Shown in pieces: positions 1 through 64,000 of a DNA stretch of 64,000 nucleotides (the first letter of the stretch is position 1; the number at the start of each line of letters is the position of its first letter). This DNA is from an uncultured Bacteroidota bacterium (GTDB taxonomy: Bacteria; CLD3; SB21). The notes under the pieces are model-generated. The model did not search any database. It was not told where the DNA came from and saw only the letters and a program-made list of their open reading frames with translations. Position numbers and translations under genes: made by a program. The stretch covers positions 5,296 through 69,295 of the forward strand of contig CAYZJB010000001.1 in the NCBI GenBank assembly GCA_964478735.1, read 5' to 3'.

Positions 1-408
1 TTTTGCGCTGGGTCGCCTGCTCACGTCGTCCCCGCCAATAGCAGGATGCCCGTCAATCGACCGGTCTGCTCAAGTTCATGCAGAATAGGCCATTTGTGAA
101 GTCTACATTCGTCAATCGGTTATGACGCGATGTTCACGAGGTGAAGCGCGTCGAGTCGATATCCGTCACGGCACAGCAATGGCCAGTAGCTTTTTTTCGC
201 CTTTGGCATTGAACCCATGACCACGAGTACGCACAAGGGTTCATCAACGTCACCAGCCTTGGGGTAAATCCCATCCAGAGGTAGAGGTATTGTGCTCTTA
301 AGGGACGTTTTCGCCAAGTCTTGTAGTCGTTCTCCCATTCTTCTTTCATGCGAAGAATCGAGGCAGGCGATAACGGAGCGCCTTCGCCAAAGACGGCTAT
401 GTCAAGGC

Positions 409-1284
409 TCACGCATATTCCCCAGGCCAGGGAACGGCGCCAATGCGGGTCAGTCGAAAGAGTTTTAGAAAATATATGGCTACCCATCCGCTGATGATGC
501 CCGCGACAGCAAGAAAAAAGAAGTCCTTCAACGTAATCGTTGCGAGGGGCGGTTCCGTCAACAGCGGACGATTGCCGACAAATAGCCGTGCCGTTGCCGT
601 GGCCATCACCGAAGAAACGACAACGGGGACGAACGATTTCAAATTCAACCGGCCAAGAATCACTTCGACGGCAAACACGATTCCTCCGAGCGGCGCATTG
701 AAGATTCCACCGATCGCCGCCGCCGAACCCGCCGCACACAGGAGACGCAACTGGCCGGTGCGTAACTTCAGCATTTGTCCGATGCCGCTTCCGAGTGAAG
801 CGCCGAGCAGGACCGTCGGCGCTTCTCGCCCTGCCCTGCCGCCCGAACTGATGGACAATGCCGCCGTCAACATCGTTTTTAACGACAGCACCATCGACAT
901 CCGCCCGTCGCGTTGATGAATGGCCTGAGCGACCGACGGAATACCTTCGCCGCCGTATTCGCGAAACACGGAGCGGTTGAGGACGCCGACGGCAAGACCG
1001 CCGAGGCCCGCGATCAAGGGAAAAGCGAAAAAACGAATGATCGGGATGTGTGTGGTCGCCTCGAAGAGATGATGGAAAAACGACTGGAACAGAATCATGA
1101 TCCAGTGGAAGAGGGAAATCACGCCGCCGATGGTGATTCCGATAATGACGGCGGACAGGAGGAAACCGGCGTCCGTGTGACACTGCATAAAAAAGATTTC
1201 CGCGAGATGGATCAACTTCTGACTGGCCGATTCCAGCCAGCGCTGAAGACGCTTCACGCCGTCGGTAAATCCGTTCTGTTGCAT
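409..1284 (-). pseudogene. ClC-family chloride/fluoride channel, N-terminal ~290 aa only; the C-terminal half is absent
   Basis: GGEGIP (GSGIP-like), GREAP (GREGP-like) and GIFNAPLGGIVFAVE motifs align to E. coli ClC-ec1 residues ~100-290. The ORF stops at 409. No frame in 1..408 on either strand continues ClC helices J-R. Confidence 0.6.
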
Positions 1285-1412
1285 TTTAATGTATAAGAGG
1301 AATTGAGTGGAAATGCAACCGACAGGTGCCGGCGGACAAAAATTGTCGGATTGAATTTAATCAATGGCCGTGACGCTTGGAACTTTGTAGTCGATTCCAT
1401 AGATTGCCCGTC

Positions 1413-2348
1413 ATGCGAATGTCGATTTTTTGGATCGTGATGTTCATTTGTACGTCCGTGCGGGCGCAGGAACCGTCGGTCGACGTTAAATTAAATCGCG
1501 ACACGATGGAAATTGGCCAGCAGATCGAGTATGCGATCTCCGTTCGCCATCGTCCTCAGGAATCGATCATCGGTGATCCGTTCGTCGATTTTCATGATTT
1601 CGAAGTCGTACAGATTCGCAAATACGAACCGGAAAAGACGGGCGCCGACTGGGTCGACCGGTGGCAGTACACGTTGACCACGTTTCGTATCGATACGTTC
1701 GATATCCCGTCGCCGAAAGTCGCGCTGACGGACGGGCGCGACACGTCGATCGTCGAGGGCATCGCAAAACGCCTGATCGTTGTCAGTGTGCTGGACACGT
1801 CGATCAAGGATATTCAGCCGGAAAAGCCGCTTTTTGCCGGCGAGATCAACTGGTGGCTGCTGGCCGTTTATCTTCTGTTGATCCTGGTCGGCACGGCGGG
1901 ACTGATTTATCTTTTATACCGGCTCTGGCAGCGAAGGAAGCAGCGGCAACTCGCCGCACCCGCCGTTCCCGTCGTCATTCGCCGTCCGGAAGAGATTGCG
2001 CTGGAGGAACTCGAAAAAATAAAATCGAAACGTCTGGTCGACAAAGGTGAGTATAAATTATTTCACACCGAAGTGTCCAACGTCGTGCGTACGTACATCG
2101 AAAATAAATTCCACATGCAGGCGATGGAAATGCCGACATCGGAACTCATGCGCCATTTCCAGCGGCATGACCGGCTCGATTCAACTCACCTCTCGACGCT
2201 GAGGGCCCTGCTGGAAGTCGCCGATCTCGTCAAATTTGCCAAATACAAACCGTCGTCGGCCGAATGTGCCGACGTGATGGAACGCGCCGAACAGTTCATC
2301 ATCAAGTCGAGTTCGCCCGCACCCGAAACCGTCGAAGCGCCGTCATGA
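1413..2348 (+). CDS. hypothetical single-pass membrane protein (signal peptide, ~150 aa extracytoplasmic domain, TM helix, helical cytoplasmic tail); BatD/DUF4381-like
   Basis: Signal peptide MRMSIFWIVMFICTSVRAQE; TM helix WWLLAVYLLLILVGTAGLIYLLY followed by RRKQRQ. Stop overlaps the nadK start (ATGA). Confidence 0.5.
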   Translation: MRMSIFWIVMFICTSVRAQEPSVDVKLNRDTMEIGQQIEYAISVRHRPQESIIGDPFVDFHDFEVVQIRKYEPEKTGADWVDRWQYTLTTFRIDTFDIPSPKVALTDGRDTSIVEGIAKRLIVVSVLDTSIKDIQPEKPLFAGEINWWLLAVYLLLILVGTAGLIYLLYRLWQRRKQRQLAAPAVPVVIRRPEEIALEELEKIKSKRLVDKGEYKLFHTEVSNVVRTYIENKFHMQAMEMPTSELMRHFQRHDRLDSTHLSTLRALLEVADLVKFAKYKPSSAECADVMERAEQFIIKSSSPAPETVEAPS

Positions 2349-3202
2349 GACTCGGCATCGTCATCAACCGCGACAAGGCGCGAGCCGCCGAAAGCGTGAT
2401 AGAACTGTGCAACGCCCTGGATCGGCGCGGAATCGAAGTGTGTATCAACCGGGATGCGGCAACGCTCATCAAAGGTTCATGTCCGGCCCGGCCCGTTGAA
2501 ATGGACGTGCTGGGACGCGACTGCGATTTCATTTTATCGTTTGGTGGCGATGGGACGCTGCTCGCGGCCGCAAGGGCGGTTGGAAGTTACGGCAAACCCA
2601 TTCTGGGTGTGAACATCGGAAAATTGGGGTTCCTCACTGCGGTCGAGACGGGCGATCTGCTGCACGCCGTCGAACGGCTGATCGGCGGCGATTACCGGAC
2701 GGAGTCCCGGCTGGTGCTGCACGCACAACTTGAAGGCCACGCTCCGATTTTCGCGCTCAACGATCTCGTGGTCATTCGCAGCGATGCCGCCCGAATGATA
2801 CGCATTCGCGTCGATATTGACGGGACTTTCCTCAACCGTTATACGGCGGACGGCCTGATCGTGGCGACGCCCACGGGTTCGACGGCGTACTCACTTTCCG
2901 CCAACGGTCCGATCCTGACGCCGTCCATGGATGCTCTCGTGATCAATCCGATCTGTCCGCACACCCTGACGATGCGTCCGATTGTCGTCGGCGGTACCCA
3001 GGAAATTCGTTTGCATCTGGAGGACGATTACACGGCGTTCTTGACGTCCGACGGGCAGGAAGAACAACGGTTGACCGGCGGCGAAATCATCACGATCCGC
3101 AAGGCCGCTCATACGATTCAACTCGTGCGATTTCCCGAAAAAGATTTTTTCGATATTCTACGCGGAAAACTTCACTGGGGGGAAGACGCGCGAACGTCCT
3201 GA
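2345..3202 (+). CDS. nadK: NAD kinase
   Basis: GGDGTLL motif and NIGKLGFL motif. ATG overlaps the upstream stop. Confidence 0.88.
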   Translation: MRLGIVINRDKARAAESVIELCNALDRRGIEVCINRDAATLIKGSCPARPVEMDVLGRDCDFILSFGGDGTLLAAARAVGSYGKPILGVNIGKLGFLTAVETGDLLHAVERLIGGDYRTESRLVLHAQLEGHAPIFALNDLVVIRSDAARMIRIRVDIDGTFLNRYTADGLIVATPTGSTAYSLSANGPILTPSMDALVINPICPHTLTMRPIVVGGTQEIRLHLEDDYTAFLTSDGQEEQRLTGGEIITIRKAAHTIQLVRFPEKDFFDILRGKLHWGEDARTS

Positions 3203-4137
3203 ACGTTCCGCGTCACGTGCCACAAACCGATTCCACCGGCGATAAAAAGAACGGCGCCCGCGACGAGAACCGGCGGTTCGATCGATGCGCGTGAACCGTA
3301 CCATGCCGTCACGGATTCATCGAGGTTATTGGAGACGAGTACGATCCCGTTGTTCATGGCGTGGATCACAATCGTCGGAATCACGCTTCCGGTGCGCCAT
3401 GCGACCGCACCCAGGACGACCGCGATCATGAGAATTTGGATTCCACCCCATGGATTGAAATGGATCATGGCAAAGACCACACTAGACAGGGCGATGGCAA
3501 CTCCGGCCCGCATGCGCGATTCCAGGGCCTGCTGAAAAACGCCGCGAATGAGCGTCTCTTCGCATAGGGCGGCGGCGCCCACGGCGGCCAGCACAAGCAG
3601 CAGGCCGCTCCACCAGTCGTGAATCTTCATTTCCGCGGAAAGTTTTTCGAGAATATTCTCCGACAGCAATTCCGGCGACAGGACGCCGATCGTTCGGTCG
3701 AGGAACGCATTGATCGACGGAGAAATCAGCTTGTCGAGCGCGTCGGTCATGACGATCAGTCCGATGCACAGGACGATCGTCGTTGCGATCACGATCCACG
3801 AAACGCCTTTCCAGCGCACAACGACCTGGATGTTTTTTTTCTGCATGCGCGAGTACAGCAGCGTCGGTACGATGAAAAGCGTCGTGCCAATCAGCAGGCC
3901 GAGTTTGGACAGGCTGCTGATGCCGCTGCCTGCGGCCGCTAGTCCGTAGTGGACGAACGAAAAAATCATGGCGACGGTAAAGCCCGCTCCGACGCCGGCA
4001 ATCAGCAAGACGGTGGCGGCACCTGGGGAAAACGGGGTTTCGCGTGTCGTGTCATTCATGGCGGCCAAGGTAGACGCCGGGGCGATGCCAGTCAAGGAAA
4101 ACGATTTGGATGTCTGCATTTGTCTGTTAACTTTCAC
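3172..4137 (-). CDS. CPBP family intramembrane metalloprotease (CAAX protease/Abi)
   Basis: EETLIRGVF, FAMIHF and HAMNN motifs; multiple TM helices. The start codon may be an internal Met. Confidence 0.75.
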   Translation of the reverse strand: MKVNRQMQTSKSFSLTGIAPASTLAAMNDTTRETPFSPGAATVLLIAGVGAGFTVAMIFSFVHYGLAAAGSGISSLSKLGLLIGTTLFIVPTLLYSRMQKKNIQVVVRWKGVSWIVIATTIVLCIGLIVMTDALDKLISPSINAFLDRTIGVLSPELLSENILEKLSAEMKIHDWWSGLLLVLAAVGAAALCEETLIRGVFQQALESRMRAGVAIALSSVVFAMIHFNPWGGIQILMIAVVLGAVAWRTGSVIPTIVIHAMNNGIVLVSNNLDESVTAWYGSRASIEPPVLVAGAVLFIAGGIGLWHVTRNVQDVRASSPQ

Positions 4138-4142
4138 GCCCG

Positions 4143-5210
4143 ATGGTGTACCGATTTTTGATTCGTCCGGTCTTGTTCCGGTTCGATCCCGAAGACGTTC
4201 ACGACTGGGTGAGCGAGCGTCTGATTTCCCACGCCGGTATGGTGACGCGGTGCCGCCGCTTTTTTTGTTACGAACACCACGCGCTGCATCAAAAAATATG
4301 GGGTATAGAATTTCCCAATCCCGTGGGACTGGCGGCGGGGTTCGATAAATTGGCGCGCGGCGTTCGGCTCTGGCCGGATCTCGGGTTCGGTTTCGCGGAA
4401 ATCGGGACGGTGACGGCCGTCGCCCAGGACGGCAATCCGAAACCGCGGCTTTTCCGATTGCTATCCGATCGAGCGTTGATCAACCGGTTCGGCTTCAACA
4501 ATTCCGGCGCCGAGGCGACGGCGGCCGTGCTGAACCGTCAGATGAAAACGGGTATAAAAATTCCGATCGGCATCAACATCGGTAAATCGAAAATCACGGA
4601 CCTCGACAAAGCGGCCGACGATTACGCCGCGTCGTTTTCCCGGCTCTGGCCGTTTGCCGATTATTTCGTCGTCAACGTCAGCTCTCCCAACACGCCCAAC
4701 CTGCGCCAACTGCAAGACCGGCCGCGGTTGACTGAAATCCTGTCGCGATTGACCGAAGCGAACAGGTCCGGAGGGAAACCGGTCCTGTTGAAGATCGCGC
4801 CCGATCTGTCGTGGAGCCAGATCGACGACGTCGTGTCGGTCGTGAACGAATTCGAACTGACCGGCGTGGTGGCGACCAATACGACGGTGGACCGAACCGG
4901 GTTACGTTCGCGCCTGTCCGGTGAAGCCGGCGGTCTCAGCGGGGCGCCGCTTCGTCAGCGTGCGACGGACATTATCCGGTACCTCTATCGCGCGCTCGAC
5001 CGCAATGTTGTGATCATCGGCGTGGGAGGTATTTTCAATTCAGCCGATGCATACGAAAAAATTCTCGCGGGCGCGTCGCTCGTTCAAATCTACACCGGTT
5101 TCGTGTACGAAGGTCCTTCCATTTGCCGATCGATCAACAAGGGGTTGGTGAAACGGCTGCGGGCCGACGGTTTTTCCAATCTTCGGGACGCGGTCGGCCA
5201 AAAAACCTGA
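4143..5210 (+). CDS. pyrD: dihydroorotate dehydrogenase (quinone), class 2
   Basis: N-terminal membrane-association helix; FPNPVGLAAGFDK and GFGFAEIGTVT motifs. Confidence 0.9.
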   Translation: MVYRFLIRPVLFRFDPEDVHDWVSERLISHAGMVTRCRRFFCYEHHALHQKIWGIEFPNPVGLAAGFDKLARGVRLWPDLGFGFAEIGTVTAVAQDGNPKPRLFRLLSDRALINRFGFNNSGAEATAAVLNRQMKTGIKIPIGINIGKSKITDLDKAADDYAASFSRLWPFADYFVVNVSSPNTPNLRQLQDRPRLTEILSRLTEANRSGGKPVLLKIAPDLSWSQIDDVVSVVNEFELTGVVATNTTVDRTGLRSRLSGEAGGLSGAPLRQRATDIIRYLYRALDRNVVIIGVGGIFNSADAYEKILAGASLVQIYTGFVYEGPSICRSINKGLVKRLRADGFSNLRDAVGQKT

Positions 5211-5318
5211 TCGGGATTGCCTTCGATATCGCTTCCGACGGCCTTCGGCAGTCATTTACCCTTTGAAATCCAATTGCATTTTAAGTAAGTTCATGTCCCA
5301 CTACCTTGCTCGGAAAGT

Positions 5319-8300
5319 ATGAAGTTTGTCAAGATCCTGCGCTGGCTGCTGAAGTTTTTTCTCATCACCGGCATTTCCCTGATCGCGCTGTTTGCCCTCG
5401 TCCTGATCGCACTCCAGACGCCTCCCGCCAAATCGTTGATCAAATCGATCGTCGTCGACCGTGTCAACGAACAGTTAAACGCACGGCTGACGATCGACGA
5501 ACTCGACGGCAACTTCCTGTCGTCGATCGACATTCGCGGCGTCCGGCTCGCGTTCGATGACACGACTCTCGTGTCGCTGGGTTCGATCTCGATCCGTTTT
5601 GACGCACTCGCGGCGCTGGATCGCCGTATTCATATCGAGTCCGTGCACATCGATCGGCCGTATGCCAATGTCCATGTCGATACGGCCGGCGTTCTGAACC
5701 TCAGTCGTATCGCTAAACCGTCGCTGCCCAAACCGCCGGAACCCATCGATTCGACGGCAGAACCGCTCGGAGGATTTGCGCTGGAACTGGACGATTTTGT
5801 CATCGACAGCGGACGGGTGGACGTCCGAACGCCGGGATTCAACGCCCGTATCGAGCGATTTGGAATGGAGTTGAACGCGGATGCCAATGCGGAATTTCAG
5901 AATGTCGCGCTTACGCATTTCGGGTTTGAGATCATTCGCGCGGTCGGAGACTCGTCCGATACGCTGCGGCTGAAAAACTTTTCGGTCATCGCGGGAGCGC
6001 ATGCCTTGCCCCGGTCACCGGCTTACCGCGCAAGGCATCCGGAAGAAAAGGACAGTTTGTGGATCAAACTGGACGAACTGCACCTGCAGACGGATCGAAC
6101 GGACCTGCGCATGCGCGCCGACGTTGCCCTGCCCGACAGTGCTGCCGGTCGATCCCTCGGATACGCGATGAACATCGCCGCTTCACCGATCCACCTCGGA
6201 GAAGTGCGTCGCGTCGTGCCGTTCGGCCTGTCGGCTTTGCGACGGATCGATTTTGAAACGGACATCCGTGGGGACGACAACAGCGTATTTCTTTCGAACC
6301 TGCGGGTCAAAACCGATGCGGGCTCGATCCGGGGTTATGCCGGAATCGATTTCGCCGACGGACCGCTCGGCTATCGTACCGAACTGAATTTTTCCAACGT
6401 CCAGGTCGGCGCTTTCCTGGATCGCCCGGATTTCAACGCCGTCCTCAACGGGCGTTTTTTTGCCGACGGCATCGGAACGAATCCCGACTCCCTGCAGTCC
6501 GACGTTTCGCTCAGCCTGGCGCACTCGACGTTTTTCGGCATCGTCATCGATACGTTCGACATCCGCTCCTATGTCCGCGACGGGATTGCCCACCTGACGC
6601 GCTTCGAGGGCCGAACCAGCGCGGGCGACTGGGATTGCGACGGCTTTTACCGGTTGCGGTCCGAAGAATACCATCTCGTCACGGATTTTCGGGGCATGAA
6701 CGTGGCCGACTTCACGCTCAATCCCGCGCTGAAAAGTTCGATCAATTTGAAACTCGTCGTCGACGGTCAGGGATTGAACCCGCAGACGTCGACCACCCGG
6801 CTGTCGCTGGTATCGGAGTCGTCGACGATCTTCGACCGTACAATCGATAACGTCAGCATCCTGGGATCCAAACAACGGGACCGTATCGTCCTTGAGGATT
6901 TCCGGATCGAGACGCCCGTCGTCGATCTCAATGTCGCCGGTTCCATCGGCCTGGATTCCACCGTCGACATGCATTATGCCGTCAAAACCCGCGACGTCGG
7001 TCTGCTCAAAAAATATACGGGACTGGATTCGCTCCTTCGTGACACCATCAATTTTGAAATGGAGTACAAGGGCGGTGTACGGGGGAGTTACCGTCAACTC
7101 GAAACATCGGGTGAATTGCGTCTTTCCCATTTTATTTTCGGCGATTTCAAAATCGATTCGGTTTTTTTCAGTTATTTCGTCGCCAACATTCTACCGGGCG
7201 AATTGAGCAAGGCGGTCGATTTTCGCTCCATCGACGAAACGATTTACGGCGACGTTTTCATTTACACGCGTACGGTCGACGCCGGTGGCACGACCCTTCG
7301 CGATTTTACGACGTCACTGACCAAGGAACGGCGCAAAACGTTGTTTGAAGTCAGCGGGTACCAGGATCAGACGGACGCGTACGCAAGCCTCAAGGGCAAT
7401 CTCGTCATGCAGGACGAGAACCGGGGGGAACTGCAGCTGGATAATCTGTATCTTCGCATCGCGGGCCGCACGCTCCGAACGCGTGAAGTGAAACTCAACC
7501 TCGGCGGCGAGCCCGTCATCGATTCGACGTACGAGCGATGGAGCGAAGTCTGGGAAAATAGCCGGCCGGTTCAGCTTGCGTTTGACCTGCTTCATCAGCG
7601 ATACGACATCAAACAATTTTCGATGAACATCGGGTCGGGCGTGATGTCCGTGTTCGGCACGATCGACGTCAAGGGGGATCAGAATCTCGACGTCAAAATC
7701 AAAGACCTCAATCTAGCGCGCGCCAACTCGGTCATCGGGTCGGGCGAATCGGTGGTCGAGGGGATCCTCAATCTGAACGCGAGCCTGAAAGGCAACTTTG
7801 AAAAACCGATCATTCTCGCGGACTGGAACATTACGGACGGCAAAGCCACGCAGTTTACGTACGTCAATTTTCTCGGCAACGTTCAATATCTTAACCGCAA
7901 ACTTCAGATGAACATGTCGCTCAATCAGAATGCAGACAAAACGCTGACGATGAGCGGATACCTGCCGATCGACCTGTCCTTCAAGGACGTACCGGATCGA
8001 TTTCCCAACCGTCCGATCAATCTCATCGTTCACTCCGAAGGGATCGATCTGCGGTTTTTGCAGGCGTTTTTCGGAAGAGTGCTGACGCTTCAACGGGGAG
8101 AATTGAAAGTCGATCTGAAGGTCACGGGTAAAAGGGAAACGCCGAAACTCGAAGGAGAATTGAAAATTGAAGACGGGACCGTGACGTTTCCGAAAAGTAC
8201 GCTCGGCCAGACGTTTCGGAACGCGCGTGTTTTTGTCAAACTGACGCCCGAGACGATCTTTGTCGACACCGTTTATCTGCAATCGGGGCGTGACGCGCGG

Positions 8301-9455
8301 TCCAATCTCAAAGCGCGGGCGAAAATCAATCTGGCCGACCTGATGAAAAATTTCGACGTCTCCCGTCTCGATCAGATTTCCTACGACGCCTCGATCGCGT
8401 TCAACGACTTTCAGCCCGTCAATACGAAATCGGAGACGGCGTATCTGCATTCCGCACACCTGACCGGTGACATGCAGGTGTCGGCGTCCTCGTTGTCATT
8501 TCCCGTGGTCAAAGGCGATCTGCAGATCCGCAATTCCGAGATCTGGGTCGTCGATCCGACGAAGGCCAAGGTCGTCACGACCGTTGCTTCGGGTAAGGGC
8601 AGCGCCGTGCAGGATGCCACGGCCGTCAACTATTATCGCAACCTCGATCTCGACGTCTCGATCAGTCTTCCGGATAACACCGAAAATGCGGTCAAGTCGG
8701 CGGAAATGATTTTGTATCTGCTCGGCGACATCCAGGTTGTGAAGCCCTCCGGCAGCGATGATTTTTTCATCTCCGGAAACGTCAGTACCAAACCCGGCGG
8801 GAAATACGCCTACCTCAACGCGGCGTTTACGGTCGAAAAAGGCGACGTTATTTTTGCCGGTGAACCGGGCGTGAATCCGGAGTTGGACATCCTGGCGATC
8901 AAAAAATTCACCTACACGGACGAAGACAAACAGGCGATACCGGCCACGGCGCAGATCCGCGTGACCGGCAAGCTGCTCAAGCCGGAAATTGCCATCACGG
9001 CCGTGCAGCGCGGTACTGACGATCCGATCGACGGATTGACGGAACCCGCGGACATCATTTCCTACATCGTGCTGGGCGTCAAGACGAGCGACCTGGCCAA
9101 AATCGGAGGACAGGCCGGCGACTTCGCCAAGGACGTCGCGATCAATCAGATCCTCAATGCCGTCGCGCGTCAGGGCGGATTTCAGAAACTCGAATACCAG
9201 TCGGGCGGTGACGGCCAGTCCGCCACGATCGCCGTGTCGAAGCAGATTTCCGAAACGGTCTCCGTTTCATTCGAAGGCGGGCTCGATGCCAATTCCGCGC
9301 AAAATCTGACGTTGGAAATAGCCGCCGACTCGCTGGTTCCGGTTTTCCGATCTTGGAAGAAAACGATCGAATTCGAGTTTAAAAAACCGGGCCAGGACGC
9401 GACAAGCGATAAAGATATCATCAACGTGATTTTTTATTTGCGGAAAGAATACTGA
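5319..9455 (+). CDS. tamB: translocation and assembly module protein TamB (AsmA family, C-terminal DUF490)
   Basis: 1378 aa. N-terminal TM anchor MKFVKILRWLLKFFLITGISLIALFALVLIAL; long beta-rich repeat body typical of TamB. Confidence 0.8.
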   Translation: MKFVKILRWLLKFFLITGISLIALFALVLIALQTPPAKSLIKSIVVDRVNEQLNARLTIDELDGNFLSSIDIRGVRLAFDDTTLVSLGSISIRFDALAALDRRIHIESVHIDRPYANVHVDTAGVLNLSRIAKPSLPKPPEPIDSTAEPLGGFALELDDFVIDSGRVDVRTPGFNARIERFGMELNADANAEFQNVALTHFGFEIIRAVGDSSDTLRLKNFSVIAGAHALPRSPAYRARHPEEKDSLWIKLDELHLQTDRTDLRMRADVALPDSAAGRSLGYAMNIAASPIHLGEVRRVVPFGLSALRRIDFETDIRGDDNSVFLSNLRVKTDAGSIRGYAGIDFADGPLGYRTELNFSNVQVGAFLDRPDFNAVLNGRFFADGIGTNPDSLQSDVSLSLAHSTFFGIVIDTFDIRSYVRDGIAHLTRFEGRTSAGDWDCDGFYRLRSEEYHLVTDFRGMNVADFTLNPALKSSINLKLVVDGQGLNPQTSTTRLSLVSESSTIFDRTIDNVSILGSKQRDRIVLEDFRIETPVVDLNVAGSIGLDSTVDMHYAVKTRDVGLLKKYTGLDSLLRDTINFEMEYKGGVRGSYRQLETSGELRLSHFIFGDFKIDSVFFSYFVANILPGELSKAVDFRSIDETIYGDVFIYTRTVDAGGTTLRDFTTSLTKERRKTLFEVSGYQDQTDAYASLKGNLVMQDENRGELQLDNLYLRIAGRTLRTREVKLNLGGEPVIDSTYERWSEVWENSRPVQLAFDLLHQRYDIKQFSMNIGSGVMSVFGTIDVKGDQNLDVKIKDLNLARANSVIGSGESVVEGILNLNASLKGNFEKPIILADWNITDGKATQFTYVNFLGNVQYLNRKLQMNMSLNQNADKTLTMSGYLPIDLSFKDVPDRFPNRPINLIVHSEGIDLRFLQAFFGRVLTLQRGELKVDLKVTGKRETPKLEGELKIEDGTVTFPKSTLGQTFRNARVFVKLTPETIFVDTVYLQSGRDARSNLKARAKINLADLMKNFDVSRLDQISYDASIAFNDFQPVNTKSETAYLHSAHLTGDMQVSASSLSFPVVKGDLQIRNSEIWVVDPTKAKVVTTVASGKGSAVQDATAVNYYRNLDLDVSISLPDNTENAVKSAEMILYLLGDIQVVKPSGSDDFFISGNVSTKPGGKYAYLNAAFTVEKGDVIFAGEPGVNPELDILAIKKFTYTDEDKQAIPATAQIRVTGKLLKPEIAITAVQRGTDDPIDGLTEPADIISYIVLGVKTSDLAKIGGQAGDFAKDVAINQILNAVARQGGFQKLEYQSGGDGQSATIAVSKQISETVSVSFEGGLDANSAQNLTLEIAADSLVPVFRSWKKTIEFEFKKPGQDATSDKDIINVIFYLRKEY

Positions 9456-9458
9456 TTT

Positions 9459-10229
9459 ATGATCGATACCCACGCGCATCTCGATGACGATGCGTTTGTC
9501 GAAGACCGGGAGTCGGTGCTGACCAGAGCCTGGACAGCCGGTGTCGAGGCCGTGGTGAGTATCGGTACCGGCCGGGATAGCAGCCGTAACGTGGTGCGAA
9601 TGGCGGAGGATTACCCGAAAATTTTTGCCGTCGTCGGTGTGCATCCGACAGCGGCGCAGGAACTCGACGATGCGGTGCTCGATGATCTCCGGCAGATGGC
9701 CCGATCTCCCAACGTGGTCGGGATCGGAGAAACGGGGCTCGATTACTACTGGAAGACGTGTCCGCCGGACGTACAGCAGCAGGCGTTCCGGCGTTTGCTC
9801 CGTCTTGCCGTGGAAGTGAATAGACCCGTCGTCATCCATAATCGCGACGCGCACGACGACGTCTTGCGGATTCTCGAAGAAGAAAAAGCGCGGCACGATC
9901 GCCTTTACGGCATCATGCATTGTTTTTCCGGAGATGAATCGCAACTCCGCCGGTCGCTTGCCATCGGATTTTACATTAGCATCGCCGGTAACGTGACGTA
10001 TAAAAAATCAACGTTACCATCCCTGATTCCTCTGATTCCCGACGACCGGATCCTGGCGGAAACCGACTCGCCATACCTGACGCCGGTTCCCCATCGTGGG
10101 AAACGGAACGAGCCGGCGCATATACTCCTGACGGTCACGAAATTGGCGGAATGCCGAAATGTTTCCGTCGACGTCATGTCCCGGTGTGTAGCTGAAAATG
10201 CCAGACGGGTGTACGGTCTGGATATGTGA
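9459..10229 (+). CDS. tatD: TatD family metal-dependent hydrolase/DNase
   Basis: MIDTHAHLDD N-terminus; HNRDAHDD, CFSG and ETDSPYL motifs. Confidence 0.88.
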   Translation: MIDTHAHLDDDAFVEDRESVLTRAWTAGVEAVVSIGTGRDSSRNVVRMAEDYPKIFAVVGVHPTAAQELDDAVLDDLRQMARSPNVVGIGETGLDYYWKTCPPDVQQQAFRRLLRLAVEVNRPVVIHNRDAHDDVLRILEEEKARHDRLYGIMHCFSGDESQLRRSLAIGFYISIAGNVTYKKSTLPSLIPLIPDDRILAETDSPYLTPVPHRGKRNEPAHILLTVTKLAECRNVSVDVMSRCVAENARRVYGLDM

Positions 10230-10398
10230 AAAAAATCGATCCAGTGTGAAAGTGGAATCCGATTTTTGAGCCGTAGGTTGATTGTTAATGCTTGTCTTAG
10301 CTCAGGTGAGCCGTACAGTAAGAATGGCACGATGGTTGTTATAGGATATGTGAATCAGTATTTTTTTATCACGATGAGCAGATAAAAAGGAAGATCAC

Positions 10399-11739
10399 AT
10401 GCGTTGGATATCGATAATTTTTATTGCCACTTCGGTTCACGCCCAGGAGATCGCCTCCATTGTTATCAGTGACACTCTGACGCTGGCGGAATGTGTCAGC
10501 ATCGCGTTGCAGAATCAGCCTGCGCTCGGAGCGTCGCAAGGGGCCGTCATCACGGCGGAGTCGGAATTTACCCAGGTACGGTCGTCGTTTTTCCCGCAGG
10601 CTCAGTTCGAAGCGGGTGCGTTCATGACCAACACACCGCTGCAACATCCCAATATCATCGCGCCGACGCCGACCGTCGACACGGAATCGAAGACCCAGTT
10701 TATCCCCTCGCTCCGTCTTTCGATCAAACAGCCGATCTACGATTTCGGGCGTACGGCCAAGGCGTTGGAATCGAAACGGAAGTTGATCGAAGCTTCGGAA
10801 CGTTCGCTCTCATCGACGGTAGACGATGTCATACTGAATGTGCATCTGGCCTATTACAATTATCTTCTTGCCCAGTCTGTCGTCAAAATTCAGGAAGACC
10901 GGGTGAACCAGGCCAAAAAACACCTTGAGCGCGCCTCTGGCTTTTTTGAGGTCGGCAAAATCCCCGAGTCGGAAGTCAGCAAAGCCGAACTGGAAGTGAG
11001 TAATGCACAGGTCGAGTTGATCAACGCGCGGGGAAAATCGCGATTGGCCAAAGTTAATCTGAACAACGCGATGGGCGTGACCGAAGTCGCCGAAAACCCT
11101 GGCGATTATACACTGGTAGCCGACGTCGCCTATGAGCCGTTTACGGCGAATCTCAAGGAATCGATCGACCAGGCTCTGCTGGGTCGAGACGAACTGGCGG
11201 GCGCCGACCTCAAAATTCGGGCGTGGCGTTCCGCCCTGGCCGCGGCGAAAAGCCAGTACTGGCCCATCATCACCGCCAGCGCGGGTTTTGGACCGTACAT
11301 CGTTTCCAGCGATCCCGCCAATCTTCTCGATAACTCTACCATAAAAGTAGGATATAACGTTGGCCTTAATTTTTCTTTTCCTATCTTTCAGGGACTGACG
11401 GTCCGGGCCGACATTGCGGAAGCGCTAGGCGGCATCCGGACGTCGACGGCACAATACAATGTCGTGCGTCAGAAGATCATTCAGGAAACACAGGAAAGAT
11501 ACTTCAGCGTCAAATATGCGGAAGAGCGGTACAAGGCGACGGAACACCTGGTCGAGCAGGGCGAACGAAATTTGCAGCTTGCGTCGGGACGATTTGAAAC
11601 CGGCGTCGGCAGCGCGATCGAAATCAGCGATGCCAATCTTTCGCTGGCCAATGCCAAAATCGACCGCATTTCCGCGTTATATCAGTATCAGATGGAAGTA
11701 GACCGGTTTAACCGGACGATCGGACAACTACGAAAGTAA
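10399..11739 (+). CDS. TolC-family outer membrane efflux protein
   Basis: Signal peptide; two helical-repeat halves typical of outer membrane factor proteins; lies upstream of MacA/MacB-like genes. Confidence 0.8.
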   Translation: MRWISIIFIATSVHAQEIASIVISDTLTLAECVSIALQNQPALGASQGAVITAESEFTQVRSSFFPQAQFEAGAFMTNTPLQHPNIIAPTPTVDTESKTQFIPSLRLSIKQPIYDFGRTAKALESKRKLIEASERSLSSTVDDVILNVHLAYYNYLLAQSVVKIQEDRVNQAKKHLERASGFFEVGKIPESEVSKAELEVSNAQVELINARGKSRLAKVNLNNAMGVTEVAENPGDYTLVADVAYEPFTANLKESIDQALLGRDELAGADLKIRAWRSALAAAKSQYWPIITASAGFGPYIVSSDPANLLDNSTIKVGYNVGLNFSFPIFQGLTVRADIAEALGGIRTSTAQYNVVRQKIIQETQERYFSVKYAEERYKATEHLVEQGERNLQLASGRFETGVGSAIEISDANLSLANAKIDRISALYQYQMEVDRFNRTIGQLRK

Positions 11740-11747
11740 TGGAGTGA

Positions 11748-12896
11748 TTGATGTCGAAACGAAAACTGTGGGCATGGGCTGGAATAGCAGTGGTTGCGGC
11801 GATTCTCGCGTCCGTCTATCTGGGGTCGACCAATTCCGGGTTTCAATATAAGCTGGAGCCGATCGAAAAAGGCGATCTGGCCGTCGTGATTACGGCCACG
11901 GGTCGCGTCAACCCGGTCACGCGGGTTCAGGTGGGGACGCAAATTTCCGGTACGATTTCGAAGATCTATGCGGATTTCAATCAGAAAGTCACCCGAGGAC
12001 AGGTTATCGCGCAGATCGATCCGACGTTTCTGAATGCACAGTTGCAGGAGGCGGAAGCCAATCTTGAAAAAGCCAAAGCCCAGGTCGTGCAAATGAAAAA
12101 AACGCTCGAACGTGCGTCGGAATTGTTCGACCGCAAACTGATCTCGCAGGCGGAGAAGGACGAAGCGGTAACCAATTACGATCTGGCCGTGGCGCAGGAA
12201 AAACAGGCCCGGGCGGCTTACAACCGCGCGGAAGTATCGCTTCAATATACCAACATCGTTTCGCCGATCGACGGCGTGGTGATTTCCCGCAATGTTGACG
12301 TCGGCCAGACGGTGGCCGCGAGCCTTCAGGCGCCGATCCTTTTTTTGATCGCCAACGATCTGTCCAAAATCCAGGTCGAGGCAACGATCGGAGAGGTCGA
12401 CATCGGCAAGGTCAAGGTCGGCCAGGAGGTGTCGTTTTACGTCGATGCCTATCCGGATGAAAAATTCAGCGGGCGGATCGGACAGGTCCGGCTACAACCG
12501 ATCACACAGCAAAACGTCGTGAGTTATGAAGTGATCATCGACGTCGTCAACAAGGAAAACAAACTCTTGCCGGGCATGACGGCCAATATTTCCATCATCG
12601 TCGACACGCGCAGCGACGTCTTGAAAGTTCCAAATATGGCCCTGCGATATCAGCCGTCGCTGAGCAAATCGCAGTATCAGACGTACGTACAACTGTACGG
12701 CGATCGCTTCGATCTCAAAAACACGGCCATGGTATGGACGCTGGATGAAACATCGGAGTTGCTGCCCATTCCCGTGCAGCCGGGCATTACCGACGGACAG
12801 TTTACGGAAGTGAACGGCGAAAAACTTCAGCCGGGGCTCCGAGTTATCACCGGCATTCAAACGGCTTCCGTCAAATCCATCGTGCCGGGACGCTGA
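11748..12896 (+). CDS. efflux transporter periplasmic adaptor subunit (MacA/HlyD family)
   Basis: N-terminal TM helix, coiled-coil hairpin and lipoyl/beta-barrel motifs; operon position. Confidence 0.8.
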
Positions 12897-12898
12897 TC

Positions 12899-13696
12899 AT
12901 GACCGAATCGAACGTGATGACGATGGCGACTCCGAGCGATTTGCTGAGTCCTCCGCTTATCGCCGTCAAAAACCTTAAAAAAATATACCGCATGGGCGAG
13001 GTCGACGTCCTGGCGCTTCGGGGCGTGAGCCTCGAGATCCGAAAGGGCGAATTCGTTGCGATCATGGGGGCCTCCGGTTCGGGCAAATCGACCTTCATGA
13101 ACATGCTCGGCTGCCTCGATTCCCCGACGTCGGGCGAGTATTTGCTGGACGGCGTTGCCGTGGCGATGATGAGTAAGACGGAAAAGGCGCATATCCGGAA
13201 CCGTAAAATCGGTTTCGTCTTTCAGGGGTTCAATTTACTTTCCCGAACCTCGGCGCTCGAAAATGTCGAATTGCCGCTGCTGTATCAGGGTGTGCCGCCG
13301 AAAGAACGGCGCGAGCGAGCGATGGCGGCGCTCAGGGCGGTCGGCCTGGACAAACGGTATGATCACAAACCCAACGAACTGTCGGGCGGTCAGCAGCAGC
13401 GCGTTGCGATTGCCCGCGCCCTGGGGTCGCAGCCGCAGGTCATCCTCGCCGATGAGCCGACGGGGAATCTGGATACCAAAACATCGATTGAAATTATGGC
13501 CATTTTTCAGCGTTTGAACGATGAAGGCATTACGATCGTGCTGGTGACCCATGAAACCGACATCGCGCAGTATGCCCGGCGCAACGTCGTGTTTCGTGAC
13601 GGCCGGATCATCAAAGACATCATGGTGGAAACCCGGATGAATCCGGAAGAAGAAATGCGACGAGTACTCGCCACTTCAATCGTGGACAACGCCTGA
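12899..13696 (+). CDS. ABC transporter ATP-binding protein (MacB/LolD type)
   Basis: Walker [10 protein letters not shown], signature [15 protein letters not shown], Walker [12 protein letters not shown]. Confidence 0.88.
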
Positions 13697-14913
13697 TGGG
13701 AATGGAGTTTTCGAATATTCTGCGGCTCGCTTTCGACGCGCTCCTTCGGAACAAGATGCGCTCGTCGCTCACGATGCTCGGGATCGTCATCGGCGTCGGT
13801 TCGATCATTGCTATGACGGGAGTCGGGGCCGGGGCTCAAGGAGAGATCGATCGGCAAACGGAAACGTTTGGCACCAACCTGATCACGATTCGATCCGGCG
13901 GACAGACGCAGGGCGGTATTCGACTGCGGACGGCAAACTCACTCACGACCGAAGACGGCGATGCCATTTTACGCGAGTGCGATCTCGTGATCGCTCAGAC
14001 GCCCGCCGTCCGCACGGTCACGAGTGTGGTGTCGTCCGAACGTAACTGGGGCAGTCAGGTCTTCGGCGTCAATCCGAGTTTTACGACGGTTCGCAACTGG
14101 GGCATTGCCTCCGGCATCATGTTTTCCGATCAGGACTATCGCTCGGGTAATAAAGTCTGCGTGCTGGGCGCCACCGTAGCCAACAATCTTTTTGAAGGGT
14201 CCGATCCGATCTCGCAAATCATTCGGATTCATGGCGTGCCGTACCGCGTGATCGGCGTACTCGAACCGAAAGGCCAGCTCGCCGGAGGACAGGACCAGGA
14301 CGATCTCATCATCATTCCACTCACCACGTTTCTCCAGCGGATCGATGCCGATCAGGAGTTAAGTTATATTTATGTGTCCGTTCGCACCGCGCAGGACATT
14401 CCGGCGGCGATCGAACAGATTCGTGCCACGTTGCGGGCCGCTCATCGCATTCCGCCGTGGGGCGACGACGATTTTTCACTGAGGACCCAGGAACAGGTGA
14501 ATGAACTGGCCAAGTCGATTTCGAAAACAGTCTCCATTCTCATGATCATCGTTGCGTCGATCTCGCTCGTGGTCGGCGGAATCGGCATCATGAACATCAT
14601 GCTCGTCTCGGTGACCGAACGGACGCGGGAAATCGGGATTCGGATGGCCATCGGCGCGACGGAAAAAGACATCCTTTTGCAGTTCCTCGTCGAGGCCGTC
14701 GTATTGAGTCTGGTCGGCGGTTTCATCGGTATGGTCCTTGGCTTTATCACCGCTCAAACGGTGGAGTCGGTGATGCATTGGACGGTTCGGATTACCATGG
14801 CATCGATTTTTGTTTCCATTGGCTTCGCCGCCGGCGTTGGAATATTTTTTGGGTTTTATCCGGCAAAAAAAGCCGCTGCCCTCAACCCGATCGAGGCGCT
14901 GCGCTTTGAGTAG
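13696..14913 (+). CDS. ABC transporter permease (MacB/FtsX family)
   Basis: N-terminal TM helix, large periplasmic domain, C-terminal FtsX-like four-TM region. Confidence 0.82.
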   Translation: MGMEFSNILRLAFDALLRNKMRSSLTMLGIVIGVGSIIAMTGVGAGAQGEIDRQTETFGTNLITIRSGGQTQGGIRLRTANSLTTEDGDAILRECDLVIAQTPAVRTVTSVVSSERNWGSQVFGVNPSFTTVRNWGIASGIMFSDQDYRSGNKVCVLGATVANNLFEGSDPISQIIRIHGVPYRVIGVLEPKGQLAGGQDQDDLIIIPLTTFLQRIDADQELSYIYVSVRTAQDIPAAIEQIRATLRAAHRIPPWGDDDFSLRTQEQVNELAKSISKTVSILMIIVASISLVVGGIGIMNIMLVSVTERTREIGIRMAIGATEKDILLQFLVEAVVLSLVGGFIGMVLGFITAQTVESVMHWTVRITMASIFVSIGFAAGVGIFFGFYPAKKAAALNPIEALRFE

Positions 14914-14933
14914 CGAAGTTTAGCTCCGTTTTC

Positions 14934-16115
14934 ATGACCACATCAGACGACGTCATTTATCTCGATCATCACGCCACGACTCCCGTCGACCAACGTGTCG
15001 TCGACGCGATGCTCCCGTACTGGACGACCAAGTTCGGCAATGCGGCCAGCCATCACCACCGCCTCGGATGGGAAGCCGAAGAAGCCGTGCGACTCGCCCG
15101 TCAACAGGTGGCGCGCGTCATCGGGGCCGACCCGCGTGATATCGTTTTTACGTCCGGCGCCACCGAATCCAACAACCTGGCGATCAAGGGGGCGGCGGAA
15201 ACATACCGGCGTAAAGGAAATCACATCATCACGTGTGCGACGGAACACAAATGCGTCATTGACGTTGGCAAAGCGCTGGCGGCCAAAGGTTACGATGTGA
15301 CCGTACTTCCCGTGGATCGCGATGGATTTGTCTCCCCGGACGACGTGCGGAGGGCGATCCGGCCGGAAACCATTTTGATTTCGATCATGGCCGCCAACAA
15401 TGAGATCGGCACCCTTCAGCCGGTTCGCGAGATCGGTCGAATGGCGCGCGATCACGGCGTCCTTTTTCATACCGACCTTGCCCAGGCGTTCGGAAAAATT
15501 TCCATTCACGTCGACGACGATTTTATCGATCTCGCGTCCCTATCCGCTCATAAATGCTACGGACCCAAAGGTGTCGGCGCCCTATACGTACGTCGAAAAA
15601 AACCGCGGGTCACGTTGATGCCGCAGATGCACGGCGGCGGGCATGAGGACAACCTGCGCTCCGGTACACTCAACGTTCCCGGCATTGTCGGCTTTGGAAA
15701 AGCGGCCGCCATCGCCGAAGCGGAATGGCAGCAGGATTTCGACCGTACCGCATCCCTTCGGCAGCGCCTGTACGACAAACTGACGGCCTCGTTGTCCGGA
15801 GTGAATTTGAACGGTCCCGACTGGCGGCAGCATGCGTCGCTCGTCCGGCTACCCAACAATCTTAACGTGTCCTTTGAAGGTGTCGATGCCGAAGGATTGA
15901 TCCACGGGCTCAAAAATCTCGCGGTATCTACCGGATCGGCCTGTATGAGCGCCGTCAAAGAGCCATCCTACGTCTTGCGGGCCATCGGCGTGGACGATGC
16001 GCTCGCGCATGCGTCGATCCGTTTCGGGCTGGGCCGTCCGACGACGCAGGACGACATCGATCGTGCCGCGGAACGCATCATTCATGCGGTTCGAACACTT
16101 AGAGGGATTTCATGA
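14934..16115 (+). CDS. iscS: cysteine desulfurase (IscS/NifS, class V aminotransferase)
   Basis: SAHKCYGPKGVGALYVRR PLP-lysine region; SGTLNVPGIVG motif. Confidence 0.85.
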   Translation: MTTSDDVIYLDHHATTPVDQRVVDAMLPYWTTKFGNAASHHHRLGWEAEEAVRLARQQVARVIGADPRDIVFTSGATESNNLAIKGAAETYRRKGNHIITCATEHKCVIDVGKALAAKGYDVTVLPVDRDGFVSPDDVRRAIRPETILISIMAANNEIGTLQPVREIGRMARDHGVLFHTDLAQAFGKISIHVDDDFIDLASLSAHKCYGPKGVGALYVRRKKPRVTLMPQMHGGGHEDNLRSGTLNVPGIVGFGKAAAIAEAEWQQDFDRTASLRQRLYDKLTASLSGVNLNGPDWRQHASLVRLPNNLNVSFEGVDAEGLIHGLKNLAVSTGSACMSAVKEPSYVLRAIGVDDALAHASIRFGLGRPTTQDDIDRAAERIIHAVRTLRGIS

Positions 16116-16915
16116 ATCGGCGCGTCGGAGTTCTGTTGGTGGCGGGACTCGTCATTTCGTGTGGAGGCGATAAACGTGAAGCGGCGCGGCATGAACTGCG
16201 CCGGCTCGGGGTGGAATTTTCGGATAAATCCTATCTGCAGCGCCTGCGCCGCGGCGACGTCATCTTGATCAGCATATTCCTCAACGCGGGCATGGACGCC
16301 AACATGCGATTCACGCGCTCGCTCGATACCACCGCACTCGACGAACTCAATGAATCGACGGCGTTGATGGTCGTGGCGCGTGAAGGACATGCCAAGGCGG
16401 CGCGGCTGCTCATTCGACGAGGTGCGGAAGTGAATGCGAAAGCGGAAAACGGACAAACGGCATTGATGTACGCGGCACGGTACGCACCAAAGGAAACCGT
16501 CACGGAACTGGTCCAGAACGGCGCTCATGTGAACGACAAGGATCGGGACGGCAAATCGGCGTTGACGTTTGCCGTATTGCTCGACCGGCTTGTGATCGTT
16601 CGTACATTGCTGGACGCCGGCGCCGATCCCAACTCCAGGGATCGGTTTCATTTTACTCCGCTTATGCAGGCCGCTCTTAAAGGCAAAACCGACGTTATTC
16701 AACTTCTGCTGGATCATGGTGCCGACGTGGAGGCGGCCAATGCGGAGGGACGAACGCCACTGATGCTTGCAGCAGAATACGGCCGTGCCGCTGCGGTCCG
16801 AGTGCTGCTTGAACGAGGAGCGCGACGGGACGCCGTAACTTCGTCCGGAGAAACGGCGTATTCTCTGGCCATGCAAAAAAACCACGACGATATCGCCCAA
16901 ATGGTAAAAAATTGA
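16112..16915 (+). CDS. ankyrin-repeat lipoprotein
   Basis: Lipobox LVISCGG; at least 5 ankyrin repeats (G-TALM-AA, DKDRDGKSALTFA, GRTPLMLAAEYG...). Confidence 0.75.
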   Translation: MNRRVGVLLVAGLVISCGGDKREAARHELRRLGVEFSDKSYLQRLRRGDVILISIFLNAGMDANMRFTRSLDTTALDELNESTALMVVAREGHAKAARLLIRRGAEVNAKAENGQTALMYAARYAPKETVTELVQNGAHVNDKDRDGKSALTFAVLLDRLVIVRTLLDAGADPNSRDRFHFTPLMQAALKGKTDVIQLLLDHGADVEAANAEGRTPLMLAAEYGRAAAVRVLLERGARRDAVTSSGETAYSLAMQKNHDDIAQMVKN

Positions 16916-17017
16916 CCTGTTTCCGACCGATTTTTACCCGAAATTGACCTGTTTTTACTGAACCAATATTCCGTACTTCCGTAATCACGTTACCCTTTCA
17001 TTATCCGGAGACGGAGT

Positions 17018-17533
17018 TTGGTTGATTTTGATCTGGCGGATGCGGTCAATATTTTGAACCGAACGCCGAGGGTTCTGAATGCACAATTACGCGGTCTGGA
17101 TCGTCGTTGGACGGACGCCGAAGATCGGCACGACACACTGAATCCACGTCAAACGATCAAACACCTGATCGATCTTGAAGAGAATTTCTGGCTTCCGGCC
17201 CTCCAATCGATCCTCCATGACAGGCGTCCGATGCCGACGGATGCGAATATCGTAATGGAGCACCCCCCAACCATCAACAAACTGCTGGATCAATTTGGAA
17301 TGGCGAGGCGGAAAAATTTACGCGAGCTTGCCGACTGGCGGTTGACGCATGAGCAGCTTCAGGTTCGCGGTACGATTCCCGAATGGGGCGACACAACGGT
17401 TCGTCAATTGATATCTTCATGGGTGGCTCACGATCTGAGCCATTTGACTCATATTACCCGAGTGCTTATGGAACACTATGCCGCGGAGATCAGCAGCCAG
17501 CGTCTCTGCGAGTATCATACGATGACATCATGA
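17018..17533 (+). CDS. DinB/YfiT-like putative metal-dependent hydrolase family protein
   Basis: Approximately 170 aa four-helix-bundle-like sequence with a conserved His pattern (HDLSHLTHI). Confidence 0.45.
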   Translation: MVDFDLADAVNILNRTPRVLNAQLRGLDRRWTDAEDRHDTLNPRQTIKHLIDLEENFWLPALQSILHDRRPMPTDANIVMEHPPTINKLLDQFGMARRKNLRELADWRLTHEQLQVRGTIPEWGDTTVRQLISSWVAHDLSHLTHITRVLMEHYAAEISSQRLCEYHTMTS

Positions 17534-18381
17534 GCGGTGGCTTCATGTTGAAATGGAGTTGGATTCTGGCGGGTACGCTGTGGGCCCAGCAGCCCGACAC
17601 GGCGCTGCAGTCGTTGGTTCAGTCCGAACGTTCCTTTGCCACCCTGTCGGTGGCTGAGGGAATGCGCGATGCTTTTTTGGGAAATCTGGCTCCGGACGGC
17701 ATCATTTTCCGGCCGGGACCGGTGAACGGAATCGAATCATGGGCGTCAAGAAAAGCGGTTCCCGTTTTGCTGACGTGGGAGCCGGAGGCCGCGGACATTG
17801 CCTCGAGCGGGGACTTGGGATTTACAACCGGTCCCTGGGAAGCACGCGACTATGGGCCTCGGAAAAATCCACCGGCACACGGATACTATACGTCCGTATG
17901 GAAACGACAACCCGACGGACAATGGAAGGTTTTGCTCGACATCGGAACTTTTAATCCGGCGCCCGATACACCGGCTGTAACCTTTGCAGCCATGCCGTCG
18001 TACGGCGAACCACCGCCGTCGGGCGATACCGCCACGGCAAGAAAAAATCTCGAGTCGGCAGAGAAAAAATTATCCGAGGCCATTCGTCAAACCACATTCC
18101 GCGAAGGGGCAAAGCCTCATTTTCATGCCGGGGCGCGCATTCATCGGACCGAGCATTTTCCGGTTAAAGGGATCTCGACAAACGGCTCGGAGGGTTTTTG
18201 GAATCAATCGATCGCCTACGATTCGCCGCAATTTATAATATCGCGCGCGGTGGACTTTGCCTGTGTGTTTGGAACGTATCGGACAGGTGATGAGCACGGA
18301 AGTTACGTGCGCCTGTGGAAGCGTTCAGGCCATTCGTGGAAGGTCATTCTCGATCTTATGTCTCCGTACCCGCCGCAATGA
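17530..18381 (+). CDS. secreted protein with tandem NTF2-like (DUF4440/SnoaL-like) domains
   Basis: Signal-peptide-like N-terminus MLKWSWILAGTLWAQQ. Internal repeat ...YTSVWKRQPDGQWKVLLD... / ...YVRLWKRSGHSWKVILD.... Confidence 0.45.
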   Translation: MSGGFMLKWSWILAGTLWAQQPDTALQSLVQSERSFATLSVAEGMRDAFLGNLAPDGIIFRPGPVNGIESWASRKAVPVLLTWEPEAADIASSGDLGFTTGPWEARDYGPRKNPPAHGYYTSVWKRQPDGQWKVLLDIGTFNPAPDTPAVTFAAMPSYGEPPPSGDTATARKNLESAEKKLSEAIRQTTFREGAKPHFHAGARIHRTEHFPVKGISTNGSEGFWNQSIAYDSPQFIISRAVDFACVFGTYRTGDEHGSYVRLWKRSGHSWKVILDLMSPYPPQ

Positions 18382-18991
18382 TGGATCCATCCGTCTTTTT
18401 TCTTTTTCTCGCTGCCGCACTGACGCTTAATGTCACGCCGGGTCCCGACATGCTGTATGTGGTGTCACGCAGTCTGGCGCAGGGCTGGAGAGCGGGTGTC
18501 GCATCATCTTTTGGGATTGCAGCCGGTTGCAGTGTCCATACACTGGCCGTTGCCTTTGGTCTGGCTACGCTGTTGCAGACCGTACCGATCGTTTACCATG
18601 GCATCAGAATAGCAGGGGCTGTCTATCTGATAGTACTGGGCATTCGGCTTCTGACTCACCGCGTTTCGCGACAGGAAACCGTTGCCGTCACGCCGATGAC
18701 GACGAGTCAATTGTTTCGGCAGGGTTTTTATGACCAAATCTGCTAAACCTAAAAGTGGCTGTTTTTTTTCTCGCCTTCCTTCCGCAGTTTGTCGATACTT
18801 CACAACCGATCGCGATTCAGATATTAATGTTGGGGATCCTGTTCAATATATCGGGAACTTTCGTAAATATCGGTGTGGCTCTCGGCGCAGGATACATCGG
18901 TGATCGACTGCGTCCGGGCGGGTGGTTTCGTTGGATTCCCGGTGGTACGATGATTGGACTCGGTCTTCACTTGATGATAAAAAAAGAATAA
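18378..18991 (+). pseudogene. LysE/RhtB family amino-acid exporter, frameshifted (two ORFs, 18315..18746 and 18755..18991)
   Basis: The N-terminal ORF ends RQGFYDQIC*. The downstream frame continues ...NLLNLKVAVFFLAFLPQF..., the family-conserved region, after an in-frame TGA. The frame change lies next to T homopolymer runs around 18725-18770. Confidence 0.6.
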
Positions 18992-19013
18992 CGATAAGGA
19001 AAAGGAGAAACAG

Positions 19014-20348
19014 ATGACGATCCGGATAGTTGGCTGGGTAATGATGCTGGCAGTTGCCGGGCAGGCACAAACGTTTGATGCGAAAGAATTCCGGAACCGG
19101 CGCGATTCGGTATGTGCCGGAATGGGCGACGGCATCGGATTTGTTTTTGCAGGCATTCCTAACGATGCACCGCTCAAATTCCGGCAGGCTCCCGATTTTT
19201 ACTACCTGACCGGAATTGAAGAGCCCTACGCCATTCTGGTGCTTGTCGCCTCCAACCGGTCGTCGTTCCTGTTTGTACCGAAAAAATCCGAAATCCAGAT
19301 TTTCGTTGAAGGGCCGGGCATACTCGAAAAAGAAAATGCGGCAAGTGAATACGGACTGACGGCCGTTCTTTCGCTCGATCAGTTCTGGCCAACGCTGAGT
19401 TATATTGCCGGCAGCTCCCGTCTGTACCTGCCCCTGACGCCGTTGGATAACGTTCACCATGCGCGGGACGAAGCGCGAGGCCAGCAGATCCAGATGCTTT
19501 CCCATCCGTTGCTCGCGTCGGCGACGCCGTATCAGGCGGCGGTAGACAAATTGCGCGCTTTTTTCCCGGAGAAAAGCATACACGATATCAATCCGCTCCT
19601 CGACCGGCTGCGCTGGGTAAAAACGGAATATGAGATCGGCAAACTGCGCTTGTCCGGTAAAATCGGCGCGGAAGGCGTGAGAGAAGCGATCAAAGGAACT
19701 CGACCGGGCATGTACGAATACGAACTCGAAGCCGTCGCTCGATATTATTATGTCAAACGTGGAGCACGAGGCGACGCGTTTTCACCGATTGTGGCGTCCG
19801 GGCCCAATACGGCGACGATTCATTATCAGGGCAACCGCCGACAGATCCAGGCCAATGAAGTCGTGTTAATGGACTACGGCTGCGATTATGATTATTACAC
19901 TTCGGATATCACGCGGGTGTGGCCGTCGTCCGGAAAATTCAGCACCGATGAAGAAAAAATGTACGCGTGTATTCTTGAAGCGCGCCAGGCGATCATCGGT
20001 GCGATGAAACCCGGCGTGACGATCAATCAGCTCAAAGACATTGCCCATGCGGTGTACGTCAAACACGGATTTGCCCAGGAACACCTCGCGTGGGGCAAGT
20101 ACGTCGGTCACACCGTCGGCATTTCCGTTCACGACGTCACACCCTATTCCGATGATACGCCACTGGTTGCCGGAGTCGTATTCAATGTCGAGCCCGTGAT
20201 CGGAAATGCAGCCAAAAAGCTGCACATGCGGTTGGAGGATACCGTCGTGATCACGCCGACGGGGGCGGAAAATCTGACGGCAGATGTCCCGGTTGAACTG
20301 AAAGATATCTATGATCTGGTCAGGCAAAAGGGCCTGGGAGCCAAATAA
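19014..20348 (+). CDS. Xaa-Pro aminopeptidase (M24B family), secreted
   Basis: Signal peptide; aminopeptidase-P N-terminal domain followed by the M24 pita-bread domain (HYQGNRRQIQANEVVLMDYGCDYDYYTSDITR). Confidence 0.82.
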   Translation: MTIRIVGWVMMLAVAGQAQTFDAKEFRNRRDSVCAGMGDGIGFVFAGIPNDAPLKFRQAPDFYYLTGIEEPYAILVLVASNRSSFLFVPKKSEIQIFVEGPGILEKENAASEYGLTAVLSLDQFWPTLSYIAGSSRLYLPLTPLDNVHHARDEARGQQIQMLSHPLLASATPYQAAVDKLRAFFPEKSIHDINPLLDRLRWVKTEYEIGKLRLSGKIGAEGVREAIKGTRPGMYEYELEAVARYYYVKRGARGDAFSPIVASGPNTATIHYQGNRRQIQANEVVLMDYGCDYDYYTSDITRVWPSSGKFSTDEEKMYACILEARQAIIGAMKPGVTINQLKDIAHAVYVKHGFAQEHLAWGKYVGHTVGISVHDVTPYSDDTPLVAGVVFNVEPVIGNAAKKLHMRLEDTVVITPTGAENLTADVPVELKDIYDLVRQKGLGAK

Positions 20349-20456
20349 TAAAGACGTGCAACTATCGCTTGATCGCCTCGTATGTTTACGTGTTTTCAAG
20401 CAACTTCATACACGTATGTCGGTCTGATGATCACACAGAGCAAAGGAGAGTGATCA

Positions 20457-22336
20457 TGAAATCCTTATTATTTCTGCTTTTAACCCTTCTTCTTGTGTCC
20501 AATTCACAAGTTACGGCTCAAGCTCATTTTGACGATGAAGAGCAAGTTTTTGAAAAAACAGACCGGGACGAAGGCTCGATCATTTCTTCTGGCGAAGAAA
20601 AAGCGGACGACTATCTTGACGATGATTTGATCGCCGAAGTGAAAAAACGTTTTCTGGCGGGGTCGGATCGCCTGACGATCGTTCATGGCGATTACGAAAT
20701 GAAAGCCGGACGCCGAACGGACACGGACTTGCTCGTGATCAACGGATCGCTCACCGTCGACGGTACACTGGACGGACATGCGGTCGTGGCCAACGGGAAC
20801 ATTATACTGAAAGAAAGCGGTATTATCACCAAGAATGCCGTGGTCGTCAACGGGAAGATGATCGTTGAAAATTCAGCACAAGTCGAAGGCGACGAGATCC
20901 AGATGGGATGGAGTGATTTACGGGGTCATTCGTCGGAAAAAGTGAAAAAGGCGGAACGGGACGAAGAAAATTGCGATGAACAGTTGACCGATCTGCACGA
21001 CGACATGCAATCCCTCAACAAAGAAATGAGGGACCTGGCGGAGGAGATGAAGAGGCGAAGCGAGGAGATTCGTAATCAGGGACAGGAATTTTCCGCCGCT
21101 TATGCCGAAAGTGAAAATGACCGTTCGGCTTATCGCCATTCATATCGTAACGAATACGATGGCGATGAGGATGAAGAAGCAGAGGACAATGATCGTGCGG
21201 GAAATGTCGACTGGGAGGACCAATGGAACTCGTTTGGATACAAGTCGAAGTACAACAACGATTTTATCGTTTTGCAATACAATCGCGTAAACGGGTTGTT
21301 GCTGGGCGGTAAGCTCGACAAAAATCATCGTTATTTTCGCCGCAAACCGTTCCAGATTTTCGGCCAACTGGCGTATTCGTTCGGTCTGGACCGCGCGGAT
21401 TATCAGTTCGGCGTCAATAAATTTTTCGGGAATCGGTATCGGTTTGAGATCGGCGGAGAATTTCACGATCAACTGCAATCGAACGACGACCGGCTGATCG
21501 GCAACGGGGAAAACACGATCAATGCGCTCCTGTTCAAGCGCGATTTTAAGGATTATTTTCTCGTCGATGGATTCAGCCTTCACGCCGGTCAGAGTTTGAA
21601 TCGACACCTCAAATTGACGGGTACCTATCGCCATGATCGTTACATTTCAGCGGACAATCAGGTCAACTGGGCGCTTTTCCGTCCCACACAGGACTTTCGG
21701 CTGAACCCCGGGATCGACGAAGGACACATGGTGACGGTTGCCGGGCGGGTGGAGTTCAACACGGTTTCCGAAGTACGCATCGGCCGCCGGATTCATAAAC
21801 GCAAAGGCTGGGCGATTGCCGCGGAGGGCGAACGGGGCTTTCGTTCCCTGAATTCCGATTTTCATTTCTCGCGCTATACGGTTGAAGTCGTCCACTATCA
21901 TCCGCTCAGTCGGTGGGAAAATCTGGATACTCGCGTGATGGTGGGTTCTGCGACCGGCGATGTACCGTTGCAAAAATTATTCTACGTCGGCGGGATCAGT
22001 ACGATGCGGGGACACGGTTATAAAGAATTTTCAGGAAACCAGATGGCGCTGGCCAACGTGGAGTATCGCATTCACTCACGGCGTTTTTCCGACGACAGGA
22101 TCTTCTTTATCCATCCGTTCAGCGTCATCCTGTTTGCGGATGCGGGATACGCATGGAACAACGCCATTGATGGTCTGAAAGAGCTGGCCGACGGTGTCCG
22201 GATACGGGACGTGGAAACCGATCTGGGAATAGGATTCGGTGACGAAAAAGATCTTTTCCGGATCGATTTTGCGAAAAATGTTTCCCGGGCCGATAGCGAT
22301 TATAAGATCAATCTCCGATTGAATTACGCATTTTAA
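20457..22336 (+). CDS. Omp85-family outer membrane beta-barrel protein with N-terminal bactofilin-like repeat domain and an acidic coiled-coil linker
   Basis: Signal peptide MKSLLFLLLTLLLVSNSQVTAQA. Repeat LLVINGSLTVDGTLDGHAVVANGNIILKESGIITKNAVVVNGKMIVENSAQVEGDEI. Charged coiled coil with EDNDRAGN acidic stretch. C-terminal FYVGGISTMRGHGY (GG..RG loop-6 motif), NVEYRIH, FADAGYAWNN, terminal NYAF. Confidence 0.6.
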
Positions 22337-22353
22337 TCGTTCGGTTTTGCGAA

Positions 22354-22385
22354 AAAGGGCTGCATGACAGCCCTTTTTCATTTTC
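22354..22385 (+). terminator. rho-independent terminator
   Basis: Stem AGGGCTG / CAGCCCT, loop CATGA, followed by a T-run. Confidence 0.6.
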
Positions 22386-22467
22386 CTAAAAAATTTATTG
22401 CCTCCCTCGGTGAAGGGGCCCAAATTTCATGCATGTTTTTCTTAAGGATGTTTTCAAAGGATATTTC

Positions 22468-24033
22468 ATGAAAATCTGGGTGTTTGGAATTTTCCTGTGG
22501 TTGTTATCCGCGCACGATCCCGCCGTACAGATGGACGACGGGACCATCGAACGTATCCGTACCCAATCGCTCGACAGTTCGTTGGTCATGGATTATTTAT
22601 TCTACCTGACCGAAGCCGTTGGGCCGAGGCTGACCAACTCCACGGGCTATATCCGCGCTTCGCAGTGGGCCGTGCAGGCGCTGAATGAACTGGGATTTCA
22701 ATCGAAACTGGAACCCTATGGGGAATTCGGGCGAGGATGGGATTTGAAGGCGTTTCACGCCACGATGACAAAACCGTACGTCATGCCACTGATCGCTTTT
22801 CCACGGGCGTGGTCTCCGGGAACGAACGGGACGGCGAAAGGACGCGTCGTTTACATTGCCGAAATGGGATTGGACGAGGTGAAACAAAAATGGCAGGGAA
22901 AGTTGAAGGGTAAAATTGTTCTTTTTGGAAAACCCTCGGCCGTCGTGTCGTCGTTTGAAGCTTTTGCATCTCGTTGGACGGACAGTGCGCTGGCGGCGAT
23001 GGCGGGAGATTCGGGAGAAAGCGCGGTATCGTGGCGTGAACAGGCAAGGCGAAGTCCCTGGTATCAGGCGTATCGTGAACGGCAGAAGATTGTTTCATGG
23101 CTCGACTCGCAACAACCGGCCGTGATCATTCAGGGCGGCGACCCTCGCGGCAAAGGCGCTCACGGAACCGTCTTTGTACAGCAGGCCGCGCGGCCCCTCA
23201 AGGAAAATGACGACCCGTTCGCCGACTCGAGTACGCCGATCTATGGAAAACAGTCTCCCCTGCACGCCGCCCAGGTAGCGGTTGCCTCCGAACATTTCAA
23301 CACGATGGCACGACTGGCCGAACATGGAATGGCCGTGGAAATGGAATGCCGTGTCGACGTACAGTTTGTCGATCACGACTTGCAGGGGTATAATGTGATC
23401 GCCGAATGGGAAGGCTCTGATCGTAAAGACGAAGTCGTCATGGTCGGTGCGCACCTGGATTCCTGGCAGAGTTCCACGGGCACGACGGACAATGCCGCCA
23501 ATTGCGCGACGATCATGGAGGCGCTACGAATTCTGAAAACTCTCGGGATCGCACCGCGACGTACGATCCGGCTGATCCTATGGACGGGCGAAGAGCAGGG
23601 ACTCTTCGGATCCAAAGGATACGTGGCCAATCACTTCGGTAACGCGTCGGACAAAAAACCCGGTTTCGACAAACTCATCGCGTATTTCAATCTGGACAAT
23701 GGAGCCGGGCAGATTCGCGGAATCTACGCTGAAAATGACAGGCGCGTAGCGACAACGTTTGCCGAATGGTTACGGCCGTTCAACGATTGGGGTGCCGGTA
23801 CGGTGACGTTAAAATCCGTCGGCTCCACGGATCACGAACCATTTCAAAAAGCCGGTCTGCCGGGGTTTCAGTTTATTCAGGATCCGCTGGATTACCACAC
23901 GCGCACACACCATTCGAATATGGATACGTACGACCGTGTGATCCCTCAGGATGTTAAACGTAATGCGGCTATCGTTGCCTATTTCATCTGGATGGCTGCA
24001 ACATCAGAAAAAAAACTCGCCGAATCGAAATAG
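22468..24033 (+). CDS. M28 family zinc peptidase (aminopeptidase with PA domain), secreted
   Basis: Signal peptide MKIWVFGIFLWLLSA; VVMVGAHLDSW, DNAANCATIMEA and LWTGEEQGLFGS motifs. Confidence 0.8.
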   Translation: MKIWVFGIFLWLLSAHDPAVQMDDGTIERIRTQSLDSSLVMDYLFYLTEAVGPRLTNSTGYIRASQWAVQALNELGFQSKLEPYGEFGRGWDLKAFHATMTKPYVMPLIAFPRAWSPGTNGTAKGRVVYIAEMGLDEVKQKWQGKLKGKIVLFGKPSAVVSSFEAFASRWTDSALAAMAGDSGESAVSWREQARRSPWYQAYRERQKIVSWLDSQQPAVIIQGGDPRGKGAHGTVFVQQAARPLKENDDPFADSSTPIYGKQSPLHAAQVAVASEHFNTMARLAEHGMAVEMECRVDVQFVDHDLQGYNVIAEWEGSDRKDEVVMVGAHLDSWQSSTGTTDNAANCATIMEALRILKTLGIAPRRTIRLILWTGEEQGLFGSKGYVANHFGNASDKKPGFDKLIAYFNLDNGAGQIRGIYAENDRRVATTFAEWLRPFNDWGAGTVTLKSVGSTDHEPFQKAGLPGFQFIQDPLDYHTRTHHSNMDTYDRVIPQDVKRNAAIVAYFIWMAATSEKKLAESK

Positions 24034-24039
24034 ATTTAA

Positions 24040-24080
24040 AAAAAGACACTTTTCGATGAAGGAAAAGTGTCTTTTTTTCC
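24040..24080 (+). terminator. rho-independent terminator
   Basis: Stem AAAGACACTTTTC / GAAAAGTGTCTTT followed by TTTTTTT. Confidence 0.7.
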
Positions 24081-24150
24081 TTCCCTTACCTTGACTTTAC
24101 TTTGACCGTGTCTTACTTTAAAAATGTGTTGCATGTCACACACAAACACC

Positions 24151-25113
24151 ATGTATAACTTGTTTGAAATCAAGTCTTTAAGTAAAAATTTTAACGTTTC
24201 CCGTTTTTTCTCACGCTCACCAAAAAATCGTATACGAGCTGTAGACGATGTCACGTTCACAATCCGTGATGGTGAAACACTCGCCCTCGTGGGTGAGTCG
24301 GGCAGTGGAAAAAGTACGACCGGTCGATGCCTGTTGCGCCTCGTCGAGCCGACTTCAGGCAGTATTCTGTATGATGGTAAAGATTTATTGACGCGGTCGG
24401 CGTCGGAAATCCGGAAGTTGCGGCGTGAAATTCAGATCATTTTTCAGGATCCGTTCAGTTCACTGAACCCGCGTATGTCCGTCGACACAATGCTTCGCGA
24501 AGGTCTCGAACTCCATCGCATCGCGACCGGCCCTGACGCAACGCGTTTGATCGCGTTGCTGCTCGATCAGGTCGGTCTGCCGGCGGATGCGATGCATCGT
24601 TATCCGCATGAATTTTCCGGAGGCCAGCGTCAGCGCATCGCCATTGCGCGGGCCTTGATTGTGAAACCGCGTTTTATCGTATGTGACGAACCCGTTTCAG
24701 CCCTCGATGTATCGGTTCGCGCGCAAATATTAAATTTACTCACCGAATTGAAAAAGCAGTTTCGTCTGACGACGCTGTTCATTTCGCACGACATGGCGGT
24801 GGTCCGGCAGGTTGCGGATTCGATCGCCGTGATGTATCGCGGACAACTGGTCGAGTGGGGACCGGCGGATGAAGTGCTTCTACGCCCCCGTCATCCTTAT
24901 ACGCAAATGTTGCTGGCGTCCGTGCCGACCATGAAAGTCGGGCACACGGAATTTATTCTTCCGCCGAGGTCGACGCCGCCGGAGAGGGGATGCAAGTTTG
25001 CCGATCGATGTTCGTTGAGATACGAACGTTGTGACAGTCTAGAACCTTCATGGACTCCGGTGGCGCCCCGGGTATGGGCGCGTTGTCATATGCTTTCGGA
25101 GTCACCGAATTAA
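24151..25113 (+). CDS. orphan ABC transporter ATP-binding protein, oligopeptide/dipeptide (OppF/DppF) type
   Basis: GESGSGKST, SGGQRQRIAIARAL and the C-terminal oligopeptide-ABC extension (RHPYTQMLL...GCKFADRC). No permease or substrate-binding genes are adjacent. Confidence 0.8.
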   Translation: MYNLFEIKSLSKNFNVSRFFSRSPKNRIRAVDDVTFTIRDGETLALVGESGSGKSTTGRCLLRLVEPTSGSILYDGKDLLTRSASEIRKLRREIQIIFQDPFSSLNPRMSVDTMLREGLELHRIATGPDATRLIALLLDQVGLPADAMHRYPHEFSGGQRQRIAIARALIVKPRFIVCDEPVSALDVSVRAQILNLLTELKKQFRLTTLFISHDMAVVRQVADSIAVMYRGQLVEWGPADEVLLRPRHPYTQMLLASVPTMKVGHTEFILPPRSTPPERGCKFADRCSLRYERCDSLEPSWTPVAPRVWARCHMLSESPN

Positions 25114-25132
25114 TCCGACTAGAGGTAACGTT

Positions 25133-25507
25133 ATGACCACCGCTGAAGAGAAAAAAATCCATTACGATTCGATCGATGTCTCCGATATTCGCGTCATGCG
25201 GATCCGAGATCGGCGCGTGGACGCAAGGATCTCCTCGCTGTATAAACAGGAGTTCGTCGCGTTCCGTACCGACGACATGGTCAAGGTCGTGGTCGATCTG
25301 TCCGACGTGGAATTTATGGATTCGTCGGGTCTGGGCGCACTCCTGCTTGGACGTCGGATGTTTACCGAAGATGGCGGCGATTTGAAAATCGTCGGTGCTC
25401 ATGACAAAGTGATGGGAATGTTCCGCATCGCCAAACTCGACCGCGTTTTCAATTTCCACGACACGACGGATGCGGCCATTACAAAATTCAACGAACAATC
25501 CGTCTGA
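25133..25507 (+). CDS. STAS-domain anti-sigma factor antagonist (SpoIIAA-like)
   Basis: VVDLSDVEFMDSSGLGALL with the conserved phosphorylatable Ser context. Confidence 0.8.
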   Translation: MTTAEEKKIHYDSIDVSDIRVMRIRDRRVDARISSLYKQEFVAFRTDDMVKVVVDLSDVEFMDSSGLGALLLGRRMFTEDGGDLKIVGAHDKVMGMFRIAKLDRVFNFHDTTDAAITKFNEQSV

Positions 25508-25634
25508 CCCTCCATCTTCTGACTCACCATAAGTCCCGCAGTTAAAATTCCATAAGGGTTCGGATAATCTGTATCACGGGCGCTTTTACGAGATGATTTC
25601 GTACGTGGACACCCATTGTTCAAGGTTATTTGCG

Positions 25635-25663
25635 TTGACATTCAGTAGTGATTTGGTTAAAAT
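25635..25663 (+). promoter_or_regulatory. near-consensus sigma70 promoter upstream of the Roadblock pair
   Basis: TTGACA, 17-nt spacer, TAAAAT. Confidence 0.5.
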
Positions 25664-25720
25664 GCTTCGTCCGTAACACCTTATTTTACCTGCGATTGTG
25701 ATTAACCCCGAGGCTGGTTT

Positions 25721-26071
25721 ATGGAAGAAATTTTAAAACGTCTGAGGAATGACACACCGGGCGTCAGTGCGGTCGCACTGGTGAGCAGCGACGGCCTGGT
25801 TATTTCCTCTCTTCTGCCGGACAACATTGAAGCGGAAAAAGTCGCCGCTATTTCCGCCGCTTTGCTCAACCAGGGCGAGACGAGTTCTGAGGACGCGATG
25901 TTGGGTGAAATGTCACAAATTGCGATCCGTTCAAAAGACGGCTTTATCATTATCAGTCGCGCGGGTAAGGACACGCTGCTGACCGTTTTTACCACGACGA
26001 GCGCCAAACTGGGTATGGTGCTGTTTGACATACAATCGGCGACCCGCGAACTCCGGGCCCACGTGCATTGA
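25721..26071 (+). CDS. Roadblock/LC7 domain protein (MglB-like)
   Basis: GVSAVALVSSDGLVISS ... DGFIIISRAGKDTLLTVFT alpha-beta-beta-alpha-beta-alpha pattern typical of the LC7/Robl fold. Confidence 0.75.
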   Translation: MEEILKRLRNDTPGVSAVALVSSDGLVISSLLPDNIEAEKVAAISAALLNQGETSSEDAMLGEMSQIAIRSKDGFIIISRAGKDTLLTVFTTTSAKLGMVLFDIQSATRELRAHVH

Positions 26072-26073
26072 CC

Positions 26074-26484
26074 ATGGCGATTCCTCATAAGAAATTTTTC
26101 GATGACGTGATCCGTAGCATTCAGAGCGCGGACGCGTCTGCCGTGATTGCCGTCGTCTCCCAGGACGGGCTGGTTCTCAGTTCCAACAAAGAAGACTCCG
26201 AAATCGAAGGGCAGCTTGCTGCGTTGTCGTCTTACACGCTGGATACCAGTGGACGGCTTTTTGCCCTTCCGCAACCGGGCAAGGACAACGGTCCCCACGA
26301 CGACACCCGTACGTTGCTTGCCGTCGGAGACCACCGGTACGTTTGTGTGACGCGACTGATTGCATCCGCCCTGCTGGTTGCCGCCGGAGAAGACAAAACA
26401 AAAATTGCCGCCGTCATGCGGAAGTCACTCGAATGGGTGGACGAGATCCAAAACAAGATTAAACAAAAAGAACTGTTTTTATAA
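26074..26484 (+). CDS. Roadblock/LC7 domain protein, second paralog
   Basis: ASAVIAVVSQDGLVLSS... pattern. Start overlaps or abuts the upstream stop. Confidence 0.7.
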   Translation: MAIPHKKFFDDVIRSIQSADASAVIAVVSQDGLVLSSNKEDSEIEGQLAALSSYTLDTSGRLFALPQPGKDNGPHDDTRTLLAVGDHRYVCVTRLIASALLVAAGEDKTKIAAVMRKSLEWVDEIQNKIKQKELFL

Positions 26485-26495
26485 CGCAGGGGCGT

Positions 26496-27857
26496 ATGGC
26501 GTATTATTCTCACATTCTGGATGTCATCGGTCGAACACCTCTGGTCAAACTCAACCGCGTTGGCGTACATCTGGAATGTAACCTGTTCGGAAAGTGTGAA
26601 TTCTTGAATCCCGGAGGTTCCCTGAAAGACCGGATCGGCTACTCGATGGTGGAAGCAGCGGAAAAAGAAGGCAGGATCCGTCCGGGCGATACGCTGATCG
26701 AGCCGACGAGCGGCAATACGGGAATAGGACTTGCACTCGCGGGTGCCGTCAAAGGGTACCGGGTGATCATTACGATGCCGGAAAAAATGAGCCGCGAAAA
26801 ACAGGTCGTTCTCGAAGCGCTCGGGGCGGAAATTATCCGTACTCCGACTGAGGCGGCGTACGATTCACCCGAGAGTCACATTAGCGTTGCACGGCGGCTG
26901 CAAAAAGAACTGCCCAACGCGCATATTCTGGATCAGTATTCCAATCCCAACAACCCGTTGATTCACTATAAAACAACTGCGGAAGAAATTCTGAATGACC
27001 TGGAGGGGCGTGTCGACATGGTAGTGATGGGGGCGGGAACCGGCGGATCGATCACCGGCGTTGCCAAGCGGATGAAGGAAGTGAACGCGAAATGTATCAT
27101 TGTCGGCGCCGATCCCGTCGGCAGCATCTTAGGCGGCGGCAGCGAAGTGGGCACCTATAAAGTCGAGGGCATCGGGTACGATTTTATTCCTGAAGTGTTG
27201 GATCGAAATCTTGTAGACGAATGGGTCAAGACGGAGGACCAGCAGTCGTTTTTGCTTTCGCGACGTCTGATTCGTGAGGAGGGTCTGCTGGTCGGCGGCT
27301 CCAGCGGGTCGGTCCTTTATGCGGCCTTGAAGGCGGCCCCCCGCTTGAAAAAAGGACAAAATTGCGTGGTCGTACTGCCCGACGGCGTACGCAATTACAT
27401 GACCAAATTTGTCGACGACAAATGGATGCGGGAAAACGGATTTTTCCAGACCAAGCCGTTGCACGGGCGAGTCAAAGACCTGTTGATGAAAGTGTCCGAG
27501 CGTCCGCCTCTGACATGCGCGGACGACATGCAGACCGTCGGATCGGTTATTACGATCATGCGCGAAAAAGGCATTTCGCAATTACCGGTTACCTCCGGCG
27601 GTGTCCTGGTGGGGATGGTTTCGGAGGCCGACCTGATGGAGTTTTTGGTCTCGGGTGCCGGTTCGATGGACGCGCTGGTATCGAAATGCACAAACCGACA
27701 GGTGCCGAGTGTCGGATTCAACACGCCGATCAGTACGCTGCAGGATGCGCTCCGTAAAAGTCCGGCGGCCGTCGTTGTCGACGAAGACAAGAAGCCGGTG
27801 AGCATTATGACGCGCATCGATTTACTCGATTTTTTGACCGAAGAAAACAAAGGATAA
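26496..27857 (+). CDS. cystathionine beta-synthase (PLP fold-type II with C-terminal CBS pair)
   Basis: PLVKLNR, NPGGSLKDRIG and EPTSGNTGIGLA motifs; tandem CBS motifs at the C-terminus. Confidence 0.82.
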   Translation: MAYYSHILDVIGRTPLVKLNRVGVHLECNLFGKCEFLNPGGSLKDRIGYSMVEAAEKEGRIRPGDTLIEPTSGNTGIGLALAGAVKGYRVIITMPEKMSREKQVVLEALGAEIIRTPTEAAYDSPESHISVARRLQKELPNAHILDQYSNPNNPLIHYKTTAEEILNDLEGRVDMVVMGAGTGGSITGVAKRMKEVNAKCIIVGADPVGSILGGGSEVGTYKVEGIGYDFIPEVLDRNLVDEWVKTEDQQSFLLSRRLIREEGLLVGGSSGSVLYAALKAAPRLKKGQNCVVVLPDGVRNYMTKFVDDKWMRENGFFQTKPLHGRVKDLLMKVSERPPLTCADDMQTVGSVITIMREKGISQLPVTSGGVLVGMVSEADLMEFLVSGAGSMDALVSKCTNRQVPSVGFNTPISTLQDALRKSPAAVVVDEDKKPVSIMTRIDLLDFLTEENKG

Positions 27858-27860
27858 TCC

Positions 27861-29003
27861 ATGGGATTCAGTACCGACGCCATTCATGCCGGTCAGCGGC
27901 CCGATCCGACGACCGGGGCCGTCATGACGCCGATTTACCAGACGTCGACGTACGCGCAGGAGGAACTGGGCGTCAGCAAGGGGTTTGACTACGGCCGTAC
28001 GATCAACCCGACCCGTCTGGCGCTCGAGGCCAATATTTCCACGCTTGAAAAAGGAAAATACGGGATTGCATTTGCCAGCGGGCTGGCCTCGCTGCAGGCG
28101 GTAGCGGGTTTGCTCAGCCAGGGCGACCACGTCGTGGCGTCCCATAACGTGTACGGCGGTACGTTCCGCTTTTTTGAACGCATCATGAAGCGTTACGGCG
28201 TCAACGTGTCGTGGGTCGATACAACCGACACCCGCAACATGTCGGCGGCGATCCGGCCGGAGACGAAAATGATTTTCGTCGAAACACCGACCAATCCGAT
28301 GCTGATGATAACGGATCTTGCCGCCGTTGCGGAACTGAGTCGGAAGCACAAACTGATCAGCGTGGTGGATAATACGTTCATGAGTCCCTATTTTCAGACG
28401 CCGCTCGAATTCGGGATCGATATCGTTCTGCACAGTACGACCAAGTACATCAACGGCCACAGCGACGTCATCGGGGGAATTCTGGTGACCGGCCGCGCGG
28501 ACCTGCATGAGTCGCTTCGCTTTTTGCAGAACGCCATCGGCGCCGTACCGTCGCCCATGGATTGTTTTTTCGTACTGCGGGCGACGAAGACCCTTGCCCT
28601 CCGGATGCGTCAGCATAACGACAATGCGATCCGGATGGCCAATTTTCTGGTCGAACATCCCAAAATCAAAAAAGTTCTGTACCCCGGGCTCCCTTCGCAT
28701 CCGCAGCACGCGCTGGCAAAAAAACAAATGCGCGGTTTTGGCGGCATGGTTTCTGTGGAAATGGGATCGCTCGAGGCGGGCAAACAGCTCGTCAAAAACG
28801 TGCGACTTTTTGCCCTTGCCGAGTCCCTCGGCGGCGTGGAAAGTCTGATCTGCCATCCGGCCAGCATGACCCACGCATCGGTCCCGAAGGAGGAACGCGA
28901 CAAACTGGGATTGACCGACGGTCTGGTGCGGCTGTCCGTCGGATGCGAAGATGCGGAGGATTTGATCGAAGACGTCCGTTCGGCGCTGGAGAAAGTCGGA
29001 TGA
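27861..29003 (+). CDS. cystathionine gamma-lyase/gamma-synthase family PLP enzyme
   Basis: TPIYQTSTY N-terminus; TKYINGHSDVIGG region with the PLP lysine. Confidence 0.85.
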   Translation: MGFSTDAIHAGQRPDPTTGAVMTPIYQTSTYAQEELGVSKGFDYGRTINPTRLALEANISTLEKGKYGIAFASGLASLQAVAGLLSQGDHVVASHNVYGGTFRFFERIMKRYGVNVSWVDTTDTRNMSAAIRPETKMIFVETPTNPMLMITDLAAVAELSRKHKLISVVDNTFMSPYFQTPLEFGIDIVLHSTTKYINGHSDVIGGILVTGRADLHESLRFLQNAIGAVPSPMDCFFVLRATKTLALRMRQHNDNAIRMANFLVEHPKIKKVLYPGLPSHPQHALAKKQMRGFGGMVSVEMGSLEAGKQLVKNVRLFALAESLGGVESLICHPASMTHASVPKEERDKLGLTDGLVRLSVGCEDAEDLIEDVRSALEKVG

Positions 29004-29218
29004 TCCACATCAATTACGATAAATGCGACTTGTGCGGTGCGTGTGTCGGCGTCTGTCCGTTTGACGCGCTCGAGCTTTCCGAATCCCGCCTTAGCGTTAT
29101 TCATTCCAATTGTACTGAGTGCGATTTTTGCGTGGAAATCTGTCCGTTCGAAGTTCTTCACAATGACGGTGTTCCGCTACGGCCTCGCGCGTCGGAACGC
29201 CGCAAGCAGGCTGTGTGA
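29000..29218 (+). CDS. small 2x[4Fe-4S] ferredoxin
   Basis: CDLCGACVGVCP and CTECDFCVEICP motifs. ATGA overlap with the upstream gene. Confidence 0.8.
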   Translation: MIHINYDKCDLCGACVGVCPFDALELSESRLSVIHSNCTECDFCVEICPFEVLHNDGVPLRPRASERRKQAV

Positions 29219-29223
29219 CATGC

Positions 29224-30699
29224 ATGGAGGCGTCCTCCTCGGACTGGATCCATTCGCTGGTCGGCCTTGTCGGGCTGACGGGTGTCGTCGCGACGGGCGA
29301 AGGCGCACGGAAAATTTTCGGATGGCCCGGTGAAACGACCCGCAAGTTGATCCATATCGGTACGGGCCTCATTGTCTTCCCGGCTCCTCTGTATATTTCA
29401 ACCCATGTTCCATTCGCTGTACTCGGTATTGTATTTGCCATCGTCAATTTTTTTGCCGTCCGATTTTCGTGGCTTCCCGGGATGCACGCCACACGGCGAA
29501 AAACATACGGGACGGTGTATTATCCCCTCGCGATCACCGGCCTCGCGTGGTTGTTCTGGGAAGCCCATCCGGAAATTTTTATGACGTCGGTTCTGGTGTT
29601 GTCCCTGGCGGATCCGCTGGCGGCCTGGGCCGGCGAGTGGTCGAAAACTCCCGTCCGGTTCAACTGGTGCGGTGATCCCAAAACGGTTCAGGGTTCGATC
29701 GCCATGGGCGTCGTAACGGCGGGGATCGTCTTGGCAGGGTCGTTTGTCTTGAGCGGCGGAGGTGGTTTTTCCCTCCAGGCGTTGATGAATGCTGTACTCG
29801 TCGGATGGATTGCTGCGATCGCGGAGGCAATGTCGTCGCGCGGATCGGATAATCTGAGCATTCCGGCCGCCGTATCTGCGTTTTTATTTATTACGCAATC
29901 TGTACCGCCCGATGGGATGACACAAATTCACTCCGGTTTCGTACTCGCCGCCGTCATTGCATGGGCCGCGTACCGGCTTAACGCATTGACGGGGGGCGGC
30001 GCCGTGGCTGCAACGCTGGTTGGAGGTCTCATTTTCGGACTGGGCGGATGGAGTATGGCCCTGCCGCTGTTGACGTTTTTCGTTACGTCAAGCCTTTTGT
30101 CGAAATGGGGTCGACGACGTCAGTCGATAGCAAATGATTGCGTACAGAAAACGGATCGGCGCGATGCGATGCAGGTCATGGCCAACGGCGGTGTGGCGTG
30201 CGTCATTGCCATCCTGGCGTACCTGTCCGACGATCGACGGTGGCTTCCTGTCTTTGCGGCCGCCGTCGCAGCGGCGAATGCCGACACATGGGCGACGGAA
30301 ATCGGCACGCGGTTCGGTCAACAGCCGATCGACATTCTGCGGTGGACGAAAGTGGAAACCGGAATGTCCGGCGGAGTCACGTGGATGGGCTCACTGGCAG
30401 CGGCGGCCGGTGGTTGGATCATTGCGGCGACGGTTTTTGTTACGGCTCCGGATGTGCCGGTAACTTCGATGTTATCGATTACGTGTGCTGCGCTGGCGGC
30501 ATCGTTTGTCGATAGTCTGCTGGGATCGGGACTGCAGGGCCGTTTTGAATGTACCGTATGTCAACAACCGACGGAAAAGACATCACACTGCGGCCGGACA
30601 ACCGTGCATCGAAGAGGCTGGAAATGGCTGAATAACGACGGCGTCAATGCAGTGACCATTGCGGCCGGAACCTGGTTCATGTGGATCGCGGAGTTTTAG
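29224..30699 (+). CDS. polytopic membrane protein: N-terminal phytol/dolichol-kinase-like region fused to a DUF92 (TMEM19-like) domain, with a Cys-rich C-terminal tail
   Basis: TRKLIHIGTG motif; about 12 TM helices; AAVAAANADTWATEIG (DUF92-like) region; tail CTVCQQPTEKTSHC. Confidence 0.5.
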   Translation: MEASSSDWIHSLVGLVGLTGVVATGEGARKIFGWPGETTRKLIHIGTGLIVFPAPLYISTHVPFAVLGIVFAIVNFFAVRFSWLPGMHATRRKTYGTVYYPLAITGLAWLFWEAHPEIFMTSVLVLSLADPLAAWAGEWSKTPVRFNWCGDPKTVQGSIAMGVVTAGIVLAGSFVLSGGGGFSLQALMNAVLVGWIAAIAEAMSSRGSDNLSIPAAVSAFLFITQSVPPDGMTQIHSGFVLAAVIAWAAYRLNALTGGGAVAATLVGGLIFGLGGWSMALPLLTFFVTSSLLSKWGRRRQSIANDCVQKTDRRDAMQVMANGGVACVIAILAYLSDDRRWLPVFAAAVAAANADTWATEIGTRFGQQPIDILRWTKVETGMSGGVTWMGSLAAAAGGWIIAATVFVTAPDVPVTSMLSITCAALAASFVDSLLGSGLQGRFECTVCQQPTEKTSHCGRTTVHRRGWKWLNNDGVNAVTIAAGTWFMWIAEF

Positions 30700-30700
30700 C

Positions 30701-31030
30701 ATGTTCATCGGTCGGGTGGTCGGTACGGTCTGGGCGACGAAAAAAGTCGATAACGTCAAATCGCTTCGTTTTTTGATGGTACATCCCGTCAATATCGATA
30801 AGGCACCAAACACGAACGTCGTCGTCGTTGCGGACACCCTGGGGGCCGGGATCGGCGAACTGGTGATTGTCTCATACGGACACGCCGCTCGACGGGCATT
30901 GACGACGGAACCGAACGAACTTTCTATCGAGGCCGCCGTGATCGGCATCGTCGATGAAATCGAAGTGGATGAAAAGCTGCTCAAGGGGTTGGAGACCCGT
31001 CGGTTACAACGTGACTTTCCCGATCTGTAG
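30701..31030 (+). CDS. EutN/CcmL/PduN-family (BMC vertex pentamer, Pfam PF03319-like) homolog, orphan
   Basis: MFIGRVVGTVWATKK..LRFLMVHPV, VVVVADTLGAGIGELVIVSYGHAARRAL and AAVIGIVDEIEV align position-by-position with CcmL and EutN. Confidence 0.8.
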   Translation: MFIGRVVGTVWATKKVDNVKSLRFLMVHPVNIDKAPNTNVVVVADTLGAGIGELVIVSYGHAARRALTTEPNELSIEAAVIGIVDEIEVDEKLLKGLETRRLQRDFPDL

Positions 31031-31034
31031 TACC

Positions 31035-33383
31035 ATGGTGCGCGTTTTTTTCATGCTGGCACTGTTCATGTCCTTGCCGATGGCGGCTCAGGAACTACCG
31101 GAGCACCGCTTCCGTAAGGTCTACGTGGATTCCATCGGCGTCTTGTTGGATTCGTTGCCTTCCGCTCAGGACACCGTGTTTGTGAGCGGTCGCGAATACC
31201 ACTTTCGGGGCGTCGATGAGAAGGGTGAGCACACCGGTCTTCGGGTATTTGACGACCTGACGCTGAACCTGTCGCTGCAGGTCGGGGAACAGGAAGAGCG
31301 TGAACTATCGGGGCTTCGCAGGGTGTTCAGCGGCATCGGCAATTTTATCGTCCGAATTGTCACATTAACGCTGGTCAATCCCGGATGGGGTTCGGATCGA
31401 TTTTTTTTCGACCGGGAAATTCTGGAAACCGATTTACGACGGATCCGGCAGCTTTACGAAGGCAAGGGATACTACGAAAGCAGAATTGTCCGGTATCGTG
31501 TGAAATTCGATGACGATTATAAAAACGTCGAAGTGACCCTTGACATTTACGAAGGCCGTCCGGTTCGACTCGTGAACGATCCGGAAATTCGAATCCAATC
31601 GGCCGTTCCGATCATCGATCCGAAAAAAGAATTGACGGACGATGCGCTAAAATCCGTGTTGCCGCTTCGCAAAAACGACCCTCTGGCACGCGATCAGATC
31701 GATTATGCGAAATCCCTGCTGGCGGCACGCCTCAGCCAGAACGGATATCCATCGGCCGATGTCCAGGAAAATATCGACACGACGGGGCTCGGACCCAGAG
31801 AAGCGGTGCTGATGTTCACCGTCATTCCGGGGCGATTTACCGTTTTTGGAGACACCCGGGTTCAAGGTAATTTCTACAAGGCCGACACAACGACCAAAAT
31901 CGTCGATGACGATGTCATCCTGAAGAAAGTTCGTTATAAACCGAACCGGCCGTACGATCCGAACCAGTTATCCCTCAGCATCGGCCAGATCAATGGACTC
32001 GGTGTTTTTCGGACGGTTAAGCCGACCCTCGTACGCCATAAGGGCTCCGTGGATTCTCTGCGTCTGCTTCCGGATTTCGTTCTCGATTCCATTCGATCCG
32101 GATCGGGGAACCGGCTGCATCTCAAACGCGCGGATTACCGGAAATACGGCGTACCCGTAGATACCATTGACGTCGTCATTGCCGTGGCGGAAAAAAAGGA
32201 ACGTTCGATCAAGCCGGGATTGGGTTTTACGAACGACTTTGTCGATTTACCGGAGGACAATAACGCCGTCATTCCCTTTACACGATTCCTCATTTCCTGG
32301 CAAAGCAAAAATTTCCTCGGCGGAGCAAGGAAACTTCAGGTCTCCGGTGAGGTCAGCAAGGGATTCGAGCAAACGGGGCCTTTTTTTGCAAATTACATGC
32401 TGGCCAAAGTAACTTTTCGTCAGCCGTCGTTTCAACTTCCGTTTACGAAAGACGTTAACAACGACTTGGTCACGTCGATCTCGTTTGAACGCAACAGCAC
32501 TCGCGCCTTTGACCTTCGGAAACTGGAAGTCTCCCCGACGTTTTTCCGTCAAATCAGCCAGTCGCTCAGCATGACGCTGACTCCGTTGTCGTTTAGCCGG
32601 GCGACGGAAGTGATTCGTGATGAACCGGATAATAAATTTTTTACCACGAATCAAATGCTCGGGTTCACGTACAACACGAGCAACGATTTTTTCAATCCGA
32701 CGTCGGGCTTTCTCATATACACCAACGGCGATGCGGCCGGTTTCACCCTGCCGAGCGACCGTAAATATTTTAAGTGGACGGTCGATGTCCGACGGTACAT
32801 CGGACTTTCTTCCCGCCTGACGCTGGCGTCGCGGTTTCACGTCGCGTCGGCCATCCCGTACTACGTGGACGGCGTTCGCGCGCAGATTCCCGCAAGCGAG
32901 CAGTTTTACGGCGGCGGGCCGAACAGCATCCGCGGATGGGGAATCCGCGAACTGGCCGTCGTACATGAAACGGCGGACGGACTGGCGTTTTTCGGCGGCA
33001 ATAGTTTGCTCGAGACCGGAATCGAATGTCGATACAACCTCTACATTTCACGAGACCCGAAAGAAGCGATCGGTGGAATGGATCTCGCCGGATTCGTCGA
33101 TGTCGGTAACGTATGGACGGAACATAATTTCAAGAACTTCAAAGACGCCAATGGCAATCGTCTTCCGGCGCAACCGGTAGCGGCCGTCGGCGTCGGCATG
33201 CGAATTCGCACCCTGATCGGACCGGTACGAATCGATTTTGGTTATAAGCTGAAAGATCCGAAAGATTTCAAAGTACTGGATACCTCCACCGATGCACGCG
33301 GCATTGTCGTGCCGATCAGTGCAACACAGGCAAAAAAAATCAACCGGCTTGCCTTCCAGATCACGCTGGGACAGGCCTACTGA
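31035..33383 (+). CDS. BamA/TamA-family Omp85 outer membrane protein (POTRA domains plus 16-strand barrel)
   Basis: Signal peptide MVRVFFMLALFMSLPMAAQE; POTRA-like repeats; FYGGGPNSIRGWG (loop-6 RG motif); GFVDVGNVW; C-terminal aromatic residue. Confidence 0.8.
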   Translation: MVRVFFMLALFMSLPMAAQELPEHRFRKVYVDSIGVLLDSLPSAQDTVFVSGREYHFRGVDEKGEHTGLRVFDDLTLNLSLQVGEQEERELSGLRRVFSGIGNFIVRIVTLTLVNPGWGSDRFFFDREILETDLRRIRQLYEGKGYYESRIVRYRVKFDDDYKNVEVTLDIYEGRPVRLVNDPEIRIQSAVPIIDPKKELTDDALKSVLPLRKNDPLARDQIDYAKSLLAARLSQNGYPSADVQENIDTTGLGPREAVLMFTVIPGRFTVFGDTRVQGNFYKADTTTKIVDDDVILKKVRYKPNRPYDPNQLSLSIGQINGLGVFRTVKPTLVRHKGSVDSLRLLPDFVLDSIRSGSGNRLHLKRADYRKYGVPVDTIDVVIAVAEKKERSIKPGLGFTNDFVDLPEDNNAVIPFTRFLISWQSKNFLGGARKLQVSGEVSKGFEQTGPFFANYMLAKVTFRQPSFQLPFTKDVNNDLVTSISFERNSTRAFDLRKLEVSPTFFRQISQSLSMTLTPLSFSRATEVIRDEPDNKFFTTNQMLGFTYNTSNDFFNPTSGFLIYTNGDAAGFTLPSDRKYFKWTVDVRRYIGLSSRLTLASRFHVASAIPYYVDGVRAQIPASEQFYGGGPNSIRGWGIRELAVVHETADGLAFFGGNSLLETGIECRYNLYISRDPKEAIGGMDLAGFVDVGNVWTEHNFKNFKDANGNRLPAQPVAAVGVGMRIRTLIGPVRIDFGYKLKDPKDFKVLDTSTDARGIVVPISATQAKKINRLAFQITLGQAY

Positions 33384-33748
33384 TGCGGCCATCGGCAAAA
33401 TATGGGTGGCCACCTTTGGCCTGGGCCGGCCTCATTTTTGTCGCGTCATCCATTCCAGGGAATGAATTGCCGTCCGATTCGCCGGACAAAATCATTCATA
33501 TGGCTGTCTTCGCGGTTCTTGCATACCTGGCCGTTCGTTTTTTCCTTCATACGGGCCATCGTTCATTTGTCCGGGCGCTTGCCTGGGGCCTGTCGTTGTC
33601 GCTGATGTATGCCGCGACGGATGAGTGGCATCAATGGATAGTTCCCAATCGATCGTGTGAATGGGGGGATTTTTTTGCCGACGCCGCAGGTATCGCCGCG
33701 GTCGGTATCTTTTATTATGTGAAGCGGATAAAGCATGTCGCTGTTTGA
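33383..33748 (+). CDS. VanZ family membrane protein
   Basis: DEWHQWIVPNRSCEWGDFFADAAG motif; 4 TM helices. Confidence 0.75.
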   Translation: MRPSAKYGWPPLAWAGLIFVASSIPGNELPSDSPDKIIHMAVFAVLAYLAVRFFLHTGHRSFVRALAWGLSLSLMYAATDEWHQWIVPNRSCEWGDFFADAAGIAAVGIFYYVKRIKHVAV

Positions 33749-34655
33749 AAAACTCAAAGAGCGCCTGGTCAAGACGCGCGCGCAGCTGTTCGGCCGGATT
33801 TCCGATTTGCTTCGCGGTACGACGTCCGTGGACCGCGCCGTGATTCAGCGAATCGAGGAAATCCTGTTGTCCGCCGACATCGGAGTGACGACGACCGGTC
33901 AGATCATTCGGGAACTCGAGCAGCGCGTCAAAAAGGAAAAAATCACCGATCCGGCCCGACTCAACGGTGTTTTGGAAGAAATCGTCGAACAGCGGCTCGT
34001 GGCAATCGACGCCGTCAATCTTGAAGATCGTGTATCGACCGCCCGGCCGTTCGTCATCCTGGTCGTCGGCGTCAACGGTACGGGAAAAACGACGACAATC
34101 GGTAAGCTCGCTCACCGGTTTGCCCGATCGGGGCGGCGCGTGCTGTTGGCGGCGGCGGACACGTTTCGCGCGGCCGCGGCGAGTCAGCTGGAAATCTGGG
34201 CGCAGCGGTCGGAGGTGGGCATCGTGCGGCAAACGGAAGGCGCCGATCCGGCCGCCGTCGTATTTGACGCCCTCGAGTCAGCGAAATCGAAAAACATTGA
34301 CGTCGTGTTGATCGACACGGCCGGCCGGCTTCATACGAAAACCAATCTCATGGAAGAATTGAAAAAAATCCGACGCGTCGTCGAAAAGCTGGTCCCCGGC
34401 GCTCCCCATGCGACGCTGCTTGTTTTAGACGCGGGTACAGGGCAAAACGCAATCCAGCAGGCGAGGGAGTTTTCGAATACCGTCGGCGTGACAGGCCTTG
34501 TGCTGACCAAACTCGACGGAACGGCCAAAGGCGGCGTCGTCATCGCCATTCAAAACGAATTGAAAATTCCCGTCGCGTATATCGGCGTCGGAGAAAAGGT
34601 CGAGGACTTGGAGCCTTTCCGGGTACACGACTTCGTCGGCGCCATTCTGGAGTAA
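33735..34655 (+). CDS. ftsY: signal recognition particle receptor FtsY (NG domain)
   Basis: GVNGTGKTTTIGKLA and DTAGRLH motifs. Confidence 0.9.
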   Translation: MSLFEKLKERLVKTRAQLFGRISDLLRGTTSVDRAVIQRIEEILLSADIGVTTTGQIIRELEQRVKKEKITDPARLNGVLEEIVEQRLVAIDAVNLEDRVSTARPFVILVVGVNGTGKTTTIGKLAHRFARSGRRVLLAAADTFRAAAASQLEIWAQRSEVGIVRQTEGADPAAVVFDALESAKSKNIDVVLIDTAGRLHTKTNLMEELKKIRRVVEKLVPGAPHATLLVLDAGTGQNAIQQAREFSNTVGVTGLVLTKLDGTAKGGVVIAIQNELKIPVAYIGVGEKVEDLEPFRVHDFVGAILE

Positions 34656-34657
34656 AC

Positions 34658-36811
34658 GTGAGCAAAATTTTTTTCGCCATCGGAATTCACAATCATCAGC
34701 CAATCGGGAATTTTGAATTCGTCTTCGATGAGGCCTACCGGAAGGCATACCGGCCATTTGTTGAGCATCTGAAAGACCACACGAATATCCGCGTCGGACT
34801 GCACTACTCCGGTATCTTGCTCGAATGGCTCGATGCCGCGTATCCGGAATTTCTGGACGACGTGAATGAGCTCGTTCAAAAAGGTCAGGTCGAATTGATC
34901 GGCGGTGCCTACTACGAGCCCATTCTCACCATGATTCCACCGCAGGACATCCTGGGTCAGATCGACAAATTGAAATCGTACCTGCAGGACCGATTCAACG
35001 TACGGCCGCGAGGCGCCTGGACGGCGGAACGGGTGTGGGAACCGCATTTGCCGGCCGTCCTGCACGACGCCGGTATCGAGTACACCATTCTGGACGACGT
35101 GCATTTCCGCTATGCCGGTTTAAAACAGTCCGAACTCAACGGGTATTACCGGACCGAAGAAGACGGCAGGCCGGTCAATTTATTTCCTATCCACAAAGAA
35201 CTGCGTTATCTCATACCGTTTCAAAAACCTCAAAAAACGATCGATTACCTTTTGCGGCTGGGTGAGGAAGACCGTGATGTTCTTGCCGTCTTTGCCGACG
35301 ACGGTGAGAAATTCGGAATCTGGCCCAAAACGTACGATCATGTGTATACGGACGGATGGTTGGCAGAATTTTTTTCGTTACTCGGTAAACGTTCCGATTC
35401 GATCGAACTCATCCATTTTTCCGAGGCGATCGACCGTTTTCGTCCACGAGGTCTTGTCTATCTCCCGACGGCCAGCTATACGGAAATGGGACACTGGGCC
35501 CTTCCGGCCGATGACTATGCGCGGTATGAACAATTGACCCGATCGATCACAGACAGCGGCGACCGGGCACTGATCAAGGGCGGGTTCTGGCGTAATTTTT
35601 TCGTGAAGTACCCGGAAGCGAACCACATGCATAAGCGGATGCTCCGACTCAGCCGGCGTATCGCGAGGCTGGGCGTAGAGGACCGACCGAAAGAGCAACG
35701 CGACATGATCCGCGAGGCCGAAAATCATTTATGGGCCGGCCAGTGCAACTGTCCGTACTGGCACGGGGTGTTTGGTGGTTTGTATTTGAACAACCTTCGT
35801 TACCGGATTTACAAAGAACTCTTGCTGGCTGAAAAAATGGCCGACGTCGTCGAATTCGGTGGTCGCCAAGACGCCTGCCGGATCGAGGAAATCGATTTTG
35901 ATTACGACGGACAATCGGAGATACTCGTTGAAACTGCACGCACCAATGTGTATTTTGACCGGCATGGACACGTACTCGAACTCGATTACAAAGACGTCCC
36001 GATGAACGTGACGGACGTTTTGACACGGCGTCGCGAGGGGTACCATCAACAACTGATTGAACAGCGGGAATCGAAAGAACAAAAAGATTCCGAAGAGATC
36101 GAAAGCATTCACGATCGCATCACCAGTAAGGAAAAAGGACTCGAGTCGCGCCTGCATTATGACCGGCGCCGCCGGGTGAGTTACCGGGAACTCTGGTTTG
36201 ACCGTGACATCGACCTGGAGGAAATGGCGAACGGCCAGGCCGAGAGCGACACGGCCATCGATTCGGTGTTTACCAACCACTCGACGTCACGATCGATCGA
36301 CGTTGCATGGACAAGCCGGTTGACCGCAGACGGTCACGAAATTCAGTGTGAAAAACGTTTTTTACTGATGCCCGATGGCGAACTCCAATTGCGCTGTGCG
36401 GTGACCAACCGCGGTACGAGAACTGCGTCGGGTCGTCTGGGTCTTGAGATGAATTTTACTCTGCTGGCCGGTGCAGCCGACGACCGCTATTACGTGATTG
36501 ACGGAATGAAACCGCCGGAGCCGCAGTTAAACAGTTATGGTGAGAGCGAGCATTCCACAAACGTGGCCTTGATTGATGAGTGGCAACGTTTACAAATTGG
36601 ATTACGGTTCGACAGTCCGGCGACGGTGTGGCGCTATCCCGTCGAAACGATCTCACTTTCGGAAGAGGGCTTTGAACGGGTTTATCAGGGGTCGTGCCTG
36701 CTGCCTTTTTGGACGTTGGCACTGAAACCTGGCGAGACATGGCACGTTGAAATAAAAACGCTTATGACAAGAAGCATTTCCTATACGACGGGAGGTCAAC
36801 ATGAAACCTAG
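34658..36811 (+). CDS. glycoside hydrolase family 57 protein (alpha-amylase/4-alpha-glucanotransferase-like) with C-terminal extension
   Basis: IHNHQP and GGAYYEPIL motifs; 717 aa. Confidence 0.75.
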   Translation: MSKIFFAIGIHNHQPIGNFEFVFDEAYRKAYRPFVEHLKDHTNIRVGLHYSGILLEWLDAAYPEFLDDVNELVQKGQVELIGGAYYEPILTMIPPQDILGQIDKLKSYLQDRFNVRPRGAWTAERVWEPHLPAVLHDAGIEYTILDDVHFRYAGLKQSELNGYYRTEEDGRPVNLFPIHKELRYLIPFQKPQKTIDYLLRLGEEDRDVLAVFADDGEKFGIWPKTYDHVYTDGWLAEFFSLLGKRSDSIELIHFSEAIDRFRPRGLVYLPTASYTEMGHWALPADDYARYEQLTRSITDSGDRALIKGGFWRNFFVKYPEANHMHKRMLRLSRRIARLGVEDRPKEQRDMIREAENHLWAGQCNCPYWHGVFGGLYLNNLRYRIYKELLLAEKMADVVEFGGRQDACRIEEIDFDYDGQSEILVETARTNVYFDRHGHVLELDYKDVPMNVTDVLTRRREGYHQQLIEQRESKEQKDSEEIESIHDRITSKEKGLESRLHYDRRRRVSYRELWFDRDIDLEEMANGQAESDTAIDSVFTNHSTSRSIDVAWTSRLTADGHEIQCEKRFLLMPDGELQLRCAVTNRGTRTASGRLGLEMNFTLLAGAADDRYYVIDGMKPPEPQLNSYGESEHSTNVALIDEWQRLQIGLRFDSPATVWRYPVETISLSEEGFERVYQGSCLLPFWTLALKPGETWHVEIKTLMTRSISYTTGGQHET

Positions 36812-38369
36812 GTATGTATTGCCGCTGATGTTTGTTGCGGTCATTATCGTTCTTGTGACAGGATTTGCCGATACGGCGCAGAACGCGTACAAGAACATCA
36901 TCAAACTTCAGCGGGTCCTGGATCTGGTCCAGAATACCTATGTTGAAGAGGTGGACGGCGAAAAGCTCGTCGATGATGCCATCGTCGGTGCGTTAAAAGG
37001 ACTCGACCCTCATTCCGTCTACATCCCGCCCAAGGAGGCCCGTCAGGTCAAAGAAGAATTTCAGGGTAACTACGAGGGTATTGGAATACAATTCGAAGTT
37101 GTGGCGGGTACATTGATCGTCGTCACACCCATTCCCGGGTCTCCGTCCGATCGTCTGGGTCTTTTGGCCGGCGACCGGATCGTCAAGATCAACGGCGAAT
37201 CAACCAAAGGCATTACGACGGAGGAAGTCCCGAAAAAACTCAAAGGTCCTCGCGGCACTACCGTCCACGTTTCCATCCAGCGGCAAGGCCTGGAGGAATT
37301 GCTGGAGTTCGATATCGTGAGGGACAAAATCCCGGTGTACTCGGTCGATGCGAAATTTATGCTTGACGACAAAACGGGTTACATTCATTTCGTGCGGTTC
37401 GCTGAAACAACGTCCGATGAAGTGGAACAGGCGATCATCGAATTGGCGGCGCAGGGCATGCAGCAATTGGTTCTCGACCTGCGCTTCAATGGAGGCGGTT
37501 ATCTCGAACAAGCTCACGAAATCGTCGATAAATTTCTCCCCGGCGGGAAAAAAATCGTCTTTACCAAGGGACGCATTCCGGGTTCGACGCGTGATTATTT
37601 TTCGTCGAATAAAAAATCGTATCGCGATTTTCCGCTGATCGTGCTGGTCAACCGGCACTCGGCCTCGGCGTCGGAAATCGTCGCGGGGGCGGTGCAGGAC
37701 CTAGATCGCGGTCTGGTCGTCGGCGAACGGACGTTCGGAAAGGGCCTCGTCCAGTCCCAGTTCGATCTCAACGACGGATCGGCCGTACGGGTGACGACGG
37801 GACGTTACTATACGCCGAGCGGACGATTGATCCAGCGTGCCTACGATGGGAAATCACTGGATGATTATTATTCGGAAGTTCGAAACATTGAGGAACTGAA
37901 AACGGATTCGTCGTTGGTGTTTTACACGAGCCAGAAACGCGTCGTTTACGGCGGAGGCGGAATCGTGCCGGACTATTTTCTTCAGTACGATACCATCACG
38001 CCATACTATTCACGTTTGCTGAGCCGGGGTATTCTCAAAGAATATTCCAACAAGATGCTCGATGCACACGGAACCCGGTTGCGAGATCAATACAAGTCCA
38101 ACTTTCGTGCGTTCTTGAGCCAGTACAAAATTCCGCAAGAATGGATGGATGATGTAATCGCTCTCGGAGGCTCCAAAGGGGTTGAAAAAGACGAGGCAGC
38201 GCTGGCCGTCGACGGCGAAGACATTGCCAATAATTTGAAAGCCGAACTGGCCCGTTATATCTGGGGCAATAACGAAGCCGCCCACGTGCGTATTCTCACG
38301 GACCGCATGGTAAGAGAAACGGTACCGTACTTCAAAGAAGCCACTAAATTTGCGTCGAGTTTTAAGTAA
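36801..38369 (+). CDS. ctp: S41 family C-terminal processing peptidase (tail-specific protease) with PDZ domain
   Basis: PDZ region GIGIQFEVVAGTLIVVTPIPGSPSDRLGLLAGDRIVKING; NRHSASASE (catalytic Ser); GERTFGKG (catalytic Lys). Confidence 0.88.
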   Translation: MKPRYVLPLMFVAVIIVLVTGFADTAQNAYKNIIKLQRVLDLVQNTYVEEVDGEKLVDDAIVGALKGLDPHSVYIPPKEARQVKEEFQGNYEGIGIQFEVVAGTLIVVTPIPGSPSDRLGLLAGDRIVKINGESTKGITTEEVPKKLKGPRGTTVHVSIQRQGLEELLEFDIVRDKIPVYSVDAKFMLDDKTGYIHFVRFAETTSDEVEQAIIELAAQGMQQLVLDLRFNGGGYLEQAHEIVDKFLPGGKKIVFTKGRIPGSTRDYFSSNKKSYRDFPLIVLVNRHSASASEIVAGAVQDLDRGLVVGERTFGKGLVQSQFDLNDGSAVRVTTGRYYTPSGRLIQRAYDGKSLDDYYSEVRNIEELKTDSSLVFYTSQKRVVYGGGGIVPDYFLQYDTITPYYSRLLSRGILKEYSNKMLDAHGTRLRDQYKSNFRAFLSQYKIPQEWMDDVIALGGSKGVEKDEAALAVDGEDIANNLKAELARYIWGNNEAAHVRILTDRMVRETVPYFKEATKFASSFK

Positions 38370-38388
38370 GGACGATCGGAAAAAACGA

Positions 38389-38420
38389 AAAGCGGCGAAA
38401 TCTCGCCGCTTTTTCTTTTT
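38389..38420 (+). terminator. rho-independent terminator of ctp
   Basis: Stem AGCGGCGA / TCGCCGCT, loop AATC, then TTTTCTTTTT. Confidence 0.75.
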
Positions 38421-38421
38421 G

Positions 38422-39241
38422 GTGCGCCCGGCAGGGCGCACTCACTTGGGAGTGAGAATCTCCTACGAGCCTGATACGTTGGGGAGGCACAATCGAACCG
38501 ACAACTCCTGTAGCGATGCAGGACTAAACAGTCAGAAGTCAGCAGAGGGCATAATAGATACAGGTAACGAGTCAAGCGATGCTTGGGAGCCTCGTCACAT
38601 CGAGGCCTGAGCGTAAGAGAGTTCTTCAAAGGCCGGAGACTTTAGGAGTCGTATGGAGAAGGCAGCCAATGGCGCTGAGGGGCGCCACTTTCCCGGTGAG
38701 GGTAAAGTGGAACTTCGAGGCAATCGGGGAGAGCAGAGTACGACGATAGTGAAGAAGAATCAGGGCAGTCATGGAGTGGATGGAATGCAGGTAGGAACAC
38801 TCCTGGCATATTTGAGACTCCATGGCGAGACCATCGGGCAAAAGATACTGAACGGAGAGTATAAACCACAGCCGGTACGAAGAGTGGAGATACCCAAACC
38901 GGATGGTGGGATAAGGCTGTTGGGCAGTCCTCGACCGCGAGGATCGGCAGACTCAGGACGGTAATAACCGGAGGGGTCAACTACTTTGGTATCGCCGATA
39001 TGAAAGGACATTGGCGGATACTGTGGCGTGGCAATACGCTAATACGCGTAAAGCTACTGGCATACCTCTAACAGTTCCATCTTATCAGTCGCCTTGACCA
39101 ACACTTATTTTCACAATCTCGGTCTGATTGCCCTCTCCGATGTCTATCGAACCAATCTATAACTTTACGAACTGCCGTATACGGAACCGTACGTACGGTG
39201 GTGTGAGAGGGCGGGGAGAGTCATCTCCCCTTCTACTCGAT
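38422..39241 (+). mobile_element. degenerate group II intron (class C-like placement after a terminator hairpin), internally deleted
   Basis: 5' end GTGCGCCCGGCAGGGCGCAC (compare Ll.LtrB GTGCGCCCAGATAGGGTG). IEP ORF 38653..38964 with NKGA-like GVDG...YKPQPVRRVEIPKPDGGIRLLG. Out-of-frame GGVNYFGIADMKGHWRILWRG (X-domain RGWxNYY-like motif) at ~38980-39060. Domain V-like GCCGTATACGG..CGTACGTACGGTG at 39174-39200. Domain VI-like GGGGAGAG/CTCCCC with 3' ..ACTCGAT. Confidence 0.7.
38653..38964 (+). pseudogene. group II intron reverse transcriptase/maturase, truncated (N-terminal RT0/RT1 region only)
   Basis: The motif string matches IEP N-termini. The ORF terminates after GGIRLLG where RT motifs 2-7 should follow. 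Confidence 0.7.
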
Positions 39242-39264
39242 TCCTTAAATATTGACCTGCAGAA

Positions 39265-39769
39265 CTAAAAATGCAGCATGGTCATACCGATGACGGACAG
39301 CATCAGTCCGGCAACGCCAAACCATGCACCGAAGTTCAGTTTATCCTGAAGCATTTGAATGGCCTGCTGCTGCTCGGGTGACGGTGCGCCCGAAAGCTGT
39401 GCCGTCAATTGGCCGAGTTTTTTGGCCGTCGGCGCCTGAACGGCATGGCCCCATATCAAAATAATCAATCCGCTGACCATTCCGACGATCAAGCCGATCC
39501 CACCGGGCCAGTGCAGACTCATCATGGAAAAACCCGACGATACACGCCAGTACATGATCAGACCGCTCAGGGCGTTGAGTCCGGAAACCATCATCATGTA
39601 CTGCGACAGTTTCTGTTTCTGCATAAGGTGCGACATGAACGGCGCCGCCTGCGGACCGAGCGCACGTGCCGAAGGCATCAGAAAAGCCGCGATCACGACC
39701 GCCGATCCCACCCACAAAACGCCGGCCACGACGTGAATGATTTTCAGAACCAGCCAACTGTACATCATA
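39265..39769 (-). CDS. hypothetical integral membrane protein (about 4 TM helices)
   Basis: MMYSWLVLKIIHVVAGVLWVGSAVVIAAF...; GGGAG ribosome-binding site upstream; lies immediately downstream of rny. Confidence 0.5.
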
Positions 39770-39781
39770 GACGCACTCCCT

Positions 39782-41344
39782 TTATTTGGCAAAATCCACG
39801 GCACGGTACTCGCGGATGACCGTGACCTTGATCTGACCCGGATACTGAAGATCGTTTTCGATTTTATGGGCGATGTCATCGGCGACCTGGATCGCCTGAT
39901 TGTCGTTGGCCGCCGCACAATCGACGAGAACGCGTACTTCTCGTCCGGCCTGTACGGCATACGCCTGTGAAACGCCGTTGAAGGAAAGGGCGAATTGCTC
40001 GAGCTGGTTGAGCCGTTTGATATAGGTTTCCAGCGATTCTTTTTTGGCGCCCGGCCGTTCTTTCGACAGCCGATTGGCGGCATGGACGACGATCGACAGC
40101 GGGTGGGCAAACGGCGGATCGTCGTGATGGTGCAGGATCGCGTTTTGAATGACCTGCGCTTCGCCGTACTTGCGCACCAGTTCGGCGCCGGCGATTGTAT
40201 GCGGCTGGTCTGAGCGGTCGACCGCGTATCCAATATCGTGTAAAATCCCGGCGCGCCGGGCCATCTGGGGATCGAGTCCCATTTCCACCGCGATCATGCC
40301 CGCAATGGCCGACGTTTCGACGCTGTGCTGGAGAAGGTTCATGCCGTACGCGTGCCGGAATTTCAACTTGCCGGTCATTTTGACCAATTCTGGATGCGTG
40401 CCGTGTACACCTGCATCGTAAAATGCCTGTTCGCCGTAATTCATCATCTGTTCGTCCAGATCGCGACGTGCTTTTTCGACAAGGTCTTCGATGCGGCCCG
40501 GATGGATGCGGCCATCGGCGATCAACGATTCAAGGGCGATTTTTGCAATTTCACGGCGGATCGGATCGAAACACGAGACGAGGATCGTATTCGGCGTGTC
40601 GTCGATCAAGACTTCACACCCGGTCAGCGTTTCGAATGCACGGATGTTACGTCCCTCCCGCCCGATGATGCGGCCTTTCATCTCGTTGCTCGGAAGTTTG
40701 ATCGCCGTGGCCGTACCGTCGACGACATATTCAAGGCCCGCGCGCTGCATGGCCTGGATGAGAACGTGTTTGACTTCGTCTTTGGCCGTCAGTTGCGCCT
40801 GTTCCTTGATATTACGGATGGACTGGGCGGCCTCCTGCTTGGCCTGGTCGACCAGATTGTTCATCAGAACCTGTTTGGCTTCTTCGACCGTCATGCGGGC
40901 GACCTGTTCGAGTTTGGCATTCTGGCCCTGGATCAGACTGTCCAACTGCTGCTGCTTTCGCTGGACGTCGTCCATTTTTGAAACGAGCAGACTTTCACGG
41001 GTCGTGAGGTCTTTTTCCTTGCGCGTGAGAAGGTCGCCCTTTTGTTCGACGCTGCGTTCGCGTCGGGCGAGATCGTCCTGTTGGGCTTTGACTTCGCTCT
41101 TGATCTGTTTCGTACGTTCGTCGAATTCCTGGCGTTTGCGGTACCATTCATCCTGAACTTCGAGCAATTTTTCTTTTTTCAGGTTCTCCGCGTCGGCCAG
41201 CGCATCCTGTTTGATCTTGTGGGATTCCTGTTCCGCCTCGCGAATACGCTTGCTGACCCGGATTCGGGTGGCGTAGATCTGACCGAAGAGAAAAGCGGCG
41301 GTCGATGCGACGACGACGGCCAGTATGAGTAGGACGATTTCCAT
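39782..41344 (-). CDS. rny: ribonuclease Y
   Basis: N-terminal TM helix, coiled coil, KH domain (GRIIGREGRNIRAFE), HD domain (HDIGYAVD). Confidence 0.9.
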   Translation of the reverse strand: MEIVLLILAVVVASTAAFLFGQIYATRIRVSKRIREAEQESHKIKQDALADAENLKKEKLLEVQDEWYRKRQEFDERTKQIKSEVKAQQDDLARRERSVEQKGDLLTRKEKDLTTRESLLVSKMDDVQRKQQQLDSLIQGQNAKLEQVARMTVEEAKQVLMNNLVDQAKQEAAQSIRNIKEQAQLTAKDEVKHVLIQAMQRAGLEYVVDGTATAIKLPSNEMKGRIIGREGRNIRAFETLTGCEVLIDDTPNTILVSCFDPIRREIAKIALESLIADGRIHPGRIEDLVEKARRDLDEQMMNYGEQAFYDAGVHGTHPELVKMTGKLKFRHAYGMNLLQHSVETSAIAGMIAVEMGLDPQMARRAGILHDIGYAVDRSDQPHTIAGAELVRKYGEAQVIQNAILHHHDDPPFAHPLSIVVHAANRLSKERPGAKKESLETYIKRLNQLEQFALSFNGVSQAYAVQAGREVRVLVDCAAANDNQAIQVADDIAHKIENDLQYPGQIKVTVIREYRAVDFAK

Positions 41345-41471
41345 GATATTCCTCTAATCTATATAAACACGCAATGCATCCATGATTCCATGCACCACGT
41401 GAATTCAACCGTTCGGGGGACGCCGAATTCGGCGTGATCCTGCTTACGGTACGGACGACATGTCGTATTCG

Positions 41472-41837
41472 TCAGTCCTGGGAAAACAGAGATATGGCGG
41501 GCGTCGGGGGGGCCTCGGGCTCTTCCTGAGGTTCCTGAGAAGTCTTTTGATTGACCAGGTCGACCAGTTTCTGAATGCGCTGTTCCATGCTGTCCAGATC
41601 CTGGCGCTGCTCGTCGCGAGTCTTGAAGAATTCGTCGGCAATGTTTAAAGCCGCCAGGATGGCGACTTTTAACGGAGACTTGATCATCCCCTGGTTGTTG
41701 ACTTCTCTCATTTTCTGGTCAACGTATCGTGCGACCGCTCGTACGTGATCCGCGCTCGTATCGCCCTTGATCACGTACTCCGATCCGTATATGCTGACCT
41801 TAACGGCGCCTTTATCCACGGTTTTCCTGTGGTGCAA
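41472..41837 (-). CDS. zapA: cell division protein ZapA
   Basis: VKVSIYGSEYVIKG...LKVAILAALNIADEF pattern. Confidence 0.75.
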   Translation of the reverse strand: MHHRKTVDKGAVKVSIYGSEYVIKGDTSADHVRAVARYVDQKMREVNNQGMIKSPLKVAILAALNIADEFFKTRDEQRQDLDSMEQRIQKLVDLVNQKTSQEPQEEPEAPPTPAISLFSQD

Positions 41838-42201
41838 AAATCAGTTTTTCCAATCGATCGATTTTCTCCAATAGTTCCATAAGCTGTGACCGGAGTCGTT
41901 CCGTCGTCGGGGAATGTGGTCCGGCTTTTTTTACATGTTCCAGTTCTTCCCGCTGCTGACGAAACGCATTTTGCAATTCGTCCATCGCGGTCTCTTTGGA
42001 ACGAATGACCTGCTGCAATCGCAAGATCACCTGTTCATGATCGGCCAGCGCGTCCGACGGCTCTTTCGTCGTGACGACGCGGCGCAATTTTTCGTTTTCA
42101 GATTCCAGAAAGTCCACGTGCGCCAGAAGACCCTCAATGCTCTGTTCCAGTGAAACGAGCGTTTCCGACGGAGCTTTTTTGGATCGCTGTCGCAACCGCA
42201 T
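41812..42201 (-). CDS. coiled-coil protein (ZapB-like or DUF904-like), function unknown
   Basis: Heptad-rich sequence with LESENEKLRR; sits between pheT and zapA. Confidence 0.45.
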   Translation of the reverse strand: MRLRQRSKKAPSETLVSLEQSIEGLLAHVDFLESENEKLRRVVTTKEPSDALADHEQVILRLQQVIRSKETAMDELQNAFRQQREELEHVKKAGPHSPTTERLRSQLMELLEKIDRLEKLIFAPQENRG

Positions 42202-42205
42202 AATC

Positions 42206-44608
42206 TTACGTTCGGAGACGTGCTCCGAATTCTTTTTCGGCCGATTGGATCAGCCCGTGCATGATCGTATCGACTTCGTTTTCAGTCAATGTCCGGTCGA
42301 CCGCTTGAAACGTCAGACTGATCGCCAGACTGTGCTCGCCTTTGGCCATCGGTTGTCCCGTGTACCGATCGAAAATTTCGGCCGAATCCAGGAGTGGTCC
42401 GGACCGGGCTTTGACGAACTCCAAAACTTTTTCCGATTCAATTTCATCGCGCAGGATCAATGCAAGATCGCGTCGGACAAACGGGAACCGGGGTACTTCA
42501 CGAAACGTGGGTTGGAATCGCGCACTGGCGGCGAGGGCATCGTAGTCTATCTGAAATACAAAAACATCGACGTCAATGTCGAATTTGGATAATATCGTGC
42601 GATTCAACCGACCGAAGTTTCCGAGGACGATCGGTCTGTCTGATTGACCGATGAACACTTGCCGGACTTCGTCCGTGAAAATACTTGATTTATCATAACC
42701 AATATGGCGTAGAGAGTCAAGGTGAAACTTGTGCGCAAGGGCCGTGAAAACCGCTTTTACGTCAAAAAAATCAATGGTTTCGTTCTTTCCGTCCCAGTGT
42801 GTGGGAAAACGCCGTCCCGTGAGGCAGCCGGTAATCCAGGTGCGTTCTTCAGGTAATTCGGCATCCGTTTTCCGGAATGTCCGGCCAATTTCATACACCC
42901 GAACGTCCATGTTTTTTCTAAACAGATTTCCGCGAACCACGTGCAGCAGTCCGGGAAGAAGCGACGCCCGCATCACGGCCATATCTTCGTTGATCGGATT
43001 TCTTAATCGAACGAAGGCTGCGTCCGGAACGACGTGCAGCTGTTCGCCGGCGCTGACCATGGAATTGGTAACCGCTTCGTCGATGCCGAGTTCACTCAGC
43101 AATTCGCGTACGCTTCCGGCGAGGCGTTCGCGATCCAGACCGTCATCGCGGTACGTGATGTATGCTCCGGTAGCGTTCGGGATACGATTGTACCCGTGTA
43201 CTCTGGCCACTTCTTCGATCAGGTCTTCCCGAATCCGAAGGTCGCGGCGAAACGATGGCGGCGTCACCTGAAGCGCGTCGAGAGATTGCGATTGGACAAT
43301 ACATCCGATACGGCGCAGATAGGCGACGATATCGTCGGCCGGAATGTCAAGGCCGAGCAACCGCGCGACTTCTTTGATCGGAAGTTCGATGACGACGCGC
43401 TCCGGCGGCACGGCGACCACGTCGACGGCTCCGCGCAGTAATTCACCGCCTGAGAGTTGCTGGATCAAATGGCAGGCACGATCGAGCGCCCGGCACGTCG
43501 CTTCTTCATCGACGCCGCGCTCGAAACGCTGGGATGCGTCGGTCTGGATTCCCAATTTTCGCGCCGTTCGCCGGGTCCGGGTAGGATGGAACCAGGCGGC
43601 TTCGAGAAGAATATTGCCGGTTGAATCGTTGATTTCGGAATTTTGTCCGCCCATCACTCCGCCGAGAGCCACGGCACGCTCCGCGTCGCAAATCAGGATC
43701 GCCTGATCGTCGAGCGTATGGGTTTTACCGTCCAGCGTGGTAAACTGGGAACCGGCCTGCGAGCGTCGTACGATAATGGTATGGCCGGTAATCCGATCAT
43801 AGTCGAATGCATGCAGCGGTTGACCCATTTCCAACATGACAAAGTTCGTCACGTCCACGATGGTATTGATGCTGCGCTGGCCGACGGATTCGAGTCGCTG
43901 CACGAGCCAGGCCGGCGATGGGCCGACGCGGATGCCTTTGATGATGCGTGCGGCGTAACGGTGGCAGCCGTCGGTATCTTCGATCCGAACCTGAATCGCG
44001 TCGGACGTCGATATTGACGATTCGTTCATCTCCATCGGCGGCAGTCGAACGGAGGTCTTTTCGATCACTGCAACTTCGCGCGCTATACCGATCATATTCA
44101 ACAGGTCGGGCCGATTGCTCGTAATGTCGAGATCGAATATCGTATCTCCGCCGACGAATTTGGAAAAGGGCATGCCGAGCGCGTGGGGTTGTGTGTCGTC
44201 CAGTTCCCATATCCCCGGGCTTTTTTCTTTTTCAAATCCGAGTTCGCTGCGCGAACAGATCATACCGTTGGATTCCTGGCCGCGAATCTTTGCTTTTTTG
44301 ATCTCGAATCCGCCCGGCATGACGGTCCCCATCGTTGCGACAGGAACGAGTTGTCCTGCTTTTACATTGGGAGCGCCGCAGACGATGTCCAGCACGGCAT
44401 GACCGATATCGACCTTCGTCAGAGACAGTTTATCCGCATTGGGGTGTTTGTCGACTTCGAGCACACGGCCGACGACGATACCGTCCAGTGAGGGCGGGCC
44501 TTCGATACCCTCCACCGCAAGTCCGTTCATCGAAAGCCGTTCGGCCAGTTCCGCTGTGGACAGCGTGACATCGACGTAATTGCGGATCCAGTTCAGTCCA
44601 AATTTCAT
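42206..44608 (-). CDS. pheT: phenylalanine--tRNA ligase beta subunit
   Basis: MKFGLNWIRNYVD N-terminus; B3/B4, tRNA-binding and FDX-ACB domain order; about 800 aa. Confidence 0.9.
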   Translation of the reverse strand: MKFGLNWIRNYVDVTLSTAELAERLSMNGLAVEGIEGPPSLDGIVVGRVLEVDKHPNADKLSLTKVDIGHAVLDIVCGAPNVKAGQLVPVATMGTVMPGGFEIKKAKIRGQESNGMICSRSELGFEKEKSPGIWELDDTQPHALGMPFSKFVGGDTIFDLDITSNRPDLLNMIGIAREVAVIEKTSVRLPPMEMNESSISTSDAIQVRIEDTDGCHRYAARIIKGIRVGPSPAWLVQRLESVGQRSINTIVDVTNFVMLEMGQPLHAFDYDRITGHTIIVRRSQAGSQFTTLDGKTHTLDDQAILICDAERAVALGGVMGGQNSEINDSTGNILLEAAWFHPTRTRRTARKLGIQTDASQRFERGVDEEATCRALDRACHLIQQLSGGELLRGAVDVVAVPPERVVIELPIKEVARLLGLDIPADDIVAYLRRIGCIVQSQSLDALQVTPPSFRRDLRIREDLIEEVARVHGYNRIPNATGAYITYRDDGLDRERLAGSVRELLSELGIDEAVTNSMVSAGEQLHVVPDAAFVRLRNPINEDMAVMRASLLPGLLHVVRGNLFRKNMDVRVYEIGRTFRKTDAELPEERTWITGCLTGRRFPTHWDGKNETIDFFDVKAVFTALAHKFHLDSLRHIGYDKSSIFTDEVRQVFIGQSDRPIVLGNFGRLNRTILSKFDIDVDVFVFQIDYDALAASARFQPTFREVPRFPFVRRDLALILRDEIESEKVLEFVKARSGPLLDSAEIFDRYTGQPMAKGEHSLAISLTFQAVDRTLTENEVDTIMHGLIQSAEKEFGARLRT

Positions 44609-44753
44609 AAAAACTCCATCCAAAACCGTAGAAACGTGTGAGAAATAAGCGATTTTTGACGGTTAAATCAAGGAACGGCTGAGGTTGAGGTGAGGGTTGG
44701 TGGGGAGATCGATCCGTAACTTTATTGAGGGTCAATAGTTGTGTAAGGGCGTT

Positions 44754-45089
44754 TTATAGATCCAGAGCTTTTTCGAGTTGCGCAATTAGCGGAGGTAAGT
44801 CTCGATCAACGGTATCCCACACGAGTTCAATATCAACATCAAAATAACTGTGTATCAGATGATTTCTCATTCCGATGATATCCCGCCAAGGGATTGACCG
44901 GAATTCGGACGTGGTTTCGATTGTTACTTTACTGGCGGCTTCACCGATGATTTCAAGATCTTTGATGAGAGACAACACAAGCATTCGGTCCGTCTCGAGG
45001 TCTTTGCGTGTCCGTCCCAACATAAAATATCGAGCCTCTTTCGCTGCGTCCAGCATATGTTGCATTCGGATGCGATCAGTTTGATGCAT
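44754..45089 (-). CDS. hepT: HepT-like (DUF86) toxin of a HepT/MntA toxin-antitoxin pair
   Basis: RNHLIHSYFDVDIELVW (R-x4-HxY motif). Confidence 0.75.
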   Translation of the reverse strand: MHQTDRIRMQHMLDAAKEARYFMLGRTRKDLETDRMLVLSLIKDLEIIGEAASKVTIETTSEFRSIPWRDIIGMRNHLIHSYFDVDIELVWDTVDRDLPPLIAQLEKALDL

Positions 45090-45381
45090 ATTGAACCTCA
45101 GCAGACTTCAGCACATGATCTCTGAAATAACGGCTTATTTCGTTTGGAGTACGCAGATCGACAGCACGTCCACCGACGAGTTCCGAAAGCTCGCGCTGAA
45201 TCACTGAAAATCCAAAGAAACCCGGAGTTCTTCCTTCTTCAAATTCAACAAGGATATCAATATCGCTTTTCGGGCTGAAATCAGAGCGTAAAGCGGATCC
45301 GAACACCGATAGCTTTCGAATATTATGCCGTCGGCAAAGATCTGATAATTTCTCTTTGGGAAGGCTTATATTAGAATTCAT
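45076..45381 (-). CDS. mntA: MntA-type nucleotidyltransferase antitoxin
   Basis: VFGSALRSDFSPKSDIDILV (GSx10DxD motif). Confidence 0.78.
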   Translation of the reverse strand: MNSNISLPKEKLSDLCRRHNIRKLSVFGSALRSDFSPKSDIDILVEFEEGRTPGFFGFSVIQRELSELVGGRAVDLRTPNEISRYFRDHVLKSAEVQYASN

Positions 45382-45593
45382 GTCAATTCCGTGCTAATTA
45401 TATTAAGCATAACGTTAACTGATATAAAGTGTCGAAATCTACTCAAAAATACACGTATTTTGGTATCCTCTGGCTCTGATTTTCATTTTTTTAGTTCACT
45501 TGCCGGAACCTGATCGCCAATAGCGGCCCAATCTTTTTGACTTTGCCGGGAAAGAATTCTAATTTCGTGGCGTTCATCAACACGGAGCCTGTC

Positions 45594-47129
45594 ATGCCAC
45601 ATCCGCTTTCTCGTTTAAAACCGACGTCCGTCTTCGATTATTTTTATCAGATCACGCAAATTCCACGTCCGAGCAAAAAAGAACATAAAATGCGGACGTT
45701 CGTCAAAGATTTTGCCTCGACGCATGGATTAGAATCTGCCGAAGACGAAGCCGGCAACGTCGTTATCTACAAAAAAGCCTTTCGTGGCTACGAAAAACGC
45801 CCATCCGTTTTGCTCCAGGGCCATCTCGACATGGTCTGTGAAAAAACGCCGGATACCAAGATCGATTTCGAGAGCGATCCCATTACGCCGCGCATCGACG
45901 GAACATGGGTACGCGCGAGCGGGACGACGCTTGGCGCGGACAACGGAATCGCTCTCGCGACCATGTTATCGATCCTGGCCGATCCGGCAGCCCAACACGG
46001 TCCGCTCGAATGTCTCTTTACCGTCGACGAGGAGACCGGCCTCAACGGAGCGAAAAACGTGAACCCGGCGCTCATCCGAAGCCGGATTTTACTCAATCTC
46101 GATTCCGAAGAAGAAGGCGTGATTTTCATCGGGTGCGCCGGCGGAAAGGACGCGACCTTGACGTATCCGGTGAAGTGGAAAACGCCCGATCCGGAGCGTC
46201 GTGCCCTGCATGTGTCCGTCACGGGTTGTACGGGCGGTCACTCGGGGATGGACATTCATTTGGGCAGGGCCAATGCCATCAAATGTCTATCGCGCGTTCT
46301 CTGGTCGGTCGCGCGCGATCCCGGAATTCGTCTTGCATCGATCCGCGGCGGCAACCTGCGGAACGCCATTCCACGCGATGCGGAAGCCGTCATCGTCGTT
46401 AGGCCGGAAGACCTGCCCCTCGTCAAATTGCGCCTCTCGTCAGCGATCGAACCCATCGTGCCGGTGTATGCCTCGACGGATCCCAACATGACGATTCGTT
46501 TTGAGGATTGTGAATTGCCTTCGCGGGTTCTCAAAAAAGGTCCGACGAATGCGATAGTAAGTTTACTTCATATCCTGCCGCATGGCGTTCAGGCGATGAG
46601 CAAGGACATTCCCGGAGTCGTCGAAACATCGTTGAATCTGGCGACCGTCGAGACGCGGGACGATGCCGTCGTCATTGGGAGCAGTCAGCGCAGCTCGATC
46701 GAATCGGAAAAGCAAAATCTAAACAGCCGTGTACGCGCTGCCGCCGAATGGATCGGGTGCGACGTCGTCGAATCCGACGGATATCCCGGGTGGCAGCCGG
46801 ATATGAACAGTTCGGTGCTCGCCGTTGCACGAAACGTGTTTCAAACCATCTACCGGCGCGAACCGGCCGTGACGGCCATCCACGCAGGTTTGGAATGCGG
46901 ACTGTTGAAGGAAAAATTTCCGGACATGGACATGATTTCTTTCGGACCGACGATCATGGGCGCGCATTCGCCCGACGAGCGACTGCTGATTCCTACCGTC
47001 GAACCGTTTTATCGCGCGACGCTGGCGATCCTAGAGTCGATCGGGAACGCTTCTTCGCAAAAGAAGCCGGCGGCGCGTAACTCGCGAAAACCGGCCAGGC
47101 AAAGCAGAAAAACGCGTTCAAAAAAATGA
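45594..47129 (+). CDS. pepD: aminoacyl-histidine dipeptidase (PepD, M20C family) with Lys/Arg-rich C-terminal tail
   Basis: FDYFYQITQIPRPSKKE N-terminus; HLDMV and DNGIA motifs. Tail SSQKKPAARNSRKPARQSRKTRSKK. Confidence 0.82.
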   Translation: MPHPLSRLKPTSVFDYFYQITQIPRPSKKEHKMRTFVKDFASTHGLESAEDEAGNVVIYKKAFRGYEKRPSVLLQGHLDMVCEKTPDTKIDFESDPITPRIDGTWVRASGTTLGADNGIALATMLSILADPAAQHGPLECLFTVDEETGLNGAKNVNPALIRSRILLNLDSEEEGVIFIGCAGGKDATLTYPVKWKTPDPERRALHVSVTGCTGGHSGMDIHLGRANAIKCLSRVLWSVARDPGIRLASIRGGNLRNAIPRDAEAVIVVRPEDLPLVKLRLSSAIEPIVPVYASTDPNMTIRFEDCELPSRVLKKGPTNAIVSLLHILPHGVQAMSKDIPGVVETSLNLATVETRDDAVVIGSSQRSSIESEKQNLNSRVRAAAEWIGCDVVESDGYPGWQPDMNSSVLAVARNVFQTIYRREPAVTAIHAGLECGLLKEKFPDMDMISFGPTIMGAHSPDERLLIPTVEPFYRATLAILESIGNASSQKKPAARNSRKPARQSRKTRSKK

Positions 47130-47896
47130 ATTTCGACGGCTCGCTGATCGAACGTTTGCGGAAAGTCAGAAAAATCGCCGTCCTGACCGGTGCCGGCATT
47201 TCGGCGGAAAGCGGCGTACCGACGTTTCGCGACGCCCAGACCGGCATCTGGGCCCATTTCGATCCGGAAGAGCTGGCGACGCCGGAAGCTTTTCGCCGTA
47301 ACCCGGAACGCGTCTGGTCATGGTATCAATCGCGACGAGAGTCCATGGTGCAGGTCCAGCCGAATCCAGGGCACTATGCGCTGGCGCAATGGGAAATGAG
47401 GGCCGCTTCGTTTTCGATCGCGACTCAGAACATTGACGGACTGCACCATCGGGCGGGCAGCCGAACCGTGTATGAAATTCATGGCAATATCCACCGGACG
47501 AAATGTTTTCAGGAAAACGCGATCGTGGATTCATGGATGGACGACGGTACCGTGCCGCCCCGATGTCCGCGATGCGGAGGATGGCTGAGGCCGGATGTCG
47601 TATGGTTCGGTGAAATGTTGCCGGCATCGGAAATGGAAAAAGCGCAGGACGACGCGTTGATCTGCGACGTCTACCTGTCGATCGGAACATCGGCCATTGT
47701 TTATCCTGCCGCGGGTCTGCCGATGATGGCGAAGGGGGTGGGGAAGACTCTGGTGGAAATTAACCCGGAAGCCACGCCGTTGACGCCGTCGGTCGATTTT
47801 TTTCTCAAAGGAAAGTCCGGCGAGATTTTGCCGGAACTTGTTCGCAACGTGTTTAATATTCACAGTAACATGATGGCGGATAGGAGGACGAATTGA
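47126..47896 (+). CDS. cobB: NAD-dependent protein deacylase (sirtuin, CobB)
   Basis: GAGISAESGVPTFRD; QNIDGLH; Zn ribbon CPRCGG. Confidence 0.88.
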   Translation: MNFDGSLIERLRKVRKIAVLTGAGISAESGVPTFRDAQTGIWAHFDPEELATPEAFRRNPERVWSWYQSRRESMVQVQPNPGHYALAQWEMRAASFSIATQNIDGLHHRAGSRTVYEIHGNIHRTKCFQENAIVDSWMDDGTVPPRCPRCGGWLRPDVVWFGEMLPASEMEKAQDDALICDVYLSIGTSAIVYPAAGLPMMAKGVGKTLVEINPEATPLTPSVDFFLKGKSGEILPELVRNVFNIHSNMMADRRTN

Positions 47897-48537
47897 CGCG
47901 GGGATTGTTCATCAGTTTTGAAGGCATCGACGGAAGCGGAAAATCGACGCAGGTTGAAAAACTCGGCGAGCGATTGAAGCAGGAGACATTCCGTGTCTTG
48001 ACGTTACGTGATCCCGGAGGGAGCGACATTTCGGAACAGATCCGGCATATCTTGCTGGAGTCGGCCAATTCAAGGATGTCGTCGATCACCGAACTTCTTT
48101 TGTACGAAGCGGCACGGGCGCAGATCGTGGAAGAAAAAATTCGGCCGGGTTTGAGATCGCACGACGTCGTGATCATTGACCGCTATGCCGATTCCACCAC
48201 GGCGTATCAGGGCTACGGACGCGGTATCGATTTGGAAATCATTCGCAAGAGCAACGAGGTTGCCACCGGCGGGCTTAATCCGGACCTGACGTTTTTCATC
48301 GACATTCCGTGGGATACTGCGCGCTTGCGCAGCGGTGACCGCGTTCAGGACCGATTGGAATCCGAGACCGAGAGTTTCTTCAACGCCGTAAGAAACGGCT
48401 ATCTGACGATCGCGGCGGACCAACCCGAACGGTTTCGTGTGATCGACGGCAGTCAAAGCGTCGACACCGTGGCTCAGGCCATTTACCAAGAGACCGCCAA
48501 ACGTACGAGTTCGTGGCTCCTCCAGCAGCTTCAGTAA
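47893..48537 (+). CDS. tmk: thymidylate kinase
   Basis: FISFEGIDGSGKSTQ P-loop and DRY motif. TTG start with AGGAGG ribosome-binding site. Confidence 0.9.
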   Translation: MTRGLFISFEGIDGSGKSTQVEKLGERLKQETFRVLTLRDPGGSDISEQIRHILLESANSRMSSITELLLYEAARAQIVEEKIRPGLRSHDVVIIDRYADSTTAYQGYGRGIDLEIIRKSNEVATGGLNPDLTFFIDIPWDTARLRSGDRVQDRLESETESFFNAVRNGYLTIAADQPERFRVIDGSQSVDTVAQAIYQETAKRTSSWLLQQLQ

Positions 48538-49772
48538 ATTCGTCCTCATTTCTCATTCGACGCAAAGGTGAGATTTCCTTTTTCTCGGCCGTCACCGGCC
48601 TCGTCGTTGTCGCGGCGTGTCAACGGCTCTTTCCTGAATTCGTTCCTCTCCTCATGATCGTTTTCCAGCACGGATTCGAAGCGGCCACGGTCGGTGGAGC
48701 GGCGGACTGGCTGGCGGTCAAAATGATTTTTGATGAAATCAAAATCGGCGGGATCCGGATCGTGCCGGCCTCGGGGATCATTCCGCGAAAACAAAAAATC
48801 ATCGCACGGGGTGCGGGCGAACTCGTGGCGCGGGAATGGCTGTCGGCCGAAAGCGTCGCACGAGCGCTGCGCGAATTCGATTTTGCGGCATCGCTCGCCG
48901 AGTACGTGGCACAACGGCCGGACATCATCGACCGACAGATCGACCGCTTGCTTCGCACAAGTGCAGACTGGTTAAACGATCCGGAAAATGCGAATCGATT
49001 ATCTGATTGGCTCGCATCGAAGGCGCAGAACTTCCGCCTCTCCGGGTTCCTTGCAAAAGTGATCGATCGTGATCATCTCGCGTCTGCCGTTCACGATCTC
49101 GTACCGCCCGTCACGGAGGCGTTGCGGGAAGGCCTGTCGAGTCCGGAAGTTTATCGGATTGTTTTGCAGAAAATGCAGGAGGAACAGAAGGGTTTTTTTC
49201 GCCAGCTTTTTTTCGATCCTGAGGAAGCGGCGGAAAAGGCCCTTCTCAAAGGAATGGAGTTTTTACGCGAACTACAGGAGCGAGAAGACCATCCCGTACG
49301 GCTTCGCCTGATCGAGGCGGCACAGCAATGGCTGGGCGCCGTACAACGGGAGCCGGAGACGCCGACCCGGCTGGATGAAGCGGTTCAGGAACTGATCGGT
49401 GATTCCGATCGGTTTTCACGATCTATCGTTTCGACCATTCGCGAATCGATCGAGGGACAGGAACGAAACCCGGCGAGCGGCCTGCGGCAGTGGCTGAAAC
49501 AGATGGCGAACGATGCGATCGACAAGCTACGTTCCGAATGGAGCACGGCATTCAACGATCGTATACGTGCGTTGATCGGCGACGTGATGGCACGGCATCA
49601 CGATCGTATTGCCGCTATCGTCGAGGATAATTTAAACCGATTATCCCCGGAACAGATTAAGACGCAGTTCAAACAGCGCACGTACGACGATATGCAGTGG
49701 ATTCGTGTCAACGGAGCCGTTGCGGGATTCGTGATTGGTATAGTGCTCGGATTGGTCCGAATATTTCTATGA
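48513..49772 (+). CDS. DUF445 family membrane protein
   Basis: GGAADWLAVKMIF and C-terminal MQWIRVNGAVAGFVIGIVLG motifs. Start uncertain (48513 or 48654). Confidence 0.7.
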   Translation: MAPPAASVNSSSFLIRRKGEISFFSAVTGLVVVAACQRLFPEFVPLLMIVFQHGFEAATVGGAADWLAVKMIFDEIKIGGIRIVPASGIIPRKQKIIARGAGELVAREWLSAESVARALREFDFAASLAEYVAQRPDIIDRQIDRLLRTSADWLNDPENANRLSDWLASKAQNFRLSGFLAKVIDRDHLASAVHDLVPPVTEALREGLSSPEVYRIVLQKMQEEQKGFFRQLFFDPEEAAEKALLKGMEFLRELQEREDHPVRLRLIEAAQQWLGAVQREPETPTRLDEAVQELIGDSDRFSRSIVSTIRESIEGQERNPASGLRQWLKQMANDAIDKLRSEWSTAFNDRIRALIGDVMARHHDRIAAIVEDNLNRLSPEQIKTQFKQRTYDDMQWIRVNGAVAGFVIGIVLGLVRIFL

Positions 49773-49826
49773 CGGGATGGTTACGAGAAGATGGCCACCC
49801 ATAAAAGGGATTAACCGACAACCGTC

Positions 49827-50621
49827 TTGACGGTTATCGAATCCCTCAGCGGGGGTTCACGAATCCCTTGTCCTATAGCACGACGTATTTTTGGTTTGCA
49901 GCTGCCACGGATGGTATCGATACAACCTTCAGCGATGCGTGGCGTTTTACTGCGATTCCGCCACCCATCATTACGCTTTTTTCCGAATCCTTTGAAATCA
50001 ATTCGGTTTTGGGGCGGCGTCTGGACAGCATCCGATTTTAATTCGACCTCCGGTCTCGACTACTGGGGCGACCAGTCCACAGGAAACGGAGCACGCGTGC
50101 ACGGTGGAAGTTGGAGCGCTTATTATGCGGACAACAGCGACGTATCCGGACAACTGGACGACAACGATATGCTCGCTGCGATGGGTCCAACGAACGTGAT
50201 CAACACGTCCGGATATACGAACATCCAGCTCAAATACTGGCTGTCCTACGATACTGAACCCGGGTTGGACGTGCTTAACGTTCAATACTGGAACGGTTCA
50301 CAATATGTAATCGTGACCGGTTCGACCAAAAGCGGATTTGGAAATTGGACGGAGTATACGATCAATTTCACAGGCGGCACGTCGCTCGACGTTATATTCG
50401 TTTTTGAAACGGATGGAAGTGTTGTAGACGAAGGTGCCTATGTTGATGACATCACTGTCACGGGCATGCCGACGTCGGTCAACCCGGCGGCGCTCGGAGA
50501 GAACGAGATGTACGTCGAACTCACAAATTTTTCCTCACGCGTCGGTTATGCGCCGCCCGCGAGGATCGATCGGTCAAACCTATTGCAAAAAAAGAAACCC
50601 GCCAAAAAATTACTTTACTAA
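49827..50621 (+). CDS. hypothetical protein with a lectin/MAM- or choice-of-anchor-like jelly-roll domain; no signal peptide, so possibly a gene fragment
   Basis: ...IQLKYWLSYDTEPGLDVLNVQYWNGSQYVIVTGSTKSGFGNWTEYTINF...AYVDDITVTG pattern. Confidence 0.35.
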   Translation: MTVIESLSGGSRIPCPIARRIFGLQLPRMVSIQPSAMRGVLLRFRHPSLRFFPNPLKSIRFWGGVWTASDFNSTSGLDYWGDQSTGNGARVHGGSWSAYYADNSDVSGQLDDNDMLAAMGPTNVINTSGYTNIQLKYWLSYDTEPGLDVLNVQYWNGSQYVIVTGSTKSGFGNWTEYTINFTGGTSLDVIFVFETDGSVVDEGAYVDDITVTGMPTSVNPAALGENEMYVELTNFSSRVGYAPPARIDRSNLLQKKKPAKKLLY

Positions 50622-50704
50622 AATTACTTTACATCTTGACTTTCGGAGGCGCAGCAGAGTAACTTCCTGTGTCCATTCCCATCAATTTTAGGAGGAGAAC
50701 CATC

Positions 50705-51805
50705 ATGCGAGGATTATTTTTGCTGGTTGGACTGACGATAGTCCCGGCGTCGTTTGCACAGATTCGGAATGTTGACATAACGGGCGCGGGTGCTCGCGCC
50801 GAAGGCATGGGCGGTGCATTCATCGGTGTGGCGGATGATGCCACGTCGATTGTGTGGAATCCGGCCGGATTAACGTCGCTGGAACGGCCGGAGGCTTCTC
50901 TTGTCGGTCGTCAGGTTTTCGATAATTATGACTTCGGCAGTTTTGGCGACGATAACAGCAAACATTTCATCCTCAATTTTGCGAGTTTTGCATATCCCAT
51001 CAATGTTGGCGAACGGAGGCTCACCTTCGCTCTGGCGTTCCAGAACCAAATCGACCTGTATCAGTTTTCCAACCAGGGTGGACAGATTGACGAGCAGACC
51101 GGCGGCGTTAATACGATTTCGCCGGGCGTCGGATTTCAGGTCAATAAGATGTTTTCCGTTGGCGCCGTGGCCAACATCTGGACGGGTAGCAGCGAGTACC
51201 GGGACCCAAGCGACGACGGCTATGACGACGATTGGTCTGGGTTTAATTTTCAGTTGGGAGGGCTTGCGGATTTTTCTGCGATGAATGAACGATTTCCAAT
51301 GAAAATAGGTGTTTCTTATCGATCCGGTTTTGACCTGAAGGATAAGTTTGAACTGACCACCGGGGGCGATGGGGAGTGGACGTGGCATATACCCTGGATG
51401 TTGGGAGTAGGGGCGTCGTACCGTTTTGGAGAAAACCTGACGGCAGCTGTTGATTATGAAACCCGAGCCTTCAAGGATGCAAAGATCATAGATAAAGACA
51501 CGGATGTCACGTTATCTACACTGAGTGATTATAATGTGAATTTGATTCGCCTAGGCATGGAGTATCTCATCGTAACCGATGCCTTCGTGATACCGGTGCG
51601 CGCAGGATTCAAAACCGGCGGTACCATTTTTTCAGAATTCATCAGCGGCGATCAGGTTCGTGTGACGGGATTTACGGTGGGGACCGGTTATATTCATCCT
51701 CGCTTCGCCATTGATATTGCGATTAATATCGATAGGTCGAAAGACCCGACAATCGTCAAATATTCACAAACCCGTATTAGCACTTCGACGATCGTATATT
51801 TCTGA
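50705..51805 (+). CDS. outer membrane beta-barrel protein (FadL/PorV-like family)
   Basis: Signal peptide [19 protein letters not shown]; [29 protein letters not shown]-terminal motif; terminal YF. Confidence 0.6.
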
Positions 51806-51807
51806 CC

Positions 51808-51862
51808 GTGCGCCCGGCAGGGCGCACTCACTTGGGAGTGAAACTCTCCTACGCACCTGACA
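51808..51862 (+). repeat. second copy of the group II intron 5' end (~55 nt)
   Basis: GTGCGCCCGGCAGGGCGCACTCACTTGGGAGTGAAACTCTCCTACG is near-identical to 38422-38468, and then diverges. Confidence 0.65.
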
Positions 51863-51889
51863 GGAGGAAGCGTTAGCCGGACGGCAAGG

Positions 51890-52606
51890 GTGTCCACCGT
51901 GAGGTGGAATCTGAAGGAAGCCGCAGGCAAAACACTGGCGCTGCTTGCCATGGCTCCGGTTTTTTCCGATTCCATTCAACGTGTCGTCATTCGGGATATG
52001 GAAACCGAAGAAACCGATTCGGCCCGGCGCGGCGCCGGGCGCCTGTCGTCGCTTCCTTTTTCACGGTTGGAGGTCGAGGCAATCGCCGGACTCTTTAGAC
52101 AGCGGGGGTATCGCCGCACGGTATTTATCTCCACATCGGCGGCCAAATCAAACTTCTTGGCTTCCTGTAGGGATGCTCGAATCATACACATCGCGACACA
52201 CGGATTTTTGAACGGTAAAAACATCAAATTGAGCGGTAATGTCTTTGCCTTGGACTCAGATTCATCCGACCCGGTGCTGTATGTTCCGGAAATCTACAAC
52301 CTGAAAATGGATGCGGACCTAGTCACGCTCAGCGCGTGTAAGACGGGACTTGGAGACGTCGTAAGGGGAGAAGGGATCATCGGTTTAACCCGTGCATTGA
52401 CGTACGCCGGTGCGCAACGGACGCTGGTTTCATTGTGGCCGGTTGCCGACCGCGCCACGTCGGACCTGATGACGAACTTCTACATGTTCCTGCTGGTTGG
52501 CGCGTCCTACGCCGAGGCGCTCCGGCTGGCAAAATTGGAATTAATCCGTATGCGTCATTACGCTTTTCCGGGAGATTGGGCCTCTTTCATTCTGATCGAC
52601 TCTTAA
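51890..52606 (+). pseudogene. CHAT-domain (caspase-like peptidase) protein, C-terminal fragment only
   Basis: IIHIATHGF (catalytic His) and TLSACKTG (catalytic Cys); C-terminal LVSLWPVAD. No N-terminal sensor/TPR region. The intron fragment lies directly upstream. Confidence 0.6.
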
Positions 52607-52619
52607 CGGATCGTAAACC

Positions 52620-53636
52620 TACCTACCCTGGCAATCTCGCCATCGACTCTGGTAAACCAATAGTAAAGTCCCGGAGATAAACGAGCTGTGGTCTCCAGTG
52701 GAGGCGATTGCGATCCTCCGCGCCAGATTTCACGGTTCGTATTATCGACAAGGGAAATATCGACGGTAACCGGTCCTTCCGAAGTCCACTCGAAAGAAGC
52801 CGCTCGCTTTTCCTACTCGTACCGTTCCAAATTCTACCGGTAATCCCCGATAATGGCGATCCAAATAGGTTTCCAAAACCGGATTGGACTCGAACGCGAA
52901 GGTCCGTGAGGGCGCCGTTTTTTGGCGTTCTCGATCTTTTGGAACAATCGTTTCGTCAATCCGGGGTTCTTCTTTATCAGGAATGGCATTCGTCGTGTCG
53001 CTTTCGATCATGGACGGTTTCGACAATCGGGACCTCCGGCGAAGGTCGAGTGACCAGCCACAGTATTAACGCCGATCCCAGGACAAGAACGGCAGCCGCG
53101 GCAGAAACGCAGCGTGCGCGATAGAGACAGCGCTGCCGTTGGATGAGCAACGTTATAGCGTACCGCAATGCGTCCGGGAGCCGGCGATAATCCATTGGTT
53201 CCTGACAACAGATACGGAACGTCACAGACGGCATGAGATAACCTTAGTCGGACGTCCGAATCTATTGATACGCTAATTTTCTGCAGTCCGGTCGGCAGGC
53301 GATAAAATTGTAGTCTGGATTGAAGCGTTTCTCCGCGCACGGTGCCTTCCGGGTTTTCAAACAGAACGACGCCTCCCTCGCTGGAAAATACCCTGCAATC
53401 GGCGAATTGGGTTTCCCGGTCAAATTCGAGTTCATCGTCAAAAACCATGTCGTACAGTCGACGGCAGTCCTGACAACCGGCAAGGTGATCGTTACCGATT
53501 GCGTTTCCGTTGCCGAGAGTTCGTCGGCGAAAATGATATAGGCTGACAGAGACGACGGCGCAAAATGGTTGCCGCTCATCAGTTGCCGGCGAAGCTCGTC
53601 CAGGGGATTGGAAGTGGGGATGGGGTGATCGTTCAT
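52620..53636 (-). pseudogene. zinc-finger (zf-HC2/ZAS-type) anti-sigma factor, multiply frameshifted
   Basis: Frame 1 gives MNDHPIPTSNPLDELRRQLMSGNHFAPSSLSAYIIFADEL. A frameshifted continuation gives NAIGNDHLAGCQDCRRLYDMVFDDELEF (H-x3-C-x2-C). A third frame carries a TM helix AAAVLVLGSALILWLV. Three overlapping ORFs (53262..53636, 53008..53448, 52977..53234) chain together. Confidence 0.55.
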
Positions 53637-53679
53637 GGCGTTCTCTTGGTCCTATAGTGCGGTGAGGTCTTCGATCCTT

Positions 53680-54243
53680 TCAACATATTTTTTGAATAAT
53701 CAATTTTATATTAAGAAAAAGATCCAGCTTTCGGCGGATTCGATGAATGATTACATGCGTGCTGTTTTCCGTAAGTTTTAGTTTTTTTGCGATTTCGATG
53801 GGCCGGTCGCCGTCGATCAGATAGTTGAGAATTTTACGTTCCCTGACTTTCAACGTCTGTCGGAACAAAATGATCTGTCCCATCAGGTCTGTTTCCGCCA
53901 GTTGGTCTTCGGCCGACGACGGTTCTCGAGCCATTTGCTCAAAACGAGAGCCGTCGTTTTCTCCGGGGTTCGACGGTTCGGAGGCCAACATCTGGCGTCG
54001 ATGAATTTCTTTTTCCAGGATATGCCAGCACTGATAAGAGATGGCTCGAATGACGTAATGTTCAACGGATCCGTTGATGCGATCGGGCCGAATCTCGTTG
54101 ACGCCGAGAAATATCTCATGGATAAGGGCATCCGGGTCTTCCAGGTCGGTGTTTCGAAAGCGATTGATATTTTTATGATGAAATGCCCGGATAAAGTGAT
54201 GTCCGCGTGTTCCCGGAGCAAAAAATTCTTTGTAAAGGTCCAT
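53680..54243 (-). CDS. ECF-type RNA polymerase sigma-70 family factor
   Basis: Region 2 (ALIHEIFLGVNE...YVIRAISYQCW) and region 4 helix-turn-helix (ERKILNYLIDGDRPIEIAKKLKLTENSTHVIIHRIRRKL). Confidence 0.75.
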   Translation of the reverse strand: MDLYKEFFAPGTRGHHFIRAFHHKNINRFRNTDLEDPDALIHEIFLGVNEIRPDRINGSVEHYVIRAISYQCWHILEKEIHRRQMLASEPSNPGENDGSRFEQMAREPSSAEDQLAETDLMGQIILFRQTLKVRERKILNYLIDGDRPIEIAKKLKLTENSTHVIIHRIRRKLDLFLNIKLIIQKIC

Positions 54244-55332
54244 TCAGGCGTGGATTTCCTTTCGTTGGTGCAAATAAAAACGAACGGCGGGAACGACGAT
54301 GCCGACGACCGTTAGAGGAAATACGACGTAGACCATGGCGTTCCGGTAGTGCGGCAGCACATCGTGCTCCGTCGCGTCAAAAATCAAAAACACCATATAC
54401 GCGACGTAGTAACCAAAGAACAACCATCCGTTCCATCTGGAGATCTCGAAGTTTGCAAAAAAAATGGGAAGACAGACGACCGCGACGGCTACCATGACCG
54501 GAATATCGAAAGCGAGAGCGGCAGGGGAAATGCGGACCCCTTCGGGCGCAACGAGTCCGGTCAATCCGAGAACGGACAGAATATTAAATAAATTGCTGCC
54601 GACGACGTTCCCCACGGCAATGTCGCGCTCGCCGCGAAACGCAGCCACGACGGAGGTCGCGACTTCAGGAAGCGACGTTCCGACGGCGACGATGGTCAAT
54701 CCGATGATCAATTCGCCGACCCCCAGCCATCGCGCAATGCCCACCGCACCGTCGACGATGCTTTGTGAACCGATAACCAGCATACCCAGCCCTCCGATCA
54801 ACAGCACGAAATCGAGCCATCGGCGAGGCGGCGGGCGAGGGCCGAATTCTTTTTCGTATTCTTCGACCACGGCAGCCGATTCTTTTCCGCCGAATCGAAG
54901 CAGAAACAACGTATACGCACAAATACCGGCGAACAAAAGGCCCCCCTCAAAACGGCTGATGTTCAGATCGAGAGAAAAAAGGAGAAAAAGGACGGAAACT
55001 CCGATCATCAGCGGTACGTCGAAACGAATGAGCTGGTGCTTGACTAGCAGCGGTGTTATCATGGCCGACAAGCCAAGAATAAGCAAAACATTGCAAATAT
55101 TGCTACCGACCACGTTACCGACCGCGAGATCGGACTTTCCGTCAACCGCTGCTCGAACGCTCACCGCCAGTTCCGGCGCGCTGGTGCCGAACGCCACGAC
55201 TGTGAGGCCGATGATGAGCGACGATACGCCGAACGACGCCGCGAGGCGCACGGCCCCTCGTACCATAAACTCGGCGCCCGCGACGAGGACCGTAAGCCCG
55301 ACCGCCATGTACAGTATATCCACCCAGGGCAT
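54244..55332 (-). CDS. Ca2+/Na+ antiporter (CaCA family, YrbG-like)
   Basis: GLTVVAFGTSAPELAVSV and GLTIVAVGTSLPEVATSV alpha-repeats. Confidence 0.8.
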   Translation of the reverse strand: MPWVDILYMAVGLTVLVAGAEFMVRGAVRLAASFGVSSLIIGLTVVAFGTSAPELAVSVRAAVDGKSDLAVGNVVGSNICNVLLILGLSAMITPLLVKHQLIRFDVPLMIGVSVLFLLFSLDLNISRFEGGLLFAGICAYTLFLLRFGGKESAAVVEEYEKEFGPRPPPRRWLDFVLLIGGLGMLVIGSQSIVDGAVGIARWLGVGELIIGLTIVAVGTSLPEVATSVVAAFRGERDIAVGNVVGSNLFNILSVLGLTGLVAPEGVRISPAALAFDIPVMVAVAVVCLPIFFANFEISRWNGWLFFGYYVAYMVFLIFDATEHDVLPHYRNAMVYVVFPLTVVGIVVPAVRFYLHQRKEIHA

Positions 55333-55366
55333 GATGAAGTCTAAAGAAGAGCCTGAAAAAAGTAAA

Positions 55367-56443
55367 TTACTTTCGTGCCGGCCGCTGACGAATATAACGC
55401 ACGGCCAGAACCAGGATCGTGACCGTTGTGATCGGAATGACAAATTCCAGCATGATAAGTTTGTATTCCGGAAGGGCGTCGTGATGCGTCGAATCGAGGA
55501 TCAGAAAAGTCGTATAAGCAACGTAATAGAGCAGAAAAGTCCAGCCGTTCCATCGTGAAATCGTGTAATTCGTAAAAAAAATCGGCAGACAGGCCACGGC
55601 AATGGCAATCATGACCGGTATATCAAAAAGCATCGCCGCCGGGGCGACCGTGATGGGCTGGATCAGCGAGGACAGCCCAAGCACCGACAGAATGTTAAAA
55701 ATATTGCTGCCGACGACGTTACCGACGGCGATATCGCGTTCTCCACGGATGGCGGCGACGACGGACGTTGCGACTTCCGGCAGCGACGTACCGCACGCGA
55801 CGACGGTCAGTCCGATAATCAATTCACTGACTCCGAAATACCGCGCGAGAACCACCGCGCCGTCGACCAGCCAGTTCGACCCGATCACCAGCATGACCAG
55901 TCCGATAAGCACTAAGGTCACGGCCTTCCAGGGCGCCTTGAGGGTCATTTGACCGAATTCTTTTTCGTATTCCGCTGCAACGGACGCCTGTTCTCGCCGG
56001 CTCTGTCGTACGAGAAAGGTCGTGTAGACAATGATGCCGGCAAAAAATAAACCGCCTTCCCACCGGTCCAGTACACCGTTTAATGCAAAAACGTAAACCA
56101 GAATCGAAATGACAATCATGATGGGAACGTCCAGCTTGATCAACTGCTGATTGACTCGTAGCGGAGTAATGGCGGCGGAAATTCCAAGAATGAAAAGTAC
56201 ATTGAAAATATTGCTGCCGACCACGTTTCCCAGCGCAATATCGGCTTTACCGGTTGCGGCGGAACTCACGCTGACGGCAAGTTCCGGGGCGCTGGTGCCG
56301 AACGCGACGACGGTGAGGCCGATAACGAGCGAGGACACGCCGGCCGCGGCGGCCAGTTGCGAGGCGCCGCGAACGAGCCATTCCGCCCCAGCGATCAGCA
56401 AGACGAGTCCAATAGCGAACAGAATGATCATTTGAACGTCCAT
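55367..56443 (-). CDS. Ca2+/Na+ antiporter (CaCA family), tandem paralog
   Basis: Same alpha-repeat motifs; highly similar to the neighbouring gene. Confidence 0.8.
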   Translation of the reverse strand: MDVQMIILFAIGLVLLIAGAEWLVRGASQLAAAAGVSSLVIGLTVVAFGTSAPELAVSVSSAATGKADIALGNVVGSNIFNVLFILGISAAITPLRVNQQLIKLDVPIMIVISILVYVFALNGVLDRWEGGLFFAGIIVYTTFLVRQSRREQASVAAEYEKEFGQMTLKAPWKAVTLVLIGLVMLVIGSNWLVDGAVVLARYFGVSELIIGLTVVACGTSLPEVATSVVAAIRGERDIAVGNVVGSNIFNILSVLGLSSLIQPITVAPAAMLFDIPVMIAIAVACLPIFFTNYTISRWNGWTFLLYYVAYTTFLILDSTHHDALPEYKLIMLEFVIPITTVTILVLAVRYIRQRPARK

Positions 56444-56517
56444 AATGTTGTTATCGGGGTTAAAGGTGGAACGTCAAATAAGGCTCCGAGCGAATCCGCC
56501 CGCTGAAGTCATGGCGG

Positions 56518-57309
56518 TCATCGGGTTTCAGAGCAAAAACGGTCGCGCAGGTCGACGATGTACATCCCGAGTAAATTTCGGGCCTCGAGGCCAATTTCAT
56601 CGAGCCGCAAATACGTGTCCGATTCGAAGAATTCCCCGTCACGCAGGACCATGAGAAAATCGATGCAACGGTTGCTGTAATGCAGAGCGCGTTTACACAT
56701 GGCGATGTTGCCTCCGAGCGTGAACGGATGATATCCCATCACATGGGCGCCCGCAACTTTACTGTATGCGGTGCACGCATGCGTGAGCAAATTTTGCAGG
56801 TCCGTCGACTGCATGCGCGACTCCGGGACGGTACCCGCCCATGCCTTGAGCTGAAAATAAAAATCGCGGGCGAACCGGTACGCCTGAATCTGATAAAGAG
56901 AATTTTCTTTGGCATCGAAAAACGTCTGGAAGCCGCCGATCGGCGAACCCATCAGGGAAAGCTCGGAGCGTACATATTCGCGAAAATGTTCTTCATCTCG
57001 AGGTGATTTGTATACCTGGCGGTATCCTTCGCGAACGTAGTAGAGCGCGACGGCCTCTTCGACCATGCGGTCCCGGTCGGAATGGTTCCAGTATTTTTCG
57101 TAGTACGAGATGACCGGCTGGCTGTCCCGATCCATTTGCTGGAAGAATAATTCCCATTCAAATTCGTCCCAGACGTGTTTCCGGGACGTTTGAGCATGCA
57201 ATTCGCGCTCCCACTGCGTCCGCATTTCCAGGTGCGCTTTCATCCACGGTTCGTCTTTGTCGTCATCGGGTTCGTCGTCCCATCGACGGTCGCCGTCACG
57301 GAGCGGCAT
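56518..57309 (-). CDS. hypothetical protein (acidic N-terminus, no recognised domain)
   Basis: 263 aa ORF with balanced composition; N-terminal DDEPDDDKDEPW. Confidence 0.4.
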   Translation of the reverse strand: MPLRDGDRRWDDEPDDDKDEPWMKAHLEMRTQWERELHAQTSRKHVWDEFEWELFFQQMDRDSQPVISYYEKYWNHSDRDRMVEEAVALYYVREGYRQVYKSPRDEEHFREYVRSELSLMGSPIGGFQTFFDAKENSLYQIQAYRFARDFYFQLKAWAGTVPESRMQSTDLQNLLTHACTAYSKVAGAHVMGYHPFTLGGNIAMCKRALHYSNRCIDFLMVLRDGEFFESDTYLRLDEIGLEARNLLGMYIVDLRDRFCSETR

Positions 57310-57847
57310 AGGAATGTCCTTTGTCTAAAAACCGCTCGGCCAGAAGCAGGCCGGCCAGTGTTTTCAGGTCGGTGATTTCTCCGGAACGCGCCATGTCCAC
57401 GGCCGTGGAAAACGGCAGGCGCAGGATATCGAGAAACTCGTCGTGGTCCCTCCGCTGTTCCGCAGGCGTCAGCTCGTCCGCCAGGTACAGCCACATTTTT
57501 TCATCACTGTATCCGATGCAGGGATAATATTCGGCAATTTTTTGCAGCCGCCCGGGCCGGTACCCGATCTCTTCGATAAGTTCACGTCGTGCGGCGCTTT
57601 CCGTGGATTCTCCTGCATCCAGTTTTCCTGCCGGCAATTCGATAAAAGCCTGCCCGACGGGATAGCGGAACTGGCGAATCAAGATCGTCGAACGGTCCGG
57701 AAAAAGCGGAACCATGATGACCGCTCCGGGATGTTTGATATATTCACGAACGGCCGTTGCTCCGTTGGGAAGTCGAACTTCGTCGCGCCAGGCCTTGAGC
57801 AGATGGCCGTCGATTAACTGTACGGAAGAGATGGGTGTTTCGATCAA
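57296..57847 (-). CDS. NUDIX hydrolase (ADP-ribose pyrophosphatase-like)
   Basis: Nudix box GKLDAGESTESAARRELIEEIGY. A GTG/TTG start is likely near 57845. The longer ORF to 58180 overlaps aroF. Confidence 0.7.
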   Translation of the reverse strand: MIETPISSVQLIDGHLLKAWRDEVRLPNGATAVREYIKHPGAVIMVPLFPDRSTILIRQFRYPVGQAFIELPAGKLDAGESTESAARRELIEEIGYRPGRLQKIAEYYPCIGYSDEKMWLYLADELTPAEQRRDHDEFLDILRLPFSTAVDMARSGEITDLKTLAGLLLAERFLDKGHSYAAP

Positions 57848-57867
57848 ATGTTTGGACACGACGCCGC

Positions 57868-58884
57868 CTATACGGTTCGTCCGAAAAGGGGAGCCATCTG
57901 TCGGATATCCTGAACCAGTTTGAAATATTCGTCGGGCAGAATCGCCTGCAAGCCGTCGGACAGCGCGTTTTCCGGAGCATGATGTACTTCGATCATCAGT
58001 CCGTCGGCTCCGGCTGCTAGCGCTGCCTTGGCAACGGGAACGACCAGTGAACGTTTTCCGGTCGCATGGCTGGGGTCCGCGATCACCGGGAGGTGCGATA
58101 ATTGTTTGAGCAGTGGAATGGATGCGATGTCCATGGTGTTCCGTGTGTACGTCTCGAACGTTCGAATCCCGCGTTCGCATAAAATGACGCGGTCATTGCC
58201 GCTGGCCAGGACGTATTCCGCACACATCAGATATTCCTCAACGTTGGACATCATTCCGCGTTTGAGCAAAACGGGCTTTCGGGATTTTCCAACCTCCTGG
58301 AGCAGGGCAAAGTTCTGCGAATTACGGGCGCCGACTTGAAGAACGTCGGCGTACCGGGCCACCAGTTCGACCTGATTGGGATTGACCACTTCCGTAACGA
58401 TGGAGAGTCCCGTTTTTTCCCGTGCAAGAGCGAGCAATTCAAGGCCTTTTTCACCGAGTCCCTGAAAACTATACGGCGACGTGCGCGGCTTAAACGCTCC
58501 ACCGCGTAAAACGGTCGCACCGGCTTCTTTGATGGCAAACGCAATTTCCATCAACTGCGATTCGCTTTCGACGCTGCAGGGACCCGCTATCAGGGTCAGC
58601 GCCTTGGCTCCGACGGGACGTCCGCGGACGTCGATGACCGTATCGGTCGGCTTCCACTCCCGGCTGACCAGTTTATAGGGTTTGCTCGTCGAAATGACTT
58701 TTTCGACGCCCTGCATCATTTGCATTTTTTCCGCCATGGTGCCCCGGTCGTCGCCCATGATTTCAATGATCGTCCGTTCATCTCCGGAGGATACTTTCGG
58801 TGTGAATCCGTTTTCTTCAGCGAGACGCAGGATACCGGTCACGTGAGTCATCGAGGCGTTTTTGGACATGACGATGATATTCAT
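57868..58884 (-). CDS. 3-deoxy-7-phosphoheptulonate (DAHP) synthase, type I-beta with N-terminal regulatory domain
   Basis: LIAGPCSVES, GGAFKPRTSPYSFQG and ADPSHATG motifs. Confidence 0.85.
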   Translation of the reverse strand: MNIIVMSKNASMTHVTGILRLAEENGFTPKVSSGDERTIIEIMGDDRGTMAEKMQMMQGVEKVISTSKPYKLVSREWKPTDTVIDVRGRPVGAKALTLIAGPCSVESESQLMEIAFAIKEAGATVLRGGAFKPRTSPYSFQGLGEKGLELLALAREKTGLSIVTEVVNPNQVELVARYADVLQVGARNSQNFALLQEVGKSRKPVLLKRGMMSNVEEYLMCAEYVLASGNDRVILCERGIRTFETYTRNTMDIASIPLLKQLSHLPVIADPSHATGKRSLVVPVAKAALAAGADGLMIEVHHAPENALSDGLQAILPDEYFKLVQDIRQMAPLFGRTV

Positions 58885-59016
58885 GCATCAAACTACTGAG
58901 AAATAGTGAGTCGATCAAGACAACGGCCCGGTCCCTGAAAACAAAAAACGGCCACCCGAGGAGTGACCGTTGGTTTGGAATTGTTCATGATAGAACCCGG
59001 GCCATTCGAAAAATCA

Positions 59017-60900
59017 TCAGACGAGTTCCGGTTCGAGTTTTTTCTTTGACGTCGAAGCCTTTTGACGTTCCGCAGTACTGCCGGGTAAAATGCAGTCTTC
59101 GATCCAATGGTACTGCCCGCCGAGCGTTCGTTTGGCCACGTTGTATTTCATGACGTCGTCGTTGTGCCAGATCGCGGCAAATTTATCCCGGATACGTCGC
59201 CGGGCCATCCGGCAAAACAGATCGGCCAGCTCAATACCGTCGCGGTTGCCCTGCGCGGCCATTTTGTGCGCCCTGGAAATGGCGGCCGACATGGCGTAGA
59301 GTTCCGACCCGATATCGACGATACGGAACAATACGGCTTGTTTGTACGCAAGTTTGGCCTGAAAACGCAGCATGCTGTGGAACGTTTGCCTTGCCAGTTT
59401 ACGCGTGGCACGATCGACAAAACGTGCGTGTTTGGCGAGGCGGCCGAATTCCGAGTACCGCGGCCACAGCGACCAGCCCAGCCATCTCGTCGGATACCAC
59501 CAGGCATAAAAGGCGATGACCTTAGGCAAGGCGGCCAGTTTCTGGCCGGCGGGTTTTTTGGGATCGAGCAGGGCGCCTGCAACTTCAAGGTGTTTGTCGA
59601 CGGCCTCACGAGCAATAAAAAGTCTCATGATTTCACTCGAACCTTCGAAGATCAAATTGATCCGGAAGTCGCGCATCATGCGTTCAACCGGAATCGGATC
59701 TTCACCGCGACTGCGCAGCGAATCCGACGTTTCGTATCCGCGGCCGCCGCGAATCTGCAGCGTGTCGTCGACAATTTTCCAACCGGCTTCGGTGTTATAC
59801 ATCTTACCGATTGCGGCTTCGAGGCGGATGTCGTTGCCTTTGTCGGCAAGCGCCGTTGCAAGCGTGGCCACGGACTCCATGGCAAACGTGGTGGCCGCCA
59901 TTTCCGCGATCTTCTGGGCGATGGCCTCGTGTTTGCCGATCGGCTGGCCCCACTGTACGCGTTCCGACGCCCACTTCCGGACGATGTGGAGGCAGGCCTT
60001 TGCCGTGCCTGCCGCTCCTGCCGGCAGCGTGAGACGTCCGGTGTTCAGCGTGATCAACGCCAGTTTGAGACCCTTGCCTCGTCCCCAGATGATGTTTTCT
60101 TTCGGCACGCGTACGTTTTGAAACGACAAAACGGCATTTTCCAGCGCTTTGAGACCCATAAAATAACAGCGATGGTCGACGGACACGCCCGGCCACGATG
60201 TTTCGACGATGAACGCCGTGATGGCGCCGTCTTCCGGATGCCGTGCCATGACAACGATGATGTCCGCAATGGTACCGTTGGTGCACCACAACTTTTCACC
60301 GTTGAGGATGTAGGCCTGTCCGTCCTCCGTTTCGACGGCCGTCGTGGTCAGTTTAGCGGGATCGGAACCGACGTCGGGTTCCGTCAGGGCAAACGCTGAA
60401 ATTTCACCTTTGGCGAGGCGGGGAAGAAATTTTTTCTTTTGTTCTTCCGTGCCGAAAAGCATTAACGGTTGCGGCACTCCGATGGATTGGTGCGCCGATA
60501 GGAGCGCAATAATATTGCCGTCCTTCGTGCAGATCAATTCCATGATTTTGTTGTATTCGGCCTGTGAAAACCCAAGTCCGCCGTATTCCTTTTTTATTTT
60601 CAGGCCGAACGCGCCCATTTCCCTCAATCGAGCGATCACGGATTGCGGGATCTTGCCGTCGCGGTCGATAGCGTCGGAATCGACCTCCTCGTCGAGGAAC
60701 TTTTTGAAATTTTCATAAAAGGTCTGGAATTCCGGACGGTTGACGCCTTTGGGGTCGGGGAAGGGATGGATCAAATTCAGGCGGAAATTGCCGAGGAAAA
60801 TTTCTTTCAGAAAACTTGGGTTTTCCCATTTTTCTTCGCGTGCCGCTTCGGCTACGTTACGCGCTTCTTCTTCGGTGACGTGCCGCTTATCAGTACTCAT
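59017..60900 (-). CDS. long-chain acyl-CoA dehydrogenase (VLCAD/FadE-like, ~627 aa)
   Basis: [21 protein letters not shown] and QIRGGRGYE motifs; C-terminal extension. Confidence 0.82.
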
Positions 60901-61003
60901 CTATGTGGCCCTTTCAATTTCAACAAATAGAAAAGAAAGACTAGAATGGACAGTTCAGTCTACCAAAGAAAGCGTGAAAATTCAAGAAAAAGCCAGGGGG
61001 ACA

Positions 61004-62611
61004 TTAAAACCAGATTGGGTTGGTGACGGCAAAAAAACCGTGGTCGGTCTTTATTTCAGCCCGTACATATCCACTACATCGAGATTCGAGGGGAAACGTT
61101 TGTGACAACGTTAGTGAACCTAAGGTACGATGAATGAGGCAGCGTTCTTTTCGTAAAACACCGTGGAAAATCCGTACGTCGGTCAGACGGCCGAATTCCT
61201 CCGTACTGCGGCCCTCGAGATGAATCGAAATGGCTCTTCCGCGGCACGTCTCGCCGAGCCCATACCGCCGACCGGCTTCATCGGCAACTTCCATCATCAG
61301 GAAAGGACCTGTCGTAATAAAACATCGGCCCCGGCGCAGGGCGTCAATGAGCGAAGCCGGTGAGGATTCGGGTACACAGGCGCATGTCTTGGCCCAGCCG
61401 AACCTTTGATAATGGTCCCTCTCGACCAGACTCCACATCGGCGTGGATACCTGTCGATACCTGTTGAAATTTCCGTGTGCGTCGTTGCCGGCATAAATGT
61501 AAACGTGCGATCCGTTTGCCAGTTGCCGGCGCCATTGTGCCATACCCGAGAAAAATGCGTCGTTGACGGCGCCATTCAGGATCTGTAACCCTGCCAATCC
61601 TGGCGTACTGCAGTCGTCGTGGCTCCATGAACCCCGGCGGATCAGCAGACGTTCCAGCAAGGGCACCGGCTCTTTGGGATGCGACGCGATGATAAGCGCG
61701 TCCGGTTCAGCCCGTTCAGGGATTTCCGAAATCGACAGTTCGGAATCAGTCCGGAACCATCGTTCGGCCCCGTCACCGGAGCCCGGTAAATATCGAGAAG
61801 AGTTCAGCACCAGGCAGTGGACATTACGACCGCCGGCATTGGCGCAGGTCACTTCCTCTCCCGGTAAAACGATGACGTCGGAGCGGGTTGCATTATGACG
61901 CCGGATTTCTTCCTGAAGGGATTTCCATTTCGGCAACGTCGGGTCTTGGATCAGAAAATTATCCGCACGATCGTCGAGGTCGTAGGAATGATCGGTCACC
62001 GCAAAAAAACCGAGACCGATCGCGCTTGCGGCATGAATCGTGTCCGTCAGCGGCGCGCCGAATTCAACCTGGTCGTCGGTATAACTGCTGTGGTAATGCA
62101 AATCACCATAGACCCACCCCGGCAGGCCGGGTAGCGATTCCCGCGCCAGCAGCGTTTGCAATGGACGCTGGCTCAACTGAGGTAAATTATGGTTGATCGT
62201 CCGATTCCGCCGCCCATTGACCGAATAGTCGATCGTGGTATCGAGAGTGATTGGACAGTCTGAAAAATCGTTCGGTGGCGATACAAACAGCGTTTTCGAC
62301 CAAAGGGGAATTGAAATCTTTTCCTCGATCCTGTGCGTCGATGTGACGGATTGTGCCGTCGAGCCGGCTTTGATCGAAACGGTATGAACGTGAACGGGGT
62401 AGCGGTGGGCGTCTTTGACCAGCAGCATGAGGGGAATCGGCTGTCCGGGATTGACCCGATAGGGCGCATCGGTTAGGATTTCGGGTTCTTTCCGACGATA
62501 TCTGGAAAAAGGAAAATATTTGAACACATAATGAATTTCCGGATACAACAGCAGAAAAGACGACAGCCAGAGCAAGGCTTCGGAAGATGCCTGGGGCCAA
62601 AGCGCATTCAT
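61004..62611 (-). CDS. membrane-anchored PHP-domain metallohydrolase (CehA/McbA-like)
   Basis: GDLHYHSSYTDD PHP motif and several His-rich motifs; N-terminal TM segment. Confidence 0.6.
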   Translation of the reverse strand: MNALWPQASSEALLWLSSFLLLYPEIHYVFKYFPFSRYRRKEPEILTDAPYRVNPGQPIPLMLLVKDAHRYPVHVHTVSIKAGSTAQSVTSTHRIEEKISIPLWSKTLFVSPPNDFSDCPITLDTTIDYSVNGRRNRTINHNLPQLSQRPLQTLLARESLPGLPGWVYGDLHYHSSYTDDQVEFGAPLTDTIHAASAIGLGFFAVTDHSYDLDDRADNFLIQDPTLPKWKSLQEEIRRHNATRSDVIVLPGEEVTCANAGGRNVHCLVLNSSRYLPGSGDGAERWFRTDSELSISEIPERAEPDALIIASHPKEPVPLLERLLIRRGSWSHDDCSTPGLAGLQILNGAVNDAFFSGMAQWRRQLANGSHVYIYAGNDAHGNFNRYRQVSTPMWSLVERDHYQRFGWAKTCACVPESSPASLIDALRRGRCFITTGPFLMMEVADEAGRRYGLGETCRGRAISIHLEGRSTEEFGRLTDVRIFHGVLRKERCLIHRTLGSLTLSQTFPLESRCSGYVRAEIKTDHGFFAVTNPIWF

Positions 62612-62628
62612 GAAGAAAAATCGGTGGG

Positions 62629-63054
62629 CTAGGAAATGTATTTGACCATCCGGACCTCGTTGCGGTTGCCCGGATGAATGTCGAACGTCACTTCATCCAT
62701 CACCTTGCGGATCAAGGCGATGCCGAGACCGCCGCGAGCGTGTTTTTTCAACCGGTCTTCCGGTTTTTCGATTCGGTCGGGATCGAACCCGCGCCCGCGG
62801 TCGCTGATGATGATAGTGAGCTTTGCGGAATTGGTTTCGACGGTGATGTCGATTTTTTTTGACGCGTCGTAGTTGTACGCGTGTTTGATGACATTGGCGC
62901 AGGCTTCATCGACGGCCAGTTCGATCTCACTGATCGACTCCGGGGTGAAGCCGAATTTTTTGGCGATCCCCGAGATGAATTCCCTGATGATGCCCAGGTT
63001 GTCGGTTCGGCTCGGGATACGGAGATTGAAACGATTTGGACGCTTGGCCGTCAT
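62629..63054 (-). CDS. anti-sigma factor / serine-protein kinase (RsbW/SpoIIAB, HATPase_c)
   Basis: EACANVIKHAY (N-box), DRGRGFD (G1) and GGLGIALI (G2). Confidence 0.82.
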   Translation of the reverse strand: MTAKRPNRFNLRIPSRTDNLGIIREFISGIAKKFGFTPESISEIELAVDEACANVIKHAYNYDASKKIDITVETNSAKLTIIISDRGRGFDPDRIEKPEDRLKKHARGGLGIALIRKVMDEVTFDIHPGNRNEVRMVKYIS

Positions 63055-63057
63055 GAT

Positions 63058-63420
63058 CTAGGCACCGAACTTTCGCACCGCCGCTTCTTCGGTTTCGTGA
63101 ATTTCATAGATCGTCGGAAAACCCAGCAGGTCGAACACTTTGAACACCTTGGGAGACATCGCACATAATTTGATATCGCCTGCATTGTTCCGGACGGTTT
63201 CGATGAACCCCATGAAAACGCCCAGTCCGGCGCTGGAGATGTAGGAGAGTTCGCTGAAATTGACCACGATCTTGAAACGGCTTTCATCGATCAACGTTTG
63301 GAGCGCCGATTCGAAAGTCGGGTAGGTGTGTGCATCGAGGTATCCCTTCAGGGACAAGACGGACACGGTGTGATGATCGGAACGTGAAACTTCAAATCCG
63401 CTCATGAGACAATCCTGCAA
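63058..63420 (-). CDS. STAS-domain anti-sigma factor antagonist (RsbV-like)
   Basis: NFSELSYISSAGLGVFM motif. Confidence 0.82.
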   Translation of the reverse strand: MQDCLMSGFEVSRSDHHTVSVLSLKGYLDAHTYPTFESALQTLIDESRFKIVVNFSELSYISSAGLGVFMGFIETVRNNAGDIKLCAMSPKVFKVFDLLGFPTIYEIHETEEAAVRKFGA

Positions 63421-63481
63421 ATAAAGATGAAAATTGGGTTGATTGCGGCAGTCATCATGTTAATCGAATTTCGTCTGGATT

Positions 63482-64000
63482 TCAAGACTTTGCTCCCGAT
63501 ATCGACCCCAACGAGTCATGTTTTTTCGTCATGGCCGGATGTTCCGGCGTTTTGTCGGTTACGCGGGGTGTCATGCAAAGTTTCAGCACGACGCACGTCA
63601 GGTCGTCATGCGCGCGGGCCAGCCCGACAAAACTCCGCACGTCGTTTAAAATCGAATTGGTAATGTCTTCGGCATGCCGGTCGGCGGAGTGCAAGACGAC
63701 GTGGCTCAAACGTTCTTCACCGTATTCTTCTCCGCGTGAATTACGCGCTTCGAGCAAACCGTCGGAATACAAAACGAAAATGTCGCCGTCCTGAACTTTG
63801 ATCGCCTGATCCTGGATCATCGTTTCAAAAATCTGACCGCCGTCCAGGCCAAGGCCGATACCGTTGGGACACAGATACTGGGCCTGCCCGGCGTGAATAC
63901 GCAGAATCGGACAGTGTCCGGCCCGGGCATATCGCAATTCGTTTTTTTCGATGTCAAAATCGACATAGACGAGCGTGATGAACGATTTACGGTCCATCGT
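63482..64000 (-). CDS. PP2C-type phosphatase (RsbU/SpoIIE family), C-terminal part; the gene continues beyond the window end
   Basis: VLYSDGLLEA, DDLTCVVLKL and ARAGHCP motifs. Confidence 0.75.
   Translation of the reverse strand, partial: TMDRKSFITLVYVDFDIEKNELRYARAGHCPILRIHAGQAQYLCPNGIGLGLDGGQIFETMIQDQAIKVQDGDIFVLYSDGLLEARNSRGEEYGEERLSHVVLHSADRHAEDITNSILNDVRSFVGLARAHDDLTCVVLKLCMTPRVTDKTPEHPAMTKKHDSLGSISGAKS

Follow-up and report, generated by a model that had tools for sequence, protein, structure and literature searches.

The outer membrane is built by Omp85 proteins, whose binding partners are determined by their periplasmic domains. POTRA domains bind partners by β-augmentation, and bactofilins, which are treated in the literature as cytoplasmic cytoskeletal proteins, do so by end-on stacking. 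A total of ten Omp85 subfamilies were described in 2014 by Heinz and Lithgow, among which POTRA domains are typical and not required (PMC4104836). The lid lock of the Omp85 barrel is marked by two motifs, (V/I)RG(Y/F) in loop 6 and (F/G)xDxG in strand 13 (PMC4490367), and strand 1 has its N-terminus in the periplasm in every Omp85 structure solved (PMC4490367, PMC11358297). The bactofilin fold is a right-handed β-helix around a triangular core, with three strands to each winding and glycines at the corners (PMC4672760). Full-text searches yielded no paper that contains both 'bactofilin' and 'Omp85', and one incidental mention of the barrel family DUF5686.

Here, we have analyzed a gene whose predicted product carries a bactofilin-type β-solenoid and a charged tether in front of an Omp85-type barrel. 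The gene lies in a stretch of 64,000 nt, referred to as the window, within which all gene, motif, and neighbor coordinates are numbered. This barrel–solenoid design recurs in uncultured bacteria of the Bacteroidota group and has been neither described nor studied before.

Gene structure and genomic context

The features of the gene and of its product are collected in Table 1. The ATG at 20456-20458 is the likely start codon, having a Shine-Dalgarno-like site 7 bases upstream, and the start proposed in an earlier, sequence-only reading (20457) is therefore one base late; the end given there, 22336, is correct, with the stop codon included. Homologues are 45-97% identical to the 626-aa protein and cover 91-100% of it (E down to 0), and 123 columns are invariant in an alignment of 10 family sequences; thus, the open reading frame is not a product of chance. 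The clean intrinsic terminator that had been reported downstream is borne out by a 12-bp hairpin with a T-rich tail, which begins 15 bases after the stop codon. Upstream, an M24 peptidase gene is 107 bases away, and the barrel–solenoid gene may be co-transcribed with it rather than being monocistronic.

Table 1. Features of the barrel–solenoid gene, its product, and related genes in the window
Feature	Position in window	Strand	Residues	Details or basis
Open reading frame	20369..22336	+		Contains the gene
Coding sequence	20456..22336	+	626 aa + stop	ORF, Shine-Dalgarno site, translation, homologues
Shine-Dalgarno-like site AAGGAG	20443..20448	+		7 nt before ATG; read directly from sequence
Sec signal peptide	20456..20518	+	1-21	MKSLLFLLLTLLLVSNSQVTA; translation, family alignment
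Acidic leader	20519..20617	+	22-54	36% Asp+Glu; weakly conserved; predicted disordered
Conserved N-terminal helix before solenoid	20618..20659	+	55-68	Family motif ExxK(Y/F)L
Bactofilin-type β-solenoid	20660..20911	+	69-152	AF2 domain model, profiles, relatives
Variable charged tether	20912..21241	+	153-262	110 residues
Predicted charged α-helix in tether	20972..21079	+	173-208	36 residues; AF2 DSSP
Omp85-superfamily (DUF5686-type) β-barrel	21242..22333	+	263-626	364 aa
Loop-6 lid motif GGISTMRG	21989..22012	+	512-519	R518, G519 invariant
Strand-13 motif FADAG = (F/G)xDxG	22133..22147	+	560-564	F560, D562, G564 invariant
Intrinsic terminator hairpin	22351..22379	+		12 pairs, 6 G-C; loop of 5; T-rich tail
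TamB gene	5319-9455			Same window
POTRA-bearing BamA-like gene	30954-33383			Same window

The two companion Omp85-related genes that the sequence-only reading had placed in the window, encoding TamB and a BamA-like protein, are both present. TamB and other neighbors recur only at the locus of one relative, which is 64% identical (L001), and clustering of the ORFs from 11 loci and the window revealed no shared conserved neighbor. In addition, no second solenoid-domain ORF was found within the 64-kb window.

Signal peptide, leader, and tether

Cleavage of the signal peptide by signal peptidase I is expected between VTA and QA, on the grounds of the sequence and the Q-rule rather than of a dedicated predictor. 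The signal peptide contains no lipobox Cys. Q22 is almost invariant in the family alignment, and together with the signal peptide it matches the Q-rule of Bacteroidetes (PMC5837995). Judging by its sequence, the gene product is a Sec-exported outer-membrane protein. The helix that precedes the solenoid corresponds to residues 2-12 of the AF2 domain model and is conserved in family alignments.

The highly charged, Glu/Asp-rich segment noticed earlier is found in the tether, which contains 31% Asp+Glu and has a net charge of -19. Neither its length nor its sequence is conserved among family members. As to the coiled coil proposed for this segment, the only helix predicted in the tether was modeled by AF2 at low confidence (pLDDT about 55-60), and matches of the protein to coiled-coil families in Pfam are weak (E 0.017-0.18). 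The 55 residues directly before the barrel are disordered in the AF2 model and unconserved in the 10-sequence alignment.

Identification of the Omp85-type barrel

All the barrel motifs picked out in the sequence-only reading were recovered, namely GGISTMRG at residues 512-519, VEYR at 535-538, DAGYAW at 562-567, and the terminal NYAF, of which F626 is the last residue of the protein; the barrel itself begins with a conserved YNRVxG motif. Loop 6 reads M-R518-G519-H within GGISTMRGHGY, in which R and G align with the RGF of BamA and the flanking positions deviate from (V/I)RG(Y/F), with M for V/I and H for Y/F. The strand-13 FADAG aligns with FWDMG of BamA. The assignment to the Omp85 type is upheld by Pfam Omp85 (PF01103; score 39.3 bits, threshold 24), by a profile match to BamA of F. 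nucleatum among solved structures (1.9e-13; E. coli BamA, about 5e-8), and by the invariant lid-lock residues. The protein also matches Pfam DUF5686 (PF18939; score 43.5 bits, threshold 39.2), and all 10 family members match both families. Since the DUF5686 match (aa 260-497, the first two-thirds of the barrel, YNRVxG included) covers only positions 326-574 of the 669 in the profile, the protein is a DUF5686 member for its barrel part alone.

The barrel aligned with the BamA of the same window with 97% probability in hhalign. In Foldseek, every one of the top 50 matches is a 16-strand BamA/TamA barrel, with E-values between 1.5e-9 and 4e-7 and TM-scores no higher than 0.43. The full-length AF2 model, built from the 10-sequence alignment, has a mean pLDDT of 52, with the barrel at low confidence (about 30-75); in this low-confidence model, DSSP assigned 15 clear strands and one marginal strand, with three strands after the strand-13 motif, the number that a 16-strand barrel would have there.

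No POTRA domain (PF07244) was matched by Pfam in the protein even at E<=10, and the proposed replacement of POTRA holds, with the solenoid being found instead. The linker was also considered as the site of a cryptic POTRA, which was rejected, as there is no Pfam match and AF2 predicts only helix and disorder between the solenoid and the barrel. The NCBIfam equivalog for BamA (NF058613) gave 18.4 bits where 1050 are required, with only the last 135 residues matching. On these scores, the gene appears to be an accessory paralogue and not the BamA of the cell, which is encoded by the POTRA-bearing gene of the same window.

Kinship of the solenoid with bactofilins

The solenoid was modeled by AF2 as a separate domain with a pLDDT of 88 and a pTM of 0.80. 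The model has about four windings (aa 73-146) and a partial fifth, with 18-19 aa and three short strands in each winding, and six corner glycines (G97, G103, G107, G114, G122, and G133) are invariant. The repeat quoted in the sequence-only reading, LLVINGSLTVDG...VEGDEI, is present at residues 92-148.

The claim that this repeat is bactofilin-like stood at the level of the family and failed for the query alone, which scores 11.1 bits against Pfam Bactofilin (PF04519/DUF583), below the cut-off of 27.9 (E 0.51), and has weak Pfam matches to FapA and DGF-1. Only one of 10 close family members matches Bactofilin at all, and the consensus of the query's own clade has no Bactofilin match, this clade having diverged below the Pfam threshold. 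By contrast with the query alone, the consensus of 48 barrel-fused solenoid domains scores 38.4 bits (E 1.5e-9) against Bactofilin, with no competing family, and the top match of the 48-sequence profile among solved structures is the bactofilin of Thermus (T. thermophilus, 6ria, E 5e-4). Four fused relatives (P0013, P0014, P0026, and P0040) score 40-47.5 bits against Bactofilin and match the solenoid profile of the query clade at 1e-25 to 5e-11. Among 102 non-barrel relatives of the solenoid, 49 likewise match Bactofilin, against one that matches Hexapep (8e-4) and one that matches FapA. Homology of the N-terminal repeat to the bactofilin domain is thereby supported by sequence comparison, through the family only and not through the query itself.

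Searches of solved structures by sequence with the full protein or the narrow clade profile returned no bactofilin, only chance helical or β-helix matches, and a word-indexed search with an 8-sequence solenoid alignment returned no relatives, which reflects the sensitivity limit of the tool. An exhaustive profile search with the solenoid gave 881 clusters at E<=1e-3. Foldseek with the domain model gave no significant match (bactofilin 6rib ranks 24th, E 0.36). A generic LbH fold, named earlier as the alternative to be checked, was rejected: the query has no Pfam match to Hexapep (PF00132), the single Hexapep match stands among 102 relatives, and no LbH acyltransferase occurs among the top 50 fold matches, the better of which are all right-handed helices. 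None of the findings that the sequence-only reading had named as refuting it was obtained.

Distribution of the fusion

Of the 93 proteins that carry this barrel, 82 also have the solenoid. The barrel is carried by 51 of the 157 proteins found through the solenoid, and a search with the barrel added 41 proteins, 31 of them with the solenoid. The fused proteins come from metagenome-assembled genomes of Bacteroidota, KSB1, Calditrichota, and Eisenbacteria, and this barrel, of the DUF5686 type, is confined, as far as seen, to lineages of the FCB group. The architecture had been called atypical; it does differ from the described Omp85 classes, but it is recurrent and not unique. In pipeline annotations, some of these proteins go under 'BamA/TamA family' and others under 'CcmA (bactofilin family)', and either name covers only half of the protein.

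Relatives with only the solenoid and relatives with only the barrel both exist. Barrel-less relatives of the solenoid mostly start with Sec signal peptides, so the solenoid exists as an extracytoplasmic module by itself, and no T9SS tail was found in them with Pfam. Some fused proteins contain two to three solenoids in tandem, and some relatives have glucan-binding modules (CBM48/X25) inserted between the solenoid and the barrel. N-terminal regions are acidic (median -5 per 100 aa), and many short linkers are rich in Lys/Arg. The length of the linkers did not discriminate between topologies, because all of them have at least 34 aa.

Possible role and topology

The reading that we prefer, to which we would give an even chance, is that of an Omp85 paralogue that lacks POTRA and has a β-solenoid docking module in the periplasm, a tether, and a lid-locked barrel. 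A cytoplasmic solenoid would be at odds with the Sec signal peptide and with the fusion to an outer-membrane barrel, and since strand 1 of Omp85 proteins has a periplasmic N-terminus, the solenoid would most likely be in the periplasm. The Sec signals of most barrel-less relatives also favor this placement. By analogy with POTRA, whose position it would occupy, it may hang there as a protein-docking module, with its exposed β-edges and flat faces taking a partner or substrate. The tether would determine how far the solenoid extends, with the barrel supplying a membrane core of the Omp85 type.

Several observations run against parts of this model. The tether, with at least 34 residues in 82 of 82 fused proteins, is long enough to thread the barrel, and CBM48/X25 inserts occur in some relatives; both speak against the periplasmic placement. 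Glucan-binding modules of the CBM48/X25 type are typical of surface proteins. Against docking, there is no conserved neighbor gene suggesting a partner. The full-length model, from which the topology might be read, has a low mean pLDDT. Against the bactofilin part stand the sub-threshold Pfam score of the query and the lack of a significant Foldseek match for its domain model.

Surface display seems rather unlikely to us. In this type V-like reading, the solenoid (and the CBMs in relatives) would be a passenger that leaves the cell through its own barrel or beside it, the tether would stay in the pore, and the solenoid would be an external adhesin or a glycan- or surface-binding module. Such export would suit the domain order of signal peptide, β-helix, charged/helical linker, and C-terminal barrel, which resembles autotransporters, as well as the ability of Omp85-type barrels to export N-terminal passengers, exemplified by PlpD (PMC4104836), and the threading of the barrel by the H1 helix of FhaC (PMC4490367). 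The linker that is never shorter than 34 aa, the acidic N-terminal regions, and the CBM48/AMPK1_CBM/X25 modules of relatives also favor it. However, both known types of Omp85-dependent export, Vb and Vd, have POTRA, whereas the present protein does not; its barrel is closest to BamA and not to TpsB/ShlB, with PF03865 recorded in one of 49 relatives; many short linkers abound in Lys/Arg; and strand 1 is preceded by disordered, unconserved residues rather than by a conserved helix.

The homology of the solenoid to a polymer-forming domain brings up another function, in which the solenoid would have kept the polymerising ability of bactofilins and would assemble end-to-end, either on its own or jointly with free bactofilin-like proteins that are secreted. 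The barrel would then tie this extracytoplasmic bactofilin-type polymer to the outer membrane, as its anchor or nucleator. The many relative clusters, most with Sec signals, and the tandem solenoids are in line with it, but the solenoid has only about 4 windings compared with 6 in BacA (PMC4672760), the conserved helix before the first winding may cap that end, and no second solenoid gene lies in the window or is conserved beside the gene. We consider this function improbable. It is very unlikely that the repeat is unrelated to bactofilin, be it a generic LbH, another β-helix, or a chance Gly/Val-rich repeat: the weak matches of the query, the silence of its clade consensus, the non-bactofilin structures that best match the clade profile, and the lack of a significant Foldseek match would fit, but they are set against a wider fused-domain consensus above the Bactofilin cut-off, the Bactofilin matches of nearly half of the relatives, the top solved structure of the 48-sequence profile, the right-handedness of the better fold matches, and a conserved domain with invariant corner glycines. 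Finally, the joining of a secreted solenoid gene and a noNterm Omp85 gene by an assembly or frameshift error is hardly credible and was discarded in view of the conserved fused architecture; the linker is of low complexity and variable, and the two halves do occur apart, but the identical fused frame is present in 82 proteins from independent assemblies in at least four phylum-level lineages.

Significance

With POTRA swapped for a bactofilin-type β-helix, this conserved subfamily adds an eleventh architecture to the ten of 2014 and provides a natural experiment on the abilities of a POTRA-less Omp85 barrel. Most members of the large bactofilin-family branch that includes the solenoid (881 clusters) bear signal peptides, and, given that bactofilins are seen as cytoplasmic, an extracytoplasmic branch would broaden the known uses of the fold. 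If the polymer-anchor function were true, a periplasmic or cell-surface 'cytoskeleton' would be tied to an Omp85 barrel and shared with many signal-peptide-bearing bactofilin-like proteins of the same phyla. The host organisms are uncultured, which limits immediate testability.

Comparison with known systems

With BamA and TamA, the protein shares barrel homology, lid-lock motifs, and the C-terminal aromatic residue, whereas it lacks POTRA, falls far below the BamA equivalog cut-off, has a separate BamA in the window, and is linked to tamB in one close relative only. Type V systems (Va autotransporters and Vd PlpD) have the same linear order, and the Vd barrel is also of the Omp85 type; in contrast, no 12-strand autotransporter barrel, patatin domain, or POTRA was detected here with Pfam. 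The non-POTRA Omp85 proteins (noNterm, Metallo-Omp85, WD40-Omp85, and patatin-like PlpD; PMC4104836) and the noNterm paralogues of Leptospira (PMC11358297) are likewise accessory to a canonical BamA. In them, as here, POTRA is absent or swapped for another domain, and their functions are at most hypothesised. The present protein differs by its DUF5686-type barrel and by its N-terminal domain, since a β-helical or bactofilin-type domain at this end is absent from all ten described subfamilies.

The DUF5686 proteins of Bacteroidota have the same barrel region, including the YNRVxG start, and their N-terminal half (model positions 1-325) is replaced here by the solenoid and the tether. Bactofilins such as BacA of C. 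crescentus (2N3D), the T. thermophilus protein (6RIA), and CcmA of H. pylori (PMC4672760) share with the solenoid a homologous β-helical repeat, each winding of which has three strands and glycines at its corners. They are cytoplasmic, whereas the present solenoid is predicted to be exported by a Sec signal peptide, and in place of the six windings of BacA (PMC4672760) it has about 4, preceded by a conserved helix. Unlike bactofilins, it forms a single polypeptide with an outer-membrane barrel.

Gene and genomic context

A sequence-only reading had placed the target gene at 20457-22336; the end was right, whereas the start lay one base late, in a frame full of stops. Read from its likely ATG (see table), the gene encodes 626 residues, in which all the quoted motifs were found (Gly/Val-rich repeat at 92-148, GGISTMRG at 512-519, VEYR at 535-538, DAGYAW at 562-567 and the terminal F626), and the proposed intrinsic terminator is present. 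Judged by homology, the gene is genuine, because nine homologues at 45-97% identity, with coverage mostly >90% of the protein, have 123 invariant columns in common with it. Gln22 is nearly invariant and directly follows the predicted signal-peptide cleavage site (between VTA and QA), and many relatives have AQ or GQ at the same place. According to the Bacteroidetes Q-rule, an N-terminal Gln left by signal-peptide cleavage becomes pyroglutamate (PMC5837995), and the near-invariance of Gln22 is consistent with this rule.

The surroundings are those of an ordinary chromosome. Of the four peptidase genes in the window, those of M24 and M28 flank the target gene; at L001, the locus of a relative with 64% identity, an S9 peptidase stands downstream instead of M28. 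TamB is followed by TatD, and no gene for an Omp85 partner lies next to TamB. The order TamB, TatD, efflux set, DUF4440 gene and target gene is the same at L001, the sole locus among those compared with TamB near the target relative, and is absent from more distant loci. ORF comparison of the family loci found no neighbouring gene conserved across the fusion family, and no second solenoid ORF was found in the window. The 267-aa ankyrin protein, nearly all repeats (Ank_2, 5.3e-70), has a homologue with 57% identity at L005, another relative's locus.

Features of the window (positions in nucleotides)
Feature	Position	Strand	Remark
TamB	5319-9455
Ankyrin protein	16112-16915
M24 peptidase (aminopeptidase P-like)	19014-20348		directly upstream of target gene
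Target ORF	20369-22336	+	
Likely start ATG of target gene	20456	+	AAGGAG at 20443-20448, 7 bases before
Gln22 codon	20519-20521
YNRVNG	21278-21295		aa 275-280, within part matching DUF5686
Intrinsic terminator	22351-22379		12-pair hairpin, T-rich tail
M28 peptidase	22429-24033		directly downstream of target gene
POTRA-bearing BamA-like gene	30954-33383
S41 peptidase with PDZ	36801-38369
M20 peptidase	45537-47129
535-aa ORF	61004-62611	-	no Pfam match at E<=1e-5
TatD, TolC-like OEP, DinB and DUF4440 proteins			further neighbours

The C-terminal barrel

The query protein exceeds the Pfam cut-offs for Omp85 (39.3 bits vs 24) and DUF5686 (43.5 vs 39.2), and both models match 10/10 family members. 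A profile built from 18 diverse barrels matched the solved structures of Fusobacterium BamA (1.9e-13), many E. coli BamA entries (approximately 5e-8) and TamA (0.0095), with the query's RG aligned on the BamA RGF motif and its FADAG on FWDMG, while hhalign against the window's BamA gave 97% probability across the C-terminal half. The Omp85 lid lock comprises two signature motifs, (V/I)RG(Y/F) on loop 6 and (F/G)xDxG on strand 13 (PMC4490367); the query has M-R518-G519-H and F560-A-D562-A-G564, whose R, G, F, D and G are invariant in the family alignment. Together, these Pfam, structural, hhalign and motif data uphold the C-terminal Omp85 barrel proposed earlier. BamA itself was ruled out as the query's identity (equivalog model 18 bits vs cut-off 1050).

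The full-length AF2 model is poor (mean pLDDT 52), yet BamA/TamA barrels make up all of its 50 best Foldseek matches in the PDB (E 1.5e-9 to 4e-7). DSSP of this low-confidence model counts 15 clear strands and one marginal, with three strands after the strand-13 motif, which agrees with 16 strands, short of proof. The barrel opens with a YNRV(D/E/N)G motif, which hardly varies throughout the fusion family.

The N-terminal solenoid

No Pfam match to POTRA was obtained in the query at E<=10. A bactofilin-like repeat in its place, as previously suggested, could not be confirmed from the query alone (Bactofilin 11.1 bits, E 0.51, with equally weak matches to FapA and DGF-1), but is borne out by its family. 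Among 102 barrel-less solenoid relatives, 49 match Pfam Bactofilin at E<=1e-3 (best 2.9e-14), and FapA, DUF4097 and Hexapep are matched by just one each. Four fused relatives lie above the Bactofilin cut-off (P0013, 47.5; P0014, 42.9; P0040, 41; P0026, 40 bits). A consensus derived from 48 barrel-fused solenoids reaches 38.4 bits (E 1.5e-9), and no other family competes for it; one derived from the query's own clade has no Bactofilin match. Against all solved-structure sequences, the 48-sequence profile found Thermus bactofilin 6ria as top match (E 5e-4) and BacA 2n3d at E 0.66. From these family-level matches, the solenoid is therefore assigned to the bactofilin (DUF583) beta-helix family as a diverged member, an assignment that does not extend to polymerisation. 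The same evidence ruled out a hexapeptide LbH.

When residues 55-152 were modelled alone, AF2 predicted a confident fold (pLDDT 88, pTM 0.80) with a helix and then approximately four windings, each 18-19 residues long and made up of three short strands; the corner glycines G97, G103, G107, G114, G122 and G133 show little or no variation. In the published BacA core, six windings enclose a triangular interior, and each consists of three strands with glycine corners (PMC4672760); the query model resembles this in strands and corners but has fewer windings.

An exhaustive search with the clade's solenoid alignment returned 881 cluster representatives at E<=1e-3 (38 at E<=1e-10), so that the solenoid belongs to a large bactofilin-like branch. 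Most members inspected start with Sec signal peptides, and some relatives are giants (e.g., P0015, 3656 aa; P0103, 4971 aa; P0028, 1796 aa), certain of them with 11-15 copies. No extracytoplasmic bactofilin-like family of such size was found in the literature searched.

The linker

The supposed acidic coiled-coil linker stands as regards charge (residues 153-262: 31% Asp+Glu, net charge -19), whereas for the coiled coil there are weak family matches (E 0.017-0.18) and a single 36-residue helix (173-208) predicted by AF2 at low confidence, the remainder being predicted as disordered; we consider an E/K/R-rich single-helix spacer just as plausible as a coiled coil. Both length and sequence are unconserved in the family alignment. 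In 82 fused proteins, at least 34 residues (median 57) separate the last winding from the YNRV motif, and the query's 110-residue tether is at the long extreme.

Distribution of the fusion

The same barrel was present in 51/157 solenoid proteins then collected, and a search begun from the barrel found the solenoid in 31/41 further relatives. Overall, 82/93 proteins with a near-complete barrel carry one (64), two (10) or three (8) solenoids, near-identical cluster members included. The sources are MAGs labelled Bacteroidota, Ignavibacteriae, candidate division KSB1, Calditrichota and Candidatus Eisenbacteria, and pipelines name the proteins "BamA/TamA family outer membrane protein" or "cytoskeletal protein CcmA (bactofilin family)". 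Solenoid-less members of the 41 are approximately 470-aa proteins with only a short poly-acidic leader before the same barrel, one CBM48 protein and one distant POTRA-bearing protein (26% identity); P0193, P0196-P0198, P0200 and P0210 are such exceptions. Such relatives point to an exchange of modules at the N-terminus of the barrel. In P0026, P0027, P0040 and P0209, one to three CBM48/AMPK1_CBM/X25 glucan-binding modules lie between solenoid and barrel or replace the solenoid, hinting that the N-terminal region may contact polysaccharide, possibly outside the cell.

Topology and possible function

The query is an outer-membrane protein exported through Sec; its Omp85-type barrel keeps the lid lock intact, and where POTRA would be there is a bactofilin-type solenoid carried on a variable tether. 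We give about an even chance to the solenoid lying in the periplasm, where it would act as a docking module in place of POTRA; this is the most probable placement because every known Omp85 structure has the N-terminal end of strand 1 on the periplasmic side (PMC4490367, PMC11358297) and free solenoid relatives mostly have Sec signals and show no T9SS tails in Pfam. The main rival, type V-like surface display of the solenoid, is suggested by the domain order, by linkers that are always 34 residues or longer, by acidic N-regions and by the CBM48/X25 modules that relatives carry, and we regard it as rather unlikely. Less likely than either, and quite improbable, is an outer-membrane-anchored extracytoplasmic bactofilin polymer, against which stand a solenoid of just four windings and the conserved helix preceding the first.

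Comparison with known systems

A full-text literature search found no paper with both "bactofilin" and "Omp85", and DUF5686 had one incidental mention only. The noNterm paralogues of Leptospira are a precedent for accessory Omp85s that lack POTRA and are important in vivo (PMC11358297). The sequence-only reading was essentially correct in observation and interpretation: the query protein is an Omp85 whose N-terminal domain departs from the usual one, an architecture that, from the sequences collected, is conserved across FCB-group lineages. Its beta-helical N-terminus distinguishes it from all ten Omp85/TpsB subfamilies defined by Heinz and Lithgow, which include the non-POTRA forms WD40, metallo, patatin and noNterm (PMC4104836).

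What the first reader, a model, noticed from the sequence alone, without database searches (positions are those of the whole stretch)
30701..33383. Orphan EutN/CcmL-type microcompartment vertex-protein homolog lies 4 bp upstream of a BamA-like Omp85 gene
The 109-aa product aligns across its full length with CcmL, EutN and PduN, including the GAGxGE and IVD blocks. No BMC-H or BMC-T shell genes (Pfam00936-like GDVGAVKAA sequences) and no signature enzymes occur anywhere in this 64 kb. The gene instead sits in a tightly packed co-directional array: ferredoxin, DUF92 membrane protein, EutN-like, BamA-like, VanZ, FtsY. The stop-to-start gaps are ATGA overlaps or 1-4 bp, so it is probably co-transcribed with envelope-biogenesis genes. 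It also carries a ~14 aa C-terminal extension (GLETRRLQRDFPDL) absent from canonical vertex proteins. Either a shell locus exists elsewhere and this is a satellite gene, or the pentameric EutN fold has been put to a non-microcompartment use.
Basis: partly seen in the sequence, partly recalled or inferred. Interest (0 to 1): 0.72.

Follow-up and report, generated by a model that had tools for sequence, protein, structure and literature searches.

The report
Stray microcompartment vertex gene, not envelope-linked
The small gene is a genuine bacterial-microcompartment vertex protein, most likely one scattered piece of a "fragmented" microcompartment whose other genes lie elsewhere in the genome, and its position beside an outer-membrane assembly gene is a quirk of one bacterial lineage rather than a sign of a new function.

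Summary
Window 30701-31030(+) encodes a 109-aa PF03319 protein (88 bits against a cut-off of 25). Its predicted fold matches only solved BMC-P pentamer subunits. It sits 1 nt after a DUF92 gene and 4 nt before an Omp85/POTRA gene. The 64 kb contains no BMC-H, no second BMC-P and no signature enzyme.

The "new use" reading is not supported. The DUF92-EutN-Omp85 order occurs only in the window's own deep Bacteroidota lineage (about 15 genomes). In 67 loci from other phyla the ortholog never lies next to Omp85 or DUF92. There it is followed by an ACT-domain protein and DUF711 (46 loci), and 18 loci have BMC-H within 10 kb.

One ortholog is exactly AUJ47_07965. Sutter et al. 2021 catalogued that protein as a satellite BMC-P of a fragmented (FRAG4) microcompartment, in a subclade that also holds ACI and FRAG8 main-locus proteins.

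Three genomes of the window's lineage also encode a class II aldolase with a C-terminal encapsulation-peptide-like tail. The Moorella homolog of this aldolase heads a canonical BMC operon.

Best reading: a satellite vertex gene of a dispersed BMC. It is a new member of a known kind, of low to moderate interest. I could not test whether BMC-H is present elsewhere in the genome.

The parts
30701..31030 (+). BMC-P (EutN/CcmL, PF03319) vertex-protein gene, 109 aa. The core is residues 1-85. The tail is residues 86-109 and carries lineage-conserved L93, L94, G96, L97, L102 and P107.
   Evidence: Pfam 88.2 bits. PDB sequence hits are all BMC-P, E 2e-14 to 4e-6. AlphaFold model pLDDT 83, and the 47 Foldseek matches with E<=0.001 are all BMC-P chains. 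Conservation table.
31035..33383 (+). Omp85-family outer-membrane protein with POTRA repeats (BamA-like, 782 aa). It is the downstream neighbour and is not inferred to be a functional partner.
   Evidence: PF01103 129.9 bits and PF07244 78.7 bits. TIGR03303 177.7 bits, below the cut-off of 297. Orthologs at 46-98% identity occur only in the same lineage; the next hit is at 27%.
29215..30699 (+). DUF92 integral membrane protein (494 aa; the DUF92 domain covers residues 244-485). It is the upstream neighbour.
   Evidence: PF01940 204.8 bits. Junction checked.
26496..38369 (+). Tightly packed co-directional ten-gene cluster: CBS-PALP, Cys/Met PLP enzyme, ferredoxin, DUF92, BMC-P, Omp85, VanZ, FtsY, GH57, S41 peptidase. 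It is probably one transcription unit of unrelated housekeeping genes.
   Evidence: Gaps range from -14 to +4 nt. Pfam assignments. The same ten-gene order is found in L001-L020. L088 keeps only the Fer4-DUF92-BMC-P-Omp85-VanZ-FtsY part, with a different upstream block and the contig ending after FtsY.
38387..38414 (.). The only strong intrinsic-terminator-like hairpin in the region (12-bp stem, T-runs on both strands). It closes the cluster.

Best explanation
The 109-aa protein is a bona fide microcompartment vertex (BMC-P) subunit. It belongs to a strongly conserved BMC-P subclade, the ACI/FRAG8/FRAG4 branch of 'P_waterBlue2' in the 2021 BMC catalogue. In this Bacteroidota lineage the microcompartment genes are not clustered. 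Instead they are scattered singly into housekeeping operons, which is the fragmented or 'satellite' organisation.

Inferred mechanism: five copies form a truncated-pyramid pentamer that caps the vertices of a shell. The shell is built from BMC-H/BMC-T proteins encoded elsewhere in the genome. Its cargo includes a class II aldolase that carries a C-terminal encapsulation peptide.

The position between DUF92 and the Omp85 gene gives co-transcription with constitutive envelope and secretion genes. It does not indicate a shared function.

Shown: family membership, fold, retention of all family-invariant residues, lineage-restricted synteny, orthologs in BMC loci, and the EP-type aldolase in three genomes of the same lineage.

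Inferred: pentamer formation, presence of BMC-H in this genome, and shell assembly.
For: 1. Family and fold. PF03319 scores 88 bits. The fold matches only BMC-P pentamer subunits: GrpN 4i7a, CcmL, EutN and HO shell 5v74.

2. Spread of the family. It occurs in at least 493 genomes of Calditrichota, Marinimicrobia, Zixibacteria, Gemmatimonadota, Acidobacteriota, Ignavibacteriales and Delongbacteria, at 52-72% identity to the window protein.

3. BMC context in out-groups. 18 of the 67 out-group loci have PF00936 BMC-H within 10 kb, often together with a PduS-like gene or an aldehyde dehydrogenase.

4. Link to the catalogue. The L053 ortholog is identical to AUJ47_07965. That protein is listed as 'FRAG4 (sat), waterBlue2' next to Cabys_2141, an ACI main-locus BMC-P and a FRAG8 main-locus BMC-P (PMC8217296, supplementary file 11). 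FRAG BMCs are defined there by shell genes in up to six genomic places, remote from enzymes. They occur in Ignavibacteria, Kryptonia, Bacteroidetes and related phyla. Caldithrix abyssi, which has the same solitary ortholog, has a MIC BMC locus elsewhere (PMC4207490).

5. Retained residues. The core residues invariant across this sample (F2, G4, G8, W11, T13, F24, L25, P29, D45, G48-A49-G50, V55, Y59, G60, A62-A63-R64, A66, E77-A78-A79, I83, D85) are unchanged in all window-lineage sequences, including the window protein. They are equally invariant in the BMC-H-linked loci.

6. Purifying selection. The gene is the most conserved one in its operon within the lineage: 79-94% identity, against Omp85 44-67%, FtsY 60-67% and DUF92 38-46%.

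7. Cargo in the same lineage. Three lineage genomes encode a PF00596 aldolase with a Cys motif plus a terminal amphipathic helix. These are JBBIRG01, CAYPIY01 (the assembly of L018) and CAYPYN01 (the assembly of L014). The tail is homologous to that of the Moorella aldolase, which opens an operon of aldolase, three BMC-H, AldDh, PduS, BMC-T, PTAC and EutN.
Against: - No BMC-H, BMC-T or second BMC-P was found in the 64-kb window, nor within +/-10 kb of the gene in 14 related genomes. I could not search any complete genome of the lineage.
- The ACT-DUF711 pair that accompanies this BMC-P in 46 out-group loci is absent from the window.
- The EP-type aldolase was not found in the window itself. 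It is shown only for sister species.
- The lineage-specific conserved tail motif is unexplained.
Confidence: 0.72

Rival explanations
1. The BMC-P fold has been re-used outside a microcompartment in this lineage. On this view it acts as a soluble pentameric factor together with the co-transcribed Omp85, DUF92, VanZ and FtsY envelope/secretion genes.
For: Tight operon packing with Omp85: a 4-nt gap here, and the same gene order in about 15 lineage genomes. No shell genes in 64 kb. A lineage-specific conserved C-terminal motif, L93 L94 G96 L97 L102 P107. In Calditrichota the ortholog lies two genes downstream of a BamD/YfiO gene, so a second Bam component neighbours the family.
Against: The adjacency is absent from all 67 out-group loci. 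The spacing is not conserved even inside the lineage, with gaps of about 20 to about 135 nt in L009-L020. The operon also holds Cys/Met metabolism, GH57 and a protease, so it is not a functional module. No family-invariant residue has changed. The lineage keeps an encapsulation-peptide aldolase, which only makes sense if a shell exists.
Confidence: 0.08
2. This BMC-P subclade works mainly with the ACT-domain protein and DUF711 (UPF0210) enzyme that follow it in most phyla. This would be a small assembly that does not need a full shell. The window's copy would be a remnant that has lost those partners.
For: The order EutN > ACT > DUF711 is found in 46 of 67 out-group loci, mostly with gaps of 2-60 nt. 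Many of these loci have no BMC-H within 10 kb. The ACT protein has a conserved N-terminal amphipathic segment. Sutter et al. call this ACT protein the only BMC-typical non-shell protein of FRAG4.
Against: In Zixibacteria, Ignavibacteriales and Pyrinomonadaceae the same trio lies inside loci that have BMC-H. Calditrichota and Marinimicrobia are catalogued as having BMC-H elsewhere, in FRAG2/3/4. The window has no ACT or DUF711, yet its BMC-P is under strong constraint.
Confidence: 0.12
3. The gene is a decaying relic of a lost microcompartment and has no current function.
For: It is solitary in 64 kb and has no recognisable partner nearby.
Against: The ORF is intact in every lineage genome. It is the best-conserved gene of the operon at 79-100% identity, and all invariant residues are kept. 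The exact protein was recovered from several independent metagenomes.
Confidence: 0.03

Closest known systems
Satellite BMC-P genes of fragmented (FRAG) microcompartments, in particular AUJ47_07965 of Ca. Marinimicrobia CG1_02_48_14 (FRAG4) and Cabys_2141 of Caldithrix abyssi (Sutter et al. 2021, PMC8217296; satellite loci defined in Axen et al. 2014, PMC4207490)
   Same: Same BMC-P subfamily: 58-62% identity, the same invariant residues and a tail of similar length. The gene is solitary, lies far from other shell genes, and has no enzymes of a BMC pathway beside it.
   Different: In those genomes the gene is followed by ACT and DUF711 genes; here it sits between DUF92 and Omp85. The window's lineage does not appear among the waterBlue2 entries of the catalogue's BMC-P tree that I read (parts 21-22 of 41). 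I have not shown here that other shell genes exist in this genome.
ACI (Acidobacteria) and FRAG8 (Gemmatimonadetes) main-locus BMC-P of the P_waterBlue2 subclade
   Same: Orthologous protein at 52-64% identity (L027, L031, L071, L075, L084, L085). The ACI type uses a PF00596 class II aldolase with a C-terminal encapsulation peptide, and the window's lineage also encodes such an aldolase.
   Different: In those types BMC-H lies within 10 kb of the gene, and an aldehyde dehydrogenase does in several of them. Here it is alone.
Structurally characterised vertex proteins: GrpN (4i7a), HO-shell BMC-P (5v74), CcmL (4jvz, 2qw7) and EutN (2hd3)
   Same: Same fold, with TM-score 0.78-0.89 on the target and 30-40% identity. 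Same GAGxGE and I-V-D motifs.
   Different: The window protein carries a tail about 10-24 residues longer and has a family-specific invariant W11. The oligomeric state was not determined here.

Membership tests
BMC-P / EutN_CcmL (PF03319) | Scores above the Pfam gathering threshold over the whole domain | tested here: met
   88.2 bits against 25, model positions 1-83 of 83
BMC-P / EutN_CcmL (PF03319) | The beta-barrel fold of solved pentamer subunits | tested here: met
   AlphaFold model pLDDT 83. The top 47 Foldseek PDB matches are all BMC-P.
BMC-P / EutN_CcmL (PF03319) | Forms homopentamers that occupy shell vertices | not testable with these tools
   Only monomer prediction is available. 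It is inferred from retention of residues invariant across the subfamily.
BMC-P / EutN_CcmL (PF03319) | Co-occurs in the genome with PF00936 (BMC-H/BMC-T) shell genes | not testable with these tools
   None in the 64-kb window, and none within +/-10 kb in 14 related genomes. No whole genome could be searched.
Satellite BMC locus (Axen 2014) | The locus encodes PF03319 or PF00936, but not both | tested here: met
   One BMC-P and no BMC-H in the window
Satellite BMC locus (Axen 2014) | Further shell genes are present elsewhere in the same genome | not testable with these tools
   Indirect support only: an EP-type aldolase on other contigs of the sister genomes CAYPIY01 and CAYPYN01
FRAG-type BMC (Sutter 2021) | BMC components are dispersed over several genomic places, remote from each other | tested here: inconclusive
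   BMC-P and the EP-aldolase lie on different contigs in two sister genomes and 7 kb apart in a third. Only two components were located.
FRAG-type BMC (Sutter 2021) | [quoted passage not shown] | not testable with these tools
   No paralog lies within 10 kb of the gene in any of the 88 sources scanned. This needs whole genomes.
P_waterBlue2 ACI/FRAG8/FRAG4 subclade of BMC-P | Closest relatives are catalogued members of that subclade | tested here: met
   The L053 protein is AUJ47_07965 and is 62% identical to the window protein. Solved BMC-P of other clades are 21-40% identical. This rests on similarity; no tree was built.
BamA (TIGR03303 equivalog), for the neighbouring gene | Scores above the NCBIfam equivalog cut-off | tested here: not met
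   177.7 bits against 297.15. It is an Omp85/POTRA protein, but I do not file it as BamA.

The most novel reading that the evidence does not exclude
In this deep Bacteroidota lineage the vertex protein no longer caps a shell. Instead it works as a pentameric cytoplasmic factor tied to outer-membrane protein biogenesis, co-transcribed with an Omp85 protein, DUF92, VanZ and FtsY. Its lineage-specific amphipathic C-terminal tail would serve as the docking element.
Probability: 0.07. Interest if true: 0.8.

Novelty: new member of a known kind. Interest (0 to 1): 0.27.

Why it matters
The finding as posed, a shell-less EutN recruited to envelope biogenesis, would have been a striking re-use of an organelle protein, but the evidence points away from it.

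What remains is modest but useful.
- It extends the poorly understood 'fragmented' microcompartments to another uncultured Bacteroidota lineage.
- In that lineage single BMC genes (the vertex protein and an encapsulation-peptide aldolase) are embedded in constitutive housekeeping operons.
- This particular BMC-P subclade is unusually conserved across phyla, at 52-72% identity. Outside the window's lineage it is almost always followed by an ACT-domain protein and a DUF711 enzyme. That pair is a concrete candidate cargo for FRAG and ACI microcompartments, whose function is still unknown.

Tried and rejected
1. BMC-H, further BMC-P and BMC enzymes in the window. I used tblastn with PduA, CcmK2 and EutM recalled from memory. 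I then ran an HMM built from locus BMC-H sequences with --max at E<=10 and a BMC-P HMM. I also ran tblastn with ACT, DUF711, AldDh and PduS representatives. Nothing was found.

2. A functional link to Omp85 through synteny. This is rejected because the adjacency exists only in the window's lineage. I tried to find sister clades where DUF92 and Omp85 are adjacent without EutN. That failed because the Omp85 protein has no relatives above 27% identity outside the lineage.

3. P0158's contig has the same length (14,650 bp) as that of the Gemmatimonadota locus L027, so I suspected the two might be one contig. It proved to be a different contig, L088, and that contig led to the aldolase finding.

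4. The aldolase is not in the window or in the other EutN loci.

5. Direct detection of BMC-H in the lineage's genomes was not possible.

6. Promoter scan: the number of sites equals the shuffle expectation, so it is uninformative.

7. A literature search for later work on FRAG BMCs found nothing beyond the 2021 catalogue.
Full report
**1. What is there**

Window 30701-31030(+) is an intact ATG-to-TAG ORF of 109 aa.
- It matches Pfam PF03319 (EutN_CcmL) over the entire model at 88.2 bits, E 5.4e-25, against a gathering score of 25.
- NCBIfam places it nearest to CcmL and EutN but below every equivalog cut-off. It is therefore a BMC-P that belongs to none of the named types.
- A sequence search of the PDB finds only vertex proteins: GrpN 4i7a, HO-shell BMC-P 5v74, CcmL and EutN, with E from 2e-14 to 4e-6.
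- An AlphaFold model built on a 24-sequence alignment has mean pLDDT 83. Residues 103-109 are unstructured.
- The 47 Foldseek PDB matches with E<=0.001 are all BMC-P chains, with TM-scores up to 0.89 on the target.

Ten co-directional genes run from 26496 to 38369: CBS-PALP, Cys/Met PLP enzyme, ferredoxin, DUF92, BMC-P, Omp85/POTRA, VanZ, FtsY, GH57 and S41 peptidase. They are separated by -14 to +4 nt. The only strong terminator-like hairpin is at 38387-38414.

The Omp85 protein has POTRA and Omp85 domains. It scores 177.7 on the BamA equivalog model against a cut-off of 297, so it is BamA-like rather than demonstrably BamA.

**2. Is it really an orphan within the window?**

Yes.
- An HMM built from BMC-H genes found in related loci plus three reference sequences was run without filters on every six-frame ORF of at least 40 aa. 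It gave no window hit even at E<=10.
- A BMC-P HMM finds only the one gene.
- Representatives of the genes that accompany this BMC-P elsewhere (ACT protein, DUF711, aldehyde dehydrogenase, PduS-like, BMC-H) have no match in the window.
- The roughly 40 larger ORFs that I scanned are housekeeping genes. They include TamB, a MacAB/TolC-type pump, NifS, peptidases, RNase Y, PheT, Sir2, thymidylate kinase, Na/Ca exchangers, DAHP synthase and an acyl-CoA dehydrogenase.

**3. Is the adjacency to Omp85 conserved?**

Only within one lineage.

The protein has more than 1,300 database relatives. A scan of one genome per GTDB species found at least 493 genomes that encode a relative, and the best 80 loci were fetched.

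In thirteen species labelled 'uncultured Bacteroidota' or 'bacterium' (L008-L020), the BMC-P is 79-94% identical and the whole ten-gene order is kept. One more genome, L088, has the same Fer4-DUF92-EutN-Omp85-VanZ-FtsY core.

In all 67 other loci there is no Omp85 or DUF92 neighbour. These loci come from Calditrichota, Marinimicrobia/Fidelibacterota, Delongbacteria, Zixibacteria, Gemmatimonadota, Acidobacteriota and Ignavibacteriales.

Even inside the lineage the 4-nt spacing is not kept: the gaps in L009-L020 are about 20 to about 135 nt. Orthologs of the Omp85 protein exist only in this lineage at 46-98% identity, and the next database hit is at 27%. The lineage is therefore deep-branching, and I could not examine a sister clade that lacks the BMC-P.

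**4. What surrounds the orthologs elsewhere**

Clustering of the neighbouring ORFs, followed by Pfam, gave three patterns.
- In 46 of the 67 out-group loci the BMC-P is followed, mostly within 2-60 nt, by an ACT-domain protein and then by a DUF711 (UPF0210) protein.
- In Calditrichota the wider block is BamD(YfiO)-NadD-BMC-P-ACT-DUF711-CN hydrolase-AccB-AccC-GcvH.
- Eighteen loci carry PF00936 BMC-H genes within 10 kb. In Zixibacteria and Ignavibacteriales the order is BMC-H, BMC-P, a PduS/RnfC-like flavoprotein, a BMC-H with a long C-terminal extension, and then ACT and DUF711. In Gemmatimonadota and Pyrinomonadaceae/Chloracidobacterium there are BMC-H genes and an aldehyde dehydrogenase.

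So the same orthologous protein is a component of recognisable BMC loci in several phyla.

**5. Link to the published catalogue**

Sutter et al. 2021 (PMC8217296) describe 'FRAG' microcompartments. Their shell genes lie in up to six genomic places and are mostly remote from enzymes. They occur in Ignavibacteria, Ca. Kryptonia, Bacteroidetes, Chlorobi, Rhodothermaeota, Calditrichaeota, Marinimicrobia, Gemmatimonadetes and others. The only BMC-typical non-shell protein of FRAG4 is an ACT-domain protein.

Their BMC-P tree holds a branch of 'P_waterBlue2' made up of four proteins:
- an ACI main-locus protein of 111 aa (Acidobacteria);
- a FRAG8 main-locus protein of 111 aa (Gemmatimonadetes);
- Cabys_2141 of Caldithrix abyssi LF13, 97 aa, labelled 'fragmented, sat';
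- AUJ47_07965 of Ca. Marinimicrobia CG1_02_48_14, 107 aa, labelled 'FRAG4 sat'.

My locus L053 comes from that same Marinimicrobia MAG. Its 107-aa BMC-P is, by exact sequence look-up, AUJ47_07965. It is 62% identical to the window protein.

Axen et al. 2014 (PMC4207490) defined satellite loci as loci with only PF03319 or only PF00936. They reported a MIC-type BMC locus elsewhere in Caldithrix abyssi, and seven BMC-P genes in five loci in Melioribacter.

The window gene therefore fits a described category: a solitary BMC-P of a dispersed BMC.

**6. Is the protein still under 'shell-type' constraint?**

Across 64 distinct orthologs, the residues that are invariant in BMC-H-linked loci are equally invariant in the window's lineage. 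These are F2, G4, G8, W11, T13, F24, L25, P29, D45, G48-A49-G50, V55, Y59, G60, A62-A63-R64, A66, E77-A78-A79, I83 and D85.

Within the lineage the BMC-P is the most conserved gene of its operon. In L008, for example, it is 94% identical, against 86% for the Cys/Met enzyme, 67% for Omp85, 62% for FtsY and 46% for DUF92.

The tail (residues 86-109) varies between phyla. Within the lineage it keeps L93, L94, G96, L97, L102 and P107. I cannot explain this motif.

**7. Independent evidence that the lineage makes a microcompartment**

In L088, a lineage genome, a PF00596 class II aldolase lies 7 kb and nine ORFs upstream of the BMC-P. It has a roughly 60-aa C-terminal extension. The extension consists of a Cys-containing stretch, a linker and a terminal amphipathic helix, '...DDRMSQIISDIIHQQL...'.

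Its closest relatives carry the same tail. They lie in the same CcmF-x-ABC-aldolase-acyltransferase-NTP transferase context in several places:
- contig CAYPIY010000006.1, the same assembly as the BMC-P locus L018;
- contig CAYPYN010000009.1, the same assembly as L014;
- two Logan contigs.

A 39%-identical homolog with an alignable tail is found in the complete genome of Moorella sp. ACPs. There it is the first gene of a textbook BMC operon: aldolase, three BMC-H, AldDh, PduS-like, BMC-T, PTAC, EutN, acetate kinase and an FGGY kinase. A 216-aa FucA-like homolog lacks the tail.

The catalogue describes just such 'pfam00596 aldolase with a C-terminal EP' proteins as cargo of ACI, PVM, GRM5 and some HO BMCs.

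At least three genomes of the window's lineage thus encode both this BMC-P and an encapsulation-peptide-type cargo enzyme, each embedded alone in a housekeeping operon. The aldolase is not in the 64-kb window. I did not show that it is present in the window's own species.

**8. Interpretation**

The most economical account is that the gene is a satellite vertex-protein gene of a fragmented BMC, of a FRAG type with ACI-like features. Its place next to an Omp85 gene is a lineage-specific accident of gene order inside a mixed housekeeping operon.

The main gap is that no BMC-H gene of this lineage could be looked for outside the held fragments.

The rival readings are not excluded, but each has specific evidence against it (see the rival explanations):
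- an envelope-related moonlighting role;
- a shell-independent role with ACT and DUF711;
- a decaying relic.

**9. Verdict**

Of the interpretation, only the 'satellite' half is supported. This is a new member of a known kind. Interest is low to moderate, mainly as another example of the still uncharacterised fragmented BMCs, and as a pointer to ACT-DUF711 and the EP-aldolase as candidate cargo.

Noticed in passing
L088:1857-2657(-); also L089:10001-10831, L093:10001-10894, L091:4333-5127, L092:1336-2145: Genomes of the window's lineage encode a class II aldolase (PF00596) with a C-terminal Cys motif and an amphipathic helix that resembles an encapsulation peptide. It always lies in a CcmF-x-ABC-aldolase-acyltransferase-NTP transferase block with no shell genes nearby. 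The Moorella homolog heads a canonical BMC operon (L096).
   Followed up: yes
L021-L087, e.g. L053:10001-10777 and L042:10001-12300: Outside the window's lineage this BMC-P is followed in 46 of 67 loci by an ACT-domain protein and a DUF711/UPF0210 protein. The ACT protein has a conserved N-terminal amphipathic segment (consensus LxExxIRxIxExAxxQLG) that looks like an encapsulation peptide. This suggests ACT-DUF711 may be cargo of the FRAG and ACI microcompartments, whose function is unknown.
   Followed up: partly
Calditrichota loci, e.g. L042:7983-10000 and L046:4403-5770: In 18 Calditrichota loci a BamD/YfiO lipoprotein gene and nadD lie immediately upstream of the BMC-P. Two unrelated lineages therefore place this BMC-P near a Bam-complex gene. 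This is probably a coincidence of housekeeping neighbourhoods, but it is unexplained.
   Followed up: no
window 29215-30699(+): The DUF92 protein is 494 aa, but the DUF92 domain covers only residues 244-485. The hydrophobic N-terminal stretch of about 240 aa has no Pfam match. The orthologs are only 38-46% identical across the lineage.
   Followed up: no
window 5319-9455(+) and 20369-22336(+): The window also encodes a 1,378-aa TamB/AsmA-like protein and a second Omp85-family protein (DUF5686 plus Omp85). The BamA-like gene next to the BMC-P is thus one of several outer-membrane biogenesis genes scattered through the region.
   Followed up: partly
window 31035-33383(+): The Omp85/POTRA protein has orthologs only within this lineage (46-98% identity); the next database hit is at 27%. 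It is evolving far faster than the adjacent BMC-P, which keeps 52-72% identity across phyla.
   Followed up: partly
window 30956-31030 (protein residues 86-109): The C-terminal tail of the BMC-P varies between phyla. Within the lineage it keeps L93, L94, G96, L97, L102 and P107, a short amphipathic pattern of unknown role.
   Followed up: partly
window 54244-56443(-): Two tandem Na+/Ca2+ exchanger (PF01699) paralogs lie side by side.
   Followed up: no
window 61004-62611(-), 56518-57309(-), 49827-50621(+), 1377-2348(+): Four sizeable ORFs (535, 263, 264 and 323 aa) have no Pfam match at the E-value limits used (1e-4 or 1e-5).
   Followed up: no
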